From Minisyncoccota bacterium (GTDB lineage Bacteria > Patescibacteriota > Minisyncoccia > Moranbacterales > UBA2206): a stretch of 64,000 bases of DNA. Below the pieces are notes generated by a model, which saw nothing but the letters and a program-made list of their open reading frames with translations, searched no databases and was not told where the DNA came from. This document shows positions 1-64,000 of the stretch, piece after piece. The stretch covers positions 21,512 through 85,511 of the forward strand of contig JARLIA010000013.1 of assembly GCA_031291955.1 (NCBI GenBank), read 5' to 3'. The stretch's first letter is position 1. The number at the start of each line of letters is the position of its first letter. Position numbers and translations under genes: made by a program.

Positions 1-791
1 CTCCGCGTTTTCACGCGATGGGCGTGCAGGCGGCCGAGCTGACTAAATACGCCTCCAACACCATGCTGGCTCTCAAAATTTCTTTCATCAATACGGTTGC
101 CGGTCTCTGTGACGTCATTTCGGCGGATATTGAAGAAGTGGCGGAAGGCATGGGAAGCGACCCCCGGATCGGGAGGGAGTTTTTGCACGCCAGCCTCGGG
201 TATGGTGGCAGCTGTTTTCCGAAAGACGTGAAGGCTATCATTGTGTTTGCGGATAAAATCGGACTACCCAAGCCGTATTTGTCGCTTCTTCGGGCAATCG
301 AGGAAGTGAATAAATATCAAAAAACCATTATTCCCCGAAAAATTCTGGCCCGCTTCGGCGCGGATCTGACCGGCAAAAAATTCGCTTTGTGGGGACTTTC
401 TTTCAAGGCGAAGACGAACGATATGCGCGAATCAGCTTCGATTGATATCGTGAAAATCCTGACCGCGCGCGGCGCTAAAATCGTAGCCTATGATCCCTTG
501 GCCGTGGAAGAAGCGCGGACGGTCTATCTCAAAGAATTTTCTGACAGCATCAGCTATGAGCAAAGCGACAAATATGCTATTTTGGATGGGTGCGACGCGT
601 TGATCATCGCTACTGAAACCGGGGAATATCGGACAATTGACATCACGGTGGCCAAAAAGGCGCTGAAAAACTCCATCATCTTCGACGGGCGCAATCTGCT
701 GGACATCCCGACGTTGAAAGAAGCCGGTTTTGAATACTACGCGGTCGGGCGCGGCGATAGGATTGATTGGCAAAAAATTGAAATCGATTGA
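1..791 (+). CDS. ugd: UDP-glucose 6-dehydrogenase, C-terminal portion (5' end lies upstream of window)
   Basis: Translation contains the hallmark GYGGSCFPKDV motif and C-terminal UDP-binding domain of UDP-glucose/GDP-mannose dehydrogenases; the ORF is open to position 1 so the gene is truncated by the window edge. Confidence 0.8.
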   Translation, partial: PRFHAMGVQAAELTKYASNTMLALKISFINTVAGLCDVISADIEEVAEGMGSDPRIGREFLHASLGYGGSCFPKDVKAIIVFADKIGLPKPYLSLLRAIEEVNKYQKTIIPRKILARFGADLTGKKFALWGLSFKAKTNDMRESASIDIVKILTARGAKIVAYDPLAVEEARTVYLKEFSDSISYEQSDKYAILDGCDALIIATETGEYRTIDITVAKKALKNSIIFDGRNLLDIPTLKEAGFEYYAVGRGDRIDWQKIEID

Positions 792-1960
792 GATTTATGA
801 AAATATTATTCTTTAATTATGAATATCCGCCGCTGGGCGGGGGAGCGGCTTATGCTTCTCAAAATATTCTCAAGGAATATTCCAAAATTCCGGGGCTGGA
901 AGTGGATTTTGTGACCTCGTCAATCGACAATGAGTACCATCTGGAAAAAGTTTCGGAAAATATTCGGGTGCATCGTTTGTCGATTGGAAAAAATGAGAGT
1001 AATATGACCTATCAATCGCAGAAGGAACTTTTGATTTACGCCTGGAAGGCGTATATATTCTCCAAAAAACTGATCGAAGAAGCGGAGAAAAATAAAAAGC
1101 CATACGATTTGACTCATTCTTTTTTTACCGTGCCGTGCGGATTTGTTTCCATGCTGCTCAAGAGAAAATATAAATTGCCGTACATCGTGTCGCTCCGCGG
1201 GTCGGACGTGCCAGGCTACAGCGAGCGCTTCTCGGCCATTTATTATATCCTAACTCCGATTATCGTTCATATCTGGAAAAAGGCCGAGGCGGTTATGGCC
1301 AATAGCCAGCTTCTGAAAGAGCTGGCGCTCAAGAGCTATTCCAAGCGGGAGATTGGCGTGATCTACAACGGCATTAACGTCGATTATTTCCGGCCGGGGG
1401 TTTTCCCGAAAAACAAGAACTTCACTTTACTCTGCGCTTCGCGCTTGTCTCGCCGGAAAGGTTTCAATTACGCCATTGACGCTTTTGCTAAAATCCATGA
1501 AAAATATCCCGAGGCGCGGCTGGTGATCGCCGGTGGAGAAGGGAATGCTGAGGAGGAGTGGAAGAAGCAGGTGAAAGATCTGAAACTGGAAGACAAAATT
1601 ACTTTTACCGGGTTTGTGACGCCTAATACCGAATTTTTGAAATATTACAACGCGGCCGACGTTTTTGTTTTCCCGTCCGCCAACGAAGGGATGAGCAACA
1701 ATATGCTGGAAGCCATGGCGTCAGGCCTCGCAGTTATCATGACGCCGACCGGCGGCGCCAACGAATTGGTGAAAGATGGCGCGAACGGTTACATTGTCGG
1801 CTTCCGTGACAGCGTTGCCATTGCCGAAAAAATGGAAACGCTGATCAACAATCCGGAACTTTGCCGCCGGATGGGCGAAGAAAGCCGCCGGATCGCCGAG
1901 ACGATGAGCTGGCAGAGCGTGGCGGGGGAATATTTCGAGCTGTATAAAAAAGTTATATGA
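788..1960 (+). CDS. glycosyltransferase, GT4 family (GT-B fold)
   Basis: 390 aa; C-terminal EGMSNNMLEAMASGLAVI motif (E-x7-E type GT1/GT4 signature); start overlaps the ugd stop. Confidence 0.8.
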   Translation: MRFMKILFFNYEYPPLGGGAAYASQNILKEYSKIPGLEVDFVTSSIDNEYHLEKVSENIRVHRLSIGKNESNMTYQSQKELLIYAWKAYIFSKKLIEEAEKNKKPYDLTHSFFTVPCGFVSMLLKRKYKLPYIVSLRGSDVPGYSERFSAIYYILTPIIVHIWKKAEAVMANSQLLKELALKSYSKREIGVIYNGINVDYFRPGVFPKNKNFTLLCASRLSRRKGFNYAIDAFAKIHEKYPEARLVIAGGEGNAEEEWKKQVKDLKLEDKITFTGFVTPNTEFLKYYNAADVFVFPSANEGMSNNMLEAMASGLAVIMTPTGGANELVKDGANGYIVGFRDSVAIAEKMETLINNPELCRRMGEESRRIAETMSWQSVAGEYFELYKKVI

Positions 1961-2880
1961 AAAAATACACCAAACGGATCCTGAAAACCATCGTCAGCCT
2001 GATTTTTTTGTTTTGGGTGATCTTTAAAGTTAACTGGGCTTACGCCTGGAAATCTTTCCTGACCATAAACGCGTATTATCTGATTGCTTATATTCTCGTA
2101 ATTATTTTGGGAATGTTTATTTGTGCTTACAAATGGCAGATATTGGCCAAATACAAAGAAATCAATCTCAATTTCGGCCATTTTTTCAAATTTTATCTGG
2201 CCGGCACGTTCATCAATAATTTTATGCCGTCTTTTATCGGCGGCGACACGTTCAAAGCTTACGAAACTGGCAAAACCGATGGCCGCTATATCGAAGCCGC
2301 TTCTTCGGTCATGATGGATCGCATCACCGGCCTTTTCGCGGCCACCATTTTAGCCATAATTTTCACACTGCTCAATCTCAAGACCGTTTTGGGCAGTCCC
2401 GTTCTGATCATTGTCAATTTGGCGGTCCTGTTGTCTTTTTCCATCGACATCACCATAATGCTGGTGAGAAAAAAAGCTTTTTGGTCCCGTTTCAAGAAAT
2501 ATTTTCCGGAAAAATTCGTGGCGTTCATGATTGATTTGGGCACCTATAACGGGGATCACAGCGTCATGAACAAAACGATCCTTCTGGGAATGCTGTTTGA
2601 TTTTGTCGGTATTGCTCTGGCCAACTACATCCTTTTCGCCGCGCTGGGGATAAAAATCGGAATGATCAATTATCTGTCGGTCATCTTTTTGATCAGCATC
2701 ATCAGTTCGGTGCCGATCACCATCAATAATATCGGAATCAAAGCCTGGTCCTACATCGCTTTTTTCGGCGTCTTCGGGCTGGATTCGTCTTTGGTCGCGA
2801 CCGTCTCCGTCCTTAGCAGCGTCATCCAAGTGGTCATCAGTCTCTTCGCTCTGCCAGTCTATCTTAGAAGCAAAAAATAG
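1957..2880 (+). CDS. polytopic membrane protein, lysylphosphatidylglycerol-synthase-TM / flippase-like family (tentative)
   Basis: 307 aa, about 8 predicted TM helices. Start overlaps the stop of the GT4 gene, an arrangement commonly seen for flippase-like partners of glycosyltransferases. Confidence 0.4.
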   Translation: MKKYTKRILKTIVSLIFLFWVIFKVNWAYAWKSFLTINAYYLIAYILVIILGMFICAYKWQILAKYKEINLNFGHFFKFYLAGTFINNFMPSFIGGDTFKAYETGKTDGRYIEAASSVMMDRITGLFAATILAIIFTLLNLKTVLGSPVLIIVNLAVLLSFSIDITIMLVRKKAFWSRFKKYFPEKFVAFMIDLGTYNGDHSVMNKTILLGMLFDFVGIALANYILFAALGIKIGMINYLSVIFLISIISSVPITINNIGIKAWSYIAFFGVFGLDSSLVATVSVLSSVIQVVISLFALPVYLRSKK

Positions 2881-2881
2881 T

Positions 2882-4516
2882 CTAATTCATTTTCACTTCA
2901 TCCTCTGACACTTCCGGTCCGATCTGGATCGTTTTTATTTTATTCTCAAAATCATCGCCGGTGAGTTGGATATTTTTGGAAGCGGCGCCGGTCACGGAAA
3001 GGCAGATAAAATTATTGGCGGACAGAGAGCAATTGGAGTTTGTCAGGGTTATATCGCTGGAATTATCGATATCGTAAGTCGGGCCATATTTGGGAGCCAG
3101 ACTGACGTTGTCAAGCGTGATATTTTGGGCGTCGTTCATCTGGAGTCCGTCCCGGGACTTGGTAACTGTTACGTTTTTTAGGTCGATATTGCTGATGGAA
3201 TCTTCGCCTGTGATACCTATGAAATTAAGAGCGGCGCCGGTATTTTTGCAGGCAACGTTTTCAATGTGGATGTTTTGGAAGGTGGGCGGTTGGAGCGTAT
3301 ATTTGATATTGCCTTTTTCGTAATCAGTATTGAATTGGATGACGGCTTGTGAAACAGAATCGATATTCATATCCTCAATCCAAATGTTTTCGGCCGTGCC
3401 GCTCCGTTGAATATTTGATTTAACCCGGAAGCCGTATTGCGCTTGGTCTATGGTGAAATTTTTGGCCAGGACGTTCCGGACGTCAGCCGACATTTCGCTG
3501 CCGATGGCGATCGCTCCGTGGGCGTTATTGACAAAATTATTTTTCAAAACCACGTTCTCTGTTGGTTTGTCTACTCGGCGGCCGTCGTTGTCGCGGCCGG
3601 ATTTGATCGATATGGCGTCGTCGCCTGTCGTAAATGTCGAGTCGGCCACCAGGACGTTTTTGGATGAATCGATATCCACGCCGTCAGTACTTGGCCCTTT
3701 TTCAGTCTGGATGTTGACGTTTTTGACAATCACATTATGGCTGTAAAGCGGATGGATGGTCCACATCGGTCCGTTGATGAGTGTAACGCCGTTGACCAGG
3801 ATCCGGTCGCAATTCACAAATTCCACGAAAGCCGGACGGAGGCCGTTCTTGGGAACACCGAAAACACGCTGATCGACCGGCACGTTTTTCTCACCCATGG
3901 AGTAGAGCTGGGCGATGGCGCCGTCCGAAGACATGGCCCACCAATATTTTTCGCCTTGGCCGTTGATTTGCCCTTGTCCGGTAAGGGCCACGTTTTGGAC
4001 GTCTTGGGCGTAAATAGGCGGGGAATAGTTATAATATTCAATCCCTTCGAAACGCGAGAAGACTACCGGCAGATAATCGGTCGGGTCGGTGGAAAAAAGA
4101 AGAGTAGCGCCTTTTGCGACGTCCAGATCAATGTTACTCATTAGGTGAATCGAACCGGTGAGCCAAAGGCCGGTCGGGACTTCGACTTTTCCGCCGCCCT
4201 GCCGCGCGCAATCATAAACCGCTTCGGTGATGGCTTTGGTGTTCAAGGTTTTTCCGCCGGATGCCGCGCCGTAGTCTTTGATGTTGCAGATGCGGTCGGG
4301 AAAGTTTGTTTCTTGGATTTTTAAATTATTGTTAAATGGCGTGGAAAGCGCGAGCGTGGCGGGCGACGGGGGAATGAGCGCTGGTCGAGATGATTCTTGT
4401 ATTTGGATATAAACGGCTTTGTCCTTTTTGAAAGACGCGGCCAAACCGGCCGCGGCGGCCGCGATGATGAGAAGGGAAATTATGGTTTTGAGATAATAAT
4501 GATGACGGGAAGACAT
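2882..4516 (-). CDS. secreted right-handed beta-helix protein, glycoside hydrolase family 28-like (polygalacturonase/rhamnogalacturonase-like)
   Basis: N-terminal signal/TM; motifs STDGVDIDSS, GDDAISIKSG, NNAHGAIAIGSE and GFRVKS match the NTDG / GDD / G-HG / RIK blocks of GH28 pectin-lyase-fold enzymes. Confidence 0.6.
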   Translation of the reverse strand: MSSRHHYYLKTIISLLIIAAAAAGLAASFKKDKAVYIQIQESSRPALIPPSPATLALSTPFNNNLKIQETNFPDRICNIKDYGAASGGKTLNTKAITEAVYDCARQGGGKVEVPTGLWLTGSIHLMSNIDLDVAKGATLLFSTDPTDYLPVVFSRFEGIEYYNYSPPIYAQDVQNVALTGQGQINGQGEKYWWAMSSDGAIAQLYSMGEKNVPVDQRVFGVPKNGLRPAFVEFVNCDRILVNGVTLINGPMWTIHPLYSHNVIVKNVNIQTEKGPSTDGVDIDSSKNVLVADSTFTTGDDAISIKSGRDNDGRRVDKPTENVVLKNNFVNNAHGAIAIGSEMSADVRNVLAKNFTIDQAQYGFRVKSNIQRSGTAENIWIEDMNIDSVSQAVIQFNTDYEKGNIKYTLQPPTFQNIHIENVACKNTGAALNFIGITGEDSISNIDLKNVTVTKSRDGLQMNDAQNITLDNVSLAPKYGPTYDIDNSSDITLTNSNCSLSANNFICLSVTGAASKNIQLTGDDFENKIKTIQIGPEVSEDEVKMN

Positions 4517-4581
4517 TGGGCTGGTTTTGGATTTTAATTTATTTTTTTATTGACGTTTTAAGGATGTGCCATGTACAAAGA

Positions 4582-6480
4582 CTATTTCTTAGCGATACTG
4601 GCGGCACTCATCACTTTCACGAAGTTATTCGGCCGGCCGTCGAAAATTATTTTGAAATCACCACCGTCGGGCGAGTAAAGCCTATCGAAATCATAGTGTG
4701 ATTTCAGAACCGAACCCATAGCCATGGAGCGGTTACCGCGGTCGGTGGAAGCGACAAAATAATCAAAGTTGACGCCTTGGAGGTCTTTTGTTTTGAAACC
4801 GGTGATGCATTTTCCGACGAACGTTTCACAAACAGCCCCTTTGTCGGTCCAAATGATGAGATTTTGGGCGTTGGGGAGCGCGTTGAGATATTGAGCCGCT
4901 TCCCAGCTTCCATCCCCCACCCCCTTAAGATTAAGAATATATTTTTGCGGCAAGAGACCTGAGGCGTAGGTGAAATAGAAAGGGCGGACAGAAAACAGGC
5001 TCCAGGCTGAAATTAAGATTATGGCCGGATAAACAACATAAGATTTTGCGATCAGCTTGTATTTTCCATTTTCAAACCAAGCAACGATCTGGTCGATTCC
5101 GATCGCGGCCATGATCATGGCCAGGGGATAGAGCGCGATCTGATAGCGCACCATATCAGCCACGCCGTCCACGGCTGAACCGAGATAATAGATGGCCATG
5201 AATAAAAACAGGTACAGAATATAGTTTGACTCTTGGGACAAATTTTTCCGCAGGGTGTTTTTGCCGACAGAAAAGATCAACGCAAGATATGCCAAAGGCG
5301 TGAGACCGAAGAAAAGCGCCCAGAAATCCGAGAAGAAATCGCGGGACAGGCGGCTTGGATCGGTGACGAAAGATTTTCCTGATTTGGGCGAAGACAGGAT
5401 ATTTTGGAAATCGTAAATCTTCATGCCGGTCCAAGTGTTGATAAGGACAAAAATAATGACGAGCAAAAAAATCACTCCGCCCAAGCGGACGAGAAGATTT
5501 TTGTGACGCGCCAGAAAATCCAACGGGTAACGCAGAACAATGCTTTTGAGAAAAATGGCGTCCAAAAGAACCAAGACAATCACGGCGGCAAAGATCGGCC
5601 AGACGGATTTGAAAGCAGCCGAGAGGATAGTGCCGCCCAGGATCATCTGCGGACTGACCCAGGTGGCTGGGAAGAGGAGGCCGAAGGTGATTGCCGACAT
5701 AAGGATGACCAGAAAAAAATCCAACAGAGTTTTTTTGAAATATCCGTCCGCTGATTCATTTTCTTTCTTTTCAAAAATGTAACGCAGGAAAATCAATAAA
5801 AAGAAATACACGAAAACAACATTGGCGACGTATTTGGTGAGAAGCGCGAGACCCAAAAAGACGCCGGCGAGCAGGATGTATTTTTTTTGTTTTAGAAATT
5901 CCGGGATGTCCAGTTCGAATTTTTCTTTCGGCGCGGCTATTTCTTCATTTTTATAATGGATAAAATAGCTCAAAAGAGACAGTCCGACAAAGATCCATAA
6001 CAGGGAATCTGGGTTGATGATAAGCGACATGCCGAGAATGATCGGAGACAAGCCGATGAGGATGGTGGCAATGAGGGCGGTCCGGTCGCCCAATAGCTTC
6101 CGGATAAAAAAGAACAGCAGGAGAAGTCCGACTAAAGTAAAAAGATAATTGGGGAGACGGAAAGAAGAATAGACCTTGTAGACCTGGGCGGCCATGTCTT
6201 GAGTCTTAGGATCAGAGAGGCCCGATTTTATCGTCAGTGGATCGATCGCCCAAAGTCCGGGTCCCGTGATGATGGCAGAAGTGATGCCTGGCTTGTCGTT
6301 GATGTTGGTGCTCCGCCATTTCTGAGCCGCGACGGCTGTCCAGAATTTGGGAATCCGGGCAAAAGTCCAATATGGTTCGTCGACGGCTGAAAAGCGGGAC
6401 AGACGCGGCAGACCCAAGAGTAGATTGATCCCCAAAACGGCAAAAAGCACTAAAAAAATCGTTAATTTTTTGCGATCCAT
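4582..6480 (-). CDS. GT-C fold membrane glycosyltransferase, PMT/ArnT (GT39/GT83)-like
   Basis: 632 aa, more than 10 TM helices. First-loop DEPYW motif is typical of dolichyl-phosphate-mannose protein mannosyltransferase / ArnT-like enzymes. C-terminal soluble domain. Confidence 0.55.
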   Translation of the reverse strand: MDRKKLTIFLVLFAVLGINLLLGLPRLSRFSAVDEPYWTFARIPKFWTAVAAQKWRSTNINDKPGITSAIITGPGLWAIDPLTIKSGLSDPKTQDMAAQVYKVYSSFRLPNYLFTLVGLLLLFFFIRKLLGDRTALIATILIGLSPIILGMSLIINPDSLLWIFVGLSLLSYFIHYKNEEIAAPKEKFELDIPEFLKQKKYILLAGVFLGLALLTKYVANVVFVYFFLLIFLRYIFEKKENESADGYFKKTLLDFFLVILMSAITFGLLFPATWVSPQMILGGTILSAAFKSVWPIFAAVIVLVLLDAIFLKSIVLRYPLDFLARHKNLLVRLGGVIFLLVIIFVLINTWTGMKIYDFQNILSSPKSGKSFVTDPSRLSRDFFSDFWALFFGLTPLAYLALIFSVGKNTLRKNLSQESNYILYLFLFMAIYYLGSAVDGVADMVRYQIALYPLAMIMAAIGIDQIVAWFENGKYKLIAKSYVVYPAIILISAWSLFSVRPFYFTYASGLLPQKYILNLKGVGDGSWEAAQYLNALPNAQNLIIWTDKGAVCETFVGKCITGFKTKDLQGVNFDYFVASTDRGNRSMAMGSVLKSHYDFDRLYSPDGGDFKIIFDGRPNNFVKVMSAASIAKK

Positions 6481-6614
6481 AGTCTTTTTTTAAAAGTTTT
6501 ATACAGTTTGGATTATACCGTAATCCGGAGATAAAGTCCAAGGATTTTTAAAATTATTCCAGTTGACCCAGTCGCGCCAAGTCTGTGAATTTGAAATAAA
6601 TCTTTTCGACGATG

Positions 6615-6633
6615 TGTTATAATAAAATTATCA
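6615..6633 (+). promoter_or_regulatory. extended -10 (TGtTATAAT) overlapping a 7-3-7 near-palindrome TTATAATaaaATTATcA (PerR/Fur-box-like) about 30 bp upstream of rubrerythrin
   Basis: Read directly from the sequence; resembles the PerR/Fur operator consensus (TTATAAT-N-ATTATAA) found upstream of rubrerythrin genes in anaerobes. Confidence 0.35.
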
Positions 6634-6659
6634 GACCGTTAATCATTAATATAAAAACT

Positions 6660-7160
6660 ATGTCCAAGACTCAAGATGATCTGAAGGCAGCCTTTGCTGG
6701 TGAGTCGCAGGCCAATCGGCGCTATCTGGCATTTGCCAAGAAGGCTGAAAGCGAAAACCAGCCGGGCGTCGCCAAGCTTTTCCGGGCGGCGGCCGAAGGC
6801 GAGACGGTCCACGCGCTCAATCATTTCCGGAATCTCGGCGAAACGAAAGGCACGGCTGAAAATTTGGCGGCCGCGATTGCCGGAGAAACTTATGAGATTG
6901 AAAAGATGTATCCGGAATTTTTGGGGGACGCTCAAGACGAAAACGAAAAGAGGGCTGAGATGTCTTTTTCCGGCGCGCTGAAAGTGGAGCGGGTTCACCA
7001 AGGTCTTTTTAAAGGAGCTCTTGCGAAATTGGAAGCGGGCGAAGATGTGGCTGATGCGGACTTTTGGATCTGTCCGGTCTGCGGATTTCCAGCCAAAGAC
7101 CACGCGCCGGGCGTATGCCCCGTCTGCGCCACGCCGGGGGACAAGTTCTACAAGGTCTAG
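6660..7160 (+). CDS. rbr: rubrerythrin
   Basis: N-terminal ferritin-like diiron domain (AFAGESQANRRY) and C-terminal rubredoxin-like CPVCG...CPVC. The ATG at 6660 (MSKTQDDL) fits the family N-terminus better than the upstream ATG at 6612. Confidence 0.85.
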   Translation: MSKTQDDLKAAFAGESQANRRYLAFAKKAESENQPGVAKLFRAAAEGETVHALNHFRNLGETKGTAENLAAAIAGETYEIEKMYPEFLGDAQDENEKRAEMSFSGALKVERVHQGLFKGALAKLEAGEDVADADFWICPVCGFPAKDHAPGVCPVCATPGDKFYKV

Positions 7161-7188
7161 TTTTAAAAAACTTCACATTTCACAAAAG

Positions 7189-7212
7189 CCGGAAAGCATT
7201 TCCGGTTTTTGT
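7189..7212 (+). terminator. rho-independent terminator (CCGGAAA-gca-TTTCCGG + T-run)
   Basis: 7-bp perfect stem followed by TTTTT immediately after the rubrerythrin stop. Confidence 0.6.
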
Positions 7213-7322
7213 GTTTTTTGAGGGCGAATTATTTTCTTTGCCAAATCTGGTTTTGGACGTAGAATGGAGATGTAAGGAGATATGTCCTTACATGTGTATG
7301 TAAATAACTAAAAATAAAATAT

Positions 7323-7499
7323 ATGCGAAAAATCGAAGAGCAAAATGTCAGAAAATTGACAAAAACAGGAAGACAATCAATTTGTGTGACAGTGCCAATT
7401 GAAATGATCCGCGATCTTGGCTGGCGCGAAAAACAAAAGGTGGTCGTCAAAAGAATCTCCGGCGGATTGCAAATTAAGGATTGGCGGAGTAAGAAGTAA
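7323..7499 (+). CDS. small AbrB/MazE/SpoVT-family DNA-binding protein (58 aa; not in the ORF track)
   Basis: Manual translation MRKIEEQNVRKLTKTGRQSICVTVPIEMIRDLGWREKQKVVVKRISGGLQIKDWRSKK matches the looped-hinge-helix pattern of SpoVT/AbrB domains. It ends 35 bp before the next gene. Confidence 0.5.
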   Translation: MRKIEEQNVRKLTKTGRQSICVTVPIEMIRDLGWREKQKVVVKRISGGLQIKDWRSKK

Positions 7500-7534
7500 G
7501 GCATGGCAAGGTTTAATATGAAAACACACGAATT

Positions 7535-9160
7535 ATGAATATTGAAGAATTAAAAGAGTTGTTTCGGAGAAATGAATCAGAGAACTTAGAATTTAAAGAA
7601 GCTAAGAATAGTTTTTCTATTTTGGGAAATGATGGTAGACAAAAAAAATCGGTTTTAGGATATGTTGTTGCTGTAGGAAACGAAGGAGGCGGAAAGCTCA
7701 TTCTGGGAGTTGATGATGATAAAAATATCGTTGGAACCAGAGCAATTGAAAGGATTGAAGATGCTAAATCGCAAATATATAATAAGTTGAATTTCAGAAT
7801 TGATATCGAAGAAATATTCGACGAAGCGAACAATAGAATTGTTGTTATAGATATTCCTTCACGACAATACGGAAAACTGTTGAAGTTTTATGGTATACCG
7901 CTAATGAGAGTAGGTGAAGAGTTGCTCGAAATGGATGAGACCACACAGAGGAATATATTGATGGAGCTTCATGCCGACTTTTCCGCGCAGACCATACCCG
8001 GATCAAGCCTGGATGAATTGGATTCTGATGCCCTGGAGCAGTTGAAATTCCTCTATGCAAAGAGAAATAAGAATGGTGGAATGGATGAAAGGCAATTGCT
8101 TTTGGATTTGCATCTAGTGGATGATGGTAGACTGACATATGCAGCCCTTATTCTTCTCGGAAAAGAATCCGCTATAAGAAAGCATCTTGATAATGCAGAG
8201 ATTATTTTCCAATATCGATCACACAGAGATAATGAAAAATATCAAGACAGGGTGGATTATAAGAGGGCTTTTTTATTGTTGCAAAATGATTTATGGGAGA
8301 AAATAAATGCAAGGAATCAAATCGTGCAAATGGCAGAAGGCTTGCTGACAAATGAAATACCCGCCTTCCAGGAGGAAGTCATTAAAGAGATTATATTAAA
8401 TGCAGTTGCTCATCGTGATTATGCCGAACCAAGCTCTATTATCATAAAACAATCTCCCGAAGAATTTTTTATTCAAAGTCCGGGCGGCTTTCTTTCGGGT
8501 GTTAATCCTAAAAATATACTGAGGCAGACTAAGCCGCGCAATCGTCGCATTGCCGAAACATTGCAGCACTTAGGTTTTGTTCAGCGTGCTGGACAAGGCA
8601 TGGATATAGTCTTTAAAAAAACTCTAGAGGAGGGCAAGGGATTGCCGGATTTTTCCCAGTCAGATGATTTTCAAGTAAGTCTTTCTATTTCAGCGATTGT
8701 TAAGGATGAAAATTTTGTACTGTATTTGGAAAAGGTATCGCAAAAAAAACAGATTTCATTTTCCGTAGATGACTTAATGATTTTGCAAAATATTGAAAAT
8801 CATCCTCAGAAAATATTAAGGAATGATGTGCAGAAATTTATTGATCTAGGTATTGTTGAGCAGGTTGGAAAAACAAGGGGGGCAAAATATTGTCTTTCCC
8901 GTAATTATTATGCTGCACAAGGGAAGTCGGGGAAACATACAAGAATAATGGGAATTTCGAGAGATGCAAAAAAACAACTCATAGCTGATCATCTTAAAAG
9001 AAACATCGGCGGTGGCAGGTTGGAAGATTTCGCCGAAGCTTTTCCTGAAATGAAACGACAAGACATTTCCAATCTTTTGCAGGAATTAAAGCGTCAGGGT
9101 AAGATTTTTAAAATGGGCGGAACCAAGAATGGTGTTTGGAAATTAAATAATTCTAAATAA
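7535..9160 (+). CDS. AlbA_2 (divergent AAA / Schlafen-like) + HATPase_c_4 domain protein ('RecG-related' putative regulator)
   Basis: N-terminal LEFKEAKNSF...VVAVGNEGGGKLILGVDDDKNIVG matches the AlbA_2/AAA_4 signature; the C-terminal region has the architecture usually annotated HATPase_c_4. Confidence 0.6.
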   Translation: MNIEELKELFRRNESENLEFKEAKNSFSILGNDGRQKKSVLGYVVAVGNEGGGKLILGVDDDKNIVGTRAIERIEDAKSQIYNKLNFRIDIEEIFDEANNRIVVIDIPSRQYGKLLKFYGIPLMRVGEELLEMDETTQRNILMELHADFSAQTIPGSSLDELDSDALEQLKFLYAKRNKNGGMDERQLLLDLHLVDDGRLTYAALILLGKESAIRKHLDNAEIIFQYRSHRDNEKYQDRVDYKRAFLLLQNDLWEKINARNQIVQMAEGLLTNEIPAFQEEVIKEIILNAVAHRDYAEPSSIIIKQSPEEFFIQSPGGFLSGVNPKNILRQTKPRNRRIAETLQHLGFVQRAGQGMDIVFKKTLEEGKGLPDFSQSDDFQVSLSISAIVKDENFVLYLEKVSQKKQISFSVDDLMILQNIENHPQKILRNDVQKFIDLGIVEQVGKTRGAKYCLSRNYYAAQGKSGKHTRIMGISRDAKKQLIADHLKRNIGGGRLEDFAEAFPEMKRQDISNLLQELKRQGKIFKMGGTKNGVWKLNNSK

Positions 9161-9330
9161 TTATTAACATTAAATTGCTAAGAATACCTTTATTACAAGG
9201 AAAAAAATTAAATAATTAAGAGTATAATCGTAAAGCTTCCTTTATAAGTGAAAAAAAATTGCAATGTAACTGCCTATCTCCTCACATCAAAGGCAGCATA
9301 ACCGCGGAAAAATTTGATCACAAAAAGCAA

Positions 9331-9355
9331 AAACCGCCTTCCGGCGGTTTTTTAA
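9331..9355. terminator. bidirectional terminator hairpin (CCGCC-ttcc-GGCGG flanked by A-run and T-run)
   Basis: Lies between the convergent genes 7535..9160 (+) and 9366..9587 (-). Confidence 0.5.
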
Positions 9356-9365
9356 AATTTTTGAA

Positions 9366-9587
9366 TTATTTTTTCTTTCCTTTGCTTCCTTTCATGAGCA
9401 TGGCCGCGGCCGCGCCGAGGGCTGCTCCGATGCCGGCCGAGATGGCGGCGGCTTTCCCGGGGTTCTTTTTGATGTAGGCTTCCGCGGATTTGGCGGCGGC
9501 TTCCATATCCTTTTTTATCTTCTTGAGTTCGGTCTCGACCGTCTTTTGAACTTCCTCGGCTTTTTGGGCCATTTCTTTTTTGTCCAT
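9366..9587 (-). CDS. YqjD/ElaB-like (DUF883) small membrane-anchored protein
   Basis: 73 aa; coiled-coil N-terminus followed by YIKKNPGKAAAISAGIGAALGAAAA and a C-terminal TM, as in E. coli YqjD/ElaB. Confidence 0.45.
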   Translation of the reverse strand: MDKKEMAQKAEEVQKTVETELKKIKKDMEAAAKSAEAYIKKNPGKAAAISAGIGAALGAAAAMLMKGSKGKKK

Positions 9588-9607
9588 GTGATTATTAAAG
9601 TTAAAAA

Positions 9608-9913
9608 TTATTTCTTATCGGAAAGTGTCAGGGTGGCCCATGAGAAAATGATTATGACGGCGCCGACGATGGCATAACCCGCTCCGTTACCATATCCTGT
9701 GGCGCGGCCGATGATTTGGGCCAGGCCGACCAAAAGGAAGATAAATCCAAGTATCAGAACAATTGAGGCGATTGTTTTTTTGACGGCCGTTCCGAAAGCT
9801 CTTTTTATTTTTGCTTGCAGGTCTTTTACGAAAGAAATCGTAAAATATTCCAGCAGTCCCGAAAAAATCTCACTGGTTTTTTTGGATTTGGAATTGTTTT
9901 TTTGTTCGGTCAT
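9608..9913 (-). CDS. small 2-TM membrane protein, YqjE/DUF1469 (holin-X-like) family (tentative)
   Basis: 101 aa, two hydrophobic helices. Sits immediately upstream of the YqjD-like gene, mirroring the yqjD-yqjE pairing. Assignment is architecture-level only. Confidence 0.3.
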   Translation of the reverse strand: MTEQKNNSKSKKTSEIFSGLLEYFTISFVKDLQAKIKRAFGTAVKKTIASIVLILGFIFLLVGLAQIIGRATGYGNGAGYAIVGAVIIIFSWATLTLSDKK

Positions 9914-10010
9914 AATTTTGTCGGCGTTTCAATTTTCTTTATTTTAGTATAGCACACTTTTTAAAATCCATTAACACTTTCGGACCCGCGGCGTATAAGC
10001 TTTCGGCGCT

Positions 10011-10039
10011 TTGACCTTTTGGCGCCGATGTTTTAGAAT
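10011..10039 (+). promoter_or_regulatory. sigma70-like promoter TTGACC-17 bp-TAGAAT upstream of the GT-C paralog array
   Basis: -35 hexamer at 10011..10016 and -10 hexamer at 10034..10039 with a 17-bp spacer, 45 bp upstream of ATG 10085. Confidence 0.4.
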
Positions 10040-10084
10040 TAAATAAGCCTATTGAGCGCCTTGTTATTTATAAGTACAAAAAAT

Positions 10085-11845
10085 ATGTTTGAAAATTTCT
10101 TAGCTAAAAAATACGTCGTGCCGGCGATCCTGCTTCTCATTATGTTCGGGGCTTTTGCGGTGCGCTTTTATCATTATGACACCTGGCTCTATTTCAAGAT
10201 GGACCAGTCGCGGGACGCTTTCACTATTTCCAATGCTGTCAAAAACGGTCCGGGAAATCTACCGCTTCTTGGAGCGCGAGCCGGCGCCACCAAAGTGACC
10301 TACGGATTCCTCCATCTCGGGCCGGTCTTTTATTATTTCCAATACCTTTCGGGCGTTATTTTCCATTCGACTTCTCCGCAAGTCTTCGCTTATCCCGATC
10401 TATTCTTTTCCATCGCCGTCCTGCCGCTCTTGTATATTTTTTTGCGCCTTTATTTCTCCCGTCTCAATTCTTTGCTGATTGTTGCGATGTACGCTTTCTC
10501 GTTTCTCGTCATTGAATATTCCCGCTTCGCCTGGAATCCGAATTCGTTGCCGTTTTTCACTATCTTGAGTTTTTACGGCCTGTTGAAATTTCTTCACGAG
10601 CCGGAGGAAAAAAAACGCAAATGGTGGCTCATTCTTTGGGCGATCGGACTCACGGTCGGATCGCAGCTTCACTTCATGGGTTTCTTTTCCTTAGTGGGAA
10701 TCTCGGCGCTTTTGTTTTTCTTCCACTACGAACTTTGGAAAAAAGAAAATATACGCGGCGTTTTTCAGGAAAATAATTTTCGCGTATTGGCCCTTTACGC
10801 GGGTCTGGCCTTTTTGGTGGTGCTGATTTTTTACGCCCCGGTCATCATCAGCGATTCCATGAAAAACTGGGCCAACACCAAAGATTTTTTTCAGGCTTTC
10901 TCCACTAAACAGGGAAATCGACCCATCACGACCCGGGCGATCATTGGTCTTCAGTCCCAGATTGAATATTACGTCATGATTTTTACGTCTTACATTATCA
11001 CCAAAGGCAGTAATAATACTTACGGCTCATTGCTATCCATTTTGATCGGCGCTCTGTTTGTCGGCGGCAGTTATCTGATCTATAAATTTTTCAAAGAGAC
11101 CAAGGACAATCTGCGGAAAGATTTTCTACTTCTGGTTTTTCTGTGGTTTTTCATCTTTTTGCTGATCACCATCCCGGTGGCCACGCAAATCGAACCGCGC
11201 TATTTCATTTTCACCTTTGCCGTGCCGTTTATCTTCTTGGGATTTTTTTTCGAGTTTTCCGAAAGAAGATTGCCTGAATATTCCACGGGAATCGCTATAG
11301 CCGTGACAGTCGTAATCCTTTTGGCTAACGCGTCCGGCACGTCGGCCTGGTTTTCCGAGCAGGCCAAATCGCAAAAGGAGCATCTGACGATTCATCGGAC
11401 TTTGATCTTAAAAACTAAAGACGGGGTGACGCTCGGCCAGTTGCAAGGTGTGGCCGATTATATCTATCAAAACCGGATCCCCAGCGACCGGATCTATTTT
11501 TACGTCAAACCCGAACACGTCCGGCCGCTTAATTATCTTTTCTTTGAAAAAAACGACAAGTCTTTCAACTATTATTCTTTCAAACTGAACGGCGATCCAT
11601 TGGCGCAATATTTCATCGTTTTGCCGTCCGATTATGCAGAGAGTGAAGTAGCGGCCAAAATTAATATCAACCAGCCGATGAATATAATTTCCATGCAGAA
11701 ATTCGGCCAGCTGGCCGTCTGGCAGGTCACTTTTCCGGGACGAACAGTGGACGGCAATTTCCAAGCCAAGTCCAAAGACTCGAATGTGGAATCGGACCGG
11801 GTTTATTGGAAAGATGTTTTCGGGACGAAGAAACCTAAAAATTAA
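10085..11845 (+). CDS. GT-C fold membrane glycosyltransferase paralog 1 (ArnT/PMT-like)
   Basis: Shares the family N-terminal motifs with paralogs 2-6. These are the first-loop ...W..FxxDQ(A/S)RDA motif, HLGPxYYYF, AYPDL/V..FSI..IPLLY and SRFAWNPNS, plus a QLH block. More than 10 TM helices, then a roughly 250-aa soluble C-terminal domain. The ATG at 10085 is preferred over the ORF-track start at 10052. Confidence 0.6.
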   Translation: MFENFLAKKYVVPAILLLIMFGAFAVRFYHYDTWLYFKMDQSRDAFTISNAVKNGPGNLPLLGARAGATKVTYGFLHLGPVFYYFQYLSGVIFHSTSPQVFAYPDLFFSIAVLPLLYIFLRLYFSRLNSLLIVAMYAFSFLVIEYSRFAWNPNSLPFFTILSFYGLLKFLHEPEEKKRKWWLILWAIGLTVGSQLHFMGFFSLVGISALLFFFHYELWKKENIRGVFQENNFRVLALYAGLAFLVVLIFYAPVIISDSMKNWANTKDFFQAFSTKQGNRPITTRAIIGLQSQIEYYVMIFTSYIITKGSNNTYGSLLSILIGALFVGGSYLIYKFFKETKDNLRKDFLLLVFLWFFIFLLITIPVATQIEPRYFIFTFAVPFIFLGFFFEFSERRLPEYSTGIAIAVTVVILLANASGTSAWFSEQAKSQKEHLTIHRTLILKTKDGVTLGQLQGVADYIYQNRIPSDRIYFYVKPEHVRPLNYLFFEKNDKSFNYYSFKLNGDPLAQYFIVLPSDYAESEVAAKININQPMNIISMQKFGQLAVWQVTFPGRTVDGNFQAKSKDSNVESDRVYWKDVFGTKKPKN

Positions 11846-11876
11846 ACGGTCCATTCGAGATTAGCTCAGGCCCGAC

Positions 11877-13517
11877 ATGACTATTGGAATGGAAAAAATA
11901 AAAAAGAAGATAAAAAAAATTCCGACAAGTATTTTGATTCTGACGGTAATTGTTCTAGTTGGGATTTTCTTGCGGACCCATAATTTCCACGCTTGGTTGG
12001 AATTTGACAACGACCAGGCGCGGGATGCGGCTTTGGTGAGCGACGTCGTGACCGGAAAAACCGCTTGGCCACTGCTTGGACCGACAATGAAAGGAACAAA
12101 CGATTCTTCGGAAAATCTGTTCCATGTTGGGCCGATGTATTATTATTTTGAAATTATTTCTGCCAAAATATTCGGCAATTATCCGGACAAGCTGGCCTAT
12201 CCGGATCTGATCTTTTCCATTCTGACCATCCCACTCTTTTATTATTTTTTGAAAAAATATTTCAGCGCCAATTTATCTTTGGCTCTCGCCGGTCTTTGGA
12301 CTTTTTCCTATTTCGCCATCAAATTTTCCCGCTTCGCCTGGAACACCAATTCCATGCCGTTTTTTATTTTGCTTTTTCTTTTGGGACTGGGAGAATTTTT
12401 GTTCCGGCGGGAAAAAACTTCCTGGTGGTGGGCGCTGGCTTTGGGGATCGCGCTCGGTGTGGGAGTGCAGCTTCACGCTATGCTTCTGGTTATGTTTCCG
12501 TTTTTTTGCTTGGGCGGATTTTTTCTGACTGTCAAAAGCGGAAAGGGGATGTGGCTGCGCTGGGGAAGCGTTCTTCTTATCGCGCTGGTTCTTAATGCCG
12601 GTCAGATAGTCCACGAACTCGACACAAATTTCCAAAACACGTATGCTTTTTTCCAGAACGCCAACGATCGTTCCGGATCTAGGGCGGATAAGTTTTCCCA
12701 GACGTTCGCTCTGGACGCGGCGTGCCATGTCCAATCCAACGCGTTCATGCCTTCCGCCCTTGGCGACAAGGACCATTGCAATTTTTTGAAGACCGCGGCG
12801 GGTTGGGTGGCTTTGGATTATGATTCCTATTGGCAGCTCGGATTCATTCTGGCGGCGCTGGCCTTTTCTTTGTTCGGCTATGCGGCATTGGTTCGGAATT
12901 TTTTGAAGGAAACCGACCGCGAGCGGAAAATATTTTTCGGACTGGCTCTTGGTTATATAATTCTCTTTTTCATTATCATGTTCGCTTCCATCCAAGAAGC
13001 GCCACTCCGCTATTTTCTTCCGTCTTTTTTTGTGCCTTATTTATTCCTGGGATTTTTGATCCAAGCCGGACAAAAGAAATATCCGCGCCGATATTTCCCG
13101 GTCGTGGCGCTGGGACTCGCGATCCTCCTGGCTCTGAACGTGATTTATCTCTTGACTGTCATTTCCCAGCTCGAGGCCAAGGACCGAAGCGGGAGCAGCG
13201 ACGTTATCTTGGGCGAGCTGGAATCGATGCGCGATTACATCATCACGACCGCCGCGCCGAGCAAGACTGCGTATTTTTCCGGCGGATCCCATTACGTTTT
13301 TCGTTTTCTCCGGCCGCTCCAATATTTGGCTGGCAAGGACAATTTCTCGATTAAGCAAGAACCCCAACTGTTTGCTAGTATGAAACCAGGAGAACCGGTA
13401 TTTTACATTTATGCCAGCTATCCCCGGAAAAAATTAACCGCAATCAAGGGGATGCCGATCGTGACTTACAAAAATTTCGGCCAAGTGGCCGTGTACGAAG
13501 TGATTAAGACGAAATAA
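11877..13517 (+). CDS. GT-C fold membrane glycosyltransferase paralog 2
   Basis: Motifs FLRTHNFHAWLEFDNDQARDA, HVGPMYYYF, YPDKLAYPDLIFSIL, SRFAWNTNS and QLHA; 31 bp after paralog 1. Confidence 0.6.
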   Translation: MTIGMEKIKKKIKKIPTSILILTVIVLVGIFLRTHNFHAWLEFDNDQARDAALVSDVVTGKTAWPLLGPTMKGTNDSSENLFHVGPMYYYFEIISAKIFGNYPDKLAYPDLIFSILTIPLFYYFLKKYFSANLSLALAGLWTFSYFAIKFSRFAWNTNSMPFFILLFLLGLGEFLFRREKTSWWWALALGIALGVGVQLHAMLLVMFPFFCLGGFFLTVKSGKGMWLRWGSVLLIALVLNAGQIVHELDTNFQNTYAFFQNANDRSGSRADKFSQTFALDAACHVQSNAFMPSALGDKDHCNFLKTAAGWVALDYDSYWQLGFILAALAFSLFGYAALVRNFLKETDRERKIFFGLALGYIILFFIIMFASIQEAPLRYFLPSFFVPYLFLGFLIQAGQKKYPRRYFPVVALGLAILLALNVIYLLTVISQLEAKDRSGSSDVILGELESMRDYIITTAAPSKTAYFSGGSHYVFRFLRPLQYLAGKDNFSIKQEPQLFASMKPGEPVFYIYASYPRKKLTAIKGMPIVTYKNFGQVAVYEVIKTK

Positions 13518-13539
13518 AAAATAAGATCCGATTGCCGTT

Positions 13540-15222
13540 ATGTTTTTTCAAATTCAAAAAAATATAAAAAAAAATTCCGCGGCCGGGTGGATTCTTTTGG
13601 CAATTTTTGTTGTCGGCGTTTTTTTGCGGACTTATAATTTTCACGCCTGGCTGGAATTTCGAAGCGACCAGGCGAGAGATGCGTACCGGACCGACCAGGT
13701 GGTTTCAGGAGAAAAGCCTTGGCCGCTTGTGGGGCCGTTTTTGAGCCATTCCGGTCCCACCGAAGACGAGTCGTTCCATGTTGGTCCGATCTATTATTAT
13801 TTCCAGATAATTTCCGCCGAAATTTTCGGCAGCTATCCCGACAAACTGGCCTATCCTGATGTCTTTTTTGCTATCTTGTCCATCCCGCTTTTCTATTTGT
13901 TTTTGCGGGAATACTTCGGCAAAAATGTTTCACTGGGGCTTACCGGGCTGTATTCCATCGGCGCTTATATTATCCGCTATTCCCGTTTTGCTTGGAGCTG
14001 CAATTCGATTCCGTTTTTCGTTTTGTTGTTTTTGCTGTCTCTTTTCAAGCTGTGGGACAAAAACGAAAAAACCGCCTGGGCTTGGGCGGTCGCGCTGGGA
14101 GTCGCCTGGGGAGTCGGGTTTCAACTGCACGCCCTGACGATGATCGCTTTTTCCGGCACGGCTTTTTTGGTTTTTATTTTTTCAATGAGGAAAAATCCCG
14201 CAACTTGGAAAAAATGGTCCGTGGTTTTGGCGATATTTGTTCTTTTGAACTCGGCTCAAGTTGTCGGTGAAATAAAAACCAATTTTGAAAACACCCGGGC
14301 TCTTTCGCGTTTTCTTTTTCAGAACGGTTCCGCGGATAACCCGAGTGGTCTCGACAGTTCGAATCCCATCAATCACGCCGGCGTTTCCACTTTGTTGAAA
14401 AACGACATCGATTGCAGCCTGGAGGCCAATTTTTTGTACCTGTCGTCTTACAATGACGTCGCTTTCGGCCGCGAAAATTGTCAGGGAAATTATTGGAAAC
14501 TTTTTTCGCGGAGCAATACGAAAAAACATTCAAAAGTATCTTGGATAAAGATCGGCGATGTGGTTCTTTTTTCCAGTCTTGTTTTTTCCCTCGTTGGCTA
14601 TTTTCTTCTGTTGTTCTATGATAAAAAAGAACCAAATGAAAGAAAGCGGCGTTTTCTGCACCTGCTTGTTCTGTATACAGGCTTGGCGTTTTTGCTCATG
14701 CTGCCTCTGAGCAGCGGAAAATTCGGCGATTTGAGATATTTCAGTCTTCTTTTTTTCTTGCCCTTTTTGTTTTTAGGGCTTATCGCAAAACTTCTCTTCG
14801 AAAAAGTCGCTCCAAAATATATTGCAATACCGGTTGCGGCTGTAATTTTTTCCTTGTTTGCGGCTTCCAATGTTTCGGCGATAACTTATCGGCTTTCAAT
14901 ACTTTCCAAAAAAGAAGGCATGGACTCCGGCACGGCTGTCCTGGGAGAAATGGAAGACACGCTTGATTATGCGATTTCCCATTCAAACGGGCAGAAAAAA
15001 ATATATCTAGGAGGGAACCGTTCTTTAACGGCCCATTCTTTCGACTCTTTGCAATATCTGGCCGGGAAACAAAATGTGGGGCTGATAAAATTCGGCGACA
15101 AAGATAAACTGGACCCGGCCAAGAAACCGGCCTTCTGTGTTGATGATAAAATAGATAAAAAAGAGGCCGTTTACGGTTATAAAAAAGTGGGCAACGTTTA
15201 TATTTATCAGATAAACAAATGA
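13540..15222 (+). CDS. GT-C fold membrane glycosyltransferase paralog 3
   Basis: Motifs FLRTYNFHAWLEFRSDQARDA, HVGPIYYYF, SRFAWSCNS and QLHA; 22 bp after paralog 2. Confidence 0.6.
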   Translation: MFFQIQKNIKKNSAAGWILLAIFVVGVFLRTYNFHAWLEFRSDQARDAYRTDQVVSGEKPWPLVGPFLSHSGPTEDESFHVGPIYYYFQIISAEIFGSYPDKLAYPDVFFAILSIPLFYLFLREYFGKNVSLGLTGLYSIGAYIIRYSRFAWSCNSIPFFVLLFLLSLFKLWDKNEKTAWAWAVALGVAWGVGFQLHALTMIAFSGTAFLVFIFSMRKNPATWKKWSVVLAIFVLLNSAQVVGEIKTNFENTRALSRFLFQNGSADNPSGLDSSNPINHAGVSTLLKNDIDCSLEANFLYLSSYNDVAFGRENCQGNYWKLFSRSNTKKHSKVSWIKIGDVVLFSSLVFSLVGYFLLLFYDKKEPNERKRRFLHLLVLYTGLAFLLMLPLSSGKFGDLRYFSLLFFLPFLFLGLIAKLLFEKVAPKYIAIPVAAVIFSLFAASNVSAITYRLSILSKKEGMDSGTAVLGEMEDTLDYAISHSNGQKKIYLGGNRSLTAHSFDSLQYLAGKQNVGLIKFGDKDKLDPAKKPAFCVDDKIDKKEAVYGYKKVGNVYIYQINK

Positions 15223-16857
15223 AAAATTATCTTAAAAATGTTACGGCCCGTGCTTGGATCCTTTTGGTGATCATGGCTGTTGGAATATTTCTGCGTGCTT
15301 GGCATTTTCATGACTGGCTGCGTTTCAGCGAGGACCAATCACGGGATGCTGGCATAATAAGCAATGTTATTAAAGGTGAAAGTCCGTTGCCGCTTTTGGG
15401 ACCCGTGGCTGGCGGTACGTTTTTCCATTTGGGTCCGGCTTATTATTATTTTTCCATTGTTAGCTCTAAGCTGTTTGGGGACTATCCGGACAGGATGGCT
15501 TATCCGGTTTTGTTTTTTTCCATTTTGGCCATCCCGCTGCTTTATTTGTTTTTGAAGGAATATTTCAGTTGGCGAATTTCGTTGGCTGTAACGGCAGTAG
15601 CGAGTGTTTCGTATTTTTCTGTCGTGAGCTCGCGTTTTTCCTCTAATCCCAATCTGGCGCCGTTTTTTGTGTTGGCTTTTCTGTATTCCTTTTTGAAATT
15701 GCTTAATGATAAAGAGCGCGCGTCTTTTTGGTGGCCGGCCGCGATCGGAACCGTGTTGGGAATCGGCATCCAGATCCACACCACGCTTCTGGTTATTTTG
15801 CCGATTTTTACCCTGCTGATGCTGGCGTATCTCATAAAAAAGACCGGCTGGCGGGCGGTGCGCTATGCGTTGGTAATCATAGTTTTATCTTTGGCGATGA
15901 ACGCGCCGCAGATCGCAAGCGAAATCGAAACCCGCGGCCAGAACACTATTCAGTTTTTCGGCGGCTTGGGCCTGAAAGGGAGTTCTTCCGGTAGTGGCCT
16001 GGCTCAGGGTGCTCTGACTGCCGCACTTTGCCAAGCCAAAGCCAACTCCTATTTCATTTCTTCTTTTCCCGCTGCCCAGACCTGCTCGTCCGGCATAGAT
16101 TTCGATCTTGAAAAAGGCGCCAAGGAAGTGTTTGGCGGCATTAAGGACCGCTCCTTCCGGCAAAACGTCTATCTGGCCGACGTTTCATTTTTGTTTCTTT
16201 TTTCCATTGGGGGGTTATTTTTTGTTGATTTATAATCTTTTAAAAGAAAAAGACGCCCGGAAGAATAATTTTCTCGCGCTGGTCGCTCTTTTCAATTTCG
16301 TTTCGTATATTTTAATCATCCCTGTCATTTCCTCCATGGCCGTGAGCTATTTCATCATTCTGCTTTTCGTGCCGTTTGTGCTGCTTGGATTGATGTTTCG
16401 ATATATCGAAGAGAATATGAAACTGTCTGGAATAGGATTGATTTTATTTTTAGCGGCTGTCCTGATGATTTTTTCGCTGCAGGCGGAAAAGAGCGACGCG
16501 GATCTTTATGTTGCTCGCCTTGACAACAACGTGGAAAACAGCGACCTGGGAGCGATTGAGGATATCTCCGCCTACATTCTGGATAATTCGTCTTTTGCTC
16601 CGAAGATTTATTTGAGTGGCAGAAAAGATTATTTGAACCGGTTCTCCGGCTCGCTTACGTACATGATTGGACGGCAGGGAAGGCAGCTGGTATCATTGGA
16701 CATAAGCGATTCCGACACTCTCCGCTCCGGCCAGACATTTTTCTATGTCCAAAAAAGCGGGAAGGGGAGTGTGACTCGCAATGAAGAGATCGGGGGATAC
16801 GCGGCTGTTGACGGTGAAAGAATCGGCGGCGTGGAAATTTATATTTTGAAAAAATAA
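15219..16857 (+). pseudogene. GT-C glycosyltransferase paralog 4, interrupted by a frameshift (ORFs 15219..16235 and 16108..16857)
   Basis: The N-terminal ORF carries the family motifs (FSEDQSRDA, HLGPAYYYF, SRFSSNPN). Homology to paralog 5 continues in the second ORF's frame from about 16200: GGYFLLIYNLLKEKDARKNNF aligns with GYYFLIYNFVREKENGRKNF. The frame change maps to a G6 run at 16209..16214. Confidence 0.6.
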
Positions 16858-16870
16858 TGTTTTCGAAATT

Positions 16871-18469
16871 ATGAAATCGATTCCGGACAAAATTAAAAAT
16901 ATCTCGAAATATTTTTGGGTTTTCCTGGCTATTTTTCTGGTCGGTGTTTTTCTCCGTACGTATAAATTCCATGATTGGATGCGTTTTTCTATGGACCAGG
17001 CGAGAGATGCCGCCATCATCAGTAATGCTGTTGCCGGGAAAGCACCCTTGCCGTCCCTTGGGCCAGATGCTGGAAACACTAAGTTTTTGCTCGGGCCGAT
17101 GTATTACGATTTGTCTTATCTCAGCGCTAAAATATTCGGAAATTATCCCGACAAGATGGCCTATCCCAGCCTGGCTTCCGGCATCTTAGCTATTTTGTTC
17201 CTATTCTTTTTTCTTCGCGAATATTTCGACCAAAAAATCTCGCTGGCGCTTACGGGAATCATGAGTGTTTCATATTTCATGATCGACACATCCCGTTTTT
17301 CATCGAACCCTAATCTGGTGCCGCTTTTTGTCATTCTGTTTCTCTGGGGGTTGCTGAAAATTATCAATGACCCGCGGGAATTTCATCCCGGCTGGAGCGC
17401 TCTGGTCGGTTTTGCCCTGGGCATGGGGGTCCAGATGCACGCCATCACTTTGGTGGTGATGCCGGTTTTCGGTCTTTTAGCTCTGGTTTATTTTTGGAAA
17501 GTAGGCGGAAAGGGGATGGGAAAAAGTTTGATCATAATTATCGCGTTAGCTTTGCTTTTCAACATCGGGCAGATCACGTCGGAACTTCACACTAATTTTC
17601 AAAACACCCGGAATTTTTTCCAAGGGCTCAAGAGCAAATCAGAAAACAATTATGGGGAGGGTGCGGGTCTCATTGCTGCTTGTCAGATCGAGGCCAACGG
17701 TTATTTTCTGACTTCCATCGGTGATGACTATGATTGCGGTGATATTTTCAAAACACCCAAAGGCGGCTGGATCGCCGACAAATCTTATCTTCTGACGCTG
17801 GCTGCCTACACGCTCTTTTCGCTGACCGGTTATTATTTTTTGATTTACAATTTTGTCAGAGAAAAAGAAAATGGGCGGAAAAATTTTCTGGGACTGGTCC
17901 TTCTTTTTAATCTACTGACTTTCATCGTACTTGTAAGTGTTTCCAGCGTTATCCATGTAGGGTATTACATCGTTCTGTTTTTCATGCCGTTCGTGCTTCT
18001 GGGAATTCTTATGGAAGCAGTGCGGAATAAATACGGCCGAAAGGGAATGCTGGCGGCCGCGGTGGTCATTCTTCTTTTGATCGGGTCTTCTTTGGCAGTG
18101 GACGGCGCGATGGCTTCAAGTTATGCTCAAGGTTTACAAAACAATTCAAGCAACAGCACGCTTTTTCAAGCTGAAGCGATGGCGGATTATATCCTGACAA
18201 CCAGCCCCCAAAATGTTTCCAAGGTTTATTTCGCCGGGCAAGGGAGTTTGGCCAAACGCTACTATGACGCGACCATCTATCTTGTCCGGCAAAGCGGCCT
18301 AAATATGTCTTTGATCAAAGATGTCGACAGCCGCAGGATTGCGCCCGGAGTGCCGATTTATTACATCGCCCAAAGCGGCGCTTATCCGGTACCGGGAATG
18401 ATTGGTAACCGCCAGATAACAGCCAGTCGGCAATTTCTCAACCAGACGATTTATATTTTGAAAAACTAA
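16871..18469 (+). CDS. GT-C fold membrane glycosyltransferase paralog 5
   Basis: Motifs FLRTYKFHDWMRFSMDQARDA, LGPMYYD, YPDKMAYPSL, SRFSSNPN and QMHA. Confidence 0.6.
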   Translation: MKSIPDKIKNISKYFWVFLAIFLVGVFLRTYKFHDWMRFSMDQARDAAIISNAVAGKAPLPSLGPDAGNTKFLLGPMYYDLSYLSAKIFGNYPDKMAYPSLASGILAILFLFFFLREYFDQKISLALTGIMSVSYFMIDTSRFSSNPNLVPLFVILFLWGLLKIINDPREFHPGWSALVGFALGMGVQMHAITLVVMPVFGLLALVYFWKVGGKGMGKSLIIIIALALLFNIGQITSELHTNFQNTRNFFQGLKSKSENNYGEGAGLIAACQIEANGYFLTSIGDDYDCGDIFKTPKGGWIADKSYLLTLAAYTLFSLTGYYFLIYNFVREKENGRKNFLGLVLLFNLLTFIVLVSVSSVIHVGYYIVLFFMPFVLLGILMEAVRNKYGRKGMLAAAVVILLLIGSSLAVDGAMASSYAQGLQNNSSNSTLFQAEAMADYILTTSPQNVSKVYFAGQGSLAKRYYDATIYLVRQSGLNMSLIKDVDSRRIAPGVPIYYIAQSGAYPVPGMIGNRQITASRQFLNQTIYILKN

Positions 18470-18549
18470 GTAACTAACGCGGGGACGTGCCATGTTCCCA
18501 GTTGGAAAACAGCGTTTGGACATGGTACGTCCAAAGTCGAAGCAAGAAG

Positions 18550-20175
18550 ATGCAAGAATATTTTAAAAAAATTATGCGGCAAAAAACTTTCTGGCTCCTG
18601 GTCGGGATAATCTTGGTCGGCGCATTTTTGCGGACTTATCAATACGCCAATTTCCTGCGTTTCAACCCCGATCAGGCGCGGGACGCCGGCATAATTCGCG
18701 ACGCAATCGACGGAAAGGCCGCTTTGCCGCTCCTGGGACCGAAAGCCGGCGGCACCAGTTTCCAATTGGGGCCGGTTTTTTATGATTTCGCGTATTTCTC
18801 CGCCAAGATTTTCGGCGCGGCGCCGGACAGGATGGCTTATCCCGATCTTCTGACCTCGATTTTGTTCCTGCCGCTTCTTTATGAGTTCGCGCGTAAATTC
18901 TTTTCAAAAAATATTTCCTTGGTCGCGACGGGGTTGGCGGCTGTGTCGTTTTATGCTGTGAAATATTCCCGCTTTGCTTGGAATCCCAACTCGACGCCTT
19001 TTTGGATCCTGCTGACTTTCTACGCTTTTTTCGAATTGGTTCGGTCCGGTCAGAGAAAGCGTTGGCTTTGGGCGATTGTTTTGGGTCTCGCGGCCGGTGT
19101 TGCCATCCAGCTGCATTCTTTGGCCTTGTTCTCACTGCCGGTCGTTTTTGTGATTTATTTTGTTTATCTTTTTTTCAAAAAAAATCCGGCTTGGAAATGG
19201 GCGCCGGTTGTTCTGGCTGTCGTACTGTTGGCTAATTCGTTCCAGATTGCGAGTGAAGTCCAGACTGGAGGCAAAAACATCCAGTCCTTTTTTCGCGGCA
19301 TGCACGCCAAAACTTCCCGCTCCGGAACGTTAGCGGATAAGTTTGTGCTCGACGCCGTCTGCCATATTCAAGGAGAGAGCTATATGATTCTCCCGATCGG
19401 CAACGACAGTCATTGCGATTTTATGGACGCGGCCGGCAGTTTACAAAAAAATAGCAATAATAATTTTCTTTTGTTGGGAGATATGCTTTTTGCCGTCATT
19501 TTTGTTCTGGGTGGATACTTTCTTCTTTTCCGAGCTTGGTGGAAAGAAACGGACGAGCGGAAAAAAATATTTTTGGAACTTATCCTGCTTTATGCGGTTG
19601 TTCTTTTCGTCCTGTTGATTCCTTTGGCCGACGAGATTTCTTTCCGCTTTTTCCTGGTGGCGGAATTTCTGCCGTTCATTTTCGCCGCTTTGTGGATCAA
19701 GTTTTTCGAAGAACGTCTTGAGAAAAAATACTTTATCATTGTTGTAGCTATAATCGTAGGTATGGCCGTAGGTACGAACCTGACGACTTTGACGGATTAT
19801 GCCGCCAATTTGGCCGGTGTTCGGGCACAGGGCTCCAACGGTTTTGAAGAGATCACGCTGGGCGAAGTGAAATACATGGCTGATTTTATGGAAACCAATT
19901 CGGGCGGCGCTAAGATTGTTTATGTCCAGGGCAGTGCTGCCGATCTTTTCGAGGTCCTAAAGCCGATCGAATATTTCACAAGTCCCTCCGGCCTCAAAGT
20001 GATCCAGCTCAAAAAAGGAAAAATTTTGGCGCCGATGGACAAAATTTTTCTCATCAATGTCATGAAAGATCCAACCAAGAAAAATACTCTTTCCCAAAGC
20101 ACTCTAGATAGCTATAGCGTCCTGGCTTCCGGCCGGTACGGTCGTGTCAAGATTTATGAATTGGAAATGAAATAG
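18550..20175 (+). CDS. GT-C fold membrane glycosyltransferase paralog 6
   Basis: Motifs FLRTYQYANFLRFNPDQARDA, LGPVFYDF, YPDLLTSILFLPLLY, SRFAWNPNS and QLHS. The internal ATG at 18550 (MQEYFKK) is preferred over the GTG-type start at 18487. Confidence 0.6.
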   Translation: MQEYFKKIMRQKTFWLLVGIILVGAFLRTYQYANFLRFNPDQARDAGIIRDAIDGKAALPLLGPKAGGTSFQLGPVFYDFAYFSAKIFGAAPDRMAYPDLLTSILFLPLLYEFARKFFSKNISLVATGLAAVSFYAVKYSRFAWNPNSTPFWILLTFYAFFELVRSGQRKRWLWAIVLGLAAGVAIQLHSLALFSLPVVFVIYFVYLFFKKNPAWKWAPVVLAVVLLANSFQIASEVQTGGKNIQSFFRGMHAKTSRSGTLADKFVLDAVCHIQGESYMILPIGNDSHCDFMDAAGSLQKNSNNNFLLLGDMLFAVIFVLGGYFLLFRAWWKETDERKKIFLELILLYAVVLFVLLIPLADEISFRFFLVAEFLPFIFAALWIKFFEERLEKKYFIIVVAIIVGMAVGTNLTTLTDYAANLAGVRAQGSNGFEEITLGEVKYMADFMETNSGGAKIVYVQGSAADLFEVLKPIEYFTSPSGLKVIQLKKGKILAPMDKIFLINVMKDPTKKNTLSQSTLDSYSVLASGRYGRVKIYELEMK

Positions 20176-20204
20176 CCGCTGGCCCGGATAATTTTTTTCT
20201 TGAA

Positions 20205-20237
20205 ACGCGAGTGCCTGTCATGGGCACGCGTTTTTTG
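20205..20237 (+). terminator. rho-independent terminator after the GT-C array
   Basis: ACGCGAGTGCC-tgtcatg-GGCACGCGT followed by TTTTTT. Confidence 0.55.
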
Positions 20238-20395
20238 TTTGGGGAAAATAGAATTCTTGTTGACATAAACCCGGCTGTGTGATACTTTATGAGGTCAGTT
20301 TTGTAATATCGGTAAATTCGCTTCCGTGCCGATTATGACCGAATTTTGGTTTCAAACAAGGCACTTGTCAGGGATTGGCGCGGAGCAGATAAAAC

Positions 20396-21766
20396 ATGTA
20401 CGAAAATCAAAACAGAACAACCGAGCAAGCCCTGTCTTATCCGATGATCCGGTTCTATCCGGCCAAGTCCCGTTTTGATTGGCGCGGTTTGTTTTATAAG
20501 TCCGGCATTGTTGTCTCCGGCGCGCTTTTGCTTTTTCTGATTATCCTTCTTAAATCCAAAACCACCAGCGACTTTGACCTTGAGCCGTTTCTTTTTTCTT
20601 ACGCGATCATCGTGACTACCTTTGAACTTTCCCGGGTGATTTCCGCCATGCTGTACGAAAAATCTTTCGAAAGTCTGACCCAGGAATTTCGGGACACTCC
20701 GGGCGGCGAGCCATATGAGCCGAAAATCGCTTTTGTCATTCCCTGCATGAACGAAGAGCGGGACATCGCCGACGCCATCATCCAATGCCACCAGCTGGAT
20801 TATCCGCGGGAAAAGATGGAAGTGATCGTGGTGAATGATGGAAGCACCGACCGGACGCAGCTGGTTTTGGAAGAACTCAAAAAATTCTATCCCGGGATAA
20901 AAATAATCAGCTGGGAAAACCAAGGCAAACGCTGGGGGATGGCGGCCGGTTTCAAAGTCTCTGACGCGGAAATAATTATCCAGTTGGATTCGGATTCCCA
21001 TGTCGACCCGAAAACTTTCCGGAATCTTTTGGATCCTTTCCGAAACCCCCAGGTTGGGGCGGTCTGCGCCCACGGCGAGCCGCGGAATGCCGACGAAAAT
21101 TTCGTGACCCGGATGCAGACAGCCTACTATTTCATGTCTTTCCGGATTTTGAAAGCAGCTGAGTCGACCTATGACGCCGTCTTTTGTTGTAGCGGCTGTT
21201 GTTCTGCCTACCGCAAGTCGGCCGTGATGCCGGTCATCTACCACTGGCTCGCGGAAACATTCTTAGGAAAACCCGTTACTTGGGGAGACGACCGGGCGCT
21301 CACTAGCTGGCTAATCAGGACCGACTGGAAGACTGTCTATGCCAAGGACGCCCTGGCCTACACGGTCGTGCCGGACACTTTCAAAAAACTGATGAAGCAG
21401 CAGTTGCGTTGGAAAAAATCTTGGATCGTCAATTTCTTCCTGACCGGAAAATTCATCTGGAAGAAGCAGCCTTTTGTTTCCTCTTTCTACTATTTCCCCT
21501 TGATATTTATCTCATTGATGACGCCGGTCATGACGTTTGACGCGCTCTTCTGGCAGCCGTTCGTAAAAGGTGTTTTTCCGATCTATCACATCCTTGGAAT
21601 CTTGATGCTGACGGGAATCATCGCGCTCTATTACCGCTATGTAGATCGGAAGAATAAATACTGGATATATCTTTTCCCTTGGGCGCTGGTCAATCTGTTT
21701 GTTCTTTCTTTCGTTCTGGTTTATGCGGCTTTCAAGATCCAAGACCGGGGCTGGGGGACGAGATAA
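20396..21766 (+). CDS. processive family-2 glycosyltransferase (cellulose/chitin/hyaluronan/PNAG-synthase-like)
   Basis: N-terminal TM segment, then a GT2 catalytic core (VIPCMNEE, VNDGSTD, QLDSDSH) and a QQLRW motif (QxxRW, hallmark of processive GT2 synthases), then C-terminal TM helices. Confidence 0.7.
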   Translation: MYENQNRTTEQALSYPMIRFYPAKSRFDWRGLFYKSGIVVSGALLLFLIILLKSKTTSDFDLEPFLFSYAIIVTTFELSRVISAMLYEKSFESLTQEFRDTPGGEPYEPKIAFVIPCMNEERDIADAIIQCHQLDYPREKMEVIVVNDGSTDRTQLVLEELKKFYPGIKIISWENQGKRWGMAAGFKVSDAEIIIQLDSDSHVDPKTFRNLLDPFRNPQVGAVCAHGEPRNADENFVTRMQTAYYFMSFRILKAAESTYDAVFCCSGCCSAYRKSAVMPVIYHWLAETFLGKPVTWGDDRALTSWLIRTDWKTVYAKDALAYTVVPDTFKKLMKQQLRWKKSWIVNFFLTGKFIWKKQPFVSSFYYFPLIFISLMTPVMTFDALFWQPFVKGVFPIYHILGILMLTGIIALYYRYVDRKNKYWIYLFPWALVNLFVLSFVLVYAAFKIQDRGWGTR

Positions 21767-21805
21767 AAAAGTCGAAAGTCCGTAAAGTTTATAAAGTCAA
21801 AAGTT

Positions 21806-23368
21806 ATGGAGCAGCACAATTTCAATGTTAAAATGACAAAGATTTTGATGGTCGTCCTGGTGTTTGCGGTGGTGATGAGCATGATCGGCGGGATGAATAT
21901 TCTCAAAAACAATTATTATTTCAATTGGCGCTTTTTGGATTGGAGCCGGAACTGTGTCCAGGCCGAAATTGCCTGGTACCGTTCTGGTGGAAATGTTCCG
22001 GTTGTTCCGGATACCAACAAAGCCGATCTGATTCCCATCTTGGTTTACCATGGTGTGATTTCGGATCCCAAATGGCGGCCAGACGGAGTCAATGTCAGCA
22101 CCCAGGAATTCACGGAGCAGATGTTCGCTTTGAAGCGGGCTGGCTGGCGGACCATCACGATGGAGGATTATCTGGCCTATATCGCGGGACAAAAACAAGT
22201 GCCGGAAAAATCGTTTTTGTTGACTTTTGACGACGGCCGGAAAGACAGTTATTACAATGGCGATCCGGTTATTCGAACAGTCGGCTATAACGCGGTGATG
22301 TTCGTCATCACCGGGCGCTCTTTGGGACCGGGCAATGAAACGCAACCCTTCCATCTTTCCCAGATAGAACTGCAAAAAATGGCGGACAGCGGGCGCTGGG
22401 AGATGGGTTCGCACACCCAAAACGGCCACGGAACCATCCCGATCGACGCGGCCGGCGACCAAGGGCATTTTTTGAGCAACCTGATGTGGATTTCCGACCA
22501 GCATCGTTTGGAAACGGTGGATGAATATAAAGAAAGGGTGACAGCTGACCTCACTGGCGCTCGGAATGACATTGAAACGAAGTTGGGCGTGGCCTCGCCG
22601 TCTTTTGCCTACCCTTACGGCGATCTGGGCCAGGGCTCGAGCAATTTTCCTCAGGGGCAGGTGATTTTGACCGAGATCGTCAAATCCATCTATTCAGCCG
22701 CTTTTATCCAGGTTGGCAACAATGATTTCATCACTAATACAGCAGATGATTCTTTCTTATCCAAACGGATCGGAATCGATTCGTCGGTCTTGCCCGGCCA
22801 ATTGGTCACCATGCTGGACAACGCCCGTTTCAAACCCTTGGATTACGCCGATAACTTCACTTCAGACAAAGGATGGCTGCGGGGCTGGGGCGGCCTTACG
22901 ATTGATGGCGGACAGATGCTAATCAGCACTACACAAGAAGACGACAGTGCTTCGACTTTTTTGAGCGGATCGTCTTTGTGGAAAAATTATATTTTCTCGG
23001 CCCGGATTAATGTGCTGAAAGGAGATTCGTTCGAGCTGGTCGCCTATAAAGACGAGAACAATTATGCCACTTGTGATTTTTCGGGGGATTGGGCGGCTTT
23101 GACCCAGGCGGCGGGCGGCGGCAGCGGACATGATCAGGAAATCGCAACCACTACGCTCAAAAACGCGATCGCGCCCGGCGCTGTCTTGGACGCGGCTCTC
23201 AAAGTGGAGGGAAACACGGCTACCTGCTATCTCAACGGGAATCAGATTTTTTCCGGCAACATCAGTGGCACTCTTGATCGACGGGGAATCGGTTTCAAGA
23301 CTTGGGACTCGCTTGGGACGGGCAGTGAATTTTCGGTGACAAATCTTAAAGTCAGCCAGGTTTTTTAA
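21806..23368 (+). CDS. membrane-anchored polysaccharide deacetylase (CE4/NodB-type) fused to a C-terminal jelly-roll (DUF1080/LamG-like) domain
   Basis: N-terminal TM; a NodB-like block (ILVYHGV ... LLTFDDGRKDSYYN ... His-containing blocks). The C-terminal 180 aa (GWLRGWGG...) resemble concanavalin-like/3-keto-disaccharide-hydrolase folds and the neighbouring ORF. Confidence 0.55.
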   Translation: MEQHNFNVKMTKILMVVLVFAVVMSMIGGMNILKNNYYFNWRFLDWSRNCVQAEIAWYRSGGNVPVVPDTNKADLIPILVYHGVISDPKWRPDGVNVSTQEFTEQMFALKRAGWRTITMEDYLAYIAGQKQVPEKSFLLTFDDGRKDSYYNGDPVIRTVGYNAVMFVITGRSLGPGNETQPFHLSQIELQKMADSGRWEMGSHTQNGHGTIPIDAAGDQGHFLSNLMWISDQHRLETVDEYKERVTADLTGARNDIETKLGVASPSFAYPYGDLGQGSSNFPQGQVILTEIVKSIYSAAFIQVGNNDFITNTADDSFLSKRIGIDSSVLPGQLVTMLDNARFKPLDYADNFTSDKGWLRGWGGLTIDGGQMLISTTQEDDSASTFLSGSSLWKNYIFSARINVLKGDSFELVAYKDENNYATCDFSGDWAALTQAAGGGSGHDQEIATTTLKNAIAPGAVLDAALKVEGNTATCYLNGNQIFSGNISGTLDRRGIGFKTWDSLGTGSEFSVTNLKVSQVF

Positions 23369-23409
23369 AAGGTGGTATAATCAAAGCAATCTTTCGGCAG
23401 TTTAAATTT

Positions 23410-24273
23410 ATGTTTTCTAAAAAAAGCGTTTCCCATTTTTCCCCCGGATATAGATTGATTCTTTTCGGAATCGGATTTTTGGTTTTGTTGGCAATTTTGG
23501 TGGGGATGGCCGAATATTATCTTCAAAAAACCGAAGTTTCAGTTCCGCCGGCCGGCACTCCTCTTCAAGAAACGGGAAAAATGAGCGCGAGCAAGAATGA
23601 TTTTTGGTGGCTCAATTCCGGCGGAGTCGTGTATATTGATGGAAACGTCATTTCGACCATCCAGGGAAACCTGGCTAAGGGTTCGAAGTGGCAAAAGACC
23701 TACGCCAAAAGCAATCCGCGCGACACCGAAAACGGTTACCAGCCGCAGAATATATTGCGCTTGGTTACTCGCCAAAAATTTCAGAACGAGACTCAGCGTT
23801 TATATTTCAAGATAAATAAACTTAATTTTAGCGCCAGTAAATTTCGCAACGAATCGAACGGCGTTTTGCTTTTTAACCGTTACCAGAATGGCAACAATCT
23901 CTATTATACCGGTTTGCGGGTAGACGGAGACGCGGTCATCAAAAAGAAGATCAATGGGACATATTATACGATGAAGGAAAAAAACCTCTGGACAAATGGC
24001 AGGCGATATGATAGAACAAATAATCCCGACGTTCTGCCGCTCGATGCCTGGATTGGCATCAAAAGTGAGGTGAGAAATGCGGCGGACGGTTCGGTGGATA
24101 TAAAGTTCTATGTCGACAAGGACAATAATGGTCAGTGGCAGCTGGTTTTGGAGGCGACTGATAATGGGAACAAATATGGCGGCGCGGCGATTGCAAACAC
24201 CGGCTACGGCGGGATCCGGTCGGATTTCATGGATGTTGAGTTTTGGGATTATGGGATTTCCGAATTGAAATAA
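23410..24273 (+). CDS. membrane-anchored concanavalin-A-like / LamG-like jelly-roll domain protein (DUF1080-like)
   Basis: N-terminal TM, then an approximately 230-aa beta-rich domain rich in N/G/Y/W with periodic hydrophobics. Similar in composition to the C-terminus of the preceding deacetylase. Confidence 0.35.
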   Translation: MFSKKSVSHFSPGYRLILFGIGFLVLLAILVGMAEYYLQKTEVSVPPAGTPLQETGKMSASKNDFWWLNSGGVVYIDGNVISTIQGNLAKGSKWQKTYAKSNPRDTENGYQPQNILRLVTRQKFQNETQRLYFKINKLNFSASKFRNESNGVLLFNRYQNGNNLYYTGLRVDGDAVIKKKINGTYYTMKEKNLWTNGRRYDRTNNPDVLPLDAWIGIKSEVRNAADGSVDIKFYVDKDNNGQWQLVLEATDNGNKYGGAAIANTGYGGIRSDFMDVEFWDYGISELK

Positions 24274-24370
24274 TTTTTTATGATTTTGTAATTTAGCGCG
24301 GTCTTTTATTTTTACTGTGCTAATGGCGAAATTATGTAGTTATTTTCAAAAAAAATCACAAGGAGGCATC

Positions 24371-25210
24371 ATGAAGAGAATTTCCGTACGCATGTTACTG
24401 GTAATGGTTGCCTGTGGTCTTGCTTTTACGACCGTGGCATTTGCAGCTCGGTTGCCAAAAGGCATTGTTGTTTTTACAAATGACGATCTTCAGACGGGTT
24501 CGCTGCCGGTCGCCGGGGTGTTTGCAGGGTATCACTTTGCGGTTACCGGATTTCCGATTATAGATCAGATTGGAACATCCGGTTTTGTCACACTAAAGCA
24601 AATGAAAAATTTGCAGAAGCAGGGGTGGGATTTTCAGGTCCACGCCTATAGTGACCAGGTTCATGCTTCGGGGTATTCCCGAATAAGCGACTGGGATATT
24701 TCAAGCGATATCCATTCGGCAATCGTGACCCTTCAGCATTGGGGATTCGGCCGGGCAACCGCCCTAGCTCCTCCCTTGGGCGATTACGGTCTGGGAGAGG
24801 GAAATATCGATACTGACCGTCTCGCTTCGATCCTTCGGGAAGATGGCATCATGATATGTCGCCAGGCCTATCCTGACGGGCAGGACATTGAAGACAGCAT
24901 CAACCGGATTAAAACTTTTGACCCGCTGAAGGTAAAGGTTTTCAGTGTAAAACAATCTACCGTCGGAGTTAATCCCGGCAGTGTTCCGGACCGATTTTAC
25001 GACCTGATCTGGTCCGCAGAAAACGAAGGCACTCTGATTGTCATTGCAACTCACGGTTCGGCGAATCATCCGGATCTAAGCGACGATTATACCGTGTCAA
25101 ATGCGGTGCTAAACAGCATCGCCAATTACGTATACAGGTCTGTAAAGGCTGGGAAAATAAGGGTGCTGCCTTTGACAAAAGCGGTATCGTTGTTTATGTC
25201 AGGCAAATAA
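24371..25210 (+). CDS. secreted polysaccharide deacetylase-like protein (CE4-like, divergent)
   Basis: AGGAGG RBS 5 bp upstream of ATG 24371; signal peptide; VVFTNDD in place of the TFDDG block, followed by His-containing segments (FQVHAY). Confidence 0.4.
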   Translation: MKRISVRMLLVMVACGLAFTTVAFAARLPKGIVVFTNDDLQTGSLPVAGVFAGYHFAVTGFPIIDQIGTSGFVTLKQMKNLQKQGWDFQVHAYSDQVHASGYSRISDWDISSDIHSAIVTLQHWGFGRATALAPPLGDYGLGEGNIDTDRLASILREDGIMICRQAYPDGQDIEDSINRIKTFDPLKVKVFSVKQSTVGVNPGSVPDRFYDLIWSAENEGTLIVIATHGSANHPDLSDDYTVSNAVLNSIANYVYRSVKAGKIRVLPLTKAVSLFMSGK

Positions 25211-25265
25211 CCTAGTCAGGCGGAGCGGTGAGATATTTTTCTCTTGCCGCTCCAAAAAATATTCC

Positions 25266-25290
25266 GAGTCTTAAATGACTCTTTTTTTAT
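25266..25290 (+). terminator. rho-independent terminator GAGTC-ttaaat-GACTC + T7
   Basis: Perfect 5-bp stem followed by TTTTTTT, downstream of 24371..25210. Confidence 0.6.
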
Positions 25291-25305
25291 TTCCAGCCGT
25301 CGCCC

Positions 25306-25333
25306 TTGACATTTTCTTGGTCCGTGCTAAACT
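25306..25333 (+). promoter_or_regulatory. promoter TTGACA-16 bp-(TGc)TAAACT
   Basis: Consensus -35 at 25306..25311 and an extended -10 TGcTAAACT at 25325..25333, 30 bp upstream of ATG 25363. Confidence 0.5.
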
Positions 25334-25362
25334 ATCCAGTCAATAATTTTTTTTAGAAATAT

Positions 25363-26355
25363 ATGAAAGATATATTCAAATCAAAAGCGTTCTGGCTGAT
25401 GTTTTTGATCGCTGCCGCGGTTATATTTATCGCGCTTCTCAATCTTAACTGGACTTATAAATCGCAAACTGACGTCTTGATTATTCCGCGGAGCGCGACG
25501 GCCGTTCAAAATTCCGACCAGATTTTGGATAATCTGGCTACTTTGCCGTCATCGCTATCGTTTTATGACAAGATGACTGCTGATGATCCGGCGGTCATTG
25601 AGGCCGGAACCAAATCTTTGCCGGAGGCCAAGAAAAAAGCTTATTGGGATTCGAAGATAAATGTTGAGCGTCTGCCCGGAAGCGGCGTTTTAGAAGTTAC
25701 GGCGACTGATGACAGTATGTCCCAGGCGGAAATTTTCAGCGGGCAAGCGGCCAAAGAGTTGATTGCAACCGCCGGATTCTATTATAATATCCAGACTGAT
25801 ATCGATGTCCGCATAATCGACGGGCCGATCACCCGCGAGGCAGGTGTCAACCCGGAGTATGTCATATTTTTCGAAAGCCTGGCAGGCAGTTTTCTGTTGG
25901 TGACTTTCGCCTTTTTCATATCCTTTTTCCTATTTGGAGAAAAAGAGAATTTTGCTTTCCCGCGGCCGGTGCGCTGGACGTTTACTGGCGAAAAAACTTT
26001 TTCTCCTTTACGAAAAGAAGAAGGCGGAGTAAAATTAGAGCCCGCTTTGAAAAATCAACCGAAAAGCGCTCAGGAAGAAAAAGCAGTACCGGTCGAGAAA
26101 GAAGCTTATTCTGTCGTCACCAAAAAAGCAGCCGCGCCGGCCAATCTGCCGATTGCCGAAGACGTTCCGGTTTTTTCCGTTCCTGCGAGCAAAGATAACA
26201 AGCCCGTTGTCGCTTCGGAGAAAAAAGGGGGAGGAGTTTTGCCGGAAGAAAAAAAAGAAACCGCTGAGCCGGAAAAGAAAGAGCCGATCATCAGGGAAGC
26301 CACGCCGGAAGAAGTGAAAGAGAGATTGAACAAGCTTTTGTCTGGGAAGTTATAG
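25363..26355 (+). CDS. Wzz-like polysaccharide co-polymerase topology protein with a low-complexity K/E/P/A-rich C-terminal tail
   Basis: TM1 at the N-terminus, a roughly 170-aa periplasmic-like segment and a second TM (FLLVTFAFFISFFLF), then a roughly 140-aa tail rich in E/K/P/A. The topology resembles chain-length determinants; sequence evidence is weak. Confidence 0.3.
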   Translation: MKDIFKSKAFWLMFLIAAAVIFIALLNLNWTYKSQTDVLIIPRSATAVQNSDQILDNLATLPSSLSFYDKMTADDPAVIEAGTKSLPEAKKKAYWDSKINVERLPGSGVLEVTATDDSMSQAEIFSGQAAKELIATAGFYYNIQTDIDVRIIDGPITREAGVNPEYVIFFESLAGSFLLVTFAFFISFFLFGEKENFAFPRPVRWTFTGEKTFSPLRKEEGGVKLEPALKNQPKSAQEEKAVPVEKEAYSVVTKKAAAPANLPIAEDVPVFSVPASKDNKPVVASEKKGGGVLPEEKKETAEPEKKEPIIREATPEEVKERLNKLLSGKL

Positions 26356-26397
26356 CTTTTAAGTTCCGCTCCGCTTTGTGGGGCGGAATAAAGAACA

Positions 26398-27765
26398 ATG
26401 TCCAAACCGCGTTCGAAAAAATTCTGGATTATATTTTGGTCCGCATCAGCCGTATTTTTGGCTGTTTTTTATTTTTCCCTCCAATTCAAAAACAATCCGG
26501 CCGGAACGATCGGCGCGGCCATTGATTATGTTCCTTGGCTCTCTGACAAAGCGGAATATAAATCGATTGCTTATTTTGGAAATTATCTTCTCAAGTCTGA
26601 CAATCGGGAGAAAACTTTCCTGATTCTTTTTCAAAACAATATGGAATTGCGTCCGGGTGGCGGCTACATCGGTACGTTTGGAATCTTGAAAATTAAAAAT
26701 GGAAAAATAATCCAACTGCAAACCAACGACCTTTCCAACTTTGACGGAAGGGAGCCCAATACTGTCACGCCGCCATATCCGATGGAAGAGGCTTTGGGAA
26801 TTAAGTCCTGGAAAATGCGCGATTCGAACTGGTCGCCGGATTTTGCGACCAATGCCAAAAAAGCCGAATATTTTTATTATCTCGGCCAGGGGCAGGAAAA
26901 ATTCGATGGTGTCGTAGCGATCAATACAAATGTCCTAGCTTCGTTTTTGAAAGTGACCGGGCCGGTCCAGCTGGATGGCTATCCGGGGACCTATGACAGC
27001 GAAAACGCCATTCTGACTTTGGAATATCAGGTGGAAAAAGGTTATGCCCAGCAAGGCATTGCCAAGGGAGAGCGCAAGACGGTTATGAATGCTCTGGCGG
27101 ACGCTATCATGAAAAAAGTTTTCACGCTTAACGCTTCTCAAAAAATCGATCTGGCCAAAATAATTCTCGGCGATCTCAATCAAAAAGACATCCAGCTATA
27201 TTTTGCGGATTCGCAATTGGAAAAATCGGCCAGAGCGGCCAATTGGGCGGGAGCGGTTGATCAAAGTTGGAGCAAGGACTATCTCATGATGGTTGACGCT
27301 AATCTGAATTCCTTCAAAAGTGACTATTACATTCGCCGCAGTTTTGACTACACCGTCGATCTTTCGGGCGACACTCCCAAGGCCGATCTCAAAATCACTT
27401 ACGTTCACACGGCAAAACTCGCTGATTGGATGACCAGGGACTATCGGTCTTATTTGCGGATTTACGTGCCGCAAGGCTCTTGGCTGTCCGGTTCCCAGGG
27501 TCTTTCCGATATTCAATATGGAGACGAGCTGGGCAAGAAATATTTCGGCTCGATCGTTCAAATTCCCATCGGAGCGACCCGGACTTTCGAGTTGAGCTAT
27601 AATCTGCCGAAAAACATCAGCACCAGCGATTACAATCTTCTCATCCAGAAGGAATCTGGCGTGGAAAATGTGCCGGGGAAAATAACCGTAATCGGCAAGA
27701 ACGGCGCCAAGAATGTTTATAATCTTACGCTGACGGGGGATTGGACGCTCAACAAGTCGAATTAA
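26398..27765 (+). CDS. DUF4012 domain protein (polysaccharide-locus associated)
   Basis: N-terminal TM and a LILFQNNMELRPGGGYIGTFGIL block that matches the conserved (L/V)LxQNNAElRPtGGfIGs core I recall for DUF4012. Confidence 0.5.
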   Translation: MSKPRSKKFWIIFWSASAVFLAVFYFSLQFKNNPAGTIGAAIDYVPWLSDKAEYKSIAYFGNYLLKSDNREKTFLILFQNNMELRPGGGYIGTFGILKIKNGKIIQLQTNDLSNFDGREPNTVTPPYPMEEALGIKSWKMRDSNWSPDFATNAKKAEYFYYLGQGQEKFDGVVAINTNVLASFLKVTGPVQLDGYPGTYDSENAILTLEYQVEKGYAQQGIAKGERKTVMNALADAIMKKVFTLNASQKIDLAKIILGDLNQKDIQLYFADSQLEKSARAANWAGAVDQSWSKDYLMMVDANLNSFKSDYYIRRSFDYTVDLSGDTPKADLKITYVHTAKLADWMTRDYRSYLRIYVPQGSWLSGSQGLSDIQYGDELGKKYFGSIVQIPIGATRTFELSYNLPKNISTSDYNLLIQKESGVENVPGKITVIGKNGAKNVYNLTLTGDWTLNKSN

Positions 27766-27795
27766 AAAATCTTTTGCGTAGCATTGAATTATAAA

Positions 27796-27830
27796 TTCTC
27801 CCGCATGTTGTAATACGGGAGAATTTTTTC
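27796..27830 (+). terminator. rho-independent terminator TCTCCCG-(12-nt loop)-CGGGAGA + T6
   Basis: 7-bp perfect stem followed by TTTTTT, after the DUF4012 gene; a TATAAT hexamer follows before rmlC. Confidence 0.55.
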
Positions 27831-27944
27831 GCGGCCTAATTCACTCCAATATAATGAAATAATGAAATATCATAGCATGCAAGAGAGGCGAATTGTCTGC
27901 TTTTGCTTTATCTTTAAAATCGTATTATCATTAAAAAAGAAAAT

Positions 27945-28490
27945 ATGGAGTTTATTGAAACAAAATTCAAGGATGCTTGGCTGATTGAGCCGAAAGTTTT
28001 TCAAGACGAGCGGGGATTTTTTCTGGAACCGTATTCGAAGCGAAAATTTTTGGAGGCTGAAATTGAAGCGGATTTTGTCCAGGATAACCATTCGCTTTCG
28101 ACCAAGACCGGCGTTTTGCGCGGGCTGCATTTCCAAAATCCGCCACATACCCAGGCTAAATTGGTAAGAGTAACAAAAGGCAAGGTTTACGATGTCATTG
28201 TTGATTTGCGGAAAAATTCGGAGACTTATGGGAAGTGGCAGGGTTTTAAACTGTCGAATGAGAATTTTCAGATGCTCTTCGTACCGCGCGGCTTTGCCCA
28301 CGGTTTTCTGACGCTGGAAGACAACACCGAGTTCGAATACAAGTGCGACAATTTCTATGAACCGAGCGCGGAGTCGGGAATAATCTGGAACGATCCTGAT
28401 TTGAATATCAACTGGCCGATCGAAAATCCGGTTCTTTCCGAAAAAGACGCTCAGTTGGGATTTTTAAAGAATTTAAAATCACCTTTTTAG
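27945..28490 (+). CDS. rmlC: dTDP-4-dehydrorhamnose 3,5-epimerase
   Basis: 181 aa; cupin motifs FVQDNHS...RGLHFQ...KLVRV..G.V.DV.VDLR...FVP.GFAHGF are typical of RmlC. Confidence 0.9.
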   Translation: MEFIETKFKDAWLIEPKVFQDERGFFLEPYSKRKFLEAEIEADFVQDNHSLSTKTGVLRGLHFQNPPHTQAKLVRVTKGKVYDVIVDLRKNSETYGKWQGFKLSNENFQMLFVPRGFAHGFLTLEDNTEFEYKCDNFYEPSAESGIIWNDPDLNINWPIENPVLSEKDAQLGFLKNLKSPF

Positions 28491-28492
28491 TT

Positions 28493-29506
28493 ATGAAAAT
28501 TTTAGTCACCGGCGGAGCCGGGTTTATCGGTTCCAATTTTATTCATTACATGTTCGAAAAATACTCGAATTACCAAATCGTGAATTTGGACAAATTAACC
28601 TACGCCGGCAATTTGGAAAATTTGAAGGACGTCGAAGAAAATCCGAATTATAAATTTGTGCGTGGCGATATCGCCGATCCGGAATTGGTGAATAATTTAA
28701 TCGAAGAAGAAAAACCGGACGCGATCGTCAATTTCGCGGCCGAGTCGCATGTGGATCGATCGATCCTGGAACCGGACGCTTTCATCAATACGAACGTTGT
28801 TGGTACGCACAATCTCTTGAAGGCGGCGTTCGGAAATGGCAAGATCCGTTTCCATCATGTTTCCACTGATGAAGTTTTTGGCTCACTCGGTCCGAATGAC
28901 CCGGCTTTTAATGAAAGTACTCCATATGATCCCCACAGTCCCTACAGCGCTTCCAAAGCCGCTTCTGACCATTTGGTGCGGGCCTATTTCCACACTTTCA
29001 ATTTGCCGGTCACTATTTCCAACTGTTCCAACAATTATGGTCCGTACATGTTTCCGGAGAAATTATTCCCACTGTTTATCACTAATTTAATCGAAGGCAA
29101 GAAAGTACCGCTTTACGGCGACGGCCGGAATGTCCGCGATTGGCTGCACGTTCGTGACCATTGCCGAGCCATTGCTTTGATCATTCACAAAGGAAAAATC
29201 GGCGAAACGTACTGCGTCGGCGGCGCTTGCGAAAAAACCAACAAAGAAATAACTTATAAAATTTTGGAGTTGATGGGGAAAGGCGAAGAGATGATTGAGA
29301 AAGTGGCCGACCGACTCGGACATGATCGGCGCTACGCCATTGATTTTAGAAAGATCAAAATTGAATTGGGCTGGGAACCGGAAACAATTTTCGAGGATGG
29401 TCTCAAGAATATGATCGAATGGTACAAAAACAACGAAATTTGGTGGCGGAAAATAAAATCGGGAGAATATCAGGAATATTACGAAAAAAATTACGCCCGG
29501 CGATAA
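28493..29506 (+). CDS. rmlB: dTDP-glucose 4,6-dehydratase
   Basis: MKILVTGGAGFIGSNF Rossmann N-terminus and the YSASKAASDH catalytic YxxxK motif. Confidence 0.9.
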   Translation: MKILVTGGAGFIGSNFIHYMFEKYSNYQIVNLDKLTYAGNLENLKDVEENPNYKFVRGDIADPELVNNLIEEEKPDAIVNFAAESHVDRSILEPDAFINTNVVGTHNLLKAAFGNGKIRFHHVSTDEVFGSLGPNDPAFNESTPYDPHSPYSASKAASDHLVRAYFHTFNLPVTISNCSNNYGPYMFPEKLFPLFITNLIEGKKVPLYGDGRNVRDWLHVRDHCRAIALIIHKGKIGETYCVGGACEKTNKEITYKILELMGKGEEMIEKVADRLGHDRRYAIDFRKIKIELGWEPETIFEDGLKNMIEWYKNNEIWWRKIKSGEYQEYYEKNYARR

Positions 29507-29523
29507 AATGTTAAATTAATTAT

Positions 29524-30339
29524 ATGACGACCAAATCAAAAATGAAGGGAATAATTTTGTCCGGCGGGACGGCGACGCGCCTTTTTCCGTTGACAGCAAC
29601 CACTTCCAAACAACTTCTTCCGGTTTATGACCGGCAGATGATTTTTTATCCATTGAACACTTTGATCAAGGCCGGGATAAAAGACATTCTGATCATCGTG
29701 GCGCCGGAGCACAGCGGGCAATATTTGAACCTTCTGGGATCTATTTTCAAAAATTGCGGCATCCATCTCTATTTTGAAGTGCAAAAATTGCCGCGCGGAC
29801 TGGCGGAAGCTTTCATTCTTGGCGAAAGCTTCATTGGCCACGACAATGTCGCGATGATTCTAGGAGACAATATTTTCGAAGACAATTTGGAAGATGAGAT
29901 TAAAAATTTTTCCGGCGGTGGAACGGTTTTTGCCAAAGCCGTCCCGGATCCGGAAAGATTTGGGGTAGTGGAAATCAACAATGATGGCAAAGCGGTTTCC
30001 ATTGAGGAAAAGCCGCAAAATCCTAAAAGTAATTTTGCCGTGACGGGTGCCTACATCTACGATCATCGGGTGGTGGAAATTGCCAAAAGCCTTGAACCTT
30101 CGGAAAGAGGCGAAGTGGAAATTACTGATGTCAATAACCGTTATTTGTCTATGGGCGAGCTGTCGGTCAAAAAAATTGACGGAGCGTGGCTCGACGCCGG
30201 GACTTTTGATTCGCTACTGGAAGCCAACCAAGTCGTCAAAGAAAAAGGCATCAGCCGGAATTTCGATCCGGCAGTGGAGAAGGCGATTGTTGACTTCAAC
30301 GAAGAACTCAAAATGTTGGCCAAAAAAAGATTGCTTTAA
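29524..30339 (+). CDS. rmlA: glucose-1-phosphate thymidylyltransferase
   Basis: MKGIILSGGTATRLFPLT...SKQLLPVYD..MIFYPL is close to the RmlA N-terminus (GGSGTRLYPIT...SKQLLPIYDKPMIYYPL). At 271 aa it is slightly short. Confidence 0.8.
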   Translation: MTTKSKMKGIILSGGTATRLFPLTATTSKQLLPVYDRQMIFYPLNTLIKAGIKDILIIVAPEHSGQYLNLLGSIFKNCGIHLYFEVQKLPRGLAEAFILGESFIGHDNVAMILGDNIFEDNLEDEIKNFSGGGTVFAKAVPDPERFGVVEINNDGKAVSIEEKPQNPKSNFAVTGAYIYDHRVVEIAKSLEPSERGEVEITDVNNRYLSMGELSVKKIDGAWLDAGTFDSLLEANQVVKEKGISRNFDPAVEKAIVDFNEELKMLAKKRLL

Positions 30340-30351
30340 ATTTATTTTCAA

Positions 30352-31203
30352 ATGGACGGAAAAAAAGCCAAAGTTACGATAATAATTCTCCACTACAAAA
30401 AGACGGATCGGACGATTGAAAACGTCAATTATTTGTTGCGGCAAAAAACTGATTTCGGCTTGAAAATTGTTCTGGTGGATAATTCCGGAAACGAAAAAAA
30501 CCGCCAGCGTCTAGTTGAAAACTTCGGTCAATGCGAAAATATAGAAATCCTTGTTAATTCCCAAAATCTTGGATACACCCGGGGGAGTAATGCTGCCAAG
30601 GGCCATGAAGAAGGGGATTATATATTTTCGGTAAGCGACGATGTCCTGTTCAAGGAAGAAGACTCAATGCAAAAGATCGCGGACTATATGGATTCTCATC
30701 CGGATATCGCGATTCTCGGGCCGGAACAGATCAATGATGATGGAACTGTCACTATGTCAGTACGAGCTTTTCCCAAGCTATATTTGCAGGTATCCAGAAG
30801 AACGATTTTTCGGAATCTGCCTGTCCTGCGGGACAAAATCGCGCATGACGAAATGCGCCATTTGGATTATTCCAAAATTCAGGATGTTGATTGGCTTCAA
30901 TCTTCTTGCTATATAGTCCGGCGGGATTTTTGGGAGCGGATCGGCGGATATAACGAATATTATTTTTTGTTCATGGCGGACACTGAGATGTGCTTTCGCG
31001 CTTGGGAAATGGGTTATCGAGTAGTATATTTTCCCGAAACTAAGGTGTATCAGGACGGCCTTCGCGTCAGCCGCGGCGGATTTTTTGATTTTTTTCGGAG
31101 CTGGGCCATGCGTCAGCACGTTCTGGATTCTTTGAAATACCGGCTGAAACATTTCGGGAAAGGCAATCCGCGGGAGAAATATTATAAGTCAAAAACATAT
31201 TAG
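30352..31203 (+). CDS. family-2 glycosyltransferase (rhamnosyltransferase WbbL-like)
   Basis: TIIILHYKK...VLVDNSGNE GT2 N-terminal block; soluble, 283 aa. Confidence 0.65.
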   Translation: MDGKKAKVTIIILHYKKTDRTIENVNYLLRQKTDFGLKIVLVDNSGNEKNRQRLVENFGQCENIEILVNSQNLGYTRGSNAAKGHEEGDYIFSVSDDVLFKEEDSMQKIADYMDSHPDIAILGPEQINDDGTVTMSVRAFPKLYLQVSRRTIFRNLPVLRDKIAHDEMRHLDYSKIQDVDWLQSSCYIVRRDFWERIGGYNEYYFLFMADTEMCFRAWEMGYRVVYFPETKVYQDGLRVSRGGFFDFFRSWAMRQHVLDSLKYRLKHFGKGNPREKYYKSKTY

Positions 31204-31220
31204 CATGTTAACATATTAGC

Positions 31221-31270
31221 ATTTTAGCAATTCTTGTCGTGTTTTGCTAAAATGTTAAAATGCTAAAATG
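31221..31270. promoter_or_regulatory. intergenic inverted repeat ATTTTAGCAA-13 bp-TTGCTAAAAT plus tandem TGCTAAAATG extended -10-like elements
   Basis: The hexamer TTAGCA/TGCTAA appears five times across 31200..31270. A perfect 10-bp inverted repeat lies at 31221..31230 / 31244..31253, and TGCTAAAATG is duplicated at 31245 and 31261. All sit just upstream of ATG 31276. Confidence 0.4.
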
Positions 31271-31275
31271 TTAAT

Positions 31276-32463
31276 ATGACGAATGTGAACGGACTGCGGC
31301 AAAAAATTGAAAAAGCGTCATCGATGCTGAGGCAAAATGGTATTATTGGCGGCGGGAAAATAGTTTCCGGTTATTTGAAAACATATTCGAAGGCTTTTTT
31401 CGTTGGTTCCGGCGATATTTTGTTTGTGACCGGCGGAGTGGGAGATAAGGCTCATTATCGGGCGTTCGGTCCGGCCGAAGAACTCACGCGTCATGGTTTC
31501 AAATGCGCCGTGACGGTGGCGGATAATCCGAATCTCCCCAAATGTGCCGATAAGTTCAAAATATTTATTTTTCATAAAGTAAATTTAAGCAAAAAAGCAG
31601 AACAACTTGTTTGCGAAATCAAAAAACAAAACAAAGAAATTATTTTCGACACCGACGATCTGGATTTTGATCCGCGCTATTTGAAAGACATGGATTATTT
31701 TTCCCGGATCGGTCCGGCTGAGCGGGAAGAGTTTGAAAAAGGCATCGGTTCTTGGCTACTTTATGATTCGTATGTTAAAACTTGCACGACCACAGTTTCC
31801 TATTTGGCGAATAAACTGAAAGAAAAAGACAAAAGAGTAATTATCGTGCCGAATAAATTGTCCGACAAAGAACTTGAGCTGGCCGATAAAATCATCGAAA
31901 AAAATAAATCAGAAGACGAATTTATACGATTGGGATATTATTCCGGCACGCTTTCCCATAATAAGGATTTTGCCACGATCACGGACGCGCTTATTTCCAT
32001 ACTGGAAAAATATGAAAAAGTGAAATTGATTTTGGCCGGTCCATTGGACACGGAAGACGAGCTGAATAAATTCAGTGACCGGATCGAAATTTTGCCGCGT
32101 GTGCCACGGGATAAATATTATGAAAATTTATACAAGTGCGACATTAACTTAGTACCCTTGGAATTTGGTAATCCGTTCTGTGAATCCCGCTCGGAAATAA
32201 AGTTTATTGAAGCTGGAATATTAAAAATTCCGACGGTAGCAGTCAAAAACCGAACCTATTCCGAAGCGATTGCGGATGGCGCCGACGGATTTTTGGCTGC
32301 AAGTACGGAAGAATGGATTGAAAAACTGTCAAAATTAATCGAAGAAGATAATTTTCGGAAATCAATGGGTGAAAAAGCCAGAGAAAAAGTTTTGAAAGAT
32401 TACACGAATAAAAATAGCCATGATCAAGAGTATTACGATTATATAAAAAGCAAAATTCGGTAA
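31276..32463 (+). CDS. putative GT-B fold glycosyltransferase (GT4-like C-terminal domain)
   Basis: C-terminal half (KLILAGP...E...K..EAG..KIPTVAV...DGADGF) resembles the nucleotide-sugar-binding domain of GT1/GT4 enzymes; the N-terminal half is not recognised. Confidence 0.4.
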   Translation: MTNVNGLRQKIEKASSMLRQNGIIGGGKIVSGYLKTYSKAFFVGSGDILFVTGGVGDKAHYRAFGPAEELTRHGFKCAVTVADNPNLPKCADKFKIFIFHKVNLSKKAEQLVCEIKKQNKEIIFDTDDLDFDPRYLKDMDYFSRIGPAEREEFEKGIGSWLLYDSYVKTCTTTVSYLANKLKEKDKRVIIVPNKLSDKELELADKIIEKNKSEDEFIRLGYYSGTLSHNKDFATITDALISILEKYEKVKLILAGPLDTEDELNKFSDRIEILPRVPRDKYYENLYKCDINLVPLEFGNPFCESRSEIKFIEAGILKIPTVAVKNRTYSEAIADGADGFLAASTEEWIEKLSKLIEEDNFRKSMGEKAREKVLKDYTNKNSHDQEYYDYIKSKIR

Positions 32464-32496
32464 GGAGAAAAAAATATATAAAACAAATATCTGTTT

Positions 32497-33294
32497 ATGC
32501 CGGAAACAAAACTGTCCATCATCATTGTCGCCTATAACAGCCATAACCACTTGGAGCGCTGTGTCACGTCTTTATATGAAAAAATAAAGCTGGCAGATCT
32601 CTGGGAAATAATTTTGGTCAACAACGACCCCGAGCGCGACGTCCACGAGCTCGCGGTGGATTTTTCCCGTGTGAAAATTGTCGACCATCGGAAAAACGTC
32701 GGTTTTGGGTCGGGTGTCAACTTAGGTGCCCAAGCGGCGAGTGGAGAGATCCTGTTTTTTCTGAATCCGGACACGGAAGTATTGACCGAAAATGTCGCCG
32801 AGGTAGTGGAGGAATTAGAGGGCAATCAGGATATTGGCATAATCGGCGGACGGATAATTGACTCTGCCGGCCAAAGCCAGCCGTGGAGCGCCGGCCGCGG
32901 GATATCTTTTTATGATCTGGTGCGGAACAATCTGGGCGTGAGTCGGAGTAAATTCATTTGGAGCAGTTCCCGGAAATCCGAATGTGATTGGGTAGCTGGC
33001 ACGGCCTTGTTTATGGCGAAAGAATTGTTCCACGAGCTGGGGGGATTTGATGAGCGATTCTTCATGTATTTTGAGGATATGGATCTTTGCCGGCGAACAA
33101 AACTCAACGGCCGAAAAATTCTGTTTTTTCCTGATTTCAAAGTTTCCCACGATTCCGGCGCCAGCTACGTCGACAAAAAATTGCAAAAAAGACACTACTA
33201 CGACTCGATGGAAAAATATTTCCAGAAGCATTGCAGCCGGGGGAGTTTTCTGGCCGTCAAGACCTCGCGAAAACTTTTGAAAGGCAGAGTCTAA
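32497..33294 (+). CDS. family-2 glycosyltransferase
   Basis: LSIIIVAYNSHNHLERCV ... VNNDPERD ... FFLNPDTEV motifs are typical of GT2 enzymes (WbbL / rhamnosyltransferase-like). Confidence 0.7.
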   Translation: MPETKLSIIIVAYNSHNHLERCVTSLYEKIKLADLWEIILVNNDPERDVHELAVDFSRVKIVDHRKNVGFGSGVNLGAQAASGEILFFLNPDTEVLTENVAEVVEELEGNQDIGIIGGRIIDSAGQSQPWSAGRGISFYDLVRNNLGVSRSKFIWSSSRKSECDWVAGTALFMAKELFHELGGFDERFFMYFEDMDLCRRTKLNGRKILFFPDFKVSHDSGASYVDKKLQKRHYYDSMEKYFQKHCSRGSFLAVKTSRKLLKGRV

Positions 33295-33314
33295 AAATAT
33301 AGTTTAAAATTAAA

Positions 33315-33355
33315 AGCACAAAAAAACCGGAATTTAGCTCCGGTTTTTTTGTGCT
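33315..33355. terminator. bidirectional terminator: perfect 17-bp inverted repeat AGCACAAAAAAACCGGA / TCCGGTTTTTTTGTGCT with a 7-nt loop
   Basis: Lies between the convergent genes 32497..33294 (+) and 33362..34930 (-); A-run and T-run arms give terminators on both strands. Confidence 0.65.
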
Positions 33356-33361
33356 TGTTTT

Positions 33362-34930
33362 TTAACTTCCGCCCAAGCCCACGATGCCTAAAAGATAAGT
33401 TGGTTCGGGGAAGGTGATGGAGTAGAGGCTAGTGGATTGGCCGCTTGTGTCGGTAAAATATATTCGGCTCAAGGAATTGTCGCATATGGCGAAAGGACTG
33501 GTAAGCGTGGTGCTGAAAAGATCCAGGCAATTCCGATGATCCCGCGAATCCAGTTCGATGATTTTGGCATATTGACCATCGCTGAAAATAACGTGCTCGT
33601 AGTCACTGTACCACTGAACGTTGCTGATCGGCTCGGAATAGCGAGTGATATCTTGCCGTTCGTCCTCGCTTCTGGTTGGCTGCACGGTCCAGTCGCGGGT
33701 GAAATAGACCGAAATTTCATAATTGCTCCAGAAGAGCAATTTTTTTCCGTCGTTGGAAAATTGAGCGTCGACGATTCCGGAATCCAGCTGTTTGAAATAA
33801 GTGGCGTGATCGCCCTGGTTGTAAACATAAAGATCGCCGTCTGGCGTGAGAAAGGCGATTCGGGAATTGTCATAAACTGTCAGCCTGGCTATGTCTTGAT
33901 TTCCAAAACCGGGAAACGTGCTGGTGATTTGGTTCGGATTGCCCGAACCGTCCAGATTTTTTTCAAAGACCAGGTTATTAGGCGTCTGGACATAATAGAC
34001 GCCGGATGAGGAAAGATCATAAGCGGAGACGCCGTCAGCGATTTTAGTGATGTCTCCCTGAGTTTGAATGTTGGCCCGGTAAAGGGTTTTGCCGATCAGG
34101 AAAAATAAGCAGCCTTTTTCTTTCGGGTCCCAGCGGACAGCGCGGATATCATTGCTATCCGAATTCAAAGTGTCCGCGTTCAAGAATTGTTTGAGATCGA
34201 AATAGGTGCCGTCTTTGGGGTTGGCGATGGAGTAATCGTAAGTTGTCGTATTTTTTGGGGTTTTGAGAGTCGAAACGGTTGACGGACCGGAAATATTTTG
34301 GTTGTCGGTGCTGTCCGTAGAAACTGTTTTTTTTACCGGGACGGAAATATACGCTTCGTCCGGACCCCACTCGATGTTCTCGTGCCGGTCGTCACCGGCA
34401 AACTGCCAGCCAGGAAGGCTTAAATTGGTCGTTGTCTTTTTGGCGCTGATATTGAAAATCCCGACGCCCAGATTCTGGCTGTTTTCGGTCGTGTAGGCAA
34501 GGAAGTCGTTTTTGGGGGCGATGAAAAACTTTTGAGTTCCGTCGGCGCCCAGCCGGGTTTTAGGATAATTGTTCCGGGCCAGGACCACGTTCCAAAACTC
34601 CGTGGCCAAACCCGAAGATACATCGGCCTCTTTGGTCCAGGTTTGAAAACCCGGAGCGGAGATGGCGATGTTATAGTTTTTCGGAATCAGTCCGCTCAGG
34701 TTGACTGAGTTATTAATCTTGTTTATCTGCTGTGAATCAGTCGGTTTGCCGTCCAGTGTAACGCTGATGTTTTGGGGGTTTGATTTGAATGTGATCGTGC
34801 CGGAATATACAAAAGCGCCCCGGCTGGTGTCGAAACGGTAGCCGGCGGCATTTAGTACTACGAGAGGAATTGTCACCAGGCACAGCAGGGTCAATATCCA
34901 AAAAAAGACGGTTCTTCTCCATTTTTTCAT
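33362..34930 (-). CDS. secreted/membrane-anchored beta-propeller (TolB-like) protein with an N-terminal PEGA-like domain
   Basis: The likely start MKKWRRTVFFWILTLL carries a signal/TM. A PEGA-like stretch (TITFKSNPQNISVTLDG...YNIAISAPGFQTW) is followed by repeated beta-strand-rich segments. Confidence 0.35.
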   Translation of the reverse strand: MKKWRRTVFFWILTLLCLVTIPLVVLNAAGYRFDTSRGAFVYSGTITFKSNPQNISVTLDGKPTDSQQINKINNSVNLSGLIPKNYNIAISAPGFQTWTKEADVSSGLATEFWNVVLARNNYPKTRLGADGTQKFFIAPKNDFLAYTTENSQNLGVGIFNISAKKTTTNLSLPGWQFAGDDRHENIEWGPDEAYISVPVKKTVSTDSTDNQNISGPSTVSTLKTPKNTTTYDYSIANPKDGTYFDLKQFLNADTLNSDSNDIRAVRWDPKEKGCLFFLIGKTLYRANIQTQGDITKIADGVSAYDLSSSGVYYVQTPNNLVFEKNLDGSGNPNQITSTFPGFGNQDIARLTVYDNSRIAFLTPDGDLYVYNQGDHATYFKQLDSGIVDAQFSNDGKKLLFWSNYEISVYFTRDWTVQPTRSEDERQDITRYSEPISNVQWYSDYEHVIFSDGQYAKIIELDSRDHRNCLDLFSTTLTSPFAICDNSLSRIYFTDTSGQSTSLYSITFPEPTYLLGIVGLGGS

Positions 34931-35095
34931 GGTTACAGTGTAGCTCGGAAATGCTTTTTTGTCCACCCGTCTGAAATAAATAGCAAACCTTGCCATATCG
35001 CTTCCGGGATATTATACTGGAGTTAAGATTGAAATTACTAAAATAACTCTATCCGTCTTGGGCTCGCAGAGCTTAAGATTGGGCAAAATTGGCAC

Positions 35096-35698
35096 ATGTC
35101 TGAAACATTGGAAAATCTGTTCGGCTCTAAAGAGAGGACAAGACTGCTGCGCTTCTTTCTTCAGAATCCGGAGCAGACGTTTGATCTGGCGGAAATTATC
35201 AAGAAAAATATGTTGAACTCCAGTCGGACGCGGAGCGAATTGGCCGGCTTGGTGAAGATAAAATTTGTTCTGAAGAGGGACCGGAGGGGAAAAGTTTTTT
35301 ACGAGCTTAATCCGGAATTTATTTTTTATCCGGAGCTGAGAAATCTTTTTGTGAAAGCCAATGTCTCGCCGCATTGCAAGGGTTTGGCGCGAGTAAGCAA
35401 GATTGGAAACATCAAGCTGGCGGTCGTCTCCGGCGCTTTTATTAATTATGGAAAAAGCAAGGCGGATATGATTCTGGTCGGCGATAATGTTTCCAAGGCC
35501 AAGCTGAAAAACCTGATGAGCGCTTTGGAAGCCGAAATAGGCAAGGAGATAACGTTTGTCCTGATGACGATGGAAGAATTTAAGTATCGGCTCAATATGC
35601 TCGACAAATTTATCCTGGAATTTCTGGAAGGCCCGCACGAAGAGTTGATTGACAAAATTCCGGGACTGAAAAGATTCATCGCGCAGAGAAAATTATAG
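35096..35698 (+). CDS. hypothetical protein (possible N-terminal winged-helix)
   Basis: 200 aa, soluble; no family recognised from sequence. Confidence 0.25.
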   Translation: MSETLENLFGSKERTRLLRFFLQNPEQTFDLAEIIKKNMLNSSRTRSELAGLVKIKFVLKRDRRGKVFYELNPEFIFYPELRNLFVKANVSPHCKGLARVSKIGNIKLAVVSGAFINYGKSKADMILVGDNVSKAKLKNLMSALEAEIGKEITFVLMTMEEFKYRLNMLDKFILEFLEGPHEELIDKIPGLKRFIAQRKL

Positions 35699-35712
35699 CT
35701 TGTAAATGTAGC

Positions 35713-36822
35713 ATGCTTTATATACTTATCATTATCACCATAGTTGCCATAGGATTTTTAGCAATCCTTGTTTTAGACATGAAGAAGAAGATGGGCGGCG
35801 GACAGGAGGATGAGAGGACGGCGGCTATCCTTGAGCGGTTGGCGATTATTTCTGAACAGAATCGAACCTTGTCTGAACAGAACCGGGAATTGAGAAATGC
35901 GGTTGACATCAAATTGGCCGAGACGCACCGGGCTACGCAAGACCAGATCAGCCACACTATGCGGACGATGCAAGGCATCACCGGACAATCGGCCAAGCAG
36001 ATTGCCGACGTGGTGGCGGGGCTGACTAAGTTGGAAGAGACTAATAAGCAGGTCGTCAATTTTTCAGCCCAACTGCAAAACTTGCAGGATATTTTGAAAA
36101 ATCCGAAGCAAAGAGGAGTGCTGGGGGAATATTTTCTGGAAGAAACTTTAAAAAATGTTTTGCCGCCCAACGCTTATCAGATGCAATACGGCTTCAAGGA
36201 TGGAGTGATTGTGGATGCGGTGGTGTTTGTTCAGCAGAAGATCATTCCGATCGATTCCAAATTCAGTCTGGAGAATTACGAAAGGATTCTGGCGTCAAAA
36301 GACAGCGAGGATCGCGAGCGGTGGGAAAGAATATTCAAACAGGATCTCAAAAACCGGATCGACGAGACTTCCAAATATATCAAGCCCTCCGAGGGGACGA
36401 TGGATTTCGCTTTCATGTTCATTCCGTCCGAAGCGATTTATTACGATTTATTGGTCAATAAGGTTGGCGCGGCACAGGTTTCCACGCGCGATCTAATCGA
36501 ATATGCCTTTAAGGACAAGAAAGTGATCATCGTTTCCCCAACGTCTTTTTTGGCCTATCTTCAGACGGTGATGCAGGGCCTGAGAGCTCTCCAGATCGAA
36601 GAAAGTGCCAAGCAGATCCGGACCAACGTGGAAAAATTGGGCCGCCACATAACGACCTTCGATGATTTCATGAAAAAAATCTACAACAGCCTGGGCACCA
36701 CAGTTAATCATTTTAACGCCGCTTACAAAGAATTTGGCAAGATCGATAAAGATGTGGCTAAAATTACCGAGGGTGAGAAAACGATCGAACCGATGGTGCT
36801 GGAAAAACCGAAAGAGGATTAA
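35713..36822 (+). CDS. rmuC: DNA recombination protein RmuC
   Basis: N-terminal TM, coiled coil, and an RmuC core (GVLGEYFLEETL...DGVIVDAVVF...IPIDSKF...DFAFMFIPSEAIY). Confidence 0.7.
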   Translation: MLYILIIITIVAIGFLAILVLDMKKKMGGGQEDERTAAILERLAIISEQNRTLSEQNRELRNAVDIKLAETHRATQDQISHTMRTMQGITGQSAKQIADVVAGLTKLEETNKQVVNFSAQLQNLQDILKNPKQRGVLGEYFLEETLKNVLPPNAYQMQYGFKDGVIVDAVVFVQQKIIPIDSKFSLENYERILASKDSEDRERWERIFKQDLKNRIDETSKYIKPSEGTMDFAFMFIPSEAIYYDLLVNKVGAAQVSTRDLIEYAFKDKKVIIVSPTSFLAYLQTVMQGLRALQIEESAKQIRTNVEKLGRHITTFDDFMKKIYNSLGTTVNHFNAAYKEFGKIDKDVAKITEGEKTIEPMVLEKPKED

Positions 36823-36834
36823 TGTGCATAACGC

Positions 36835-37260
36835 ATGGAGCAGATGACTCAAAAAAGTAATTCGTCGAAAAGCTTGTGGGGAAAAACCAAGCTTTTTTTC
36901 AAAACACGCTTTGCTGGCAATGATTTTTTCCTAAATCATATCGTGTTGTGGCTTCTTTTGTTCGGAATTATCACTAATGCTGCCGACTGGACGATTCTTC
37001 TTGTGTTCATGAATCGCCTTGACGCGGATGTTATTTTGCATTATAATGTTTACTTCGGAGTGGATATGCTGGGAAACTGGAAACTGGCCTTCATGATGCC
37101 GGCCGTCGGGCTGGTTTTGTTTCTGGTTAATGCTTTTTTGGCCGATTATTTCTATCGCAACAAGGAACGAATCGCCAGCTATATTCTGCTATTGGCGGCT
37201 CTCATGGTGCAGTTAAGTTTGATTGTGGCGTCGGCGGCGGTGATTATGATAAATTATTAA
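36835..37260 (+). CDS. small polytopic membrane protein, hypothetical
   Basis: 141 aa with 3-4 TM helices; precedes a membrane GT2 gene. Confidence 0.3.
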   Translation: MEQMTQKSNSSKSLWGKTKLFFKTRFAGNDFFLNHIVLWLLLFGIITNAADWTILLVFMNRLDADVILHYNVYFGVDMLGNWKLAFMMPAVGLVLFLVNAFLADYFYRNKERIASYILLLAALMVQLSLIVASAAVIMINY

Positions 37261-37267
37261 ATTCTGT

Positions 37268-38956
37268 ATGTTTTATTTTCCCGATCCCCAAACTAAAGAT
37301 CCCAAGAAGCGCAAGTGGCAGCGGCGGCTGGAAGTCATTCCGGGGATTTTGACGTGGTTCACGTTGATTGGGATGTTTCTTTTTTCCTATTTGTTTCCGA
37401 TTTATATGGCAATTTTTATCATTGCTTTTGACATCTATTGGATCTATCGGACGATTTTCATCACATATTATTCTACGATCGGATTTCGGAAGTTAAAGGA
37501 AGGCGAGAAAGTGGATTGGTGGGAGCGCTGCCAGAATATTATGCATCCGGAAAAATACGCGGCTATGCTTTCCAAAAGAATAACTGAAATGAAACAGAGC
37601 TTGGCGGAAGGTGGTATTAAATTCCGGGAAAAGCGGATGCTTAAAAAAGAGATTGTTCGTCAGGAAACTTGCCTTGGTGAAGTCCGGGTGCTTGAGAAAA
37701 TCAAAGACCAGATCTGGGATTGGCGGGAGATTGTTCATGTGGTGAGTTTGGTGACTGCCAATGAACCGTCGGAAGTGATTGAGCCGGCTATTCGAGCGGT
37801 GGCCGATTCCAATTTTCCCAACAGCCAAATCATCATCCTTTTGGGCACAGAAGAAAGGGAGCCGGAAGAGAGGCGATTGGCCAAAGTGGACTATCTTAAA
37901 AATAAATTCAAGGGCGTTTTTCGAGATTTTATCGTGACTACCCACGAAGTGTCCGGCAATGAAATGAAAGCCAAAGCTTCCAACGCTACCTACGCCGCCC
38001 GCCGGCTGAAAAAATATTTATCCGAGCGGGAAATTGACTTTAAGAAGGTTATTTTTTCCAACTTCGATTGCGATTCAGTGGCTCATCCGCAATATTTCGC
38101 CGCCCTCACTTATCAATACATCATCGACCCAAAGCGCCTCCAGCGCAGTTATCAGCCGATTCCGATGTATCACAACAATCTTTGGGACACTAATGCTTTT
38201 GTCCGGGTGATTGTTACCAGTTCGAGTTTTTGGCATATTTTCCAAAGCACCCGGCCGGAAGGCATGGTGACATTTTCTTCTCATTCCGAACCGTTCGACA
38301 CGCTTGTCAAAGTCGATTTCTGGCCAGTCAACATGATCAGTGAAGACTCGATTATCTATTGGAAATGCTACACCTATTACAATGGCGACTATAAAGTGAA
38401 GCCGATCTATCTGCCGATTTCGCTCGACGCGGTCCAGGCGAATACCTATTGGAAAACCATCGTGAACCAGTATAAGCAAAAACGGCGCTGGGCTTACGGC
38501 ATTGAGAATTTCCCAGTCATCATGCGAGCCATCGTGCCCAACAAAAAAATCAGTTTTCGGAAAAAATTCAAAGTCGGATTTGAAATGTTGGAAGGTCATC
38601 ACAGCTGGGCGACCGCTTCCATGATCCTGGCTGTTCTCGGGTGGCTACCGCTTATTTTCGGCGGCGACCAGTTCAATCAGTCGGTTCTCGCCCATAATTT
38701 GCCGTTTCTGACGCGTTATCTCATGGATTTGGCTATGACGGGTCTCATCGTATCAATGTCATTGTCTTTTCTTCTTATGCCGCCGAAACCCGCGAAATAT
38801 TCCAAATGGCGCTATACTTACATGCTTTTGCAATGGGTTTTGGTGCCGATTACGGCGCCTCTCTTGGGATCGCTTCCGTCCATTGATTCGCAGACCAGGA
38901 TCATGTTCGGCAAATATTTCGGCGAATTCTGGGTGACGGACAAAATGCGGAAGTAA
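37268..38956 (+). CDS. membrane-embedded family-2 glycosyltransferase (processive synthase-like)
   Basis: N-terminal TM helices, a cytoplasmic GT2-like domain (VVSLVTANEPSEVIEPAI..., DCD) with a QKRRW (QxxRW-type) motif, and C-terminal TM helices. Confidence 0.5.
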   Translation: MFYFPDPQTKDPKKRKWQRRLEVIPGILTWFTLIGMFLFSYLFPIYMAIFIIAFDIYWIYRTIFITYYSTIGFRKLKEGEKVDWWERCQNIMHPEKYAAMLSKRITEMKQSLAEGGIKFREKRMLKKEIVRQETCLGEVRVLEKIKDQIWDWREIVHVVSLVTANEPSEVIEPAIRAVADSNFPNSQIIILLGTEEREPEERRLAKVDYLKNKFKGVFRDFIVTTHEVSGNEMKAKASNATYAARRLKKYLSEREIDFKKVIFSNFDCDSVAHPQYFAALTYQYIIDPKRLQRSYQPIPMYHNNLWDTNAFVRVIVTSSSFWHIFQSTRPEGMVTFSSHSEPFDTLVKVDFWPVNMISEDSIIYWKCYTYYNGDYKVKPIYLPISLDAVQANTYWKTIVNQYKQKRRWAYGIENFPVIMRAIVPNKKISFRKKFKVGFEMLEGHHSWATASMILAVLGWLPLIFGGDQFNQSVLAHNLPFLTRYLMDLAMTGLIVSMSLSFLLMPPKPAKYSKWRYTYMLLQWVLVPITAPLLGSLPSIDSQTRIMFGKYFGEFWVTDKMRK

Positions 38957-38961
38957 ATATC

Positions 38962-40002
38962 ATGTTGCAATATTTATATCCATTTCTAACTTCCTTCCTC
39001 CTGGCAATCTTTTTGTTATTTCTTTTTATTTTTCTTTTTGGCAAAGTGCGCTGGCAAGGAAGAGATTCGGAGCGGCACATCCACCGGTCGGGTGTGTCGC
39101 GAGTCGGCGGATTGGCTATGGTGTTGGCTTTTAATGCTGCGATTCTCTTGGACAAGGAGTTGGTTATTTCGCCGGAACTTTGGGGTTTTATGTTTGGAAC
39201 AATCGCGCTTTTGGTGGTCGGCATCTGGGACGATCTCAAAGAGCTGTATTGGAAGATTCAACTTTTCTGTCAGATCGCCGCGGCCGTTTTTGTCTTTATT
39301 GCCGGTGTCAGAATATTCTATATCACTAATCCTCTGACTGGCGGAATAATCAATCTCGATTCCGGCTTTCGGGTGGTCGTCTCGGCCATGTTGGTTATTT
39401 TGTGGATACTGGTGGTAATTAACGCGCTCAATTGGTCGGATGGCATTGACGGTATGGCCGGCAGTGTCACCCTTATTACGGCGGCTACCATCTTTTTCTT
39501 GAGTCTCGCTCCGGAGGTGAATCAGCCGCCGGTCGCCATTATTTCCGCGATTCTGGGCGGCGTGGCACTTGCTTTTCTGGTGTTTAATTTCTATCCATCG
39601 AAAGTCCTGGCCGGAACTTCCGGTTCGATGTTTATGGGTTTTTCATTGGCGGTGCTGGCGATTTTTGCCGGAACGAAAATTGCCACAGCTATTCTGGTAC
39701 TGATTATTCCGATCATTGATTTTCTCTGGGTTATCGCCCAAAGACTGCGTCACGGTCAGTCGATTTTTCGGCCGGACAAAAATCATCTCCATCACAAGTT
39801 GATGCAGTTGGGCTGGTCGCAAAGGAAGATTACCTTGGTTTATACGGCTATCACAGCCTTAATGGCGGCGCTCGCTCTTAACACCCGCGCGGTTGGAAAG
39901 GGCGTCACTCTTTTATTGGTTGCCATTGCGTCTGTTGCGGTTTTTGTGTTTATAAATAAAAAAACGACTCTGGAAAAATCTGAAAAGCCGACGAATTTAT
40001 GA
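38962..40002 (+). CDS. polyprenyl-phosphate sugar-1-phosphate transferase, MraY/WecA (GT4 PNPT) family
   Basis: Polytopic membrane protein with the NALNWSDGIDGMAG signature (N-x2-N-x2-DG-IDGL). Confidence 0.75.
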   Translation: MLQYLYPFLTSFLLAIFLLFLFIFLFGKVRWQGRDSERHIHRSGVSRVGGLAMVLAFNAAILLDKELVISPELWGFMFGTIALLVVGIWDDLKELYWKIQLFCQIAAAVFVFIAGVRIFYITNPLTGGIINLDSGFRVVVSAMLVILWILVVINALNWSDGIDGMAGSVTLITAATIFFLSLAPEVNQPPVAIISAILGGVALAFLVFNFYPSKVLAGTSGSMFMGFSLAVLAIFAGTKIATAILVLIIPIIDFLWVIAQRLRHGQSIFRPDKNHLHHKLMQLGWSQRKITLVYTAITALMAALALNTRAVGKGVTLLLVAIASVAVFVFINKKTTLEKSEKPTNL

Positions 40003-40424
40003 GAAATAAAATGATAACTTTTTTTGTTGTTCTTTTGGCGCTGTCTTTGGGATTATTTTTTATAGCTGGAAACAATGCCGCAACTGTCGTCATTAACGGT
40101 CAAAAATTTTCGGCTTCACTGGCGACTACTCCGGCAGAGCGACAGAAGGGTCTTGGCGATCGAGACAGTCTTTGCCGAAATTGCGCCATGCTGTTTAAAT
40201 TTGAAAAAAAAGGCGATTACATGTTTTGGATGAAGGATATGCGTTTTGATTTGGATATCATCTGGATTGCCGACGGGAAAATCGTTTATATCGCCAAGGA
40301 TATCTCACATGAAGCTTTGAATACGATCGATCCAAAAACTCCGGCTGACAATGTTCTGGAAATCAACGCGGGTCTCGCGGAGCGCTATGGGTTTAAAATA
40401 GGGGACGCGATTAGCATAAAATGA
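39999..40424 (+). CDS. DUF192 (COG1430) domain protein
   Basis: Signal/TM, then TPAERQKGLGDRDSL...AMLFKF....FWMKDMRFDLDIIWI..DGKIV matches the DUF192 pattern. Confidence 0.55.
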   Translation: MRNKMITFFVVLLALSLGLFFIAGNNAATVVINGQKFSASLATTPAERQKGLGDRDSLCRNCAMLFKFEKKGDYMFWMKDMRFDLDIIWIADGKIVYIAKDISHEALNTIDPKTPADNVLEINAGLAERYGFKIGDAISIK

Positions 40425-40445
40425 ACTGCCCAAGACTGCCCAAAC

Positions 40446-40470
40446 AAAAATCCCCGTCATGGGGATTTTT
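40446..40470. terminator. bidirectional terminator AAAAATCCCC-gtcat-GGGGATTTTT
   Basis: Perfect 10-bp inverted repeat including A-run and T-run arms, between the convergent genes 39999..40424 (+) and 40574..41344 (-). Confidence 0.65.
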
Positions 40471-40573
40471 GCTATTAGAAAGGCAGTAGAGGGCAAAGAT
40501 TTTTGCTTCTACGATCTCATTTCATCTTGAAAGAACAGCAGAATTTTTTATTTTAGACCTTGCGATAAGATCA

Positions 40574-41344
40574 TCAAGACAGGGATGGCACCGAGACGGC
40601 ATAGTGGTGGAGATTCTGAAGTTGACGACTGTTCAAATTCTTGGACGCGGCGATTGCTTGCGCGATCATGCCTTTTGAAAATTCTACCGATGTTCCGACG
40701 CTAATCTTTCGTTGGGGCACGTTTTTTCTCAGATAATCCTCGATATAGATCTTGTGCTCGGCCGTAAGGGTTGAGTCGGAATTTTTTTCGAGATAATCAG
40801 CTAAAGCGCGTCTGGCCAGTTTCGTTTCGCTGTCTCCCCGCACTGCTGTTTCTACAAAAGCAGTTGATGTTTCCTGGCTGGTAGAAACCGATGAGGTCGC
40901 TTTGGGCGCGTTCTGATTGGGAGCGGTGTTCTGATTTTGCGGTTGCGCTTGTCCTTGCGGCTGTGCTTGCGCTTGTCCCTGCGGCTGTGCTTGAGTCTGG
41001 GGTTGCTGCTGAGTGTCGGCTTGGTTTTTTCCTTGATCGGAAGTTTTTGCGGTGTTGTTGTCCGTCTGGGCTACATTCTGGGATTGTTCAGTGGTTCCCA
41101 TGCTGCCGTTTAGATCGGGATTTTCACCCCTCTTGGAATAAGAGTAAATTCCGCCGGCGATCAAAATGACGATTACAACACTGACAATAATTCTCAAATT
41201 ATCCTCGAGCCATTGCTTTGACCGACTTTGGTCGGTATCGTCGGATGATGCCGACTGTTTGCTCGATTCTTCCTTGGCCGGCTCTTGTTCGCTCAAATTT
41301 TTATCTTTCTGATTCTGATCATTGGTCTCTTGGTTGCTTTCCAT
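40574..41344 (-). CDS. membrane-anchored low-complexity protein with (Q-A/P-Q-x) repeats
   Basis: One TM near the N-terminus, then a QTQAQPQGQAQAQPQGQAQPQ repeat region encoded by about 24-bp tandem DNA repeats at about 40920..41000, then a C-terminal folded segment. Confidence 0.35.
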   Translation of the reverse strand: MESNQETNDQNQKDKNLSEQEPAKEESSKQSASSDDTDQSRSKQWLEDNLRIIVSVVIVILIAGGIYSYSKRGENPDLNGSMGTTEQSQNVAQTDNNTAKTSDQGKNQADTQQQPQTQAQPQGQAQAQPQGQAQPQNQNTAPNQNAPKATSSVSTSQETSTAFVETAVRGDSETKLARRALADYLEKNSDSTLTAEHKIYIEDYLRKNVPQRKISVGTSVEFSKGMIAQAIAASKNLNSRQLQNLHHYAVSVPSLS

Positions 41345-41905
41345 TTATTTTCACCTTCCTTTCTATTTTATCCGTCTGGGCGTTTTTCATAAACCAGGCG
41401 GAATTATTAAGTTATTAATGTGCTTGCGTTGAAGCATTCGAGCCAAAAAGGCGTCTTAATTGAATTTTAAGGAATGTTTGAGCAAGCGTCAACTAGACAA
41501 AGATATCGATTTAAGGCATAATAATCGATATTTTTTTATGTCCATTGATTCAAGTGTGAATCTCAAAAATTAAAACAACAAATCAAAATAAAAAATAGTC
41601 TCTTAATTTTTTTAGAAGGTACTGATTTTTTAAATTTCTGAAATAAATTTAAATAATTTGGTGTAATAAACTTTGAATTTTTAATTCTTATTTTGAATTT
41701 TGAAATTCTTTGCCTGTGGATAACTTTTTTCTATTGCAAATAAAAATATATATTGTATAATTTAATCAGGCGAAAGTATTTTTATCATAAAATATTTTCC
41801 GGTAAAAATAAAAAGGTCGAAAACAAAAAATTAAAAAATATTCCAATCGAAATTAATTTAAATATTTTCGATTTGAAATTATAAATAGAAAGGAAGGTGA
41901 TTACA

Positions 41906-42010
41906 ATGCCTGCCAAGAAAAAAGCCAAGAAGAAAGCGGTGAAAAAGACTGTGAAGAAGGCCGTGAAAAAGACCACCAAGAAGAAAGTTGCCAAGAAAAA
42001 GAAGAAATAG
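41906..42010 (+). CDS. 34-aa lysine-rich micro-protein (MPAKKKAKKKAVKKTVKKAVKKTTKKKVAKKKKK)
   Basis: Strong RBS (AAGGAAGGTGA) 5 nt upstream of the ATG; not in the ORF track (under 60 aa). The minus-strand ORF 41785..41994 is its mirror image. Histone-H1-like / nucleic-acid-binding composition. Confidence 0.4.
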   Translation: MPAKKKAKKKAVKKTVKKAVKKTTKKKVAKKKKK

Positions 42011-42119
42011 TCTTTTTTGAAACTTTCCCGATTAAATTCGGATTTCCTTCGGCTGGATAAAATAAATTATTTTGTCGAAGTCGTTCTTTAACGCTTAAGT
42101 GTTATTGAAAAAACAAAAA

Positions 42120-42146
42120 CCCTCCCGCTAAGCGTGAGGGTTTTTG
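42120..42146. terminator. bidirectional terminator hairpin (CCCTCCCG-ctaag-CGTGAGGG flanked by A-run and T-run)
   Basis: Lies between the micro-ORF (+) and the 3' end of prmC (-); T-runs on both strands. Confidence 0.5.
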
Positions 42147-42158
42147 CTTTGTTTGTAA

Positions 42159-42995
42159 CTATAATTTGATTTCAGCAATCCGCCATTTTCCGCCCAGATC
42201 CTTCCTGAATTTTATATTTGCCTTGGGAAAGTATTTCTTAATAAGTTTGGCGAGGGAAGGTTTTTGTTCGGGACTAAACTCCGCGTAACACATAATGTGC
42301 GGCACGTTACAATTATTTTGCAATTTTTTTATTTGCTGAAAAAGTTTTTCGTAATGGGCTAGGCCATCCTTATTAGAGAACAAAGCGGACTTCGGTTCGA
42401 AATTTTTGACATTAGGAGCGGTGGTGGCGTAAATCTTTTGAGAGAGATAAGGAAGGTTACTGGCAATTATCAATTTACAATTTACAATTTTCAATGACTT
42501 TTTATTTTTGAAAAAATAATTCAGAAGATCGGATTTTATAAATTTTATTTTTTTATCGACGCCGTGATTCTTGGCGTTGCGTCTGGCGATGCGAAGAGCT
42601 TTCTCTGAAATATCAGCGGCGAAGAAGTTATTTTTATTTTTTATGTTTTTTGCGAGACTAATAATGATATTGCCGCTGCCGGTTCCGATGTCGATGACGG
42701 TTTTATTTTTTGGCTCCAGTTTGATTATTTCTTCCACGAGCAGTTCTGTTTCGGGACGGGGAATGAGTGTGTCTTGGGTAACCTTAAAATCCAGGCCGTA
42801 AAATTCTTTCTGGCCTAAAATGTAGGCCATGGGCTCGTGATTTTCTCGCCGTTTGACCAGTTGATTAAACTTGGAATTCTGGGTTTTATTTAAAGTTCTT
42901 TCCGGGTGCGCCAAAACATATTCCCTTGATTTTTTGAGAATATGGGCTAGAATCAGTTCTATTTCAAAGGGCGGTATTTTATTGCAAGTCATCAT
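42159..42995 (-). CDS. prmC: release factor glutamine N5-methyltransferase PrmC/HemK (variant catalytic motif NLPY)
   Basis: [15 protein letters not shown]-binding motif and an ASNLPYL block aligned to the NPPY motif. It overlaps the prfA stop by 4 nt (prfA-prmC operon). Confidence 0.7.
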
Positions 42996-44056
42996 TTCCC
43001 CAATTTCCTCTTAGTGTCTTCCTCTTCCAGCGCGGAAACGATTTCGTCCAGTCCGCCATCAAGAATTCCTGAGATGTTGCTCCAGCTTTCTTTTATCCGG
43101 TGGTCGGTGATGCGATCCTGGGGGAAGTTGTAAGTGCGGATTTTTTCGCTCCGGTCGCCGGTGCCGATCTGTGATTTCCTCGCGTCTCCAAGTTCTTTGG
43201 CGCGTTTATCTTCTTCGATCTGGAGAAGTCGTGAGCGCAAAACTTTCATGGCCTTGTCTTTGTTTTTCAATTGAGACTTTTCATCCTGACAGGAAACGAT
43301 GAGCCCGGTCGGGATGTGAGTGATGCGGACAGCGCTTTTGGTGGTGTTCACGGACTGGCCGCCCGGACCTGATGAGCAAAAGGTGTCGATGCGCAGATCT
43401 TTTTCTTCGATTTTCATTTCCACTTCTTCGGCTTCCGGGAGAACGGCGACGGTGGCGGTGGAAGTATGCACGCGCCCGACTTTTTCCGTTTCCGGCACTC
43501 TTTGCACGCGATGCACTCCGGATTCATATTTCATTTTTCCATAAGCGCCGTGCCCGTTGATTTCGAAAACCACTTCTTTGAAGCCGCCTATCCCGGTCTG
43601 GTTTGAATTGAGAAGGGTGGTGTGCCAGCGGTTCCGTTCGGCGTAGCGGGAATACATCCGGAAAAGCTCGGCCGCGAAAAGCGCCGATTCGTCTCCGCCA
43701 GCTCCGGCCCGGACTTCGATGATGATGTTTTTTTCGTCGTGAGGATCTTTTGGTACCAGCATTTTTTCCAATTCATGCTCCAGAATTTCTTTTTTAGCCG
43801 CCAGCTCGGCGTTTTCTTCCATCGCCATTTGCTTGAGTTCGCCCTCCTCGTCCGGGGAATTTATGATTTTGGCGTTTCCCGCCATGGTGTTTTCCAGTTT
43901 TTCCAGTTCGTTGATGCCCGCCATAACTTCCGCCAGTTCCGCCTGTCTTTTGCCAAGTCGCGCCATTTTTTGGGTATCTGAAACTATCCCCGGATCATTG
44001 AGCTGGGTGGCGATGTCTCCATATTCGGTTTTGATCTGTTCGATTTGTTCTTTCAT
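42992..44056 (-). CDS. prfA: peptide chain release factor 1
   Basis: 354 aa, [23 protein letters not shown] motif, followed by prmC. Confidence 0.9.
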
Positions 44057-44109
44057 TGTGCTATATTACTACTTAATGTATTGTATAATTAATTCAGGGA
44101 ATAATCAAT

Positions 44110-44382
44110 ATGAAGACTTTTAGGGATAAAATTACAGCAGTTGTCCGAAAAATCCCGTGCGGGAAGACTTTGACATATAAAGATGTGGCTCGGCAGGCTG
44201 GCAACGAGAAGGCAGCGCGGGCGGTGGGGAATATTTTGAATGTGCATTATAAATATTGCTTGGCCAATAATTTGCCGACCATTCCGTGCCACCGGGTCAT
44301 TCGGACTGACGGCCAGGTCGGCGGATATGTTTTGGGCGAGAAAAAGAAAAGGATGCTTTTAAAAAAAGAAAAAGCGATTTAA
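44110..44382 (+). CDS. MGMT-family DNA-binding domain protein (methylated-DNA-protein-cysteine methyltransferase C-terminal domain, Ogt/YbaZ-like)
   Basis: 90 aa with the PCHRV active-site motif and a helix-turn-helix. Confidence 0.7.
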   Translation: MKTFRDKITAVVRKIPCGKTLTYKDVARQAGNEKAARAVGNILNVHYKYCLANNLPTIPCHRVIRTDGQVGGYVLGEKKKRMLLKKEKAI

Positions 44383-44597
44383 AAATTACAGATTCAAGAG
44401 GAGATGAAAATGCGGTCAAATGCGATGAGGGAAGTAATGAAACGACGCCAGAGAGCTTTGGCAGGAATTGGAACAGTGGAAATTCTTGGAATAAAATTCC
44501 AGGAAGATCCGGCCGGCCAGCGGTTAAGGCGGGAAATGAGGGAAGAGGATAGTACTTTGAAATCCCTTCCTCGACGTAGTTTCTTCTAGGGGAGACC

Positions 44598-44640
44598 GAA
44601 GCACGCGAGCTCTAATGAGTCCTTTGCGTGCTTCTTTTTA
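44598..44640 (+). terminator. rho-independent terminator GAAGCACGC-(19-nt loop)-GCGTGCTTC + T5
   Basis: Perfect 9-bp stem followed by TTTTT; a TGCTAAAGA -10-like element for rmlD lies just downstream. Confidence 0.5.
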
Positions 44641-44701
44641 TTATATTGAGTAATTTCTATATTTAGGGTATGCTAAAGAAGTAAAAATTATTAACTTCTC
44701 A

Positions 44702-45637
44702 ATGAAAAAGATACTTATCATCGGCGCCAAAGGCATGCTCGGCCAGGAATTGGTGAAAGTTTTTAAGAGTGACAAGGATTACAAAGTGATCGGCTGGGAT
44801 AAATCCGACATCGACATCACGCGCGAGAAGGAAGTGGATAAAAAGATTGGAATTATCAAGCCCGAGGTCATTATTAATGCTGCCGCTTACAATGCCGTCG
44901 ACAAATGTGAAGAAAGCAAGAAAGAATTTGAGCTGGCCAAGAAAGTAAATGGCTTGGCGCCCGGGTATCTGGCCAAGGCCACTAAGAAACAGAAAGCGAT
45001 CCTGGTGCATTATTCGAGCGACTATGTTTTTGACGGAGATTTTGAAAAAATATTGGCCCGCGAGCCGCAGGGTTGCACGCATTCCTGCGCGACGTGCGGT
45101 TTGCACAACAATCAGGAGCTGGGTTTTTGCGAAGACGACCAGTCAAATCCAATCAATAAATACGGGGAGACGAAACTCCGGGGAGAAAAAGAAGTGGCGA
45201 AGAACATAAAAAATTATTATCTTATCCGCACGTCCAAAATTTTTGGCAAACCATCTAAGACGGAAGGAGCCAAAAAAAGTTTTTTCGAGGTGATGCTGGC
45301 GGCCGGAAAAAAGAACAAGGAAGTAAAGGCGGTGGACGAAGAAACCAGCTGTTTCACTTACGCGCCGGACTTGGCCAAGAAAACCAAGGAAATTATCGAC
45401 GCCCAGAAGCCGTATGGAATATACCACGTGACTAACAGCGGATCGCCGACTTGGTTTGAAGCTTGCCAGGAGCTGTATAAATTAGCTAAAATAAAGACAA
45501 AGGTGACGCCGGTTTCTGGGGACGAGTTTCCACGCCCGGCTGCGCGGCCGTTCTATTCGGTTCTGGTGAATACAAAACTCAATCCGCTCCGGGATTGGAA
45601 AGAAGCGCTCAAGGAATATTTGAAAAACAAAAAATGA
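44702..45637 (+). CDS. rmlD: dTDP-4-dehydrorhamnose reductase with a Cys-rich insertion
   Basis: The MKKILIIGAKGMLG N-terminus, the INAAAYNAVDKCE block, and HYSSDYVFDG ... NKYGETKLRGE all align to RmlD. About 22 extra residues (QGCTHSCATCGLHNNQELGFC) sit between the YVFDG and EDD blocks. Confidence 0.7.
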   Translation: MKKILIIGAKGMLGQELVKVFKSDKDYKVIGWDKSDIDITREKEVDKKIGIIKPEVIINAAAYNAVDKCEESKKEFELAKKVNGLAPGYLAKATKKQKAILVHYSSDYVFDGDFEKILAREPQGCTHSCATCGLHNNQELGFCEDDQSNPINKYGETKLRGEKEVAKNIKNYYLIRTSKIFGKPSKTEGAKKSFFEVMLAAGKKNKEVKAVDEETSCFTYAPDLAKKTKEIIDAQKPYGIYHVTNSGSPTWFEACQELYKLAKIKTKVTPVSGDEFPRPAARPFYSVLVNTKLNPLRDWKEALKEYLKNKK

Positions 45638-45641
45638 AATT

Positions 45642-45893
45642 ATGCTGATTGAAATTGTCGGATATAGCGCTGGAATCACCACCGCTCTTGCTCTTTTGCC
45701 TCAGGTGATAAAATCCTGGCGCACAAAATCAACTAAAGACATTTCCCTAGGCTGGACATTGATTTACACTTTCAGCATGTTTTTGTGGGTTGCTTACGGA
45801 ATATTGCTGAAAGAAATTCCGATGATTACGACTCTCTCTATCGAATTGTTCTTGTATGTCATTCTTTTAACTTTAAAAATTAAACACGGATAA
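45642..45893 (+). CDS. PQ-loop / SemiSWEET-family small membrane transporter
   Basis: 83 aa, three TM helices, LLPQV PQ-motif in TM1. Confidence 0.5.
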   Translation: MLIEIVGYSAGITTALALLPQVIKSWRTKSTKDISLGWTLIYTFSMFLWVAYGILLKEIPMITTLSIELFLYVILLTLKIKHG

Positions 45894-45894
45894 T

Positions 45895-47139
45895 ATGAAG
45901 AATCTCAAAAAACAGGACAGTCAAGTGTATAAGGCGGCGATGGGGGAACTTAAACGTCAGCAAGAAGGAATGGAGTTGATCGCAAGCGAGAACTATGTTT
46001 CTGAAGCGGTGCTGGAAGCGCTTGGATCGGTATTTACCAACAAATATAGTGAAGGTTACCCGGGCCACCGCTATTACGGCGGGCAGAAATATACCGACAC
46101 CGTTGAGCAATTGGCGATCGACCGGGCTAAGAAGCTTTTCGGAGCGGAGCACGTCAATGTCCAGCCGCATTCCGGCGCGCCGGCCAACATCATTGTTTAT
46201 TATGCGCTTCTGAAACCCGGCGACACGGTGGTTGGAATGGATCTGTCGCATGGCGGCCATCTGACGCATGGCCATCCAGTGACACTTCCGGCCAATATAT
46301 ATAATTTCGTCCGCTACAAGACCAAAGCGGACGGTCTCATTGATTACAAAGAGCTTGAGAAAATGGTCAAAACATACCGGCCCAAATTGATCCTGGCCGG
46401 CTTTTCGGCTTATACCCGCCAGTTGGATTATGAAAAATTCCAGGCGATCGGCAAGAAATATAAAGCCGTGACAATGTTTGACATCGCCCATATCGCGGGA
46501 CTCATTGCTGGAAAAGCGTTGCCCAATCCCGTCCCATATTTTGACATCGTAACCACCACCACTCACAAGACGCTTCGCGGGCCGCGCGGCGGGATGATCA
46601 TGTGCAAAGAAAAATATGCCAAATTGATTGACAAGGCCACCTTCCCGGGCTTTCAGGGCGGACCGCACGAAAACAACGTGGCCGCCAAAGCGGTGGCTTT
46701 CGGTGAAGCGCTCCAGCCGTCATTCAAAACTTACGCCAAGCAGATCATCAAGAACGCCAAAGTTTTGGAAATTGAACTGAAAAAACATGGCTTTAAACTG
46801 ATGTTCGGCGGAACGGATAATCACATGGTGTTGGTGGATGTTTTCGGTTCCAAAGGCGTCACTGGAAAAGAAGCGGAAGTGGCGCTCGACAAAGTCGGTA
46901 TCACGCTTAATAAGAATATGATTCCGGATGATCCGCGGGGTCCCATGGATCCGAGTGGAATCCGTGTCGGGGTGCCGGCGGTCACCACTCGCGGCATGAA
47001 GGAAAAAGAAATCAGGATGATCGCCAAATGGATCAATGACACTATCGAAAATCATAAGAACGAAAAAAAACTAAAAGAGATCCACAAGGAAGTCATCGCG
47101 CTTTGCAAGCAGTTTCCGATTTACGAGAATTTAAAATAA
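45895..47139 (+). CDS. glyA: serine hydroxymethyltransferase
   Basis: 414 aa with the canonical SHMT blocks (SENYVS, HGGHLTHG, TTTTHKTLRGPRGG). Confidence 0.95.
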   Translation: MKNLKKQDSQVYKAAMGELKRQQEGMELIASENYVSEAVLEALGSVFTNKYSEGYPGHRYYGGQKYTDTVEQLAIDRAKKLFGAEHVNVQPHSGAPANIIVYYALLKPGDTVVGMDLSHGGHLTHGHPVTLPANIYNFVRYKTKADGLIDYKELEKMVKTYRPKLILAGFSAYTRQLDYEKFQAIGKKYKAVTMFDIAHIAGLIAGKALPNPVPYFDIVTTTTHKTLRGPRGGMIMCKEKYAKLIDKATFPGFQGGPHENNVAAKAVAFGEALQPSFKTYAKQIIKNAKVLEIELKKHGFKLMFGGTDNHMVLVDVFGSKGVTGKEAEVALDKVGITLNKNMIPDDPRGPMDPSGIRVGVPAVTTRGMKEKEIRMIAKWINDTIENHKNEKKLKEIHKEVIALCKQFPIYENLK

Positions 47140-47166
47140 TATTATTTAAGACAGAGGCCACATTTT

Positions 47167-48621
47167 ATGCGTGAAGACATCCAAAAAACCAAACTCGAAA
47201 AACTGGAGAAAATTAAAGCCGTCGGAATGGAGGCGTATCCGGAAAAAACCGAACGCTCGATGACCAACGCCGAAGCGCTGGAAAAATTTTCCGATTTGGC
47301 CGAGAGTCAAAAAGAAATTACTCTGGTCGGGCGGGTGAGATCGTTTCGGCTCATGGGTAACATCGCCTTTTCTCATGTCGAAGACGGAAGCGCCAAGATT
47401 CAAATATTTCTCAACAAAAAAGTCTTAGGCGCGGATTTGTTCAAACTCTACGCTAATTCCGTGGAAACGGGAGATTTTGTCGAAGCCAGGGGAGCTCTTT
47501 TTGAAACCAAGGCTGGCGAAAAATCTTTGGAAGTGCGTGAGTGGAAAATGCTGGCTAAAAACATCCGGCCAATTCCGACGGAACATTTCGGGTTGAAAGA
47601 CGAAGAGATACTGCTCCGGAAGCGTCATCTTGATCTCATGATGAATCCAGAAACGCGCGAACTTTTCCGCAAAAAAAATATTTTTTGGCAAACAACGCGG
47701 AATTTTTTGGCGGCGGACGGTTTTCTGGAAGTTCAGATGCCGGTTCTGGAACACATTCCCGGCGGGGCGGAAGCCGAACCGTTTGTGACGCATTACAATG
47801 CTCTCGATCAGGATTTTTATCTGCGCATTTCTTTGGAGTTGCCTTTGAAGCGTCTTTTGGTCGGCGGCTATGAAAAGGTTTTTGAAATCGGCCGAGTTTT
47901 CCGCAATGAAGGCATGGACCGTGACCATCTTCAGGAATTTGACCATATGGAATTTTACGCCAGCTATTGGGACTTGGCGCGTGGAATGGAATTTACCGAG
48001 CGGATGTATAAAGAAATAGTTTCGAAAGTTTTGGGCGGCTGGGAACATGAATATGAAGGACAGAAAATAAACTGGGAAACGAAGCTTCCGGTGGTGGACT
48101 ATTTCACGGAATTCAAGAAAGAAACGGGGATAGATCTCTCGGCGGACGTGTCCGCCGAAGCGCTTCGCGCGAAGGCGGATGAACTCGGCATCAAGTATGA
48201 AAAAGAATATGGCAAAGGCCGGATGATTGATACGCTCTACAAAAAAACGGTCCGTCAGAAACTCATCCAGCCGTGCTTTTTGGTCGGCCATCCGCTGGAA
48301 GTCTCGCCTTTGGCGAAGCTTGATCCGACAAGTCCCAAAAAAGTTCTGCGCTGCCAAATCGTGGCTGGAAGATCAGAACTCTGTAATGCATTTGCCGAGC
48401 TGAACGATCCGATTGATCAGAAAAACAGATTCTTGGAACAGATGAAAGCCAAAGAAGGCGGCGACGCGGAAGCCATGATGATGGATGAGGATTTCGTGGA
48501 AGCGTTGGAATATGGAATGCCGCCGGCATATGGCTTTGGCATGAGTGAAAGATTTTTCACTTTTCTCATGAATAAATCCATCCGCGAGACGGTCATCTTT
48601 CCGTCGGTGCGGGAGAAATAA
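47167..48621 (+). CDS. lysS: lysine--tRNA ligase (class II)
   Basis: N-terminal OB fold, class II motifs (FEIGRVFRNEG, motif 3 GxGxGxxR-like at the C-terminus). Confidence 0.9.
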   Translation: MREDIQKTKLEKLEKIKAVGMEAYPEKTERSMTNAEALEKFSDLAESQKEITLVGRVRSFRLMGNIAFSHVEDGSAKIQIFLNKKVLGADLFKLYANSVETGDFVEARGALFETKAGEKSLEVREWKMLAKNIRPIPTEHFGLKDEEILLRKRHLDLMMNPETRELFRKKNIFWQTTRNFLAADGFLEVQMPVLEHIPGGAEAEPFVTHYNALDQDFYLRISLELPLKRLLVGGYEKVFEIGRVFRNEGMDRDHLQEFDHMEFYASYWDLARGMEFTERMYKEIVSKVLGGWEHEYEGQKINWETKLPVVDYFTEFKKETGIDLSADVSAEALRAKADELGIKYEKEYGKGRMIDTLYKKTVRQKLIQPCFLVGHPLEVSPLAKLDPTSPKKVLRCQIVAGRSELCNAFAELNDPIDQKNRFLEQMKAKEGGDAEAMMMDEDFVEALEYGMPPAYGFGMSERFFTFLMNKSIRETVIFPSVREK

Positions 48622-48638
48622 TTAATAATCTTACATTT

Positions 48639-49058
48639 ATGAACGAAAGTAAGCACGAAGGAGTCAGTATTTTATTTGTTAGCGATAATGAGGAGGTGTT
48701 GCTTTTTTTGAGGGATAATATTCCAAGTATACCGTTTCCGGGTTGTTGGGATGTTCCAGGTGGACATGTTGAAGAAGGTGAAACTCCGGAGGATTGCATC
48801 GTTCGCGAAATGGAAGAAGAAATAGAGATTAATATTGGAAAACCTGCCTTGTTCAAAAAAACAGATTTGAATGACAGAACCGAATACACTTTTTGGAAGA
48901 AAGCTGATTTTAATATCGACGATATAAATTTGCATGAAGGCCAGGGCATGAAATGGTTTTCAGAAGAAGACGCAAAAAATCTTCCAGAAGACAAGATATA
49001 CCTTGGATTTAAACCGATAATTCTGGAATTTTTCAAGGAAAAACCTTTCAATAAATAA
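48639..49058 (+). CDS. NUDIX hydrolase
   Basis: Nudix box GGHVEEGETPEDCIVREMEEEIEI. Confidence 0.8.
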   Translation: MNESKHEGVSILFVSDNEEVLLFLRDNIPSIPFPGCWDVPGGHVEEGETPEDCIVREMEEEIEINIGKPALFKKTDLNDRTEYTFWKKADFNIDDINLHEGQGMKWFSEEDAKNLPEDKIYLGFKPIILEFFKEKPFNK

Positions 49059-49065
49059 ACTATAT

Positions 49066-49653
49066 ATGGAAAATTTAGGCCTAAATAAACAACAAGCCGA
49101 CGCGCTGGTGGAAAAATATATTACCAATCCGATCACGAAACTGCACTCAATCGAATCGGAGGAAATCATGAAAGCGTTGGCCAGGAAATTCGGGGAGGAC
49201 GAAGAGGCGTGGGGCATCATCGGTCTCCTTCATGACATTGATTGGGACTTGGTGAAAGATGATACGATGCAACATTGCGTGAAGGCCGTGTCTATTTTGA
49301 AAGAGGCTGGCGCCAAGGATTTTTTGATTGAAATGATCCAGTCCCATGGCTATGGCATGGAGTTGATTCCGGCGCTAAAAGACAAAGTGAGAATCACCAG
49401 GCTCGAGCATTCTTTGGTGGCGGCTGAAACTCTCACTGGTCTCATTTTCGCCTCGGCTCTTATGCAACCGGACAAAAAACTTTCAAGCGTCAATCCAGCG
49501 TCTCTTAAGAAAAAATTCAAAAATAAAAAATTTGCAGAGCGTTGTAATCGTGGACTTATTTTGGAATGTGAAAAAGCCGGCGTGCCGCTCGACGAATTTT
49601 TGCAGCTTGGATTGGAAGCGCTGCAAAGAATAAGCGATAAGTTGGGATTATAA
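49066..49653 (+). CDS. HD-domain phosphohydrolase (YqeK-like)
   Basis: H..E...(A)...ALA..FG.DEE.W...GLLHDID matches the HD motif arrangement of YqeK-type Ap4A hydrolases. Confidence 0.55.
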   Translation: MENLGLNKQQADALVEKYITNPITKLHSIESEEIMKALARKFGEDEEAWGIIGLLHDIDWDLVKDDTMQHCVKAVSILKEAGAKDFLIEMIQSHGYGMELIPALKDKVRITRLEHSLVAAETLTGLIFASALMQPDKKLSSVNPASLKKKFKNKKFAERCNRGLILECEKAGVPLDEFLQLGLEALQRISDKLGL

Positions 49654-49658
49654 TAAAA

Positions 49659-50168
49659 ATGAACAAAAAGCCAAACAATTTCGCGTTTATTGATAGTCAG
49701 AATCTTAACTTGGCGATTTTAGACCAGGGCTGGAAGTTGGATTTTAAAAGATTCAGAAAATACTTGCATGATAAGTATGGCGTTGTTAAAGCGTTTCTGT
49801 TTGTCGGATTTATTCCAAAAAATCAGGAGTTGTACACTATGCTTCAGAAATTTGGGTACATACTTATTTTTAAGCCGACACTAGAGCTTAAGGACGGAAA
49901 GGTGAAAGGGAATTGTGATGCGGAATTGGTTTTGTACGCGATGATAGAATACGATAACTATGATAAAGCTATTATAGTTACAGGAGATGGGGATTTTTAC
50001 TGTCTGGTTGACTATCTGTTCAAGAAGGGAAAATTAGAGCGCCTGCTTGTTCCAAATGTCAAAAAATACTCATCGCTATTGAAACCATTTGCGCCGAATA
50101 AAATTGATTTCATGAATAATTTAAGACACAAATTGGAGTATAAAAAGCCCCAAAGCGGGGCAAAATAA
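49659..50168 (+). CDS. NYN-domain (LabA-like PIN-fold) protein
   Basis: FIDSQNL...FVGF...GNCDAEL...IVTGDGDF matches the NYN/PF01936 acidic-residue pattern. Confidence 0.6.
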   Translation: MNKKPNNFAFIDSQNLNLAILDQGWKLDFKRFRKYLHDKYGVVKAFLFVGFIPKNQELYTMLQKFGYILIFKPTLELKDGKVKGNCDAELVLYAMIEYDNYDKAIIVTGDGDFYCLVDYLFKKGKLERLLVPNVKKYSSLLKPFAPNKIDFMNNLRHKLEYKKPQSGAK

Positions 50169-50415
50169 AAAGGGGCAATTGCATAAGGACAAAACCTCAT
50201 GAACCTCCCCTCATCGTGATTCTGCTTTGAGTATAGCAGAATGACACAGCAATGTCAAACACCGTACTCATTTCTAATACTTTTAACAAGAGGAGATATT
50301 TCAATGAAAAAACCCACTTGCCAAACCGGCCTCAAGAAAAACGTGATTTCCAAAACCGTCTTTGAGCGGGAAATAAAATTGTGCCAGAAGCTGAATAGCG
50401 AATTAAAAAAATATT

Positions 50416-51144
50416 ATGTCAACTCCTCTCATCATTGTCCAAAACTTGTGCAAGACTTATGACTCCGAAGGCGTGAAGACGACCGTGCTTTGCGGCGCGG
50501 ATTTTACTGTGGCGAAAGGCGAGTTCATTTCGATCATGGGCCCAAGCGGGAGCGGGAAATCGACGCTTATGCAGATTTTGGGACTGCTTGATCGGCCGAG
50601 CGATGGAAAATATCTTTTTGAAGGCGAGGATACGACCAACTTCGGAGACGACAAGCTGGCCAATTTCCGGAACAGAAAAATCGGTTTCGTTTTTCAGTCA
50701 TTCAATCTCTTGCCGCGAACGACAGTTTATGAAAATGTCGAATTGCCTTTGCTCTATGACAGCAAGTCTGGCCGGGATAATAAAAATAAAGTTTTGGCGG
50801 CGCTTTCTTCGGTCGAGATGAGTCATCGCGAAAAATATTTTTCCAACCAATTGTCCGGCGGCGAGAAACAAAGAGTGGCCATTGCCCGTGCACTTGTCAA
50901 TAATCCGGACGTCATTTTCGCCGACGAGCCGACCGGCAACCTTGATTCAAAATCAGGTTTGCAAGTCATGAAAATTCTCCAACATTTGAACAATGAAGGC
51001 CACACCGTCATTCTCGTCACGCATGAAACCTACACCGCCGAACACGCCAAGCGAATCCTTCAAATGAAAGACGGTCACATCGTTGGCGATGAACCGGTCA
51101 AAAATCGAAGAATCGCAGGGGATGGGGAGAAGTTCCTGAAGTAA
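50416..51144 (+). CDS. ABC transporter ATP-binding protein (MacB/LolD-type)
   Basis: Walker [10 protein letters not shown], signature LSGGEKQR, Walker [12 protein letters not shown]. Confidence 0.9.
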
Positions 51145-51167
51145 ATTTTAAAGGCTAAATTTTCAGC

Positions 51168-52415
51168 ATGAAACTCACCGCCCCTCTCAAAATTTCCTAT
51201 CGAAATCTCATGGCGGCCAAGTTCCGCTCTTTTTTGACAGTGCTTGGAATAATCATTGGGGTGGCGGCGGTGATCATTATTATGGCCATCGGACAGTCGG
51301 CCCAGGCGCTTATTCTTGATCAAGTTTCGGGCGTCGGCTCGAATCTGATAGGCGTGCTTCCGGGCGCGTCGTCCAGCAACGGGCCCCCGGCCGCCGCCAT
51401 GGGTATCGTCATTACGACCCTGACTTACGATGATTTTTTGGCGCTGACCGACGGCCGGAATGTGTCGGAAGTGTCGGTTGGGGCGGGCTATGTCATGGGC
51501 ACCCAGACGGCCAGCTGGAACGGAACGGACCTCACCTCTTCTTTTGTCGGAACGACCGCTAACTACCCGGAAGTGGAAGATACTTCGGTCGCTTCCGGTC
51601 GCTTTTTCACGCATGATGAAGAAACGAATATGGGCCGGGTGGCGGTGGTCGGATCTAATCTGGTTCAGGATCTTTTCGGCGGCGCGAGTCCGCTCGGGAA
51701 AACCATAAAAATCAAGGACCAGAATTTTACCGTCATCGGCGTGCTGGCTAAGCGCGGTTCGTCCGGCTTTGGCGTTTCCAGTCAGGACGACTCGATTTAT
51801 ATTCCGGTGATAACCGCCCAAAAATTGATCTTGGGCACTAACTATCTCGGCTTTATCCGTTTGAAAGCCAAAGACCCGAGCGTTATTCCCGAGGCAATGG
51901 CCGATATCACGACCACTCTGCGCGAGCGCCATCACATCAATGATCCGTCCAACGACGATTTTTCCGTTCGCGACCAAGCTTCGGCGATGACTACCATAAA
52001 GCAGGTGACCGATGTGCTGCGTTATTTTCTTTTAGCCATCGGCACCATCTCGCTGATTGTCGGCGGAGTGGGCATTATGAACATTATGCTGATCGCCGTG
52101 ACGCAACGGATCCGCGAAGTGGGACTCCGAAAAGCGGTTGGCGCCAAAAACTCCGACGTCCAAACGCAGTTTTTGATCGAGTCGGTTTTCATTTCGCTTC
52201 TTGGTGGCATAATCGGTATCGTGATCGGAGTTGTGGTTTCATTTCTGGTGTCCGTGGTCGCTCAAGCGCTTAGTTACTCCTGGCCGTTTCTCGTTTCTTG
52301 GCAGTCAATCGTTGTGGCAACATTAGTGTCGATGGCCATTGGAATTGTTTTCGGACTATATCCTGCCCGCAAAGCTTCGCGCATTTCTCCAATGGAAGCG
52401 CTAAGATACGAATAA
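51168..52415 (+). CDS. ABC transporter permease, MacB/FtsX-type with periplasmic domain
   Basis: N-terminal TM, large periplasmic domain, C-terminal FtsX-like 3-TM module. Confidence 0.8.
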   Translation: MKLTAPLKISYRNLMAAKFRSFLTVLGIIIGVAAVIIIMAIGQSAQALILDQVSGVGSNLIGVLPGASSSNGPPAAAMGIVITTLTYDDFLALTDGRNVSEVSVGAGYVMGTQTASWNGTDLTSSFVGTTANYPEVEDTSVASGRFFTHDEETNMGRVAVVGSNLVQDLFGGASPLGKTIKIKDQNFTVIGVLAKRGSSGFGVSSQDDSIYIPVITAQKLILGTNYLGFIRLKAKDPSVIPEAMADITTTLRERHHINDPSNDDFSVRDQASAMTTIKQVTDVLRYFLLAIGTISLIVGGVGIMNIMLIAVTQRIREVGLRKAVGAKNSDVQTQFLIESVFISLLGGIIGIVIGVVVSFLVSVVAQALSYSWPFLVSWQSIVVATLVSMAIGIVFGLYPARKASRISPMEALRYE

Positions 52416-52441
52416 TCATTTTAACGTGCTAATATGCTAAA

Positions 52442-53698
52442 ATGCTCCACGAACTAATCATCCCAATTAAATTAGCAGCCAGAAGCATCCGTTCCAACCT
52501 CGGTCGGACGGCGGTTTCCCTTCTTGGCATTGTCATCGGCGTGGCGTCGGTGATTTTAGTGCTGGCTTTTGGCAGCGGGGTGAAAGGATATATTGTCAGT
52601 CAGGTGTCTTCTTTCGGGACGGATATCATGGAAATCGAAGTTAAAGTTCCCAAAGTTAACAAAATGTCGGCGGCTAACGCGGCCGGACAAGTTGGCGGCA
52701 CCCAAATCACTACTTTCAAGTTGAAAGACGCCGAAGCGGTCGGAAAACTTCCGAATGTTAGCGCTTGGTATGCCATGATTATCAGCCAGCAGATCGTGAG
52801 CTACCAGAACAAGAATAAACAGACGATGCTTCTGGGGGTGACGCCCGGAGTGACGGACGTCGACCAGCAAACGATCGTGGCTGACGGAACTATGTTTTCC
52901 GAGTCCGACGATTCCGGTCTTCAGCAGGTGGCTGTTCTCGGGTCGGAAGTCAAGACTGATTTCTTTGGTGATCAGGAGGCGGTCGGACAGAATATAAAAG
53001 TTAAAGGTCAGACCTATCGCGTGATCGGAGTTTTGGCGCCACGCGGCGGAGCTGGCATGTTTAATTTCGACAATACCGTCTATTTGCCGCTCCAGACGAT
53101 GCAGAAAAAATTGTCCGGTATGGACTATATCCAATCAGCTATCTTTAAGTTGAAGGATATGGAGCTGCTTGACCTCACGCTTCTGCAGGCGACCGACATC
53201 ATGCGCGGCCAGCACCATATCAACAATCCGGACGACGACGATTTCGCCGTCAATTCCATACAAGAAGTTCTGGATATTCTCAATAATGTTTTTCTCTACG
53301 TCAATATTCTTTTGGTGGCGCTCACGTCCATTTCGCTCATCGTCGGCGGAGTGGGGATTATGAACGTGATGTATGTTACCGTCACCGAGCGGACGTTCGA
53401 GATCGGTCTCAAAAAAGCCATCGGTGCTAAAAACGGCAATATACTGGCCCAGTTTCTTTTTGAAGCCGTTTTCATTACGCTCCTTGGCGGGATCATCGGT
53501 CTTGTGATCGGTTTTGTCATCGCCCAGGTCGGACAAATTGCCGTCGCCCGTTTCGGTTTCGCGCTGACTTTTCCGGTTACTTGGTCGGCCGCCGCTATCG
53601 GCATCGGATTTTCGGCCGCCGCGGGAATTGTTTTTGGATATTTTCCCGCCCGCCAGGCTTCACGCCTGACACCGATTGAGGCCTTGCGGAAGGAATGA
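52442..53698 (+). CDS. ABC transporter permease, MacB/FtsX-type (second paralog)
   Basis: Same architecture as 51168..52415; preceded by a tandem TGCTAATATGCTAAAATG -10-like element. Confidence 0.8.
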   Translation: MLHELIIPIKLAARSIRSNLGRTAVSLLGIVIGVASVILVLAFGSGVKGYIVSQVSSFGTDIMEIEVKVPKVNKMSAANAAGQVGGTQITTFKLKDAEAVGKLPNVSAWYAMIISQQIVSYQNKNKQTMLLGVTPGVTDVDQQTIVADGTMFSESDDSGLQQVAVLGSEVKTDFFGDQEAVGQNIKVKGQTYRVIGVLAPRGGAGMFNFDNTVYLPLQTMQKKLSGMDYIQSAIFKLKDMELLDLTLLQATDIMRGQHHINNPDDDDFAVNSIQEVLDILNNVFLYVNILLVALTSISLIVGGVGIMNVMYVTVTERTFEIGLKKAIGAKNGNILAQFLFEAVFITLLGGIIGLVIGFVIAQVGQIAVARFGFALTFPVTWSAAAIGIGFSAAAGIVFGYFPARQASRLTPIEALRKE

Positions 53699-53699
53699 T

Positions 53700-53733
53700 G
53701 TACGTAATCTATTACGTAATTAATTACGTACCC
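53700..53733. promoter_or_regulatory. three copies of the palindrome (T)TACGTAA(T) at 12-bp spacing
   Basis: gTACGTAATctaTTACGTAATtaaTTACGTAcc begins 2 bp after the permease stop codon and lies 125 bp upstream of ATG 53858. Confidence 0.4.
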
Positions 53734-53857
53734 AATAAATAACTTGCTTTTTGGTTTGGCTTTGGTTAGAGTAGGGAAAAGCAAATGGTCGGACGGCCTT
53801 TGTTAGAGGAGGGCTGTTCTTTTGAATTGAATATTTCAGCAAACAGGAGGACGTGAC

Positions 53858-54964
53858 ATGACAACTTACCAATCAGCAGGAGTAGATATCGACGCCGGAG
53901 ATCAGTTTGCAAGGATGATCAAGGAAAGGGTTAAAGCTGCTTGGCCGGAATGCGGAGAGGAGATAGGCGGTTTTGCTGGCGGAGGACCCATTCCCCAGGG
54001 AGCCAAGGAGGTCAAAGCTTCGATGGACGGCACTGGTACCGTGGCCTTGATCGCGGCCTTGTCAGAAACCTATCATAGCATCGGGTTCAATCTTGTGGGG
54101 ATGTGCGCCGTAGATACTTACGTGGATGGTGGACGACCTTTGTATTTTATGGATACTTTGGGAGTCGCCCAGCTCATTCCCGATTTGCACATTCAGATAA
54201 TCGATAGCATCATCGAAGCCTGCAAGAAAGCCGGATGCAAGCTGATTGGCGGAGAAACAGCGGAGTTGCCGGATATGTACAAGGCCGACTGGGTTTTTAA
54301 TCTCGATGGAGCCGTCATTGGCTTTCCTGATCCGGATCTATGTTACGCGCCTGTCCGGCCTGGCCAGAAAGTATATGGGTGGCTGTCATATGGACCAGGG
54401 TCAAATGGATTCTCATTGCTGAGAAAGGTTCATAATCTTAAAGCCGAGGAAGGCTTCTGGTATCATATTCGGAAAGCTTTCGGCTTGACTGACATGAGCT
54501 TGGATAAAGTCATTGAGAATTTAAGTATCCCTCGGTGGGAACTTAATGGCAGAGCGTTGTCTGAGGATCTCCTTGTGCCAACTCCCATCTGGATACCGGA
54601 AATCGAAGCCCAGCGTAAACGCGGTGTCGTGTTCGCCGGACATGCTCACATTACCGGCGGAGGAATGCCTGGAAATATTCCTCGTATTCTGCCGAATGAT
54701 TGCAAAGTGGTTATCGACCGAGGCACCTGGACGCGCCCGGCCATTTTCCGATACACACAGGATATCGGCGATATCAATTTTTACGAAATGGACAAAACAT
54801 TCAACCAGGGAATCATGGTTGTATCCATTGTTGATCCCAGCGGCCCCCTTCCGGACGATTCAAATATCGTTGAAATCGGGACGGTGGAAAAAAGATTGGT
54901 AATCCCGCCGGGACTGCGGGAAATCAATCAGGTTCAGTTCATCGGCAAGCACCGGGAAGAATAA
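53858..54964 (+). CDS. purM: phosphoribosylformylglycinamidine cyclo-ligase (PurM)-like AIR-synthase-related protein
   Basis: AGGAGG RBS; SAGVDIDAGD N-terminus and GGETAELPDMY block match PurM. Confidence 0.55.
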   Translation: MTTYQSAGVDIDAGDQFARMIKERVKAAWPECGEEIGGFAGGGPIPQGAKEVKASMDGTGTVALIAALSETYHSIGFNLVGMCAVDTYVDGGRPLYFMDTLGVAQLIPDLHIQIIDSIIEACKKAGCKLIGGETAELPDMYKADWVFNLDGAVIGFPDPDLCYAPVRPGQKVYGWLSYGPGSNGFSLLRKVHNLKAEEGFWYHIRKAFGLTDMSLDKVIENLSIPRWELNGRALSEDLLVPTPIWIPEIEAQRKRGVVFAGHAHITGGGMPGNIPRILPNDCKVVIDRGTWTRPAIFRYTQDIGDINFYEMDKTFNQGIMVVSIVDPSGPLPDDSNIVEIGTVEKRLVIPPGLREINQVQFIGKHREE

Positions 54965-54977
54965 AAGGAGAGGTGAA

Positions 54978-55526
54978 ATGCAAGTAGATGATAAGAAAGA
55001 CGTTATTCTGCCTGGGACTGTCGTGCTTCAGTATGTGAATGATGATGAGACTTGGGCAGCTATTGTCGTCGGAGATCACATGAAGTGCCGGCTGGATAAT
55101 GCGCAACAAGAAAAATTTGAAAACCGTCCAGATGAGTACCATATCTGCCTTATTTTGGGGATTTTCCTGGGGTATAATAAAACTTGGTCAATCTTTAGCA
55201 GAGAGGATGATCTGGATTATCTCTTCCCGAATTATCGGCTTGAAAGAAGAGGAAAGGCCACCCCGATTGATCTGGCTGAAGAAATACAGCTATTTAAAAT
55301 CCATCAGGCTAAAAGTTGCTTCCGGGGATTACAGGCCTTTGTCAATCTTCGTAACGCAGTGTTCGGTTTTTCCGCAAAACGAGCGGAAGTGCTTAATTTG
55401 GTGGGGCTTTGCCAACATTTTTCTGCTGGCGGCACGTATGAAAATAGGCCAGGATGGATCAATCTTTATGAGGAAGATGCGAGAAAATTCCTGACCGAAT
55501 TACAGAAGGCAATTCCGAAAGAGTGA
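54978..55526 (+). CDS. hypothetical protein
   Basis: 182 aa soluble; no recognised motif. Confidence 0.3.
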   Translation: MQVDDKKDVILPGTVVLQYVNDDETWAAIVVGDHMKCRLDNAQQEKFENRPDEYHICLILGIFLGYNKTWSIFSREDDLDYLFPNYRLERRGKATPIDLAEEIQLFKIHQAKSCFRGLQAFVNLRNAVFGFSAKRAEVLNLVGLCQHFSAGGTYENRPGWINLYEEDARKFLTELQKAIPKE

Positions 55527-55594
55527 TTATTTTTCTGGTTTTCTTTTGGGAAAGGGTTCGATTGCAAGCAGTCGAATCCTTTTTTATTACGCCA

Positions 55595-55634
55595 CATCTC
55601 GAAAATCCCGCAAGATTGCGTGATTTTCGAGATG
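55595..55634. promoter_or_regulatory. 12-bp perfect inverted repeat CATCTCGAAAAT / ATTTTCGAGATG with a 16-nt loop
   Basis: Intergenic, 60 bp upstream of ATG 55697; not followed by a T-run on the + strand. Confidence 0.3.
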
Positions 55635-55696
55635 TGCTACTCTTTTATAAACGACAATTGTCAGCAAACTTTTTAAAATTAATCAATCTAACTTCT

Positions 55697-56140
55697 ATGA
55701 ATGACGAAATGAAGGCGGAAGAAATTTCGGATGAAACTTCCATCAAGGAGGCGGAGATCATAAAAGAAATCAACATGGAAAACGATTTGGCGGACGACGC
55801 GGGCGGCGAGGCGCCGAAAAAGCGCCGGCACCGGTTTGATTTTTATATCGAACTGGCTTTGTTTTTGATTCTCGGCGCTTTGGTCGGCATTTCCGTGAAA
55901 ACTGAGGCGGCCAAGCGGATCACCATCGGTTTTGACGACTATAAAATGAAAATCGAACGACAGGATTATGACATCAACCAGCTCCAGACCAATTTGGATG
56001 CCCAGCAGGCCGCGGCTCAAGCTGCTCAAGAAAACGCCGGCGCTCAGCAAGGCGACGGGCAAGTCAATCAAGGTCAGGGTCAGAACGCGCAGCCTACTCC
56101 GTCCACGGGCAACAGTCAGCCGGATGGACAGGGAAATTAG
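55697..56140 (+). CDS. single-TM membrane protein with a Q/A/G-rich C-terminus, hypothetical
   Basis: Internal ATG (MNDEMKAEE) preferred over the ORF-track start at 55523 because the upstream part runs through the inverted repeat; TM at LALFLILGALVGI. Confidence 0.3.
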   Translation: MNDEMKAEEISDETSIKEAEIIKEINMENDLADDAGGEAPKKRRHRFDFYIELALFLILGALVGISVKTEAAKRITIGFDDYKMKIERQDYDINQLQTNLDAQQAAAQAAQENAGAQQGDGQVNQGQGQNAQPTPSTGNSQPDGQGN

Positions 56141-56182
56141 GGATAATTTTTATAAGCGATAAATAATTTTAACTTTATACGT

Positions 56183-57376
56183 ATGGAAGAGAACATGAAT
56201 AAAGATTCCGTCCAAGAAGCAGAAGTGGGAAAAGTCCAAGCGGAGAATGTTTCGGCATCAAGCGAGAATTCCACGAGTGATGTGTCGGAGATGAATAAGA
56301 ATGAAGACATTAATGAAGCGAAAGAAACGGAAAAAGAAGAATGTGCCGGATGCCGTGATTATAAAAAGGACAAAAAGATCAAAAACCTGATTTCCTTGGC
56401 TATCCTCCTGGCCGGACTTTTCGCGGGCAGTTTGTTCGTGGATGTGGCTCAGATGGTGAAGGGAAGCGGCTATTCTCAGAAAAATCTCAACAAGTCTGAA
56501 ATCTTTGAAGCGGACGGCAAGACTTGGGTGGCTTACTCCGACCCGGCCGTGCCAGTCTCGGTCATTAGCGATGATAAATGCACCGCTTGCGACCCGAGTC
56601 AGGCCATTGTGTGGCTCAGGCGTGTTCTGCCAACGGTCAGTACTGCTAAAATTAATTATGACTCATCTGAAGGCAAGCAACTTATTTCCGAATTCGGCAT
56701 CAAAACTTTACCAGCCTTCGTTTTTGGCGGCGATCTGACCAAGACTGATTTCTACTCCCAGGCTAAAGTGCTCTTTAGTGAAAAAAACGGCCAATATGTC
56801 ATGGACACTAACCAATTAGGTCTCCCGCCAGGAAAATATCTGGCCACCCCAACCGTTGACCAAAGTGACGCCACTTTCGGTAACCCGAACGCTAAGGTAA
56901 AAATGATTGTTTTCTCGGATTTCCAATGTCCTTATTGCAAAATATTCTATTCGACTTTGCGTGACACGATGAAGACTTATCAAAATCAGGTTTTCTTCGA
57001 CTTTAAAGAATTCCCGCTTTCCATCCATCCGCAGGCCAACGACGCGGCGCTGGCTAGTCAGTGCGCTCTTGCCCAGGGTAAGTTTTGGGAATATGCCGAT
57101 AAGCTTTATACTTCACAATCCGATTGGGGCAATTCCAGCGATATTACTAATCTCAAGACTTATGCCCAAGGGTTGGGCCTCAACACGACCCAGTTCAATC
57201 AGTGCTTGGACAGTAAAAAATATCAAAGCAAAATTGACGCTGACACGAAAGAAGCCACCGATCTCGGTCTTTCCGGCACGCCCTCGATATTCATAAACGA
57301 TACTTTCGAATCAGGCGTAGTCAGTGCGGATCAACTGAAAACTGACATTGAGACACAGCTAAAAAATAGCAAATAA
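56183..57376 (+). CDS. DsbA-family thiol:disulfide oxidoreductase (thioredoxin-fold, CPYC active site)
   Basis: TM anchor. A C-terminal thioredoxin-like domain has FSDFQCPYCKIF. An upstream domain has a CTAC motif, and a CAGC motif sits near the N-terminus. Confidence 0.65.
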   Translation: MEENMNKDSVQEAEVGKVQAENVSASSENSTSDVSEMNKNEDINEAKETEKEECAGCRDYKKDKKIKNLISLAILLAGLFAGSLFVDVAQMVKGSGYSQKNLNKSEIFEADGKTWVAYSDPAVPVSVISDDKCTACDPSQAIVWLRRVLPTVSTAKINYDSSEGKQLISEFGIKTLPAFVFGGDLTKTDFYSQAKVLFSEKNGQYVMDTNQLGLPPGKYLATPTVDQSDATFGNPNAKVKMIVFSDFQCPYCKIFYSTLRDTMKTYQNQVFFDFKEFPLSIHPQANDAALASQCALAQGKFWEYADKLYTSQSDWGNSSDITNLKTYAQGLGLNTTQFNQCLDSKKYQSKIDADTKEATDLGLSGTPSIFINDTFESGVVSADQLKTDIETQLKNSK

Positions 57377-57403
57377 AGGGGAAAGATAAAGATTTTAACG
57401 AAG

Positions 57404-57432
57404 GAGACCGGCGAAAGTTGGTCTCTTTTTTG
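57404..57432 (+). terminator. rho-independent terminator GAGACC-(10-nt loop)-GGTCTC + T6
   Basis: Perfect 6-bp stem followed by TTTTTT after the DsbA-like gene. Confidence 0.55.
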
Positions 57433-57474
57433 TTTTTGTGCTACACTTTTATAAGATGAAAGTCTGACAAATTT

Positions 57475-58062
57475 ATGAAATATCACAAAGACATTTTCGA
57501 AATTATTTTTTTCGCTCGCGGTGGACAGGGCGCCAAAACGGCGGCCGAAATCATCGCCCAAGCGGCGACCGGCGAAGGAAAATTCGTTCAGGCTTTCCCT
57601 AATTTCGGACCGGAGCGCTCCGGCGCGCCAACGAAAACTTATTTGCGTCTGAGTGATTCACCGATCCGCACACATGAGCCAGTTATTGATCCGGATGTGG
57701 TAGTGGTTTTGGATGACACGCTTATCGACAGTCAGGACGTCACGTTCAATCTCGACAAAAAAGAAGCGCTCGTCATAAACACGACCATGTCTGAACATGA
57801 AATCCGGGAAAAGATTGTGAATATCTCCAAGGCGGCATACGAAGGTCAGATTTACGCGGTGGACGCGAGCGGAATTTCGCTGGAGGTTGTCGGCCAGCCC
57901 CGGCCGAACACGGTGATTCTCGGTAAATTTATTCAAGTAACGGAAGCAGTGAAGTTGGAAAGCGTTATTTTAGAATTTCGCAAAATTTTTGAAGCGAAGA
58001 TTGGGAAAGAGAATTGTGAGAAAAATGTTTTGGCCATAGAAAAAGCGTACGATACGATATAA
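57475..58062 (+). CDS. porC: 2-oxoacid (pyruvate):ferredoxin oxidoreductase, gamma subunit
   Basis: IFFARGGQGAKTAAEI...FPNFGPERSGAP is the canonical POR/VOR gamma signature. Confidence 0.85.
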   Translation: MKYHKDIFEIIFFARGGQGAKTAAEIIAQAATGEGKFVQAFPNFGPERSGAPTKTYLRLSDSPIRTHEPVIDPDVVVVLDDTLIDSQDVTFNLDKKEALVINTTMSEHEIREKIVNISKAAYEGQIYAVDASGISLEVVGQPRPNTVILGKFIQVTEAVKLESVILEFRKIFEAKIGKENCEKNVLAIEKAYDTI

Positions 58063-58078
58063 ATTATAATTTTGAATT

Positions 58079-58324
58079 ATGGAACACGGCGCGGTTATAA
58101 AACACGATCTAAAGAAAGGTCCCAAGACGGGAGCTTGGCGGTATATGCATCCGGAAGTCGATAAGTCCAAGTGTATCGGCTGTTCGACGTGTGTGCCGTT
58201 TTGCCCGGAAGCGTCTATTGAGATGAAAGACAAAAAAGCGGAAATTGATTATGACTATTGCAAGGGTTGCGGCGTCTGCGCGGAAGTTTGTCCAGTGAAA
58301 GCGATTTTGATGAAGAAAAAATAA
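58079..58324 (+). CDS. porD: 2-oxoacid:ferredoxin oxidoreductase, delta subunit (2x[4Fe-4S] ferredoxin)
   Basis: Two CxxCxxCxxxCP motifs in 81 aa. Confidence 0.85.
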   Translation: MEHGAVIKHDLKKGPKTGAWRYMHPEVDKSKCIGCSTCVPFCPEASIEMKDKKAEIDYDYCKGCGVCAEVCPVKAILMKKK

Positions 58325-58339
58325 TTGACATGAGATAAT

Positions 58340-59488
58340 ATGATAAATAAGACTTATAAAAAATTAGCGTTAACCGGTGGGGCGGCAGCAGCGGAGGCTC
58401 TTCGGCAGATTGAGCCGGAGGTGATGCCGATTTATCCAATCACCCCCCAGACGCCGATCATTGAGACTTACGCCAAGTTCCAGGCGGACGGAATGGTCGA
58501 CACGGAAATAATAAAAGTCGAATCGGAACATAGCGCGATGTCGGCGGCAGTGGGAGCCAGCGTGGCCGGAGCGAGAACAGTGACGGCGACGAGTTCGCAG
58601 GGGCTGGCGCTCATGAATGAAGTTCTTTATATCGCCAGCGGTTTGCGTCTCCCGATTCTTATGGTCGTTTCTGCCCGGGCTTTGTCCGCGCCGATCAACA
58701 TTCATGGTGATCATCTGGACGTCATGGGCGCGCGGGATGCCGGTTGGCTGCAACTTTTTTCGGAGAACGCCCAAGAAGTTTATGATAAAACCATTATTGG
58801 CATGAAGTTGGCCGAAAAAGTGAATCTGCCAATCATGGTCATCATGGACGGTTTCAATACTTCCCATTCGGTGGAAAACTTGGAAACACTGGAAACGGAA
58901 GTGGTCAAAAAATTTGTCGGCGAACGCGAGGCAATAAATCCCTTACTGGATACATCCAATCCTGTTAGTTACGGTCCTGTGGCGCTTCAGAATTCCTATT
59001 TTGAATTTAGGATCGACCAGGAAAAAGCTACTTTGGACGCTAAAGAAGAATATGAAAAAATTGCCAAAGATTATGAAAAAATCAGCGGCCGACATTACGC
59101 TCTCTTTGAAGAATATCGCACTGAGGATGCCGAAAAAATCCTGGTGCTGACCGGCAGCGCGGCCGGGACAGCCAAAGTAGTAGTGGATCATCTGTGCGAT
59201 AAAGGCGAAAAAGTCGGCATATTAAAAATTAATTTATTCCGGCCATTTCCGCACGAAGAAATCGCGGCGGTGTTAAAAAACGCCCAAGAAATTATCGTTA
59301 TGGATCGGGCTCAATCCATCGGCACTAAGCCGCCTTTCTATACGGAAATAATAAGCAGTCTATATCAAGCCGGGGAAGCGAAAGACGTTAAATCTTATGT
59401 TTACGGTTTGGGTGGCCGGGATATTTTCCAAAAACAAATCGAGGATGTTTTTATGGGGAAAGTCGATGGCCAATATTTAAACAAATAA
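58340..59488 (+). CDS. porA: 2-oxoacid:ferredoxin oxidoreductase, alpha subunit
   Basis: 382 aa, PFOR domain I/II architecture (YPITPQT). Confidence 0.85.
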   Translation: MINKTYKKLALTGGAAAAEALRQIEPEVMPIYPITPQTPIIETYAKFQADGMVDTEIIKVESEHSAMSAAVGASVAGARTVTATSSQGLALMNEVLYIASGLRLPILMVVSARALSAPINIHGDHLDVMGARDAGWLQLFSENAQEVYDKTIIGMKLAEKVNLPIMVIMDGFNTSHSVENLETLETEVVKKFVGEREAINPLLDTSNPVSYGPVALQNSYFEFRIDQEKATLDAKEEYEKIAKDYEKISGRHYALFEEYRTEDAEKILVLTGSAAGTAKVVVDHLCDKGEKVGILKINLFRPFPHEEIAAVLKNAQEIIVMDRAQSIGTKPPFYTEIISSLYQAGEAKDVKSYVYGLGGRDIFQKQIEDVFMGKVDGQYLNK

Positions 59489-59495
59489 ACCTTTT

Positions 59496-60413
59496 ATGAA
59501 CGAGCAATTAGCAAAAAATTTCGCGCCCGGGCACTCCGCTTGCGCGGGCTGCGCCTTTCCGGCCATCGTGCGGGCGGTCTTGGGTGAGGTGGCGGACGGG
59601 ACGGAAATTGTTGTCGCCAACGCGACCGGGTGTCTCGAAGTGACTTCCACCCTTTATCCCTACACTGCCTGGAAGATTCCCTGGATCCACAACGCTTTTG
59701 AAAACGCGGCGGCGACGCTCTCTGGCGTGGAAAAGGCTTATGAAATTTTGAAACGCAAGAAAAAATTGCCTGGTGGGGACAAAAAAATAAAATTTGTGGC
59801 TTTTGGCGGTGATGGTGGCACGTATGACATTGGACTGCAATCTCTTTCCGGAGCGCTTGAACGTGGTCACAATTTTCTCTATGTCCTTTATGACAACGAA
59901 GGCTACATGAACACCGGTAACCAACGCTCGTCCGCTACGCCCTTTGGCGCCGCCACTGAAACGACGCCGACCGGCAAAGTCTCGTTTGGAAAAACCGAAG
60001 TCCGGAAGAATCTGATGGACATCGTGGCCGCCCATCACATTCCGTACGTGGCTCAAGCGAACGTGGCGTTTATGGCTGATCTCAAAAGAAAAGCCAAAAA
60101 AGCCTTGTCCATTGATGGTCCGACTTTCCTTTCCGTCTTTTCTCCTTGCACTAACAACTGGAAATTTCCGACTTCCCAATATGTTAACATCGCGAAACTC
60201 GCGACCGAAACCAATTTCTGGCCGCTCTATGAGATTGAAAACGGGAAATACAAAATCAACTGGGCGACGGAAAAACCCAAAAGTCTGACTGATTTTTTGA
60301 AAACTCAAGGACGCTTCAAGCACTTGTTTTCTGAAAAAAACAAGGATGTGATCGAAGAGATGCAAAAGATTACGGATGACGAGTGGAAACGCCTGGTGGG
60401 CTTGGTGGAGTGA
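59496..60413 (+). CDS. porB: 2-oxoacid:ferredoxin oxidoreductase, beta subunit (TPP-binding)
   Basis: CAGC-F...GCLE cysteines and the GGDGGTYDIG TPP-binding motif. Confidence 0.85.
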   Translation: MNEQLAKNFAPGHSACAGCAFPAIVRAVLGEVADGTEIVVANATGCLEVTSTLYPYTAWKIPWIHNAFENAAATLSGVEKAYEILKRKKKLPGGDKKIKFVAFGGDGGTYDIGLQSLSGALERGHNFLYVLYDNEGYMNTGNQRSSATPFGAATETTPTGKVSFGKTEVRKNLMDIVAAHHIPYVAQANVAFMADLKRKAKKALSIDGPTFLSVFSPCTNNWKFPTSQYVNIAKLATETNFWPLYEIENGKYKINWATEKPKSLTDFLKTQGRFKHLFSEKNKDVIEEMQKITDDEWKRLVGLVE

Positions 60414-60424
60414 CCCCTCTGTCC

Positions 60425-60465
60425 CGATGATTACATCGTGACATCTCCCCTGATTACAGGGGAGA
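60425..60465. terminator. double hairpin (CGATG-atta-CATCG and TCTCCCCTG-atta-CAGGGGAGA) between porB and the tRNA cluster
   Basis: Two perfect stems (5 bp and 9 bp) with identical ATTA loops; no strong T-run. Confidence 0.3.
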
Positions 60466-60491
60466 ACGACAAGGAAAAGACTGTTTGCGGG

Positions 60492-60707
60492 AGCCGAAGA
60501 CCGGACTTGAACCGGTAACCTACGGTTTACCCGCCCGAAATGCTTGAGCCCTCTGCCAGAATTGAACTGGCAACCTACGGTTTACGATACCGTTGCTCTA
60601 CCAATTGAGCTAAGAGGGCATTTCAAGCGGGCGCGGCGATACCGTTGCTCCTAGCCCGCATCGCTACGCGAAGCGTTGCGAGCGGGTACCAATTGAGCTA
60701 CTTCGGC
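60492..60707 (-). tRNA. interrupted second tRNA-Thr(CGU) copy: 5' half 60637..60707 (with a 36-nt D-loop insertion) and 3' half 60492..60529
   Basis: Joining the halves and removing the D-loop insert gives GCCGAAGTAGCTCAATTGGTAGAGCAACGGTATCGTAAACCGTAGGTTACCGGTTCAAGTCCGGTCTTCGGCT. This is a perfect cloverleaf, with acceptor GCCGAAG/CTTCGGC and T-arm ACCGG/CCGGT. Confidence 0.45.
60547..60619 (-). tRNA. tRNA-Thr (anticodon CGU)
   Basis: Manual cloverleaf: acceptor GCCCTCT/AGAGGGC (7 bp), D-arm GCTC-AATTGGTA-GAGC, anticodon arm ACGGT-AUCGUAA-ACCGT, variable AGGTT, T-arm GCCAG-TTCAATT-CTGGC, discriminator U; 73 nt with no CCA. Confidence 0.8.
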
Positions 60708-60748
60708 GACTTATTTAATATTACATAAGTATTTAAAAAAAATCAATT

Positions 60749-61267
60749 ATGAAGGTTTACATTTGCGAAATTTGCGGGGACGCCTACATCGGCACGGAGA
60801 AACCGCACGATTGTCCCTTTTGCGGCGCCAAAGACAATTTCATAAAACTCGGGAGCGAAGCCAAGCCGATCGTTAATGAAAAAATAGAAATCTCGGAATT
60901 GTCAAAAAAGAATTTGCTGGAAACTCTGAAACTGGAAACGGAAGCCAACGCGATTTATCTTTGCATGGCCGGGCATGCCGCGACCTACGAGATCAAAGCG
61001 ATGTATAAACGGATTGCCAAAGTGGAATTGGAGCATGCTGCGATTGTGACCAAATTGCTTGGCATGCAAATGCCGGAGATAAATCCGGAAACTTGCGCGG
61101 ATGTTGATGCGGACAATTTCAAGAGAACGATTGAATTGGAAGACCATGCTGTGGAGCTTTACAAAAAATTCGCAAGGGAAGCAGAGGAAGATAATATTCG
61201 CAAATTTTTCGGTGCCATCATGCAGGCGGAAGCGGGACACGCGGAGTTGATCAAGAGTTATCTATAA
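60749..61267 (+). CDS. reverse rubrerythrin (N-terminal rubredoxin-like domain + C-terminal diiron ferritin-like domain)
   Basis: CEICGDAY...CPFCGA at the N-terminus, then E...EA.A...Y..EL.H and E..H four-helix-bundle ligand patterns. Confidence 0.7.
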   Translation: MKVYICEICGDAYIGTEKPHDCPFCGAKDNFIKLGSEAKPIVNEKIEISELSKKNLLETLKLETEANAIYLCMAGHAATYEIKAMYKRIAKVELEHAAIVTKLLGMQMPEINPETCADVDADNFKRTIELEDHAVELYKKFAREAEEDNIRKFFGAIMQAEAGHAELIKSYL

Positions 61268-61279
61268 ACTGACAAAAAA

Positions 61280-62384
61280 ATGACCAAAGAACTGGAAGAA
61301 AGATTGCAAAAAATCAAAAATAAAATCGCTCTTTTGAGCGACTATCTTTGACTTACCGGGCAAACTTAAAAGAATAGAAAGTCTGGAAAAAGAGTCGTCG
61401 ACGACCGGCTTTTGGGATGACGCGCAAAACGCCGGAGGAATAATGCGGGAATTGGAAGAATTGCGTTCCGAGGTCAGGATGCTTGGCGATTTGGAAAGCG
61501 AAGCGGATGAGTTGGTGGAATTTATGGAAGTTTTTTCCGAGACGGACGCGACCAGTGAAGATGAAGATAAGGAGGTGGGAGGTAGGCTGTCTGTTATGGA
61601 AAAGACAGTCGACCAGCTTGAGTTTAAGACTCTGTTTTCTGGCCAATATGATCGGAATGACGCTATTGTGACAATCATGAGCGGAGCCGGCGGGTTGGAT
61701 GCCCAAGATTGGAGCGAAATGCTGCTCCGGATGTATCTGCGCTGGGCGGAAAAAAATAATTTCCGGGCCAAGATCGTTGATGAGGCGCGCGGGCAAGAAG
61801 CGGGAATAAAAAGCGTAACTTTGGAAGTGAGTGGCTCGTATAGTTACGGGTGGCTCAAAAGCGAAGCGGGCGTTCATCGATTAGTGAGACTCTCGCCGTT
61901 TAACGCCGATAATCTCCGTCAGACTTCCTTTGCTTTGGTGGAAGTCATGCCGGTAATTGAAGAGATAAAAGAGGTCAAAATAAATCCAGCCGATCTGCGA
62001 ATCGATGTTTATCGTTCCAGCGGCGCGGGCGGCCAAGGAGTGAATACGACCGATAGCGCCGTGCGCATAACGCATATCCCGACCGGAATCATGGTTACTT
62101 GTCAGAATGAAAGATCCCAGCTGCAAAACAAAGAATCGGCCATGAAAATTCTCCGCGCCAAATTGCACCAAAAATATCTTTCCGAGCAGGAAGCGGAAAA
62201 AAGAAAATTGCGGGGCGAATCGGTAGCGGCCGAATGGGGGAGTCAGATCCGATCCTATGTCCTTCATCCTTACAAAATGGTGAAAGATCACCGCACCAAA
62301 CACGAAACCGCCCAAGCGGAGGAAGTCCTTCTTGGAAATCTTGACGAATTTATGGAAAGTTACTTGAGGTCTCTCAAGAAATAG
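61280..62384 (+). CDS. prfB: peptide chain release factor 2, expressed via programmed +1 frameshift (frame 0 61280..61348, then +1 frame 61350..62384)
   Basis: Frame 0 MTKELEERLQKIKNKIALLSDYL ends at TAT CTT TGA C (61343..61352), identical to the E. coli RF2 slippery site. The +1 frame continues ...FSGQYDRNDAIVTIMSGAGGLDAQDW...[23 protein letters not shown]. Confidence 0.85.
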
Positions 62385-62418
62385 TGTATAATATTTTTAT
62401 TATCGAAGAAATTGTTTT

Positions 62419-63309
62419 ATGTTTAAACTGAAAAGTAAAAAACGTTCCGCTGAAACCGGAGAAATCGCAGAGAGCGAATTTAGCCGTGGAGAAATTGAGT
62501 CGGAGGAACCGGTTGAGCAGGAGTATCAAGATGAATATCCTGATCAATATCAAGAACCGAAACCGAATAAGAAAATCAAAAAAGAATCCGCCGCTCCTCA
62601 GACACCGCTTCGGCCAGTTTCGGCCTTGGTTAAATTTGATCATGTGAGTAAGGTTTACGGGGATAACTTCTCGGCGCTCACCGATGTTGATTTTGAGGTG
62701 CAGGAAGGGGAGTTTATTTCGATTGTCGGATCAAGCGGAGCGGGAAAGTCCACGCTTCTAAAGCTCATTTACGCCGAGGAAAAACCGACTGAAGGATATG
62801 TCTATTTTGACAGTCTGCCGCTGGCCCATATCAGCCGGCGGAGATTGCCGTATCATCGCCGACGAATCGGCACGGTCTTCCAGGATTTCAAATTGTTGCC
62901 GAAAAAAACGGCATATGAGAACGTAGCTTATGCTCTCGAAGTTTGTGGCGCGGCGGCGGAAGAGATTTTGGAAGACGTGCCGCAAATTTTGGATATCGTG
63001 GGGCTGGGCAACAAGATGGAAAAATTTCCCCATCAGCTTTCCGGCGGCGAACAACAGAAGGTTGTCTTGGCGCGGGCGCTGATCCACAAGCCGCTCATCA
63101 TCGTGGCGGACGAACCGACGGGGAATCTCGACCCGACCAACTCCATGGAAATCATCGACCTGCTTCTCAAGATCAACCAGCTGGGAACGACTGTCATTCT
63201 GGCCAGCCATGACCGGGAGATTGTCAATAAGGCTTCCAAGCGCGTGTTGGTGGTGGATGGTGGACGAATCGTTTGCGACGACGCCCAAGGTAAATATAAA
63301 ATTTGTTAA
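62419..63309 (+). CDS. ftsE: cell-division ABC ATPase FtsE with a roughly 70-aa acidic N-terminal extension (or an internal TTG start near 62632)
   Basis: Core KFDHVSKVYG...GSSGAGKSTLLKLI...LSGGEQQKVVLARAL...ADEPTGNLD; the N-terminal 70 aa are E/Q/Y-rich and unconserved. Confidence 0.8.
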   Translation: MFKLKSKKRSAETGEIAESEFSRGEIESEEPVEQEYQDEYPDQYQEPKPNKKIKKESAAPQTPLRPVSALVKFDHVSKVYGDNFSALTDVDFEVQEGEFISIVGSSGAGKSTLLKLIYAEEKPTEGYVYFDSLPLAHISRRRLPYHRRRIGTVFQDFKLLPKKTAYENVAYALEVCGAAAEEILEDVPQILDIVGLGNKMEKFPHQLSGGEQQKVVLARALIHKPLIIVADEPTGNLDPTNSMEIIDLLLKINQLGTTVILASHDREIVNKASKRVLVVDGGRIVCDDAQGKYKIC

Positions 63310-63313
63310 CAAT

Positions 63314-64000
63314 ATGTTTTTAGTCATTTATCGCACATTCAAGGAGAGTCTCACTAATTTTTGGCGGAACGGCTGGTTGTCGATCGCGGCGGTGAGCGTT
63401 CTTTTGCTGTCACTCTATGTCGTTGGGACGCTCTATGTCACGGTGGTCACCGCCGACAATGTTTTGGGGAGCGTCGAAAGTCGGATCAACATCAGCGTCT
63501 ATTTCAAATCGGACGCGACCGAAGATCAAATCATGCAGGCTAAAAGCCAATTGGAAAGCAACAATGAAGTTAAGTCGGTCGAATATATCTCCAAAGACCA
63601 AGCGCTTTCCGATTTCAAAGCCAGCAATGCCAATGAGCCGGTCATCATGCAGTCGCTTCAGGAAATCGGCGGCAATCCGCTTCTGGCGTCTTTAGTCATC
63701 AAAGCCAACGACCCGAATAACTATCAGGACATCGCCAATTATGTTTCCAGTGCTTCTTTCAAGGATCAGATCAGTCGGGTGAATTATGCCAAAAACAAGG
63801 ATGTTATCGATAATTTAAACAGCGTTGTGGGTCGCATCAAAAAAGTCGGCTCGATCCTGGCTATCATTTTTGGTGTCGTGTCTATTTTGATTATCTTCAA
63901 TACTATCCGCATCACGATCTACACTCATCGCCAGGAAATCGAAGTGATGCGTCTGGTGGGCGCGGGCAATACCTATATCCGCCTGCCGTTTCTTTTTGAG
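63314..64000 (+). CDS. ftsX: cell-division permease FtsX (3' end beyond window)
   Basis: ATG 4 bp after the ftsE stop; N-terminal TM, periplasmic domain, then the start of the C-terminal TM bundle (RLVGAGNTYIRLPFLFE). Not in the ORF track because no stop codon falls inside the window. Confidence 0.75.
   Translation, partial: MFLVIYRTFKESLTNFWRNGWLSIAAVSVLLLSLYVVGTLYVTVVTADNVLGSVESRINISVYFKSDATEDQIMQAKSQLESNNEVKSVEYISKDQALSDFKASNANEPVIMQSLQEIGGNPLLASLVIKANDPNNYQDIANYVSSASFKDQISRVNYAKNKDVIDNLNSVVGRIKKVGSILAIIFGVVSILIIFNTIRITIYTHRQEIEVMRLVGAGNTYIRLPFLFE

Follow-up and report, generated by a model that had tools for sequence, protein, structure and literature searches.

ArnT (GT83), the lipid A Ara4N transferase, is a membrane glycosyltransferase of about 550 aa with 13 transmembrane (TM) helices and a C-terminal periplasmic domain; PMTs (protein O-mannosyltransferases, GT39) have 11 TM helices, bear a DE motif in their first loop, and carry a MIR domain in the large loop facing the lumen. 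RgtA and RgtB of Rhizobium are GT-C enzymes with a dodecaprenyl-phosphate-GalA donor, and RgtC and RgtD are further ArnT-like galacturonosyltransferases of the same genus. RgtA and RgtB add GalA to Kdo (PMC4402001). Multi-component transmembrane glycosylation combines a GT-A enzyme, a flippase, and a GT-C enzyme, a scheme in which an outer loop bears a modified DxD motif (PMC8035078). It occurs in Gram-positive and Gram-negative bacteria and is exemplified by CsbB/GtcA/YfhO, GtlA/GtcA/GtlB, GacI/GacK/GacL, the three Csd pairs of Lactococcus lactis, and phage Gtr clusters (PMC8035078, PMC5836110, PMC11127046). We describe a tandem array of GT-C genes, g1 to g6, from a CPR genome and compare it with these systems.

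Gene calls confirmed six consecutive plus-strand paralogs at positions 10052 to 20175 of the 64-kb window (the whole stretch of DNA analyzed), as proposed in an earlier sequence-only reading. They are g1 (10052 to 11845; 597 aa from TTG), g2 (11877 to 13517; 546 aa), g3 (13540 to 15222; 560 aa), g4 (15219 to 16857), g5 (16871 to 18469; 532 aa), and g6 (18487 to 20175; 562 aa from GTG). The tight spacing described earlier (13 to 31 bp with one 4-nt overlap) was found in the order 31, 22, −4, 13, and 17 nt, the overlap being that of the g3 stop with the g4 start; the product length of 530 to 600 aa given there holds for g1, g2, g3, g5, and g6 (532 to 597 aa) but fails for g4, which is split by a frameshift. 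Judging from the paralog alignment, the annotated starts of g1 and g6 are probably too far upstream, and ATG codons at 10085 and 18550, respectively, are likelier. A sigma-70-like promoter match (TTGACC-17-TAGAAT, 10011 to 10039, plus strand) lies just 5′ of g1, and a terminator-like GC hairpin with a T-run (20211 to 20236, plus strand) lies 36 nt past the g6 stop, both being consensus matches only; together with the short spacers and the overlap, they suggest that g1 to g6 form a single six-gene operon.

The g4 gene is at present frameshifted, with a +1 shift dividing it into ORFs of 338 aa (15219 to 16235) and 249 aa (16108 to 16857). Removing one G from a G6 homopolymer (16209 to 16214, plus strand), which has one G too many, restores a 545-aa g4 paralog without further stops. 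An independent Logan assembly of run SRR23300979 (locus L070), 100% identical over 13337 to 17837, carries the same G6. Intact g4 orthologs (46 to 49% identity) occur in loci L004, L043, L047, and L049, and the paralogs are retained throughout, with only 2 of about 245 array genes broken. We consider g4 probably inactive and probably a recent pseudogene.

The array genes encode membrane glycosyltransferases with a GT-C fold, of the PMT_2/ArnT/PMT type; within the PMT_2/ArnT-like family they fall in a branch restricted to CPR. All six, and a distant seventh GT-C (GTCd), matched Pfam PMT_2 (PF13231; gathering cutoff, 26.1 bits) or PMT (PF02366; 22.7 bits) above these curated thresholds, in keeping with the GT-C placement read from the sequence. 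PMT_2 scores were 37.5 (g2), 33.4 (g3), 34.4 (N-terminal ORF of g4), 42.1 (g5), and 41.9 bits (g6); g1 fell below the PMT_2 cutoff (22.9 bits) and passed via PMT (42.1 bits), where its match covers only HMM positions ~90 to 227 of 245. Pairwise identity among g1 to g6 is 25 to 41% over the whole length and reaches 52% within the N-terminal 240 aa, and BLAST E values between paralogs, down to 1e-105, place this similarity far beyond chance. The core motifs pointed out earlier are present in the six paralogs, some positions being more variable than first quoted: FLRT..FH.W..F..DQ(A/S)RDA, (H/L)LGPxYY, AYPDL..SIL.IPLLY, SRF(A/S)(W/S)NxN, and Q(L/I/M)H.

Similarity to characterized GT-C enzymes is faint at the sequence level. 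A profile search of PDB sequences gave no match, to ArnT or any other entry, at an E value of ≤1, and g1 and GTCd had no PDB sequence match at an E value of ≤10. Alignment of the family profile by hhalign with Escherichia coli ArnT or a 12-sequence ArnT profile was weak (E, 0.014 to 0.017; 195 to 213 columns), with the motifs aligned and DQARDA placed on the ArnT motif DETRYAE (E, 0.014). In fold alignments, identity to characterized GT-Cs was 11 to 15%.

Structure prediction was run on one paralog, g2 (AF2; pLDDT, 94; pTM, 0.92). The first 25 Foldseek matches in the PDB were all GT-C enzymes, with ArnT best (E, 1.4e-7), followed by STT3, PglB, ALG9/12, AftA/B, Pmt1/2/4, and EmbB; the highest TM-scores were those of ALG9/ALG12 (0.48 to 0.54), and Pmt4 gave 0.49/0.53. 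Transporters appeared only at E values of >0.02 and TM-scores of ~0.1. The predicted topology of the paralogs has a cytoplasmic N terminus and 11 TM helices, with Lys/Arg clustered in the predicted inner loops. TM1 spans g2 residues 17 to 34; the loop after it, the first extracytoplasmic one, is predicted to face outward and holds D46 and D50, which all six paralogs keep. The first-loop acidic motif and the topology of more than 10 TM helices noted previously thus both stand. Among 124 homologs, R33, D46, D50, N158, P161, and Q198 (g2 numbering) are invariant and H200 and R378/Y379 nearly so, all in predicted outer loops save R33 at the outer end of TM1. The first-loop D46-Q-x-R-D50, N158, Q198/H200, and R378/Y379 form the putative outer-face active site.

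The sequence-only reading had given each paralog a different soluble C-terminal domain of roughly 250 aa, and this does not hold: g1 to g6 are collinear along their whole length. Their C-terminal half consists of a ~75-aa extracytoplasmic loop, four further TM helices, and a homologous ~100-aa alpha/beta domain, also extracytoplasmic. An HMM of this domain trained on g2 orthologs alone matched all six end to end (g3, 7e-23; g5, 9e-17; g4, 1e-16; g6, 2e-16; g1, 6e-9); an extra C-terminal tail of ~37 aa occurs in g1 only. No known structure matched the domain significantly (best E, 4.8e-3; TM, 0.36), so it offers no hint of carbohydrate binding. Each paralog also has a large outer loop, EL4. Identity within versus between orthogroups is 42/21% for EL4, 38/18% for the C-terminal domain, and 54/40% for the core; orthogroup-specific conservation is thus concentrated in EL4 and the C-terminal domain. 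The paralogs probably carry out separate steps, and the separate role earlier proposed for each is, on these sequence comparisons, probable.

Arrays of this kind were undescribed in the literature searched. Among 66 related CPR loci, arrays of 3 to 8 such GT-C genes are usual, and individual paralogs have one-to-one orthologs in up to ~36 other loci. The g1 orthogroup is separate and usually first in the array, with orthologs of 46 to 60% identity in most related loci (single-copy clade of ~36 to 38 tips). The g3 orthogroup is single-copy (~15 loci), that of g5 is sister to that of g4 (NJ tree), and g6 falls in a single-copy clade of ~23 tips, with orthologs in L004, L007, and L033 at 53 to 55% identity. 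The array is an old, conserved feature of Moranbacteria/Parcubacteria-type CPR genomes, neither private nor recent, and the former label of a lineage-specific expansion is misleading.

Upstream, the window starts inside a plus-strand UDP-glucose/GDP-mannose dehydrogenase gene (UGDH; 1 to 791), of which the 3′ part, with the central and UDP-binding domains only, is present. It is followed on the plus strand by a cytoplasmic GT4 (GT4a; 788 to 1960; Glycos_transf_1, 148 bits; 11 to 15 related loci), overlapping by 4 nt the next gene, a flippase-like membrane protein (Flp; 1957 to 2880; PF03706 [LPG_synthase_TM], 115 bits; TIGR00374, 68 bits; 9 to 10 related loci). On the minus strand lie a galacturonidase/rhamnogalacturonidase-like GH28 (2882 to 4516; PF00295, 102 bits; NCBIfam alpha-D-galacturonidase, 333 bits but under the equivalog cutoff; 11 to 12 related loci) and GTCd (4582 to 6480; 632 aa; PMT, 42.6 bits; PMT_2, 34.9 bits). 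GH28 has an N-terminal membrane anchor (TM at residues ~10 to 27) and is conserved beside GTCd. The existence of this more distant GT-C had been recognized before, and we correct its strand: it is divergent from the array, has a DE motif after TM1, shares 16 to 20% identity with the array paralogs, and has homologs in 35 to 39 related loci as a conserved divergent partner.

The recurrent order in the 66 loci starts with GT2b-UGDH-GT4a-Flp, continues with GH28 and GTCd on the opposite strand and then the GT-C array, and ends with Wzx-Tmk-RtcB-GT4b-DUF6541 on the opposite strand. The match of GT2b to ArnC is full-length (174 bits), and PgfS scored 150 bits; such an ArnC/GtrB-like GT2 adjoins the syntenic block in 18 related loci. 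UGDH is linked in 6 to 7 of the 66 loci, with GT2b beside it in relatives, including the closest, L003. Wzx occurs in 33 loci, GtrA in 6, LCP and TagA/WecG genes in some, and an ALG10/DIE2-family protein within arrays of related CPR genomes. The 64-kb window holds no ArnC/GtrB-like GT2 (in multi-component systems, the membrane-linked enzyme that makes the C55-P-sugar), GtrA, Wzx, LCP, or TagA gene; because it starts inside UGDH, directly upstream of which GT2b lies in relatives, the GT2 gene may sit just beyond its edge.

With moderate confidence, we infer multi-component transmembrane glycosylation in which lipid-linked sugars are built into an envelope glycan and the GT-C array supplies the transferases. 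An ArnC/GtrB-type GT2 would load the sugar onto undecaprenyl phosphate on the cytoplasmic side, a step drawn from the synteny in relatives and the window being cut inside UGDH. A flippase would then carry the lipid-linked sugar outward, the candidates being Flp in the window and, in relatives, GtrA or Wzx. Each GT-C paralog would transfer its sugar to its own position on a growing or preformed envelope glycan, which may be a polysaccharide of the wall or a lipoglycan with a glycolipid anchor. The one hint of uronic acid in this glycan is the linkage of UGDH and the membrane-anchored GH28.

The paralogs might instead be PMT- or TfpW-like protein O-glycosyltransferases acting on secreted or surface proteins (e.g., type IV pilins or S-layer proteins), each on a separate protein or site, which we judge unlikely. 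The best Pfam families are named PMT and PMT_2, with g1 and GTCd matching PF02366 itself, Pmt4 is among the better fold matches, and the 11 predicted TM helices equal the PMT number. PMT_2, however, is a catch-all that also takes in ArnT-type transferases of lipids and glycans, no paralog had a MIR-family match at an E value of ≤0.01, and the DE pair of PMTs is replaced by D-Q in the array. The NCBI name of a protein 100% identical to g2, [quoted passage not shown] is, given this motif, the lack of a MIR hit, and the partial PF02366 match, a family-level label that does not speak for protein mannosylation. The genes conserved next to the arrays include none for a candidate acceptor protein and are those of glycans and glycolipids (GT4, Wzx, GH28, UGDH, LCP, TagA); the pilin or S-layer acceptor considered previously is therefore unsupported by the conserved neighborhood.

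Less likely still are ArnT-like modifiers adding single sugars to a membrane lipid or glycolipid head group, for charge or shielding, without making a polymer. ArnT tops the Foldseek list and resembles the paralogs in size and layout, an ArnC-like GT2 and UGDH are linked in relatives, and the GT4 and the flippase-like protein could together synthesize an acceptor glycolipid and export it. Against this, arnA, arnB, and arnD are absent (no arn-type gene among the window ORFs scanned), CPR bacteria are not known to make lipid A, and six to eight distinct conserved orthogroups with Wzx, GH28, LCP, and TagA exceed what head-group decoration needs. That the array mainly generates diversity, with partly redundant transferases toggled (e.g., by G6 slippage) and surface glycans varied against phages or hosts, is very improbable: the g4 homopolymer frameshift is reproduced in a second assembly and copy number varies between genomes, but G6 is short for phase variation, broken genes are rare, and old single-copy orthogroups with conserved specificity regions argue for fixed, distinct functions.

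Returning to the envelope-glycan pathway, CPR/Patescibacteria typically have genomes of about 1 Mb and lack many biosynthetic pathways, and yet seven or more large GT-C genes (~12 kb in the window) are kept under purifying selection in a conserved cluster, which points to an elaborate surface glycan assembled extracytoplasmically. Its possible roles include host attachment, phage defense, and envelope integrity. A broader proposal, which we hold to be doubtful, is that a major surface glycan of Moranbacteria/Parcubacteria-type CPR is built largely outside the membrane by 7 to 10 dedicated GT-Cs, one linkage each, with one or two undecaprenyl-phosphate-sugar synthases. If so, the system would parallel, in these bacteria, the ER-lumenal ALG3/9/12/6/8/10 series or mycobacterial LM/LAM synthesis. 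Its product might then be a lipoglycan or wall polymer rich in uronic acid, which the anchored GH28 would trim, and this glycan might be a key part of the surface with which the ultra-small cells live as episymbionts. The orthogroups offer a handle, being small (~540-aa), confidently modeled GT-Cs with comparable specificity regions (EL4 and C-terminal domain).

The array resembles the three-component systems in that its membrane transferases are GT-Cs whose outer loop bears an acidic motif, that a membrane-bound ArnC/GtrB-type GT2 and GtrA- or Wzx-type flippases are linked in relatives, and that wall-polymer genes form the context (LCP, TagA, WecA-like, rml). It differs in belonging to the PMT_2 branch rather than YfhO/GtlB/GtrII, in the GT2 and GtrA genes missing from the window, and in number: known systems have one GT-C per GT2, whereas clusters here have 6 to 8 GT-C paralogs plus 1 to 3 distant ones and one or two GT2 genes. 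Among the fold matches ArnT ranks first; it also has a C-terminal extracytoplasmic domain in ~550 aa and aligns weakly in the first loop (D-E-T-R-Y-A with D-x-x-R-x-A of the array), but identity is only 13%, the array model has 11 TM helices against 13, CPR are not known to have lipid A or LPS, and the window ORFs scanned include no arn genes. Several paralogs side by side, with the uronic-acid pathway gene UGDH and an ArnC-like GT2 linked in relatives, recall ArnT/RgtA/RgtB.

The array paralogs have no sequence-level orthology to the enzymes of mycobacterial and corynebacterial lipoglycan and arabinogalactan assembly (PimE, MptA/B/C, AftA-D, EmbC-EmbA-EmbB) or of the ER ALG3/9/12/6/8/10 series, and unlike Emb and AftD they carry no carbohydrate-binding module. 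Even so, embCAB is likewise a tandem GT-C array, ALG9/ALG12 gave the highest TM-scores, and the ALG10/DIE2-family protein lies in related CPR arrays. The likeness is one of pathway logic only: as proposed here too, cytoplasmic GT4s would start a lipid-linked glycan, which would be flipped and then extended by a series of GT-Cs, one linkage each, from polyprenyl-phosphate sugars.

Six successive reading frames occupy positions 10052 to 20175 of the + strand (ORF listing): g1 (10052-11845; 597 aa, TTG start), g2 (11877-13517; 546 aa), g3 (13540-15222; 560 aa), g4 (15219-16857; two overlapping ORFs, not intact), g5 (16871-18469; 532 aa), and g6 (18487-20175; 562 aa, GTG start). Measured gaps of 31, 22, −4, 13, and 17 nt agree exactly with the close spacing given in the sequence-only reading. 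The array is preceded by a promoter-like site (10011-10039) and followed by a terminator-like hairpin (20211-20236), both consensus matches only.

The array proteins are almost certainly GT-C glycosyltransferases. Pfam PMT_2 (PF13231) scored above the gathering score in g2 to g6, and Pfam PMT (PF02366) in g1 and in GTCd, a distant seventh GT-C gene (4582-6480, − strand). The g2 product was modeled from 124 homologs (AF2; mean pLDDT, 94; pTM, 0.92) and searched against the PDB with Foldseek, where the first 25 matches were all GT-C. ArnT matched with an E value of 1.4e-7, and other GT-C matches were STT3/OST, PglB, ALG9/ALG12/ALG3, AftA/AftB, Pmt1/2/4, and EmbB (11 to 15% sequence identity; TM-scores, 0.31 to 0.54). 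Transporters, named in the sequence-only reading as the alternative to its GT-C assignment, appeared only at E values above 0.02 with TM-scores of about 0.1; that identity was rejected and the assignment stands. On all testable criteria, the proteins are members of the GT-C superfamily and of Pfam PMT_2; they do not qualify as ArnT or PMT in the strict sense. Sequence ties to characterized enzymes are marginal: hhalign to Escherichia coli ArnT gave a marginal link (E, 0.014 to 0.017; DQARDA opposite ArnT DETRYAE), an ArnT profile of low diversity (at least 76% identity) from a homolog search brought no gain over the single sequence, and PDB sequence searches found no match at an E value of ≤1 with the family profile or of ≤10 with g1 and GTCd.

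The predicted topology (model helices, hydropathy, and positive-inside rule) is N-in with 11 transmembrane helices and the C-terminal domain on the outer side. The shared motifs quoted earlier were found in the array proteins, and 10 residues (g2 numbering) were invariant in the 124 homologs (R33, D46, D50, P65, G68, G85, A107, N158, P161, and Q198), with H200, R378/Y379, and the cysteine pair C283/C301 nearly so. All invariant polar residues lie in predicted outer loops except R33, at the outer end of TM1. The cysteine pair (codons at about 12723-12779) sits in the large outer loop EL4 and would fit both a disulfide and the presence of a DsbA-like protein (56183-57376).

Paralog identity was 25 to 41% overall and up to 52% across the first ~240 residues. 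Where a different soluble domain of about 250 aa had been proposed after each core, the six proteins proved collinear to the C terminus. Residues 240 to 546 of g2 comprise EL4 (~75 aa), four further transmembrane helices, and an alpha/beta domain of ~100 aa (AF2 model and hydropathy). HMMs built from g2 orthologs only matched the EL4, helix, and C-terminal segments in all six paralogs, the C-terminal-domain HMM over its full length (E, 7e-23 to 6e-9); judged by these profiles, the C-terminal half ends in one homologous domain, diverging faster than the core. Only g1 carries an extra C-terminal tail (~37 residues). Modeled alone (pLDDT, 80.5), the domain returned only insignificant Rossmann-like fragments, with no significant structural neighbor and no sign of a carbohydrate-binding module from model or structure comparison.

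NCBI already labels the array proteins GT39 family, and g2 is 100% identical to a [quoted passage not shown] Named homologs (Moranbacteria/Moraniibacteriota, Parcubacteria, and Saccharimonadales) are all Patescibacteria (CPR). Among 1.84 billion representative proteins, searched exhaustively, only 332 matched at an E value of ≤1e-30 and 1,623 at ≤1e-3; within the large PMT_2 family, this branch is small and restricted. The literature searched for CPR/Patescibacteria together with GT-C, PMT_2, GT39, or ArnT held no description of such arrays.

Related loci were found in GTDB species genomes with the g2-ortholog alignment, and in the resulting 66 loci same-strand tandem arrays of three to eight family members are the rule. 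By best-hit analysis and neighbor joining, the window paralogs fall in separate old orthogroups. Single-copy clades hold g1 (~36 to 38 tips; usually opening the array), g6 (~23 tips), and g3 (~15 tips), and g4 clusters with four intact orthologs (46 to 49% identity) and only then with g5. Recent in-genome duplication was rejected, as no window paralogs are sisters, save that g5 joins the g4 orthogroup clade. The duplications are therefore older than the divergence of these genomes; the supposed lineage-specific expansion is instead a trait of the class, varying by birth and death of genes, and is not recent in this genome. Identity within versus between orthogroups was 54 versus 40% for the core, 42 versus 21% for EL4, and 38 versus 18% for the C-terminal domain, as would be expected of orthogroups that each conserve a specificity of their own.

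Clustering every flanking ORF from the 66 loci defined a recurrent super-cluster. It comprises a forward part (GT2b, UDP-glucose dehydrogenase [UGDH], the cytoplasmic glycosyltransferase GT4a, and a flippase-like gene), a reverse part before the array (a GH28 glycoside hydrolase and the distant GT-C), the GT-C array itself (forward), and a reverse part after it (Wzx, Tmk-like, RtcB, GT4b, and DUF6541). The window holds the left part: UGDH (1-791, +; cut by the window start), GT4a (788-1960, +), the flippase-like gene (1957-2880, +), GH28 (2882-4516, −; N-terminal membrane anchor), and GTCd. GT2b (312 aa) is a GT2 whose membrane helices are C-terminal, with a full-length match to ArnC (174 bits) and a match to PgfS (150 bits); in L003, the closest related locus, it lies immediately upstream of UGDH, the gene inside which the window starts. 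The 64-kb window has no ArnC/GtrB-like GT2, GtrA, LCP, or TagA gene and no Wzx block; GtrA, LCP, and TagA/WecG genes occur in a few of the 66 loci. The reverse block after the array was seen, for example, in L007-L010, L017, L019, L029, L033, L043, and L047, and its RtcB RNA ligase and thymidylate kinase-like genes form an odd, conserved linkage to glycan genes.

Between GTCd and g1 lie a rubrerythrin (6612-7160), a Schlafen/AlbA_2 plus HATPase_c_4 protein (7535-9160), a bidirectional terminator hairpin (9329-9352), and two small membrane ORFs (9366-9587 and 9608-9913, −). Because g1 directly follows the distant GT-C in L003 and L007, the genes at 6612-9913 look like a local insertion. In related arrays the g1-type gene is often followed by an ALG10/DIE2-family protein, a metallophosphoesterase, or a membrane protein of 720 aa. 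The first (PF04922, 126 bits) was seen in or beside arrays of L007, L011, L020, L023-L025, L028, L030, L050, L053, and L062 and is absent from the window; elsewhere, PF04922 is known as the Dol-P-Glc glucosyltransferase that acts in eukaryotic N-glycan assembly.

Multi-component transmembrane glycosylation uses a membrane-linked GT-A to make C55-P-sugar, a GtrA- or Wzx-type flippase to export it, and a GT-C, bearing a (modified) DxD motif on one of its outer loops, to transfer the sugar to a wall polymer (PMC8035078). The parts of the array and its neighborhood fit such a system. Gene structure, family, fold, topology, conserved residues, synteny, and orthogroups are observed; we infer donor type, glycan acceptor, a step for each paralog, and sugar identity. 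Several GT-C orthogroups are kept together, and each may act at its own extracytoplasmic step on a single envelope glycan, which would be a wall polysaccharide or a lipoglycan begun by the GT4/flippase-like pair. Linked UGDH and anchored GH28 (a galacturonidase-type family) suggest, by linkage only, a uronic acid in the product. We consider this pathway model as a whole fairly probable.

Protein O-glycosylation of the PMT/TfpW type is doubtful, as the array proteins have neither a MIR domain nor a DE pair and the loci no conserved acceptor gene. ArnT-like modification of a lipid head group with a single sugar agrees with how the fold matches rank and with an ArnC-like partner but leaves the number of conserved orthogroups and the Wzx, LCP, TagA, and GH28 genes unaccounted for, and is quite unlikely.

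The gene g4, previously taken as one intact array gene, consists of two overlapping ORFs (15219-16235, 338 aa; 16108-16857, 249 aa), and comparison with paralogs located the break in a G6 run (16209-16214). Removal of one G yields a 545-aa protein that has no further stop and aligns end to end with the other paralogs. The frameshift is probably real, because the same G6 recurs in the Logan assembly of an independent run (SRR23300979; 100% identity over 13337-17837); assembly error is unlikely as its sole cause. Only one other internally broken gene was found among ~245 array genes in related genomes, which makes g4 look like an exception of recent origin. That other gene is the g1 ortholog of L011, a Moranbacteria-type MAG (4877-6639, apparently two ORFs). 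Programmed frameshifting in g4 was judged unlikely, the run being without known stimulatory context, in contrast to the genuine, classical +1 site (CTT TGA, 61346) upstream of prfB (release factor 2; 61443-62384), whose main ORF lacks ~27 positions at the start of the PCRF domain. RF1 (42992-44056, −) is also present, and standard code 11 therefore applies. That the array is a phase-variable diversity generator, to which the G6 frameshift is the sole pointer, is very improbable given how rare broken array genes are.

Directly after the array, a NodC/PgaC-like processive GT2 (20396-21766) and two polysaccharide deacetylases (21806-23368 and 24317-25210) belong to an apparent module (20396-27765) for making a poly-GlcNAc-type polymer with partial deacetylation; the module also carries two ORFs without assigned family and a DUF4012 protein. 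Except for DUF4012 (one locus), no homologs of these genes lie beside arrays in the 66 loci. Further genes (27945-33294, 38962-40002, and 44702-45637) encode rmlC-rmlB-rmlA, rmlD, rhamnosyltransferase-like GT2s, a GT4, and a WecA-like phosphotransferase, a set that makes a rhamnose-containing Und-PP-linked polymer; this polymer could serve the GT-C enzymes as an acceptor, and no conserved linkage of the set to arrays was seen. Neither the NodC-like GT2/deacetylase genes nor the rml genes were accepted as array parts, since they are not conserved array neighbors elsewhere.

It is moderately interesting that ultra-small genomes keep so many glycosyltransferases acting outside the membrane for a putative surface glycan. 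In function, the array comes nearest to the Gram-positive multi-component glycosylation systems and to the ArnT/Rgt family; its pathway logic is closest to that of the mycobacterial Emb/Aft/Mpt enzymes and of the ALG series of the ER.

What the first reader, a model, noticed from the sequence alone, without database searches (positions are those of the whole stretch)
60492..60707. A complete tRNA-Thr(CGU) nested inside the anticodon loop of a second, split tRNA-Thr(CGU) gene
On the minus strand, a canonical 73-nt tRNA-Thr(CGU) (60547..60619) is flanked by two half-molecules: 60637..60707 (acceptor 5' strand, D-arm, anticodon stem up to AUCG) and 60492..60529 (UAAACCGU through T-arm to acceptor 3' strand). 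Joined, the halves give a second perfect tRNA-Thr(CGU). Its 41-nt D-arm to anticodon-arm core is identical to the inner tRNA, but its acceptor stem (GCCGAAG/CUUCGGC vs GCCCUCU/AGAGGGC) and T-stem (ACCGG/CCGGU vs GCCAG/CUGGC) differ with full compensation. The roughly 107-nt intervening segment therefore sits within the anticodon loop (between positions 35/36) and contains the entire inner tRNA. The segments flanking the inner tRNA (CGCUUGAAAUGC and GCAUUUCGGGCG) can pair into a 12-bp helix with two G-U pairs, which would bring the outer halves together. This is not a classic group I intron (too short, and it contains a tRNA) and not a simple tandem duplication. It could be a nested 'tRNA-in-tRNA' processed by an RNase-P/Z or endonuclease pathway, a footprint of a tRNA-targeting integrative element or gene-conversion event, or an assembly artefact.
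Basis: seen in the sequence. Interest (0 to 1): 0.8.

Follow-up and report, generated by a model that had tools for sequence, protein, structure and literature searches.

The report
tRNA gene nested inside a tRNA gene
In this uncultivated CPR bacterium, a complete threonine tRNA gene bounded by short inverted repeats has been inserted exactly into the anticodon loop of the resident threonine tRNA gene, and relatives show the same "Russian-doll" replacement again and again, a kind of tRNA-gene insertion I found no report of in bacteria.

Summary
The outer tRNA-Thr(CGU) is split into three exons, not two. A 36-nt hairpin (IVS1) sits in the D-loop, and a 107-nt segment (IVS2) sits at anticodon position 34/35 or 35/36. 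IVS2 consists of a complete inner tRNA-Thr(CGU) between two 17-nt inverted-repeat flanks.

It is not an assembly artefact: an independent assembly is identical, and homologous nested loci occur in other species.

The host is a CPR bacterium (Moraniibacteriota-like). Close relatives (L189, L190-192; PorB 92-93% identical) have the empty site, with the same locus, strand and flanks. There the window's "outer" sequence is one uninterrupted 73-nt gene (73/73). So IVS1 and IVS2 are recent insertions into the resident gene.

Among 42 related loci, 16 carry tRNA-Thr shells or fragments around an intact tRNA, always on the same strand (16:0). The shells range from perfect to badly decayed.

No group I core, archaeal BHB motif, integrase or transposase was found.

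Best reading (about 0.6): the inner tRNA is the working gene, and the outer is a freshly disabled shell that still supplies the transcription context. The cause is a site-specific, intron-like cassette that carries a spare copy of its own target. Splicing of the outer gene is not excluded (about 0.13).

The parts
60687..60707 (-). Outer tRNA-Thr(CGU) exon 1: acceptor 5' strand, D-stem 5' strand and D-loop (positions 1-21), GCCGAAGTAGCTCAATTGGTA
   Evidence: Spliced-alignment DP and manual dissection. Identical to positions 1-21 of the uninterrupted orthologue in L189, L190 and L092.
60651..60686 (-). IVS1: 36-nt insertion in the D-loop of the outer gene (between positions 21 and 22). It is a GC-rich hairpin plus a CTAG tail.
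   Evidence: Absent from the L189, L190 and L092 orthologues. Folds alone at -20.7 kcal/mol. Unique in the window. The boundary is unambiguous, with no target duplication.
60637..60650 (-). Outer exon 2: D-stem 3' strand, anticodon-stem 5' strand and loop up to C34/G35, GAGCAACGGTATCG
   Evidence: Identical to the orthologue.
60620..60636 (-). IVS2 5' flank, CCGCGCCCGCTTGAAAT: the inverted-repeat partner of the 3' flank
   Evidence: Pairs with 60530..60546. Homologous flanks lie at the same tRNA position in L088 and L020.
60547..60619 (-). Inner, intact tRNA-Thr(CGU), the presumed working gene
   Evidence: ARAGORN. Rfam RF00005 68.7 bits. All stems are perfect.
60530..60546 (-). IVS2 3' flank, CAAGCATTTCGGGCGGG
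   Evidence: Family motif CAA(A)GCAWWTTCGGGCRG|GTAA is shared with L020, L088 and L095, with a trace in L109.
60492..60529 (-). Outer exon 3: rest of the anticodon loop, variable loop, T-arm, acceptor 3' strand and discriminator
   Evidence: Identical to the orthologue.
60718..60746 (-). Candidate promoter upstream of the OUTER gene only (TTGATT-N17-TAATAT, 10 nt before G1). Weak evidence.
   Evidence: Read from the sequence. It scores only 8/12 and fails the strict scan. The 41-nt spacer is 35/37 conserved in L189. The inner gene has only GC-rich flank upstream.

Best explanation
The resident tRNA-Thr(CGU) gene of this Moraniibacteriota-like CPR bacterium has recently been interrupted twice.

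- A 107-nt cassette sits in the anticodon loop. It is a complete, different tRNA-Thr(CGU) allele bounded by about 17-nt inverted repeats.
- A 36-nt hairpin sits in the D-loop.

The inner tRNA is now the functional gene. It is inferred to be transcribed from the promoter upstream of the outer gene and cut out of the nested precursor by the ordinary 5' and 3' tRNA-end processing enzymes (RNase P and a 3' end nuclease). The outer exons are a young, still-perfect shell that will decay, as older shells have in relatives.

Because the insertion brings a spare copy of the very gene it breaks, it costs the host little. The same process has run repeatedly in this lineage, giving Russian-doll loci where the innermost copy is always the intact one.

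The cassettes behave like site-specific, intron-like or homing elements. Each flank family has its own insertion position. Insertions show no target duplication and always have the same orientation. The enzyme, or the recombination route that moves them, is unknown. One possibility is gene conversion after DNA uptake from a donor allele that was already interrupted.

Shown here: the architecture, the polarity of insertion, its recency, its recurrence, the co-orientation, and the absence of known intron signatures.

Inferred: which copy is functional, the transcription and processing route, and the mode of spread.
For: 1. Empty site. L189 and L190-192 (PorB 92.5-93.4% aa identity) share the synteny PorA-PorB-[tRNA, minus strand]-Rbr-prfB-FtsE. 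L189 also has orthologous flanks (35/37 upstream, 66/74 downstream). All carry the window's outer sequence as one uninterrupted gene, 73/73. The more distant L092 has it too.
2. Recency. Fourfold-site identity to L189 is 0.58 (JC d about 0.62). A neutral shell would be expected to carry about 22 changes since the split. It carries 0, so the event falls within about 13% or less of the branch.
3. Recurrence. Complete or near-complete outer shells surround an intact tRNA in L010 (DP score 105.6), L088 (81.5), L026 (74), L020 (58), L093, L092 and L089. The opposite-strand null is -5 to 21 in the +-450-nt scans and about 25-37 in the whole-locus scans. ARAGORN intron mode calls L088 natively as tRNA-Thr(cgt) i(34,110), and calls the window minus IVS1 as i(35,107).
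4. Census. 16 of 42 loci have a tRNA-Thr fragment of at least 18 bits in the flanks on the same strand. The opposite strand has 0 of 42 and controls 0 of 39; p = 3e-5 for orientation.
5. Decay series. L026 has lost its anticodon. L020, L092, L093 and L089 have lost or damaged arms. Many loci keep only 5' or 3' fragments.
6. No locus has an interrupted tRNA-Thr without an intact one inside. The four relatives with no tRNA call that were tested (L007, L012, L016, L019) score at background.
7. L092 shows the chain directly. The window's outer allele is there the intact inner gene of an older, degenerate shell.
8. There are three flank families, each tied to one site, and they are shared across genomes.
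9. ACG is 30% of Thr codons, so a CGU-anticodon tRNA is needed.
Against: - There is no expression or processing data, so which copy works is an inference.
- The outer exons are flawless (0/73 changes) despite two insertions, which is also what continued selection on a spliced gene would give.
- No mobilising enzyme was found in the 64 kb.
- The flank families are better conserved between genomes than the tRNA cargo they enclose, and one cassette (in L020) holds AT-rich DNA instead of a tRNA. That fits poorly with a simple 'flanks plus cargo move as one unit' model.
- The promoter assignment is weak.
- The donor of the inner allele was not found.
Confidence: 0.6

Rival explanations
1. IVS1 and IVS2 are true introns of a new bacterial type. 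The nested precursor is processed so that both the inner tRNA and a re-ligated outer tRNA-Thr(CGU) mature. A helix-specific endonuclease would recognise the CCCGCC/GGCGGG-type stem that closes each IVS at the exon junction, and an RNA ligase would seal the cut. Both copies would then be functional.
For: - The outer exons are perfect (73/73 versus the orthologue) at a neutral distance of about 0.6.
- Insertions are precise, with no target duplication.
- IVS termini share a GC-rich closing helix.
- IVSs sit mostly in tRNA loops and at recurrent positions, as archaeal non-canonical introns do.
- They are strictly co-oriented.
- The precursor folds into a clean double cloverleaf with every outer stem formed.
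- Patescibacteria are known to be intron-rich, with group I introns at 35/36 (PMC13011429).
Against: - No BHB motif fits any boundary.
- No group I core or ribozyme was found.
- Most shells in relatives are damaged beyond function, including loss of the anticodon.
- No locus has an IVS-containing tRNA-Thr without an intact inner copy, which would be common if splicing worked.
- One small hairpin unit occurs inverted relative to the tRNA, as expected of a DNA element rather than an intron.
- RNase P and 3' end-processing cuts would leave 17-nt tails on both halves at the anticodon, with no known bacterial route to remove and seal them (established knowledge).
Confidence: 0.13
2. There is no dedicated element. 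The nesting is a by-product of DNA uptake and recombination or repair among the very diverse tRNA-Thr(CGU) alleles of this lineage. One route is capture of a foreign tRNA-Thr fragment at a break in the resident gene. Another is retro-insertion of a mature tRNA into a loop. Such events survive only because they restore function.
For: - The identical GCCGAAG allele occurs in genomes whose fourfold sites are saturated (L092, 0.33 identity), so alleles move horizontally.
- Close relatives carry unrelated alleles at the same locus (L189 versus L194).
- Cargo boundaries coincide with the mature tRNA ends.
- Flanks and cargo have separate histories.
- No mobility gene lies nearby.
Against: - Random capture does not explain conserved inverted-repeat flank families tied to specific tRNA positions in several genomes.
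- It does not explain the clean junctions with 0-1 nt ambiguity.
- It does not explain shells at 38% of loci.
Confidence: 0.2
3. The nested arrangement is an assembly or binning artefact: a chimera of two strains' tRNA alleles.
For: Two short contigs of the same strain (L002, L003) break inside the inner tRNA core. This suggests a graph branch there, probably a 41-mer shared with a co-occurring strain's uninterrupted allele.
Against: - An independent assembly (Logan SRR23300979, L001) is 100% identical over 4.9 kb spanning the locus.
- The 70 nt of IVS sequence (36 + 17 + 17) is unique and cannot arise from joining two tRNA alleles.
- Exact inner/outer repeats are only 14 nt.
- Homologous nested loci occur in unrelated samples and species.
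Confidence: 0.01

Closest known systems
Group I introns in bacterial tRNA anticodon loops, including the Patescibacteria introns at position 35/36 (PMC13011429)
   Same: Both occur in the same phylum and interrupt the anticodon loop at the same or an adjacent position. Both are precise insertions without target duplication, co-oriented with the host gene, patchily distributed and missed by standard tRNA finders.
   Different: IVS2 has only 34 nt of non-tRNA sequence, so it has no P3-P9 catalytic core, and Rfam Intron_gpI gives no hit even at E<=10. There is no U at -1. Its cargo is a tRNA. A second IVS lies in the D-loop and others lie in the D-stem or T-arm, where group I introns of tRNAs are not found. 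Host exons decay in relatives.
Archaeal BHB introns at non-canonical positions and multi-intron, split or permuted tRNAs (Thermoproteales, Nanoarchaeum; PMC3218864)
   Same: Both show several short, hairpin-like intervening sequences per tRNA at D-loop, D-stem, anticodon-loop and T-arm positions. Related IVSs sit at the same position in different tRNA alleles, and the arrangement breaks standard tRNA finders.
   Different: The host is bacterial (prfB with frameshift, FtsE, MacB/FtsX). No bulge-helix-bulge motif fits any boundary. No splicing endonuclease was seen in the window. The interrupted genes look non-functional in most relatives. I found no report of archaeal introns carrying a complete tRNA of the same isoacceptor.
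Integrative elements (phages, islands) that target tRNA genes and carry a copy of the displaced tRNA segment
   Same: The logic is the same: the insertion restores the function of the tRNA gene it disrupts, and it leaves tRNA fragments behind. Successive events pile up fragments.
   Different: Those elements are kilobases long, encode an integrase, replace only the 3' (or 5') part, and leave direct-repeat fragments in tandem at the element ends. Here the unit is 107 nt with no ORF, carries a whole tRNA, has inverted-repeat ends, and the old gene's two halves flank it (nested, not tandem).
Non-autonomous palindromic mini-elements (MITEs, REP/RAYT units, Rickettsia palindromic elements, IS200/IS605-type hairpin ends)
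   Same: These are short, GC-rich, hairpin-forming units with sequence families shared between genomes. They can sit inside genes, have no ORF, and one unit here is found in both orientations.
   Different: There is no target-site duplication. The window has no dispersed family. Insertion is confined to tRNA-Thr loops and to loops of earlier hairpins. Some units carry a tRNA. No transposase was identified.
Twintrons and nested transposon insertions
   Same: An element is inserted inside an earlier element, giving layered structures from which the order of events can be read.
   Different: Here each layer is a copy of the same functional gene, and only the innermost layer stays intact.

Membership tests
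Group I intron (tRNA anticodon-loop type) | Conserved catalytic core (P3-P9) detectable by a covariance model, with a length of about 200 nt or more | tested here: not met
   Rfam 15 cmscan of the window at E<=10, and of nine related loci at E<=1, gives no Intron_gpI hit. IVS2 has only 34 nt outside the inner tRNA, and IVS1 is 36 nt.
Group I intron (tRNA anticodon-loop type) | U at the last exon position (-1) and G at the intron 3' end | tested here: not met
   The last exon base is C34 or G35 for IVS2 and A21 for IVS1. Both IVSs do end in G.
Archaeal/eukaryal BHB intron | Bulge-helix-bulge motif (3-nt bulges separated by a 4-bp helix) with the two splice sites in the bulges | tested here: not met
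   An exhaustive hBHBh' scan of the window, L010 and L088 precursors found no strict candidate that coincides with an IVS boundary pair.
Archaeal/eukaryal BHB intron | Host encodes a tRNA splicing endonuclease (EndA) and an RtcB-type ligase | not testable with these tools
   Only 64 kb of the genome is available. None of about 50 ORFs scanned has such a domain. The rest of the genome was not seen.
Integrase-mediated tRNA-targeting integrative element | Tyrosine or serine integrase gene within the inserted DNA | tested here: not met
   The inserted DNA is 107 nt plus 36 nt with no ORF. No integrase is present in the window.
Integrase-mediated tRNA-targeting integrative element | Direct repeat of a partial tRNA segment (att core) at the two ends of the element | tested here: not met
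   The ends are inverted repeats. The old gene's 5' and 3' parts flank a complete new gene.
MITE / cut-and-paste transposon derivative | Terminal inverted repeats | tested here: met
   IVS2 has CCCGCTTGAAAT at its 5' side and ATTTCGGGCGGG at its 3' side, 12 bp with two G-T pairs. Types ii and iii also have inverted-repeat flanks.
MITE / cut-and-paste transposon derivative | Target-site duplication and multiple dispersed copies in the genome | tested here: not met
   Junction ambiguity is 0 nt (IVS1, type ii) or 1 nt (IVS2). No other copy exists in the window, and there is no dispersed GC-hairpin family.
Functional tRNA-Thr (for the inner gene) | Canonical cloverleaf, CGU anticodon, and the G1-C72 and C2-G71 pairs that E. 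coli ThrRS recognises (from my own knowledge) | tested here: met
   ARAGORN and Rfam at 68.7 bits. All stems are perfect. Aminoacylation itself is not testable here.
Functional tRNA-Thr (for the outer gene) | A continuous mature molecule is produced | not testable with these tools
   This needs RNA data. The comparative evidence (shell decay, and no interrupted-only loci) argues against it.

The most novel reading that the evidence does not exclude
Moraniibacteriota may harbour a previously unknown class of small, ORF-less, site-specific intervening elements. These would be GC-rich stems that open exactly at the exon junction and insert into tRNA loops and into each other's hairpin loops. They would be either (a) removed at the RNA level by an undiscovered bacterial, non-group-I, non-BHB tRNA splicing pathway, so that one nested transcript yields two mature tRNA-Thr molecules, or (b) a new kind of self-compensating selfish element whose cargo is a full replacement copy of its target gene. 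Option (b) would drive rapid allele turnover of tRNA-Thr(CGU), possibly in an arms race with stem-specific tRNases.
Probability: 0.3. Interest if true: 0.92.

Novelty: new variant of a known kind. Interest (0 to 1): 0.8.

Why it matters
[quoted passage not shown] Here a 107-nt, ORF-less unit carrying a whole tRNA has landed precisely inside the anticodon loop of the same isoacceptor's gene, and comparative data show this is a recurrent, oriented, site-specific process in a CPR lineage.

- **A new route of turnover.** It shows a way for essential RNA genes to be replaced in place ("break it but bring a spare").
- **An explanation for odd annotations.** It accounts for tRNA fragments and "missing" or odd tRNA calls in CPR genomes.
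- **A test bed for intron origins.** It gives a natural series, from perfect to decayed shells, in which the order of events can be read.
- **Practical consequences.** tRNA finders and completeness metrics will mis-score such loci.
- **If the outer gene is spliced.** That would be a third kind of bacterial intron.

Tried and rejected
- **Assembly artefact:** rejected. An independent assembly is identical, and homologues occur in other species.
- **Group I intron or known ribozyme in the IVSs:** no Rfam hit at permissive thresholds in the window or in 9 related loci.
- **Archaeal BHB splicing motif:** an exhaustive scan found no candidate at the boundaries.
- **Dispersed REP/MITE family in this genome:** IVS1 is unique in the window. 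A GC-hairpin scan finds 10 hairpins against about 3 expected, and none is of the CCCGCC..GGCGGG type.
- **Phage origin:** the IVS flank motifs in IMG/VR gave 1 and 24 hits, all chance matches inside coding sequence with no tRNA context. The inner tRNA's unique 3' half gave 0 hits. INPHARED blastn found only generic tRNA-Thr similarity of about 75%.
- **Nearby mobilising or processing enzyme:** Pfam scans of about 50 ORFs across the 64 kb found none.
- **Strict sigma-70 promoter or intrinsic terminator scan of the locus:** nothing passed. The by-eye promoter is weak.
- **Donor of the inner allele:** not found in about 200 fetched loci.
- **Weak IVS1 matches:** a 23-nt, 91% match of IVS1 in L092 and L021 lies in or near coding sequence at E = 0.025 and was judged chance.
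- **MAFFT alignment to L189:** it places L189's 5' half against the inner gene. That parse needs 8 mismatches, against 0 for the three-exon parse, so it was rejected.
- **Literature:** five searches found no report of nested tRNA genes or of non-group-I IVSs in bacterial tRNA genes.
Full report
**1. What is in the sequence**

All of this is on the minus strand.
- ARAGORN and Rfam both call one tRNA in the whole 64-kb window: tRNA-Thr(CGU) at 60547..60619, at 68.7 bits.
- Reading outwards from it, the flanks contain the pieces of a second tRNA-Thr(CGU), in three exons rather than two:
  - exon 1, 60707..60687, GCCGAAGTAGCTCAATTGGTA
  - exon 2, 60650..60637, GAGCAACGGTATCG
  - exon 3, 60529..60492, TAAACCGT...CTTCGGCT
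- Exons 1 and 2 are separated by a 36-nt GC-rich hairpin inside the D-loop (IVS1, 60686..60651).
- Exons 2 and 3 are separated by 107 nt (IVS2, 60636..60530). IVS2 consists of a 17-nt 5' flank, the complete inner tRNA and a 17-nt 3' flank.
- The IVS2 boundary is ambiguous by one G (34/35 or 35/36). The IVS1 boundary is unambiguous.
- Joined, the exons give a flawless 73-nt tRNA-Thr(CGU) that ARAGORN accepts.
- Inner and outer differ at 13 positions: four acceptor pairs, two T-stem pairs and one T-loop base. Every pair is compensated.
- The two flanks pair as 12 bp with two G-U pairs (60631..60620 with 60541..60530). The MFE uses a slightly different register.
- The 216-nt precursor folds into a complete cloverleaf within a cloverleaf at -101.8 kcal/mol. 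The 231-nt version has z = -5.8 against shuffles.

**2. Not an artefact**
- A Logan assembly of a different run (L001) is 100% identical over 4.9 kb spanning the locus.
- The longest exact repeats between inner and outer are 14 nt.
- The 70 nt of IVS-specific sequence cannot be produced by joining two tRNA alleles.
- Two short contigs of the same strain stop inside the inner tRNA core. A 41-mer shared with a co-occurring uninterrupted allele is the likely cause. This is worth checking in the reads.

**3. Host**
- The neighbours are PorCDAB, a rubrerythrin-like gene, prfB with its CTTTGAC frameshift, FtsE and MacB/FtsX, so the host is a bacterium.
- The closest PorB genes are in Candidatus Moraniibacteriota / Parcubacteria MAGs, which places it in the CPR/Patescibacteria.
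- ACG makes up 30% of Thr codons.

**4. Relatives**
- A tRNA-Thr(CGU) next to PorB is conserved in this group, on either strand.
- I wrote a spliced-alignment DP with a tRNA-Thr profile and masked the intact tRNA.
  - It recovers the window's three-exon outer gene at a score of 79.8, against -3.1 on the other strand.
  - It finds complete or near-complete outer shells around the intact tRNA in L010 (105.6, inner tRNA inside the D-stem at 23/24, outer perfect) and L088 (81.5, one 110-nt IVS at the same anticodon site as the window).
  - It also finds shells in L026 (74), L020 (58, four IVSs, one at the window's site), L093, L092 and L089.
- ARAGORN's intron mode independently calls L088 natively as tRNA-Thr(cgt) i(34,110). 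It calls the window as i(35,107) once IVS1 is deleted in silico.
- Many other loci keep only 5' or 3' fragments.
- In a threshold-based census of 42 non-redundant loci:
  - 16 have a tRNA-Thr fragment of at least 18 bits within 300 nt on the same strand as the intact gene;
  - none has one on the opposite strand;
  - none of 39 control regions has one;
  - the orientation result gives p = 3e-5.

**5. Polarity and age of the event**
- L189 (PorB 92.5% aa identity) and L190-192 (93.4%) share the window's synteny and strand.
- L189 also has orthologous flanks, 35/37 upstream and 66/74 downstream.
- All of them carry the window's outer sequence as one uninterrupted gene, 73/73. It scores 71.5 bits.
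- The more distant L092 has it too.
- So the outer gene is the resident, and IVS1 plus IVS2 (with the inner gene) are the newcomers.
- Fourfold-degenerate sites are only 58% identical between the window and L189 (JC d about 0.62). A neutral shell would be expected to carry about 22 substitutions since the split, and it carries none. Either the interruption lies within about the last 13% of the branch, or the exons are still selected.
- IVS1 and IVS2 are 14 nt apart, so a single gene-conversion tract from an already doubly interrupted donor could have delivered both. This is inference.

**6. A Russian-doll series**
- In L092 the window's outer allele is the intact innermost gene. It sits inside an older, degenerate shell (acceptor GCCATCT) that has a D-loop hairpin and a T-arm replaced by a hairpin.
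- Across loci the innermost copy is always the intact one.
- Shells run from perfect (window, L010, L088), through anticodon-less (L026), to fragmentary.
- No locus has an interrupted tRNA-Thr without an intact copy inside. The four relatives with no tRNA call that were tested with the DP (L007, L012, L016, L019) score at background.
- This pattern is what is expected if IVS-containing genes do not work and are tolerated only because a replacement is nested in them.

**7. The intervening elements**

IVSs that carry a tRNA fall into three flank families, each tied to one position:
- (i) ...GAAAT[tRNA]CAA(A)GCAWWTTCGGGCRG at 34/35-35/36. Found in the window, L088 and L020, as a relic in L095 and as a trace in L109.
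- (ii) CCTGCCCGCCATTGCCTAA[tRNA]AGGCKTAGGCAGGCGGGG at 23/24. Found in L010 and L026, in L020 with AT-rich filler instead of a tRNA, and as a 3' half in L009.
- (iii) CCGCACCATTT...[tRNA]...AATGGTGCGGGG. Found in L092 and L093.

Small cargo-less hairpins also recur:
- The Y unit, CCTGCCTRCCGGCAGGCAGG, occurs in T-arms.
- The X unit, a 5-bp hairpin plus ATAAACTCCA, replaces anticodon positions 34-38. Its stem covaries between genomes.
- One 36-nt unit is 97% identical between L086 and L103 but inverted relative to the tRNA. In L086 it lies inside the loop of another inserted hairpin.

Other points:
- The flank families are better conserved across genomes than the tRNAs they enclose. This is unexplained.
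- Junctions show 0-1 nt of ambiguity and no target duplication.
- The window holds no other copy of IVS1 and no dispersed family of such hairpins.

**8. Known mechanisms tested**
- Group I intron or ribozyme: no Rfam hit at permissive thresholds, and the IVSs are too short.
- BHB motif: no candidate matches any boundary.
- Integrase island: no ORF in the insert, inverted rather than direct repeats, and nested rather than tandem fragments.
- MITE: terminal inverted repeats are present, but there is no target duplication, no dispersed copies and no transposase.
- About 50 ORFs across the window encode glycosyltransferases and housekeeping functions. No transposase, integrase, reverse transcriptase, homing endonuclease, RNA ligase or splicing endonuclease was found.
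- Viral and phage collections gave only chance or generic tRNA matches.
- The literature held here has no report of nested tRNA genes. [quoted passage not shown]

**9. Most likely mechanism**

Shown:
- A complete foreign tRNA-Thr(CGU) allele with inverted-repeat flanks was inserted precisely into the anticodon loop of the resident gene.
- The event is recent.
- It belongs to a recurrent, oriented, site-specific process.

Inferred:
- Transcription starts upstream of the outer gene. A weak TTGATT-N17-TAATAT lies at 60746..60718 in a spacer that is conserved in L189. The inner gene has only GC-rich flank upstream. This would also explain why only co-oriented insertions survive.
- RNase P and the 3' end-processing nuclease release the inner tRNA.
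- The two outer halves, each left with a 17-nt tail at the anticodon, are discarded.
- The shell then decays and collects further hairpin insertions.

The insertion is nearly cost-free because it brings a spare copy of its target. How the cassette moves is open. Candidates are homing-like gene conversion after DNA uptake, a trans-acting enzyme that targets hairpin loops, and an RNA-mediated route.

**10. Rivals**
- True splicing of the outer gene (about 0.13) would explain the perfect exons. Shell decay and the absence of interrupted-only loci argue against it.
- Element-free recombination or capture (about 0.2) fits the horizontal movement of alleles. It does not explain the position-specific conserved flank families.
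- Artefact: about 0.01.

**11. Verdict**

This is a real and unusual locus. I found no published precedent for the arrangement. I file it conservatively as a new variant of target-restoring insertion into tRNA genes. There is a substantial chance (about 0.3) that it is a categorically new class of bacterial tRNA intervening element.

Noticed in passing
window 60405-60470 (minus strand); also L189:1812-1890, L093, L017, L007:7850-8060: A GC-rich multi-hairpin element lies immediately 3' of the tRNA locus (CTCCCCTG-TAAT-CAGGGGAG, GTCACGATG-TAAT-CATCGGGAC, then AGAGGGG). It is conserved in L189 (66/74). Similar units sit next to tRNA-Thr in L093 and L017, and in a tRNA-less intergenic stretch of L007. 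No Rfam family matches.
   Followed up: partly
L009, L018, L024, L026, L097 (shell anticodon loops); L017, L089 (shell D-loops): A recurrent 'X' unit, a 5-bp GC hairpin followed by ATAAACTCCA, replaces anticodon positions 34-38 of outer shells. The hairpin stem covaries between genomes (CCGCC/GGCGG versus CAGCC/GGCTG) while the 10-nt tail stays constant. It resembles the hairpin-plus-tail ends of ssDNA transposons, but that is only a recalled resemblance.
   Followed up: partly
L086 (upstream shell) and L103 (downstream shell): A 36-nt GC-rich hairpin unit is 97% identical between two genomes but inverted relative to the tRNA. In L086 it is inserted in the loop of another inserted hairpin. This suggests that the small units are DNA-level elements that target hairpin loops.
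   Followed up: partly
L004-L026, L084-L111, L189-L208: tRNA-Thr(CGU) alleles are hyper-diverse in the acceptor and T stems even between close relatives (L189 versus L194). There are two 'core' classes, and the gene lies on either strand next to PorB in different genomes. The identical GCCGAAG allele occurs in genomes whose synonymous sites are saturated (window lineage and L092), which implies horizontal movement of the allele.
   Followed up: partly
window 60589 / 60594 (ends of contigs L002 and L003): Two independent short contigs of the same strain end inside the inner tRNA's 41-nt core. This is consistent with an assembly-graph branch caused by a co-occurring strain that carries the uninterrupted allele.
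   Followed up: no
window 61268-62384: prfB has the classical +1 programmed frameshift site CTTTGAC at 61346. This is ordinary for bacteria and confirms a bacterial translation apparatus.
   Followed up: yes
window 10052-20175: A tandem array of at least six PMT_2-family (dolichyl-phosphate-mannose-type) glycosyltransferase paralogues sits within a large cell-envelope glycosylation region (about 1-45,600).
   Followed up: no
window 7535-9160 and 35713-36822: A Schlafen AlbA_2 / HATPase_c_4 protein and an RmuC-family protein are encoded here. Neither is linked to the tRNA locus.
   Followed up: no
L195-L200: In another lineage the rubrerythrin-like homologue (80% identical) sits next to an rve-family integrase and a NYN-domain gene instead of PorB and the tRNA.
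   Followed up: no

Follow-up and report, generated by a model that had tools for sequence, protein, structure and literature searches.

Genomic islands and phages integrate in tRNA genes and bring with them a replacement segment for the 3' end, and the group I introns of tRNA genes, which have a ribozyme core of at least 200 nt (P3–P9), normally lie in the anticodon loop. We know of no protein-dependent or other non-group-I case of tRNA splicing in Bacteria. Among short mobile sequences, MITEs are non-autonomous and have terminal inverted repeats; they are usually several-fold larger than 27–36 bp and are accompanied by a target-site duplication. The small dispersed repeats of cyanobacteria, reportedly described by Elhai et al. 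in 2008, are said to be mobile, 21–27 nt in length, sometimes nested and non-coding, and no case in which they lie in tRNA loops or carry tRNAs is known to us.

These small dispersed repeats are cited as SDR in a paper that describes REP sequences as non-coding imperfect palindromes of 20–40 nt, which form ssDNA or RNA hairpins and are moved by RAYT proteins, i.e., Y1 transposases like those of IS200/IS605 (PMC3116915). Rickettsia palindromic elements (RPE) are selfish palindromic repeats of 100–150 bp, found both between genes and in frame within protein-coding genes, where they are tolerated in the product (PMC1779305). The non-canonical tRNA introns of archaea are 11–129 nt long and occur at positions other than 37/38, including the D-arm, with several in one tRNA and some carrying a small RNA; the bulge-helix-bulge has a 4-bp helix and two 3-nt bulges on opposite strands, with a splice site in each (PMC4090602).

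The 64-kb stretch of DNA analysed here, called the window below, contains a tRNA-Thr(CGU) gene with two inserts, one of which is a 36-nt hairpin in the D-loop. We consider it probable that this hairpin is an unspliced copy of a tiny REP/MITE-like palindromic mobile element, that the tRNA gene hosting it is a very young relic, and that the tRNA nested in the same gene does the decoding. The window codes for RF1 and RF2 with a CTTTGAC frameshift site, and the rubrerythrin adjoining the tRNA gene carries the name 'Candidatus Pacebacteria', its relatives being named Moranbacteria. The host is a CPR/Patescibacteria bacterium and not an archaeon.

Architecture of the Interrupted tRNA-Thr Gene

The outer tRNA-Thr(CGU) with its two inserts occupies 60707..60492 on the minus strand (Table 1). 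Read in this direction, the locus consists of GCCGAAG TA GCTC AATTGGTA, the 36-nt CCCGCTCGCAACGCTTCGCGTAGCGATGCGGGCTAG, GAGC A ACGGT ATCG and the 107-nt insert, after which the tRNA continues with TAA ACCGT AGGTT ACCGG TTCAAGT CCGGT CTTCGGC T. The segment singled out in an earlier note on this DNA, 60637–60707, comprises exon 1, the hairpin and exon 2. Upstream, the promoter-like TTGATT-17-TAATAT matches 8 out of 12 consensus positions and is under the scan threshold; the promoter and terminator scan of the locus gave no site above threshold.

Table 1. Features of the tRNA-Thr(CGU) locus, in minus-strand order, with their positions in the window.
Feature	Position	Strand	Remarks
Promoter-like hexamers TTGATT-17 nt-TAATAT, upstream of outer tRNA	60718..60746	−	Read by eye; conserved in L006
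Outer tRNA-Thr(CGU) exon 1, GCCGAAGTAGCTCAATTGGTA: acceptor 5' strand, D-stem 5' strand, D-loop	60687..60707	−	Equals positions 1–21 of the uninterrupted L006/L007 tRNA
36-nt palindromic element, CCCGCTCGCAACGCTTCGCGTAGCGATGCGGGCTAG	60651..60686	−	Between A21 and G22 of outer tRNA-Thr; bounds from the L006/L007 empty site
Outer tRNA exon 2, GAGCAACGGTATCG: D-stem 3' strand, anticodon-stem 5' strand, loop to G35	60637..60650	−	
107-nt anticodon-loop insert: arm CCGCGCCCGCTTGAAAT, complete inner tRNA-Thr(CGU), arm CAAGCATTTCGGGCGGG	60530..60636	−	
Inner (cargo) tRNA-Thr(CGU), intact	60547..60619	−	ARAGORN; Rfam tRNA model, 68.7 bits
Outer tRNA exon 3, TAAACCGTAGGTTACCGGTTCAAGTCCGGTCTTCGGCT: U36 to discriminator base	60492..60529	−	

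The inner tRNA is intact according to ARAGORN and Rfam, and it is the sole tRNA that these gene finders detected in the window. The CCA end is encoded by neither the inner nor the outer tRNA. The insert that carries the inner tRNA lies between G35 and U36 of the outer one, with an ambiguity of one G, and its outer arms CCGCGCCCGCTTGAAAT and CAAGCATTTCGGGCGGG pair as an 8-bp GC-rich helix, in the manner of the terminal repeats of the hairpin family described below. The inner tRNA is identical to the outer tRNA at 60 of 73 positions and to a cargo tRNA of another locus, L005, at 64 of 73. As it is closer in sequence to that cargo tRNA than to its own outer tRNA, the inner tRNA-Thr(CGU) is foreign to its host locus. 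Like the islands that integrate in tRNA genes, the anticodon-loop insert disrupts a tRNA gene and would supply the lost function from the resident promoter; unlike them, it measures 107 nt, has no integrase, replaces the whole tRNA and sits in the anticodon loop.

Folded alone, the 36-mer reaches −20.7 kcal/mol (z = −4.1) and none of 200 shuffled sequences was as stable. The MFE fold of the whole region (226 nt) consists of two nested cloverleaves (−102 kcal/mol, z = −6). The 36-mer occurs once in the window when up to three mismatches are allowed, and apart from the tRNA-gene inserts no other copy of the hairpin family was found in these 64 kb.

Inner and outer tRNAs have 41 identical central bases in common, at which some assemblies break, and a chimera of two tRNA-Thr genes might be suspected on that account. 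Such an assembly artefact is ruled out by the Logan contigs from SRR23300979 and SRR23300977, which span the whole locus identically (100% identity). SRR23300978 and GCA_031291895.1 have the same 5' half, including the hairpin, and both contigs break inside the inner tRNA, within the shared bases. On the hairpin, four independent assemblies are thus in agreement.

Empty Sites and Conservation of the Outer Exons

Two relatives, L006 (JGI) and L007–L009 (ENA), have the same gene order as the window: PFOR-beta, tRNA-Thr (minus strand), rubrerythrin and prfB, with the rubrerythrin 88% identical to that of the window. In both of them the tRNA-Thr(CGU) gene is uninterrupted, reads GCCGAAGTAGCTCAATTGGTAGAGCAACGGTATCGTAAACCGTAGGTTACCGGTTCAAGTCCGGTCTTCGGCT and is identical at 73 of 73 positions to the outer tRNA of the window without both inserts. 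It follows from these syntenic, uninterrupted genes that the resident tRNA of the locus is the outer one. The empty sites also fix the bounds of the D-loop insert (GGTA-insert-GAGC in the window versus GGTAGAGC in L006), which is therefore unambiguous and exactly 36 nt long. The D-arm is otherwise standard, as the earlier note had it, and the length of the insert given there is correct. In the resident tRNA-Thr(CGU), the 36-mer was inserted precisely between A21 and G22 and left no target-site duplication; the anticodon-loop insert lacks one as well.

In comparison with the same relatives, the outer exons show 0 differences in 73 positions, versus 40–47% at the 4-fold degenerate sites of the flanking genes. 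If the exons had been unconstrained since the split from L006/L007, approximately 20 changes would be expected. The undamaged exons therefore indicate that the insertions are recent (roughly within the last 13% of the branch) or that the exons are still under selection; the second option would favour a functional, spliced outer tRNA. The window 36-mer itself departs from its closest canonical counterpart at 3 of the 36 positions and, if those changes post-date the insertion, the element is older than the undamaged exons suggest. Of the idea of a decaying pseudogene only half stands: without any substitution in its outer exons the gene, if a relic, must be a very young one.

A Family of Palindromic Elements

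A first family pattern was made from the hairpin inserts of two other Patescibacteria loci, L004 and L005, and in IMG/VR contigs it picked up recurrent hairpins of 27, 30, 33 and 36 nt with the ends CCTGCCCGC...GGCAGGCGGG. A second pattern, made from the core of the 36-mer, yielded three further copies, L222, L223 (CCTGCCCGCAACGCTTCGCGTAGCGATGCGGGCGGG) and L224 (CCTGCCCGCAATGCTTCGCATAGCGATGCAGGCGGG). The family consists of GC-rich hairpins of 27, 30, 33 and 36 nt with terminal inverted repeats of 9–10 bp, CCYGCCYGC...GCRGGCRGG. The L222 element, CCCGCCCGCAACGCTTCGCGTAGCGATGCGGGCGGG, comes from a GC-rich contig unrelated to the window and is identical to the window 36-mer at 33 of 36 positions, the differences being C6>T and GG34-35>TA. 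Eight distinct 36-mers, including that of the window, align without gaps at a mean column identity of 91%, and near-identical family copies were found in contigs of 46% to 66% GC. The window copy has the 36-nt length, the terminal inverted repeats and the core CGCAAYGCTTCGC...GCGA, and the bounds of the canonical element coincide exactly with those of the insert as given by the L006 empty site. On these sequence features, the window 36-mer is a member of the family. The suggestion that the 36-mer might be found elsewhere as a mini mobile element was thus borne out by the L222 copy and by the hairpin family.

That the hairpin arose in a decaying pseudogene by chance insertion or by duplication on the spot, with no link to a repeat family, is excluded by the 33/36 identity and by the same length and bounds in unrelated contigs. 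Taken with the spanning contigs that speak against a chimera, an accidental origin of the hairpin in the biological or the technical sense is effectively refuted.

The canonical element is a near-perfect palindrome with perfect 9-bp terminal repeats, CCCGCCCGC and GCGGGCGGG, and folds at −29 to −34 kcal/mol. In the window copy, 7 of the 9 terminal pairs are retained and two are lost. The eight 36-mers can be folded in two registers. The flush register is a hairpin of 15 bp with 92% pairing, and covariation is absent from it among these eight sequences. The shifted register, in which positions 1–32 form the hairpin and four nucleotides (CGGG) are left as a 3' tail, is 88.5% paired and has two-sided changes from C-G to U-A at pairs 3:30 and 12:20, a covariation that eight sequences make suggestive at most. 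For the window copy, RNAfold picks the shifted register (−20.7 vs −18.5 kcal/mol). The 4-nt CTAG 'tail' of the window copy was considered as an archaeal-like splice motif and rejected, as it corresponds to the mutated canonical CGGG end. The stems had previously been called perfectly compensated and taken to argue against decay. The stem is real, but it reflects the built-in palindrome of a repeated element rather than compensation within the tRNA.

Among the isolate phages of INPHARED and the plasmids of PLSDB, BLAST found nothing that matches the canonical 36-mer. A metagenome scan with GCAACGGTATCGCCSSSC listed 120 matches, all of them chance matches in GC-rich DNA and without tRNA context. 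In the literature, we found no account of the hairpin family or its sequence motifs.

Mobility and Retention in Coding Genes

The family is mobile, as is seen from empty and filled alleles, contigs with multiple copies and copies nested in one another. A conserved portal-like gene in L082 has a clean in-frame insert of 27 nt (GCCA-CCCGCCTGCCAAGCCTTGGCGGGCAGG-TTGA) that is missing in L048 (GCCATCGA), and further family copies are present in the same gene in L058. The L082 insert is without target-site duplication, as are all three sites with a defined empty allele. Some contigs have up to five family copies. In L039 a 33-mer lies within the loop of a 36-mer, and in L038 and L087 a 27-mer lies inside a 33-mer that is uninterrupted in L098. 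Where the elements have entered RNA genes or one another, the known points of insertion lie in loops.

Many family members are in frame in long ORFs, in both orientations. A 786-aa ORF of L222 contains two 36-mers in opposite orientations, translated as PARNASRSDAGG and PPASLREAMRAG. Among the distinct hairpin-forming members of at most 45 nt, 42 out of 55 have a length divisible by three (binomial p = 8 × 10−11). This bias is the mark of elements that have to be read through within coding genes; it fits retention in the RNA and is not expected of a sequence that is spliced out.

Like REP and REPIN sequences, the element is a short imperfect palindrome with dispersed copies that insert in or beside each other (PMC3116915). 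It may also fit the arrangement of a hairpin with a short conserved tail (CGGG), and it has no coding capacity and so must move in trans. REPs, however, are extragenic and abundant in one genome near their cognate RAYT (PMC3116915), whereas the copies in the 64 kb are confined to one tRNA gene, there is no RAYT in the window, and the family at large lives inside genes, in tRNA loops and in-frame ORFs, in contigs that range from 46% to 66% GC. The in-frame life within genes resembles that of the RPE; this likeness is one of description, and in contrast to those Rickettsiales-restricted repeats the present elements, at 27–36 bp, are about four times smaller and occur in Patescibacteria and phage-like contigs. 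With MITEs they share terminal inverted repeats of 9–10 bp, a non-autonomous nature and a variable cargo, sometimes a whole tRNA, but they lack a target-site duplication and a known parent insertion sequence and are several-fold smaller. Judged by description, they are similar to the cyanobacterial small dispersed repeats in being tiny, mobile, nestable and without coding capacity. The element would appear to be a variant of miniature palindromic mobile elements. The form with a tRNA as cargo, and the nests of one tRNA in another that result from it, seem to have no earlier description.

Elements in the tRNA Genes of Other Patescibacteria

In other Patescibacteria, too, copies of tRNA genes are hosts to the family, with insertions at the D, anticodon and T loops. 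In L005, three tRNA-Thr(CGU) genes are nested and all three form good cloverleaves. The outermost is split after A23 by CCTGCCCGCC...GGCAGGCGGG, with the middle tRNA as cargo, and the middle one is split after G35 by an insert of opposite orientation, CCCGCCTGCC...GGGCAGG, with the inner tRNA as cargo. Without its tRNA, this second insert is the reverse complement of a canonical 33-mer. The tRNA-bearing inserts of L005 have canonical ends and are not accompanied by a hairpin-only insert.

The relatives of L004 were gathered via the neighbouring peptidase gene. In L226 and L230 both the tRNA-Gly and the tRNA-Thr genes are uninterrupted, and L225 has an uninterrupted counterpart of the outer tRNA-Gly of L004. 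The tRNA-Thr of L225 is split at the D-arm position known from L005 by the same element, in a different resident tRNA, and the contig ends there. L004 itself has a nested tRNA-Gly whose outer copy contains a T-loop hairpin and T-loop substitutions, including U55, as well as partial copies of tRNA-Thr whose anticodon and T loops hold hairpins; an intact tRNA-Thr gene lies next to these copies. In L227 the outer tRNA-Gly is reduced to a 5' remnant, while one element arm and the intact cargo tRNA remain. In L231 an intact tRNA-Thr precedes a relic that is truncated at its 5' side and has a decayed hairpin-only insert at D-arm position 23/24; L232 has a 3' tRNA-Gly relic that contains two elements. 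The related loci thus document stages in the decay and loss of the outer gene.

The cargo tRNAs are closer to each other, or to the resident tRNAs of other lineages, than to their own hosts. In every hairpin-only case an intact tRNA of the same anticodon is nested within the interrupted copy or adjoins it, in a sample of few cases that is biased by its mode of discovery. The ATCG/TAA site was found in three lineages; the search pattern required that site, so its recurrence is no evidence of target specificity. No tRNA-Thr interrupted in the D-loop or the anticodon turned up in scans of viral sequences, and when the family elements were removed in silico from all phage-like loci, ARAGORN found no hidden interrupted tRNAs there. 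Our literature search found nothing on tRNA introns in CPR or on nested tRNAs in bacteria.

Splicing and Co-Option as Alternatives

The inserts could be genuine bacterial tRNA introns, cut at the bases of their GC-rich helices, with the exons ligated by an undescribed machinery and both the outer and the inner tRNA-Thr functional. Their exact removal restores the sequence of a functional orthologue, and the 0/73 exon changes against 40–47% at 4-fold sites would fit a gene in use. The precursor folds as nested cloverleaves in which each insert is a helix projecting from a loop, the three nested cloverleaves of L005 are all intact, and the insert sites, the D, anticodon and T loops, are exposed in RNA. 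These points are outweighed by several others, and we regard splicing as unlikely. Besides the in-frame copies in protein genes, whose bias towards multiples of three would be needless if they were spliced, the elements occur in both orientations relative to the tRNA strand. In L004, L227, L231 and L232 the tRNA copies with hairpins, whether outer or partial, have suffered truncation or mutation, and each hairpin-only case has an intact same-anticodon tRNA at hand, nested or adjacent. In the window, a 64-kb part of the genome with 62 ORFs, no EndA, RtcB or further ligase was detected.

The fold of the locus also speaks against this reading. In the MFE fold at the D-loop, the D-stem leads to an AA bulge and on to the 4-bp helix UUGG/CUAG, which a UA bulge separates from the hairpin. 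The 5' strand carries both bulges; at the 3' junction one helix stacks on another, and the anticodon insert joins flush at the base of its 8-bp helix. A bulge-helix-bulge intron was therefore rejected: the bulges measure 2 nt each and share one strand, and neither of them contains the 3' junction. A group I intron was rejected as well, since 36 nt are far too short for the ribozyme core, the position is in the D-loop, and Rfam (E ≤ 10) gave just the inner tRNA and chance-level matches, with no intron match.

The archaeal type of non-canonical intron, which the earlier note had brought up, shares with the present case the short inserts, their number of several per tRNA and the restoration of a standard tRNA upon exact removal. 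It is not supported here: beyond the absent bulge-helix-bulge, the host is a CPR bacterium, the elements are found in both orientations, copies are retained in frame in ORFs, and the host tRNA copies decay to relics in relatives.

Somewhat less likely still is that the hairpin has been co-opted as a maintained cis-acting element for processing or stability, such as an RNase III site or a protective 5'-leader stem-loop, that aids the maturation of the inner tRNA. It would be well placed for this, as a stable hairpin (−20.7 kcal/mol) in the effective 5' leader of the inner tRNA, where the outer exons fold compactly together with it and are undecayed. Relatives, however, process the same tRNA locus without the hairpin, the tRNA-bearing inserts of L005 have no hairpin-only companion, the loss of two of the nine canonical terminal pairs looks like drift, and the hairpin is carried by one strain only.

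Proposed Origin of the Nested Locus

If the hairpin is, as we consider probable, an unspliced mobile element, the nested locus could work as follows. The resident promoter (TTGATT-17-TAATAT) would transcribe the entire nested unit as one RNA, from which RNase P and RNase Z would free the inner tRNA, and this would take over decoding. The outer gene would now be just a promoter, a leader and a trailer, and the D-loop hairpin would remain in the leader RNA without being spliced. The hairpin may persist because the gene copy that it struck is redundant; in a sole functional tRNA copy, it would be expected to be lost by selection. By analogy with the IS200/IS605-RAYT systems, the element probably moved in trans via single-stranded hairpin DNA; Pfam scans of the 62 ORFs in the 64-kb window picked up neither a transposase nor a RAYT or HUH protein.

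The chances seem to us about even for a broader proposal, namely that such elements form an undescribed class of ultra-small hairpins with terminal inverted repeats in Patescibacteria and in phage-like contigs from several environments, which insert in the loops of nucleic acids without target duplication. Some would carry a complete tRNA into a cognate tRNA gene, giving nests up to three deep in which the resident gene is replaced and then decays, and the D-loop 36-mer would be the cargo-less form. In a bolder variant of this proposal, the elements would be excised exactly, at the RNA or DNA level, and the outer tRNAs would still be usable.

If these proposals are true, the hairpin is the visible trace of a mobile-element system that is apparently undescribed in the literature, with palindromes of 27–36 bp that are small enough for tRNA loops and in-frame protein sites and of which CPR bacteria share nearly identical copies with unrelated, GC-rich, phage-like contigs. 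A cognate tRNA as cargo would then be a minimal means by which a selfish element neutralises the damage of its own insertion, and it could be a route for horizontal tRNA gene replacement in bacteria with tiny genomes. Should splicing of the inserts be true instead, Bacteria would have their first known case of tRNA splicing that depends on protein or is in another way distinct from group I, and the importance of this would be great. The nests also affect estimates of the tRNA complement and completeness of CPR genomes, as they hide or duplicate tRNA genes for tRNA finders, and they break metagenome assemblies; several of the contigs studied here end exactly in them.

Nested and Partial tRNA Genes

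The tRNA-in-tRNA arrangement of the window is found on the minus strand, where the inner gene occupies the anticodon loop of the outer one (see the table). The inner tRNA-Thr(CGU) is flanked by a 17-nt arm on each side, and the two arms pair with each other to give an 8-bp GC-rich helix, followed by CUUG/CAAG. In the triple nest of L005, from a Patescibacteria MAG, the D-arm is interrupted after A23 by one insert and the anticodon loop by the other, the two inserts having opposite orientations, and all three tRNA-Thr(CGU) genes retain an intact cloverleaf. The L004 cluster contains a tRNA-Gly(CCC) within a second tRNA-Gly(CCC), together with 3'-partial tRNA-Thr copies in tandem, which bear hairpins of 40 and 33 nt, and one more degenerate fragment. 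The MAG carrying L004 is labeled as Gammaproteobacteria, yet its DNA is AT-rich and its proteins are Falkowbacteria-like, and the label looks wrong.

Six contigs (L002, L003, L225, L226, L233, and L234) end exactly inside or immediately beside clusters of tRNAs and elements. Such clusters appear to break metagenome assemblies, and MAGs may under-represent them.

Coordinates of nested tRNA genes, the tRNA/element cluster, and other genes
Feature	Sequence	Position	Strand	Remarks
Whole tRNA-Thr(CGU) inside the outer tRNA-Thr(CGU), in its anticodon loop	Window	60530-60636	Minus	
Triple Russian-doll nest of tRNA-Thr(CGU) genes	L005, Patescibacteria MAG JBDRCJ010000057.1	580-870		
tRNA/element cluster	L004, MAG CAYXNZ010000005.1	6450-7110		
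prfB (RF2)	Window	61290-62384		Programmed +1 frameshift site of the classical CTT TGA C type near 61345
RF1 gene	Window	42992-44056	Minus	
Second rubrerythrin gene	Window	6612-7160		

Small Repeats in Phage-Like Contigs

Intergenic units of three 9-nt direct repeats (CTCTGTGAT CTCTGTGGG CTCTGTGAG) were observed in phage-like contigs, at 3400-6700 of L081 and also in L024, L025, L033, L041, and L070. Elements of 33 and 36 nt have inserted recurrently into these units at one shared point, GATC|TCTG, and units without an insert are present in the same contig as interrupted ones. Alignment of the portal-like ORF of four phage-like contigs (L082, L048, L076, and L058) revealed a second small repeat, unrelated to the hairpin family, that is translated in frame (peptides ...SLRGAQRRSNL... 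and ...AKQSQGIA...; DNA ...CGAAGCAATCTC...). These phage genes seem to be colonised by several families of tiny in-frame repeats.

Other Features of the Window and Its Relatives

The terminal motif of the element, CCYGCCYGC, has only two other matches in the window, at 52362 and 53645, each close to the 3' end of one of a pair of MacB/FtsX permease paralogs. These were judged to be coding-sequence coincidences and were rejected as element copies.

The window holds seven PMT/PMT_2-type glycosyltransferase paralogs (4582-6480 and 10052-20175), of which six form a single array. They belong to a large region for cell-envelope glycosylation, where rhamnose-synthesis genes and several GT2/GT4 genes are also present. 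In L227/L229, a PF05635-domain gene (23S rRNA intervening-sequence protein/Avd-like) is located at 4139-4540, between the genes for the peptidase and the ABC transporter; its presence there is confined to a single Falkowbacteria lineage.
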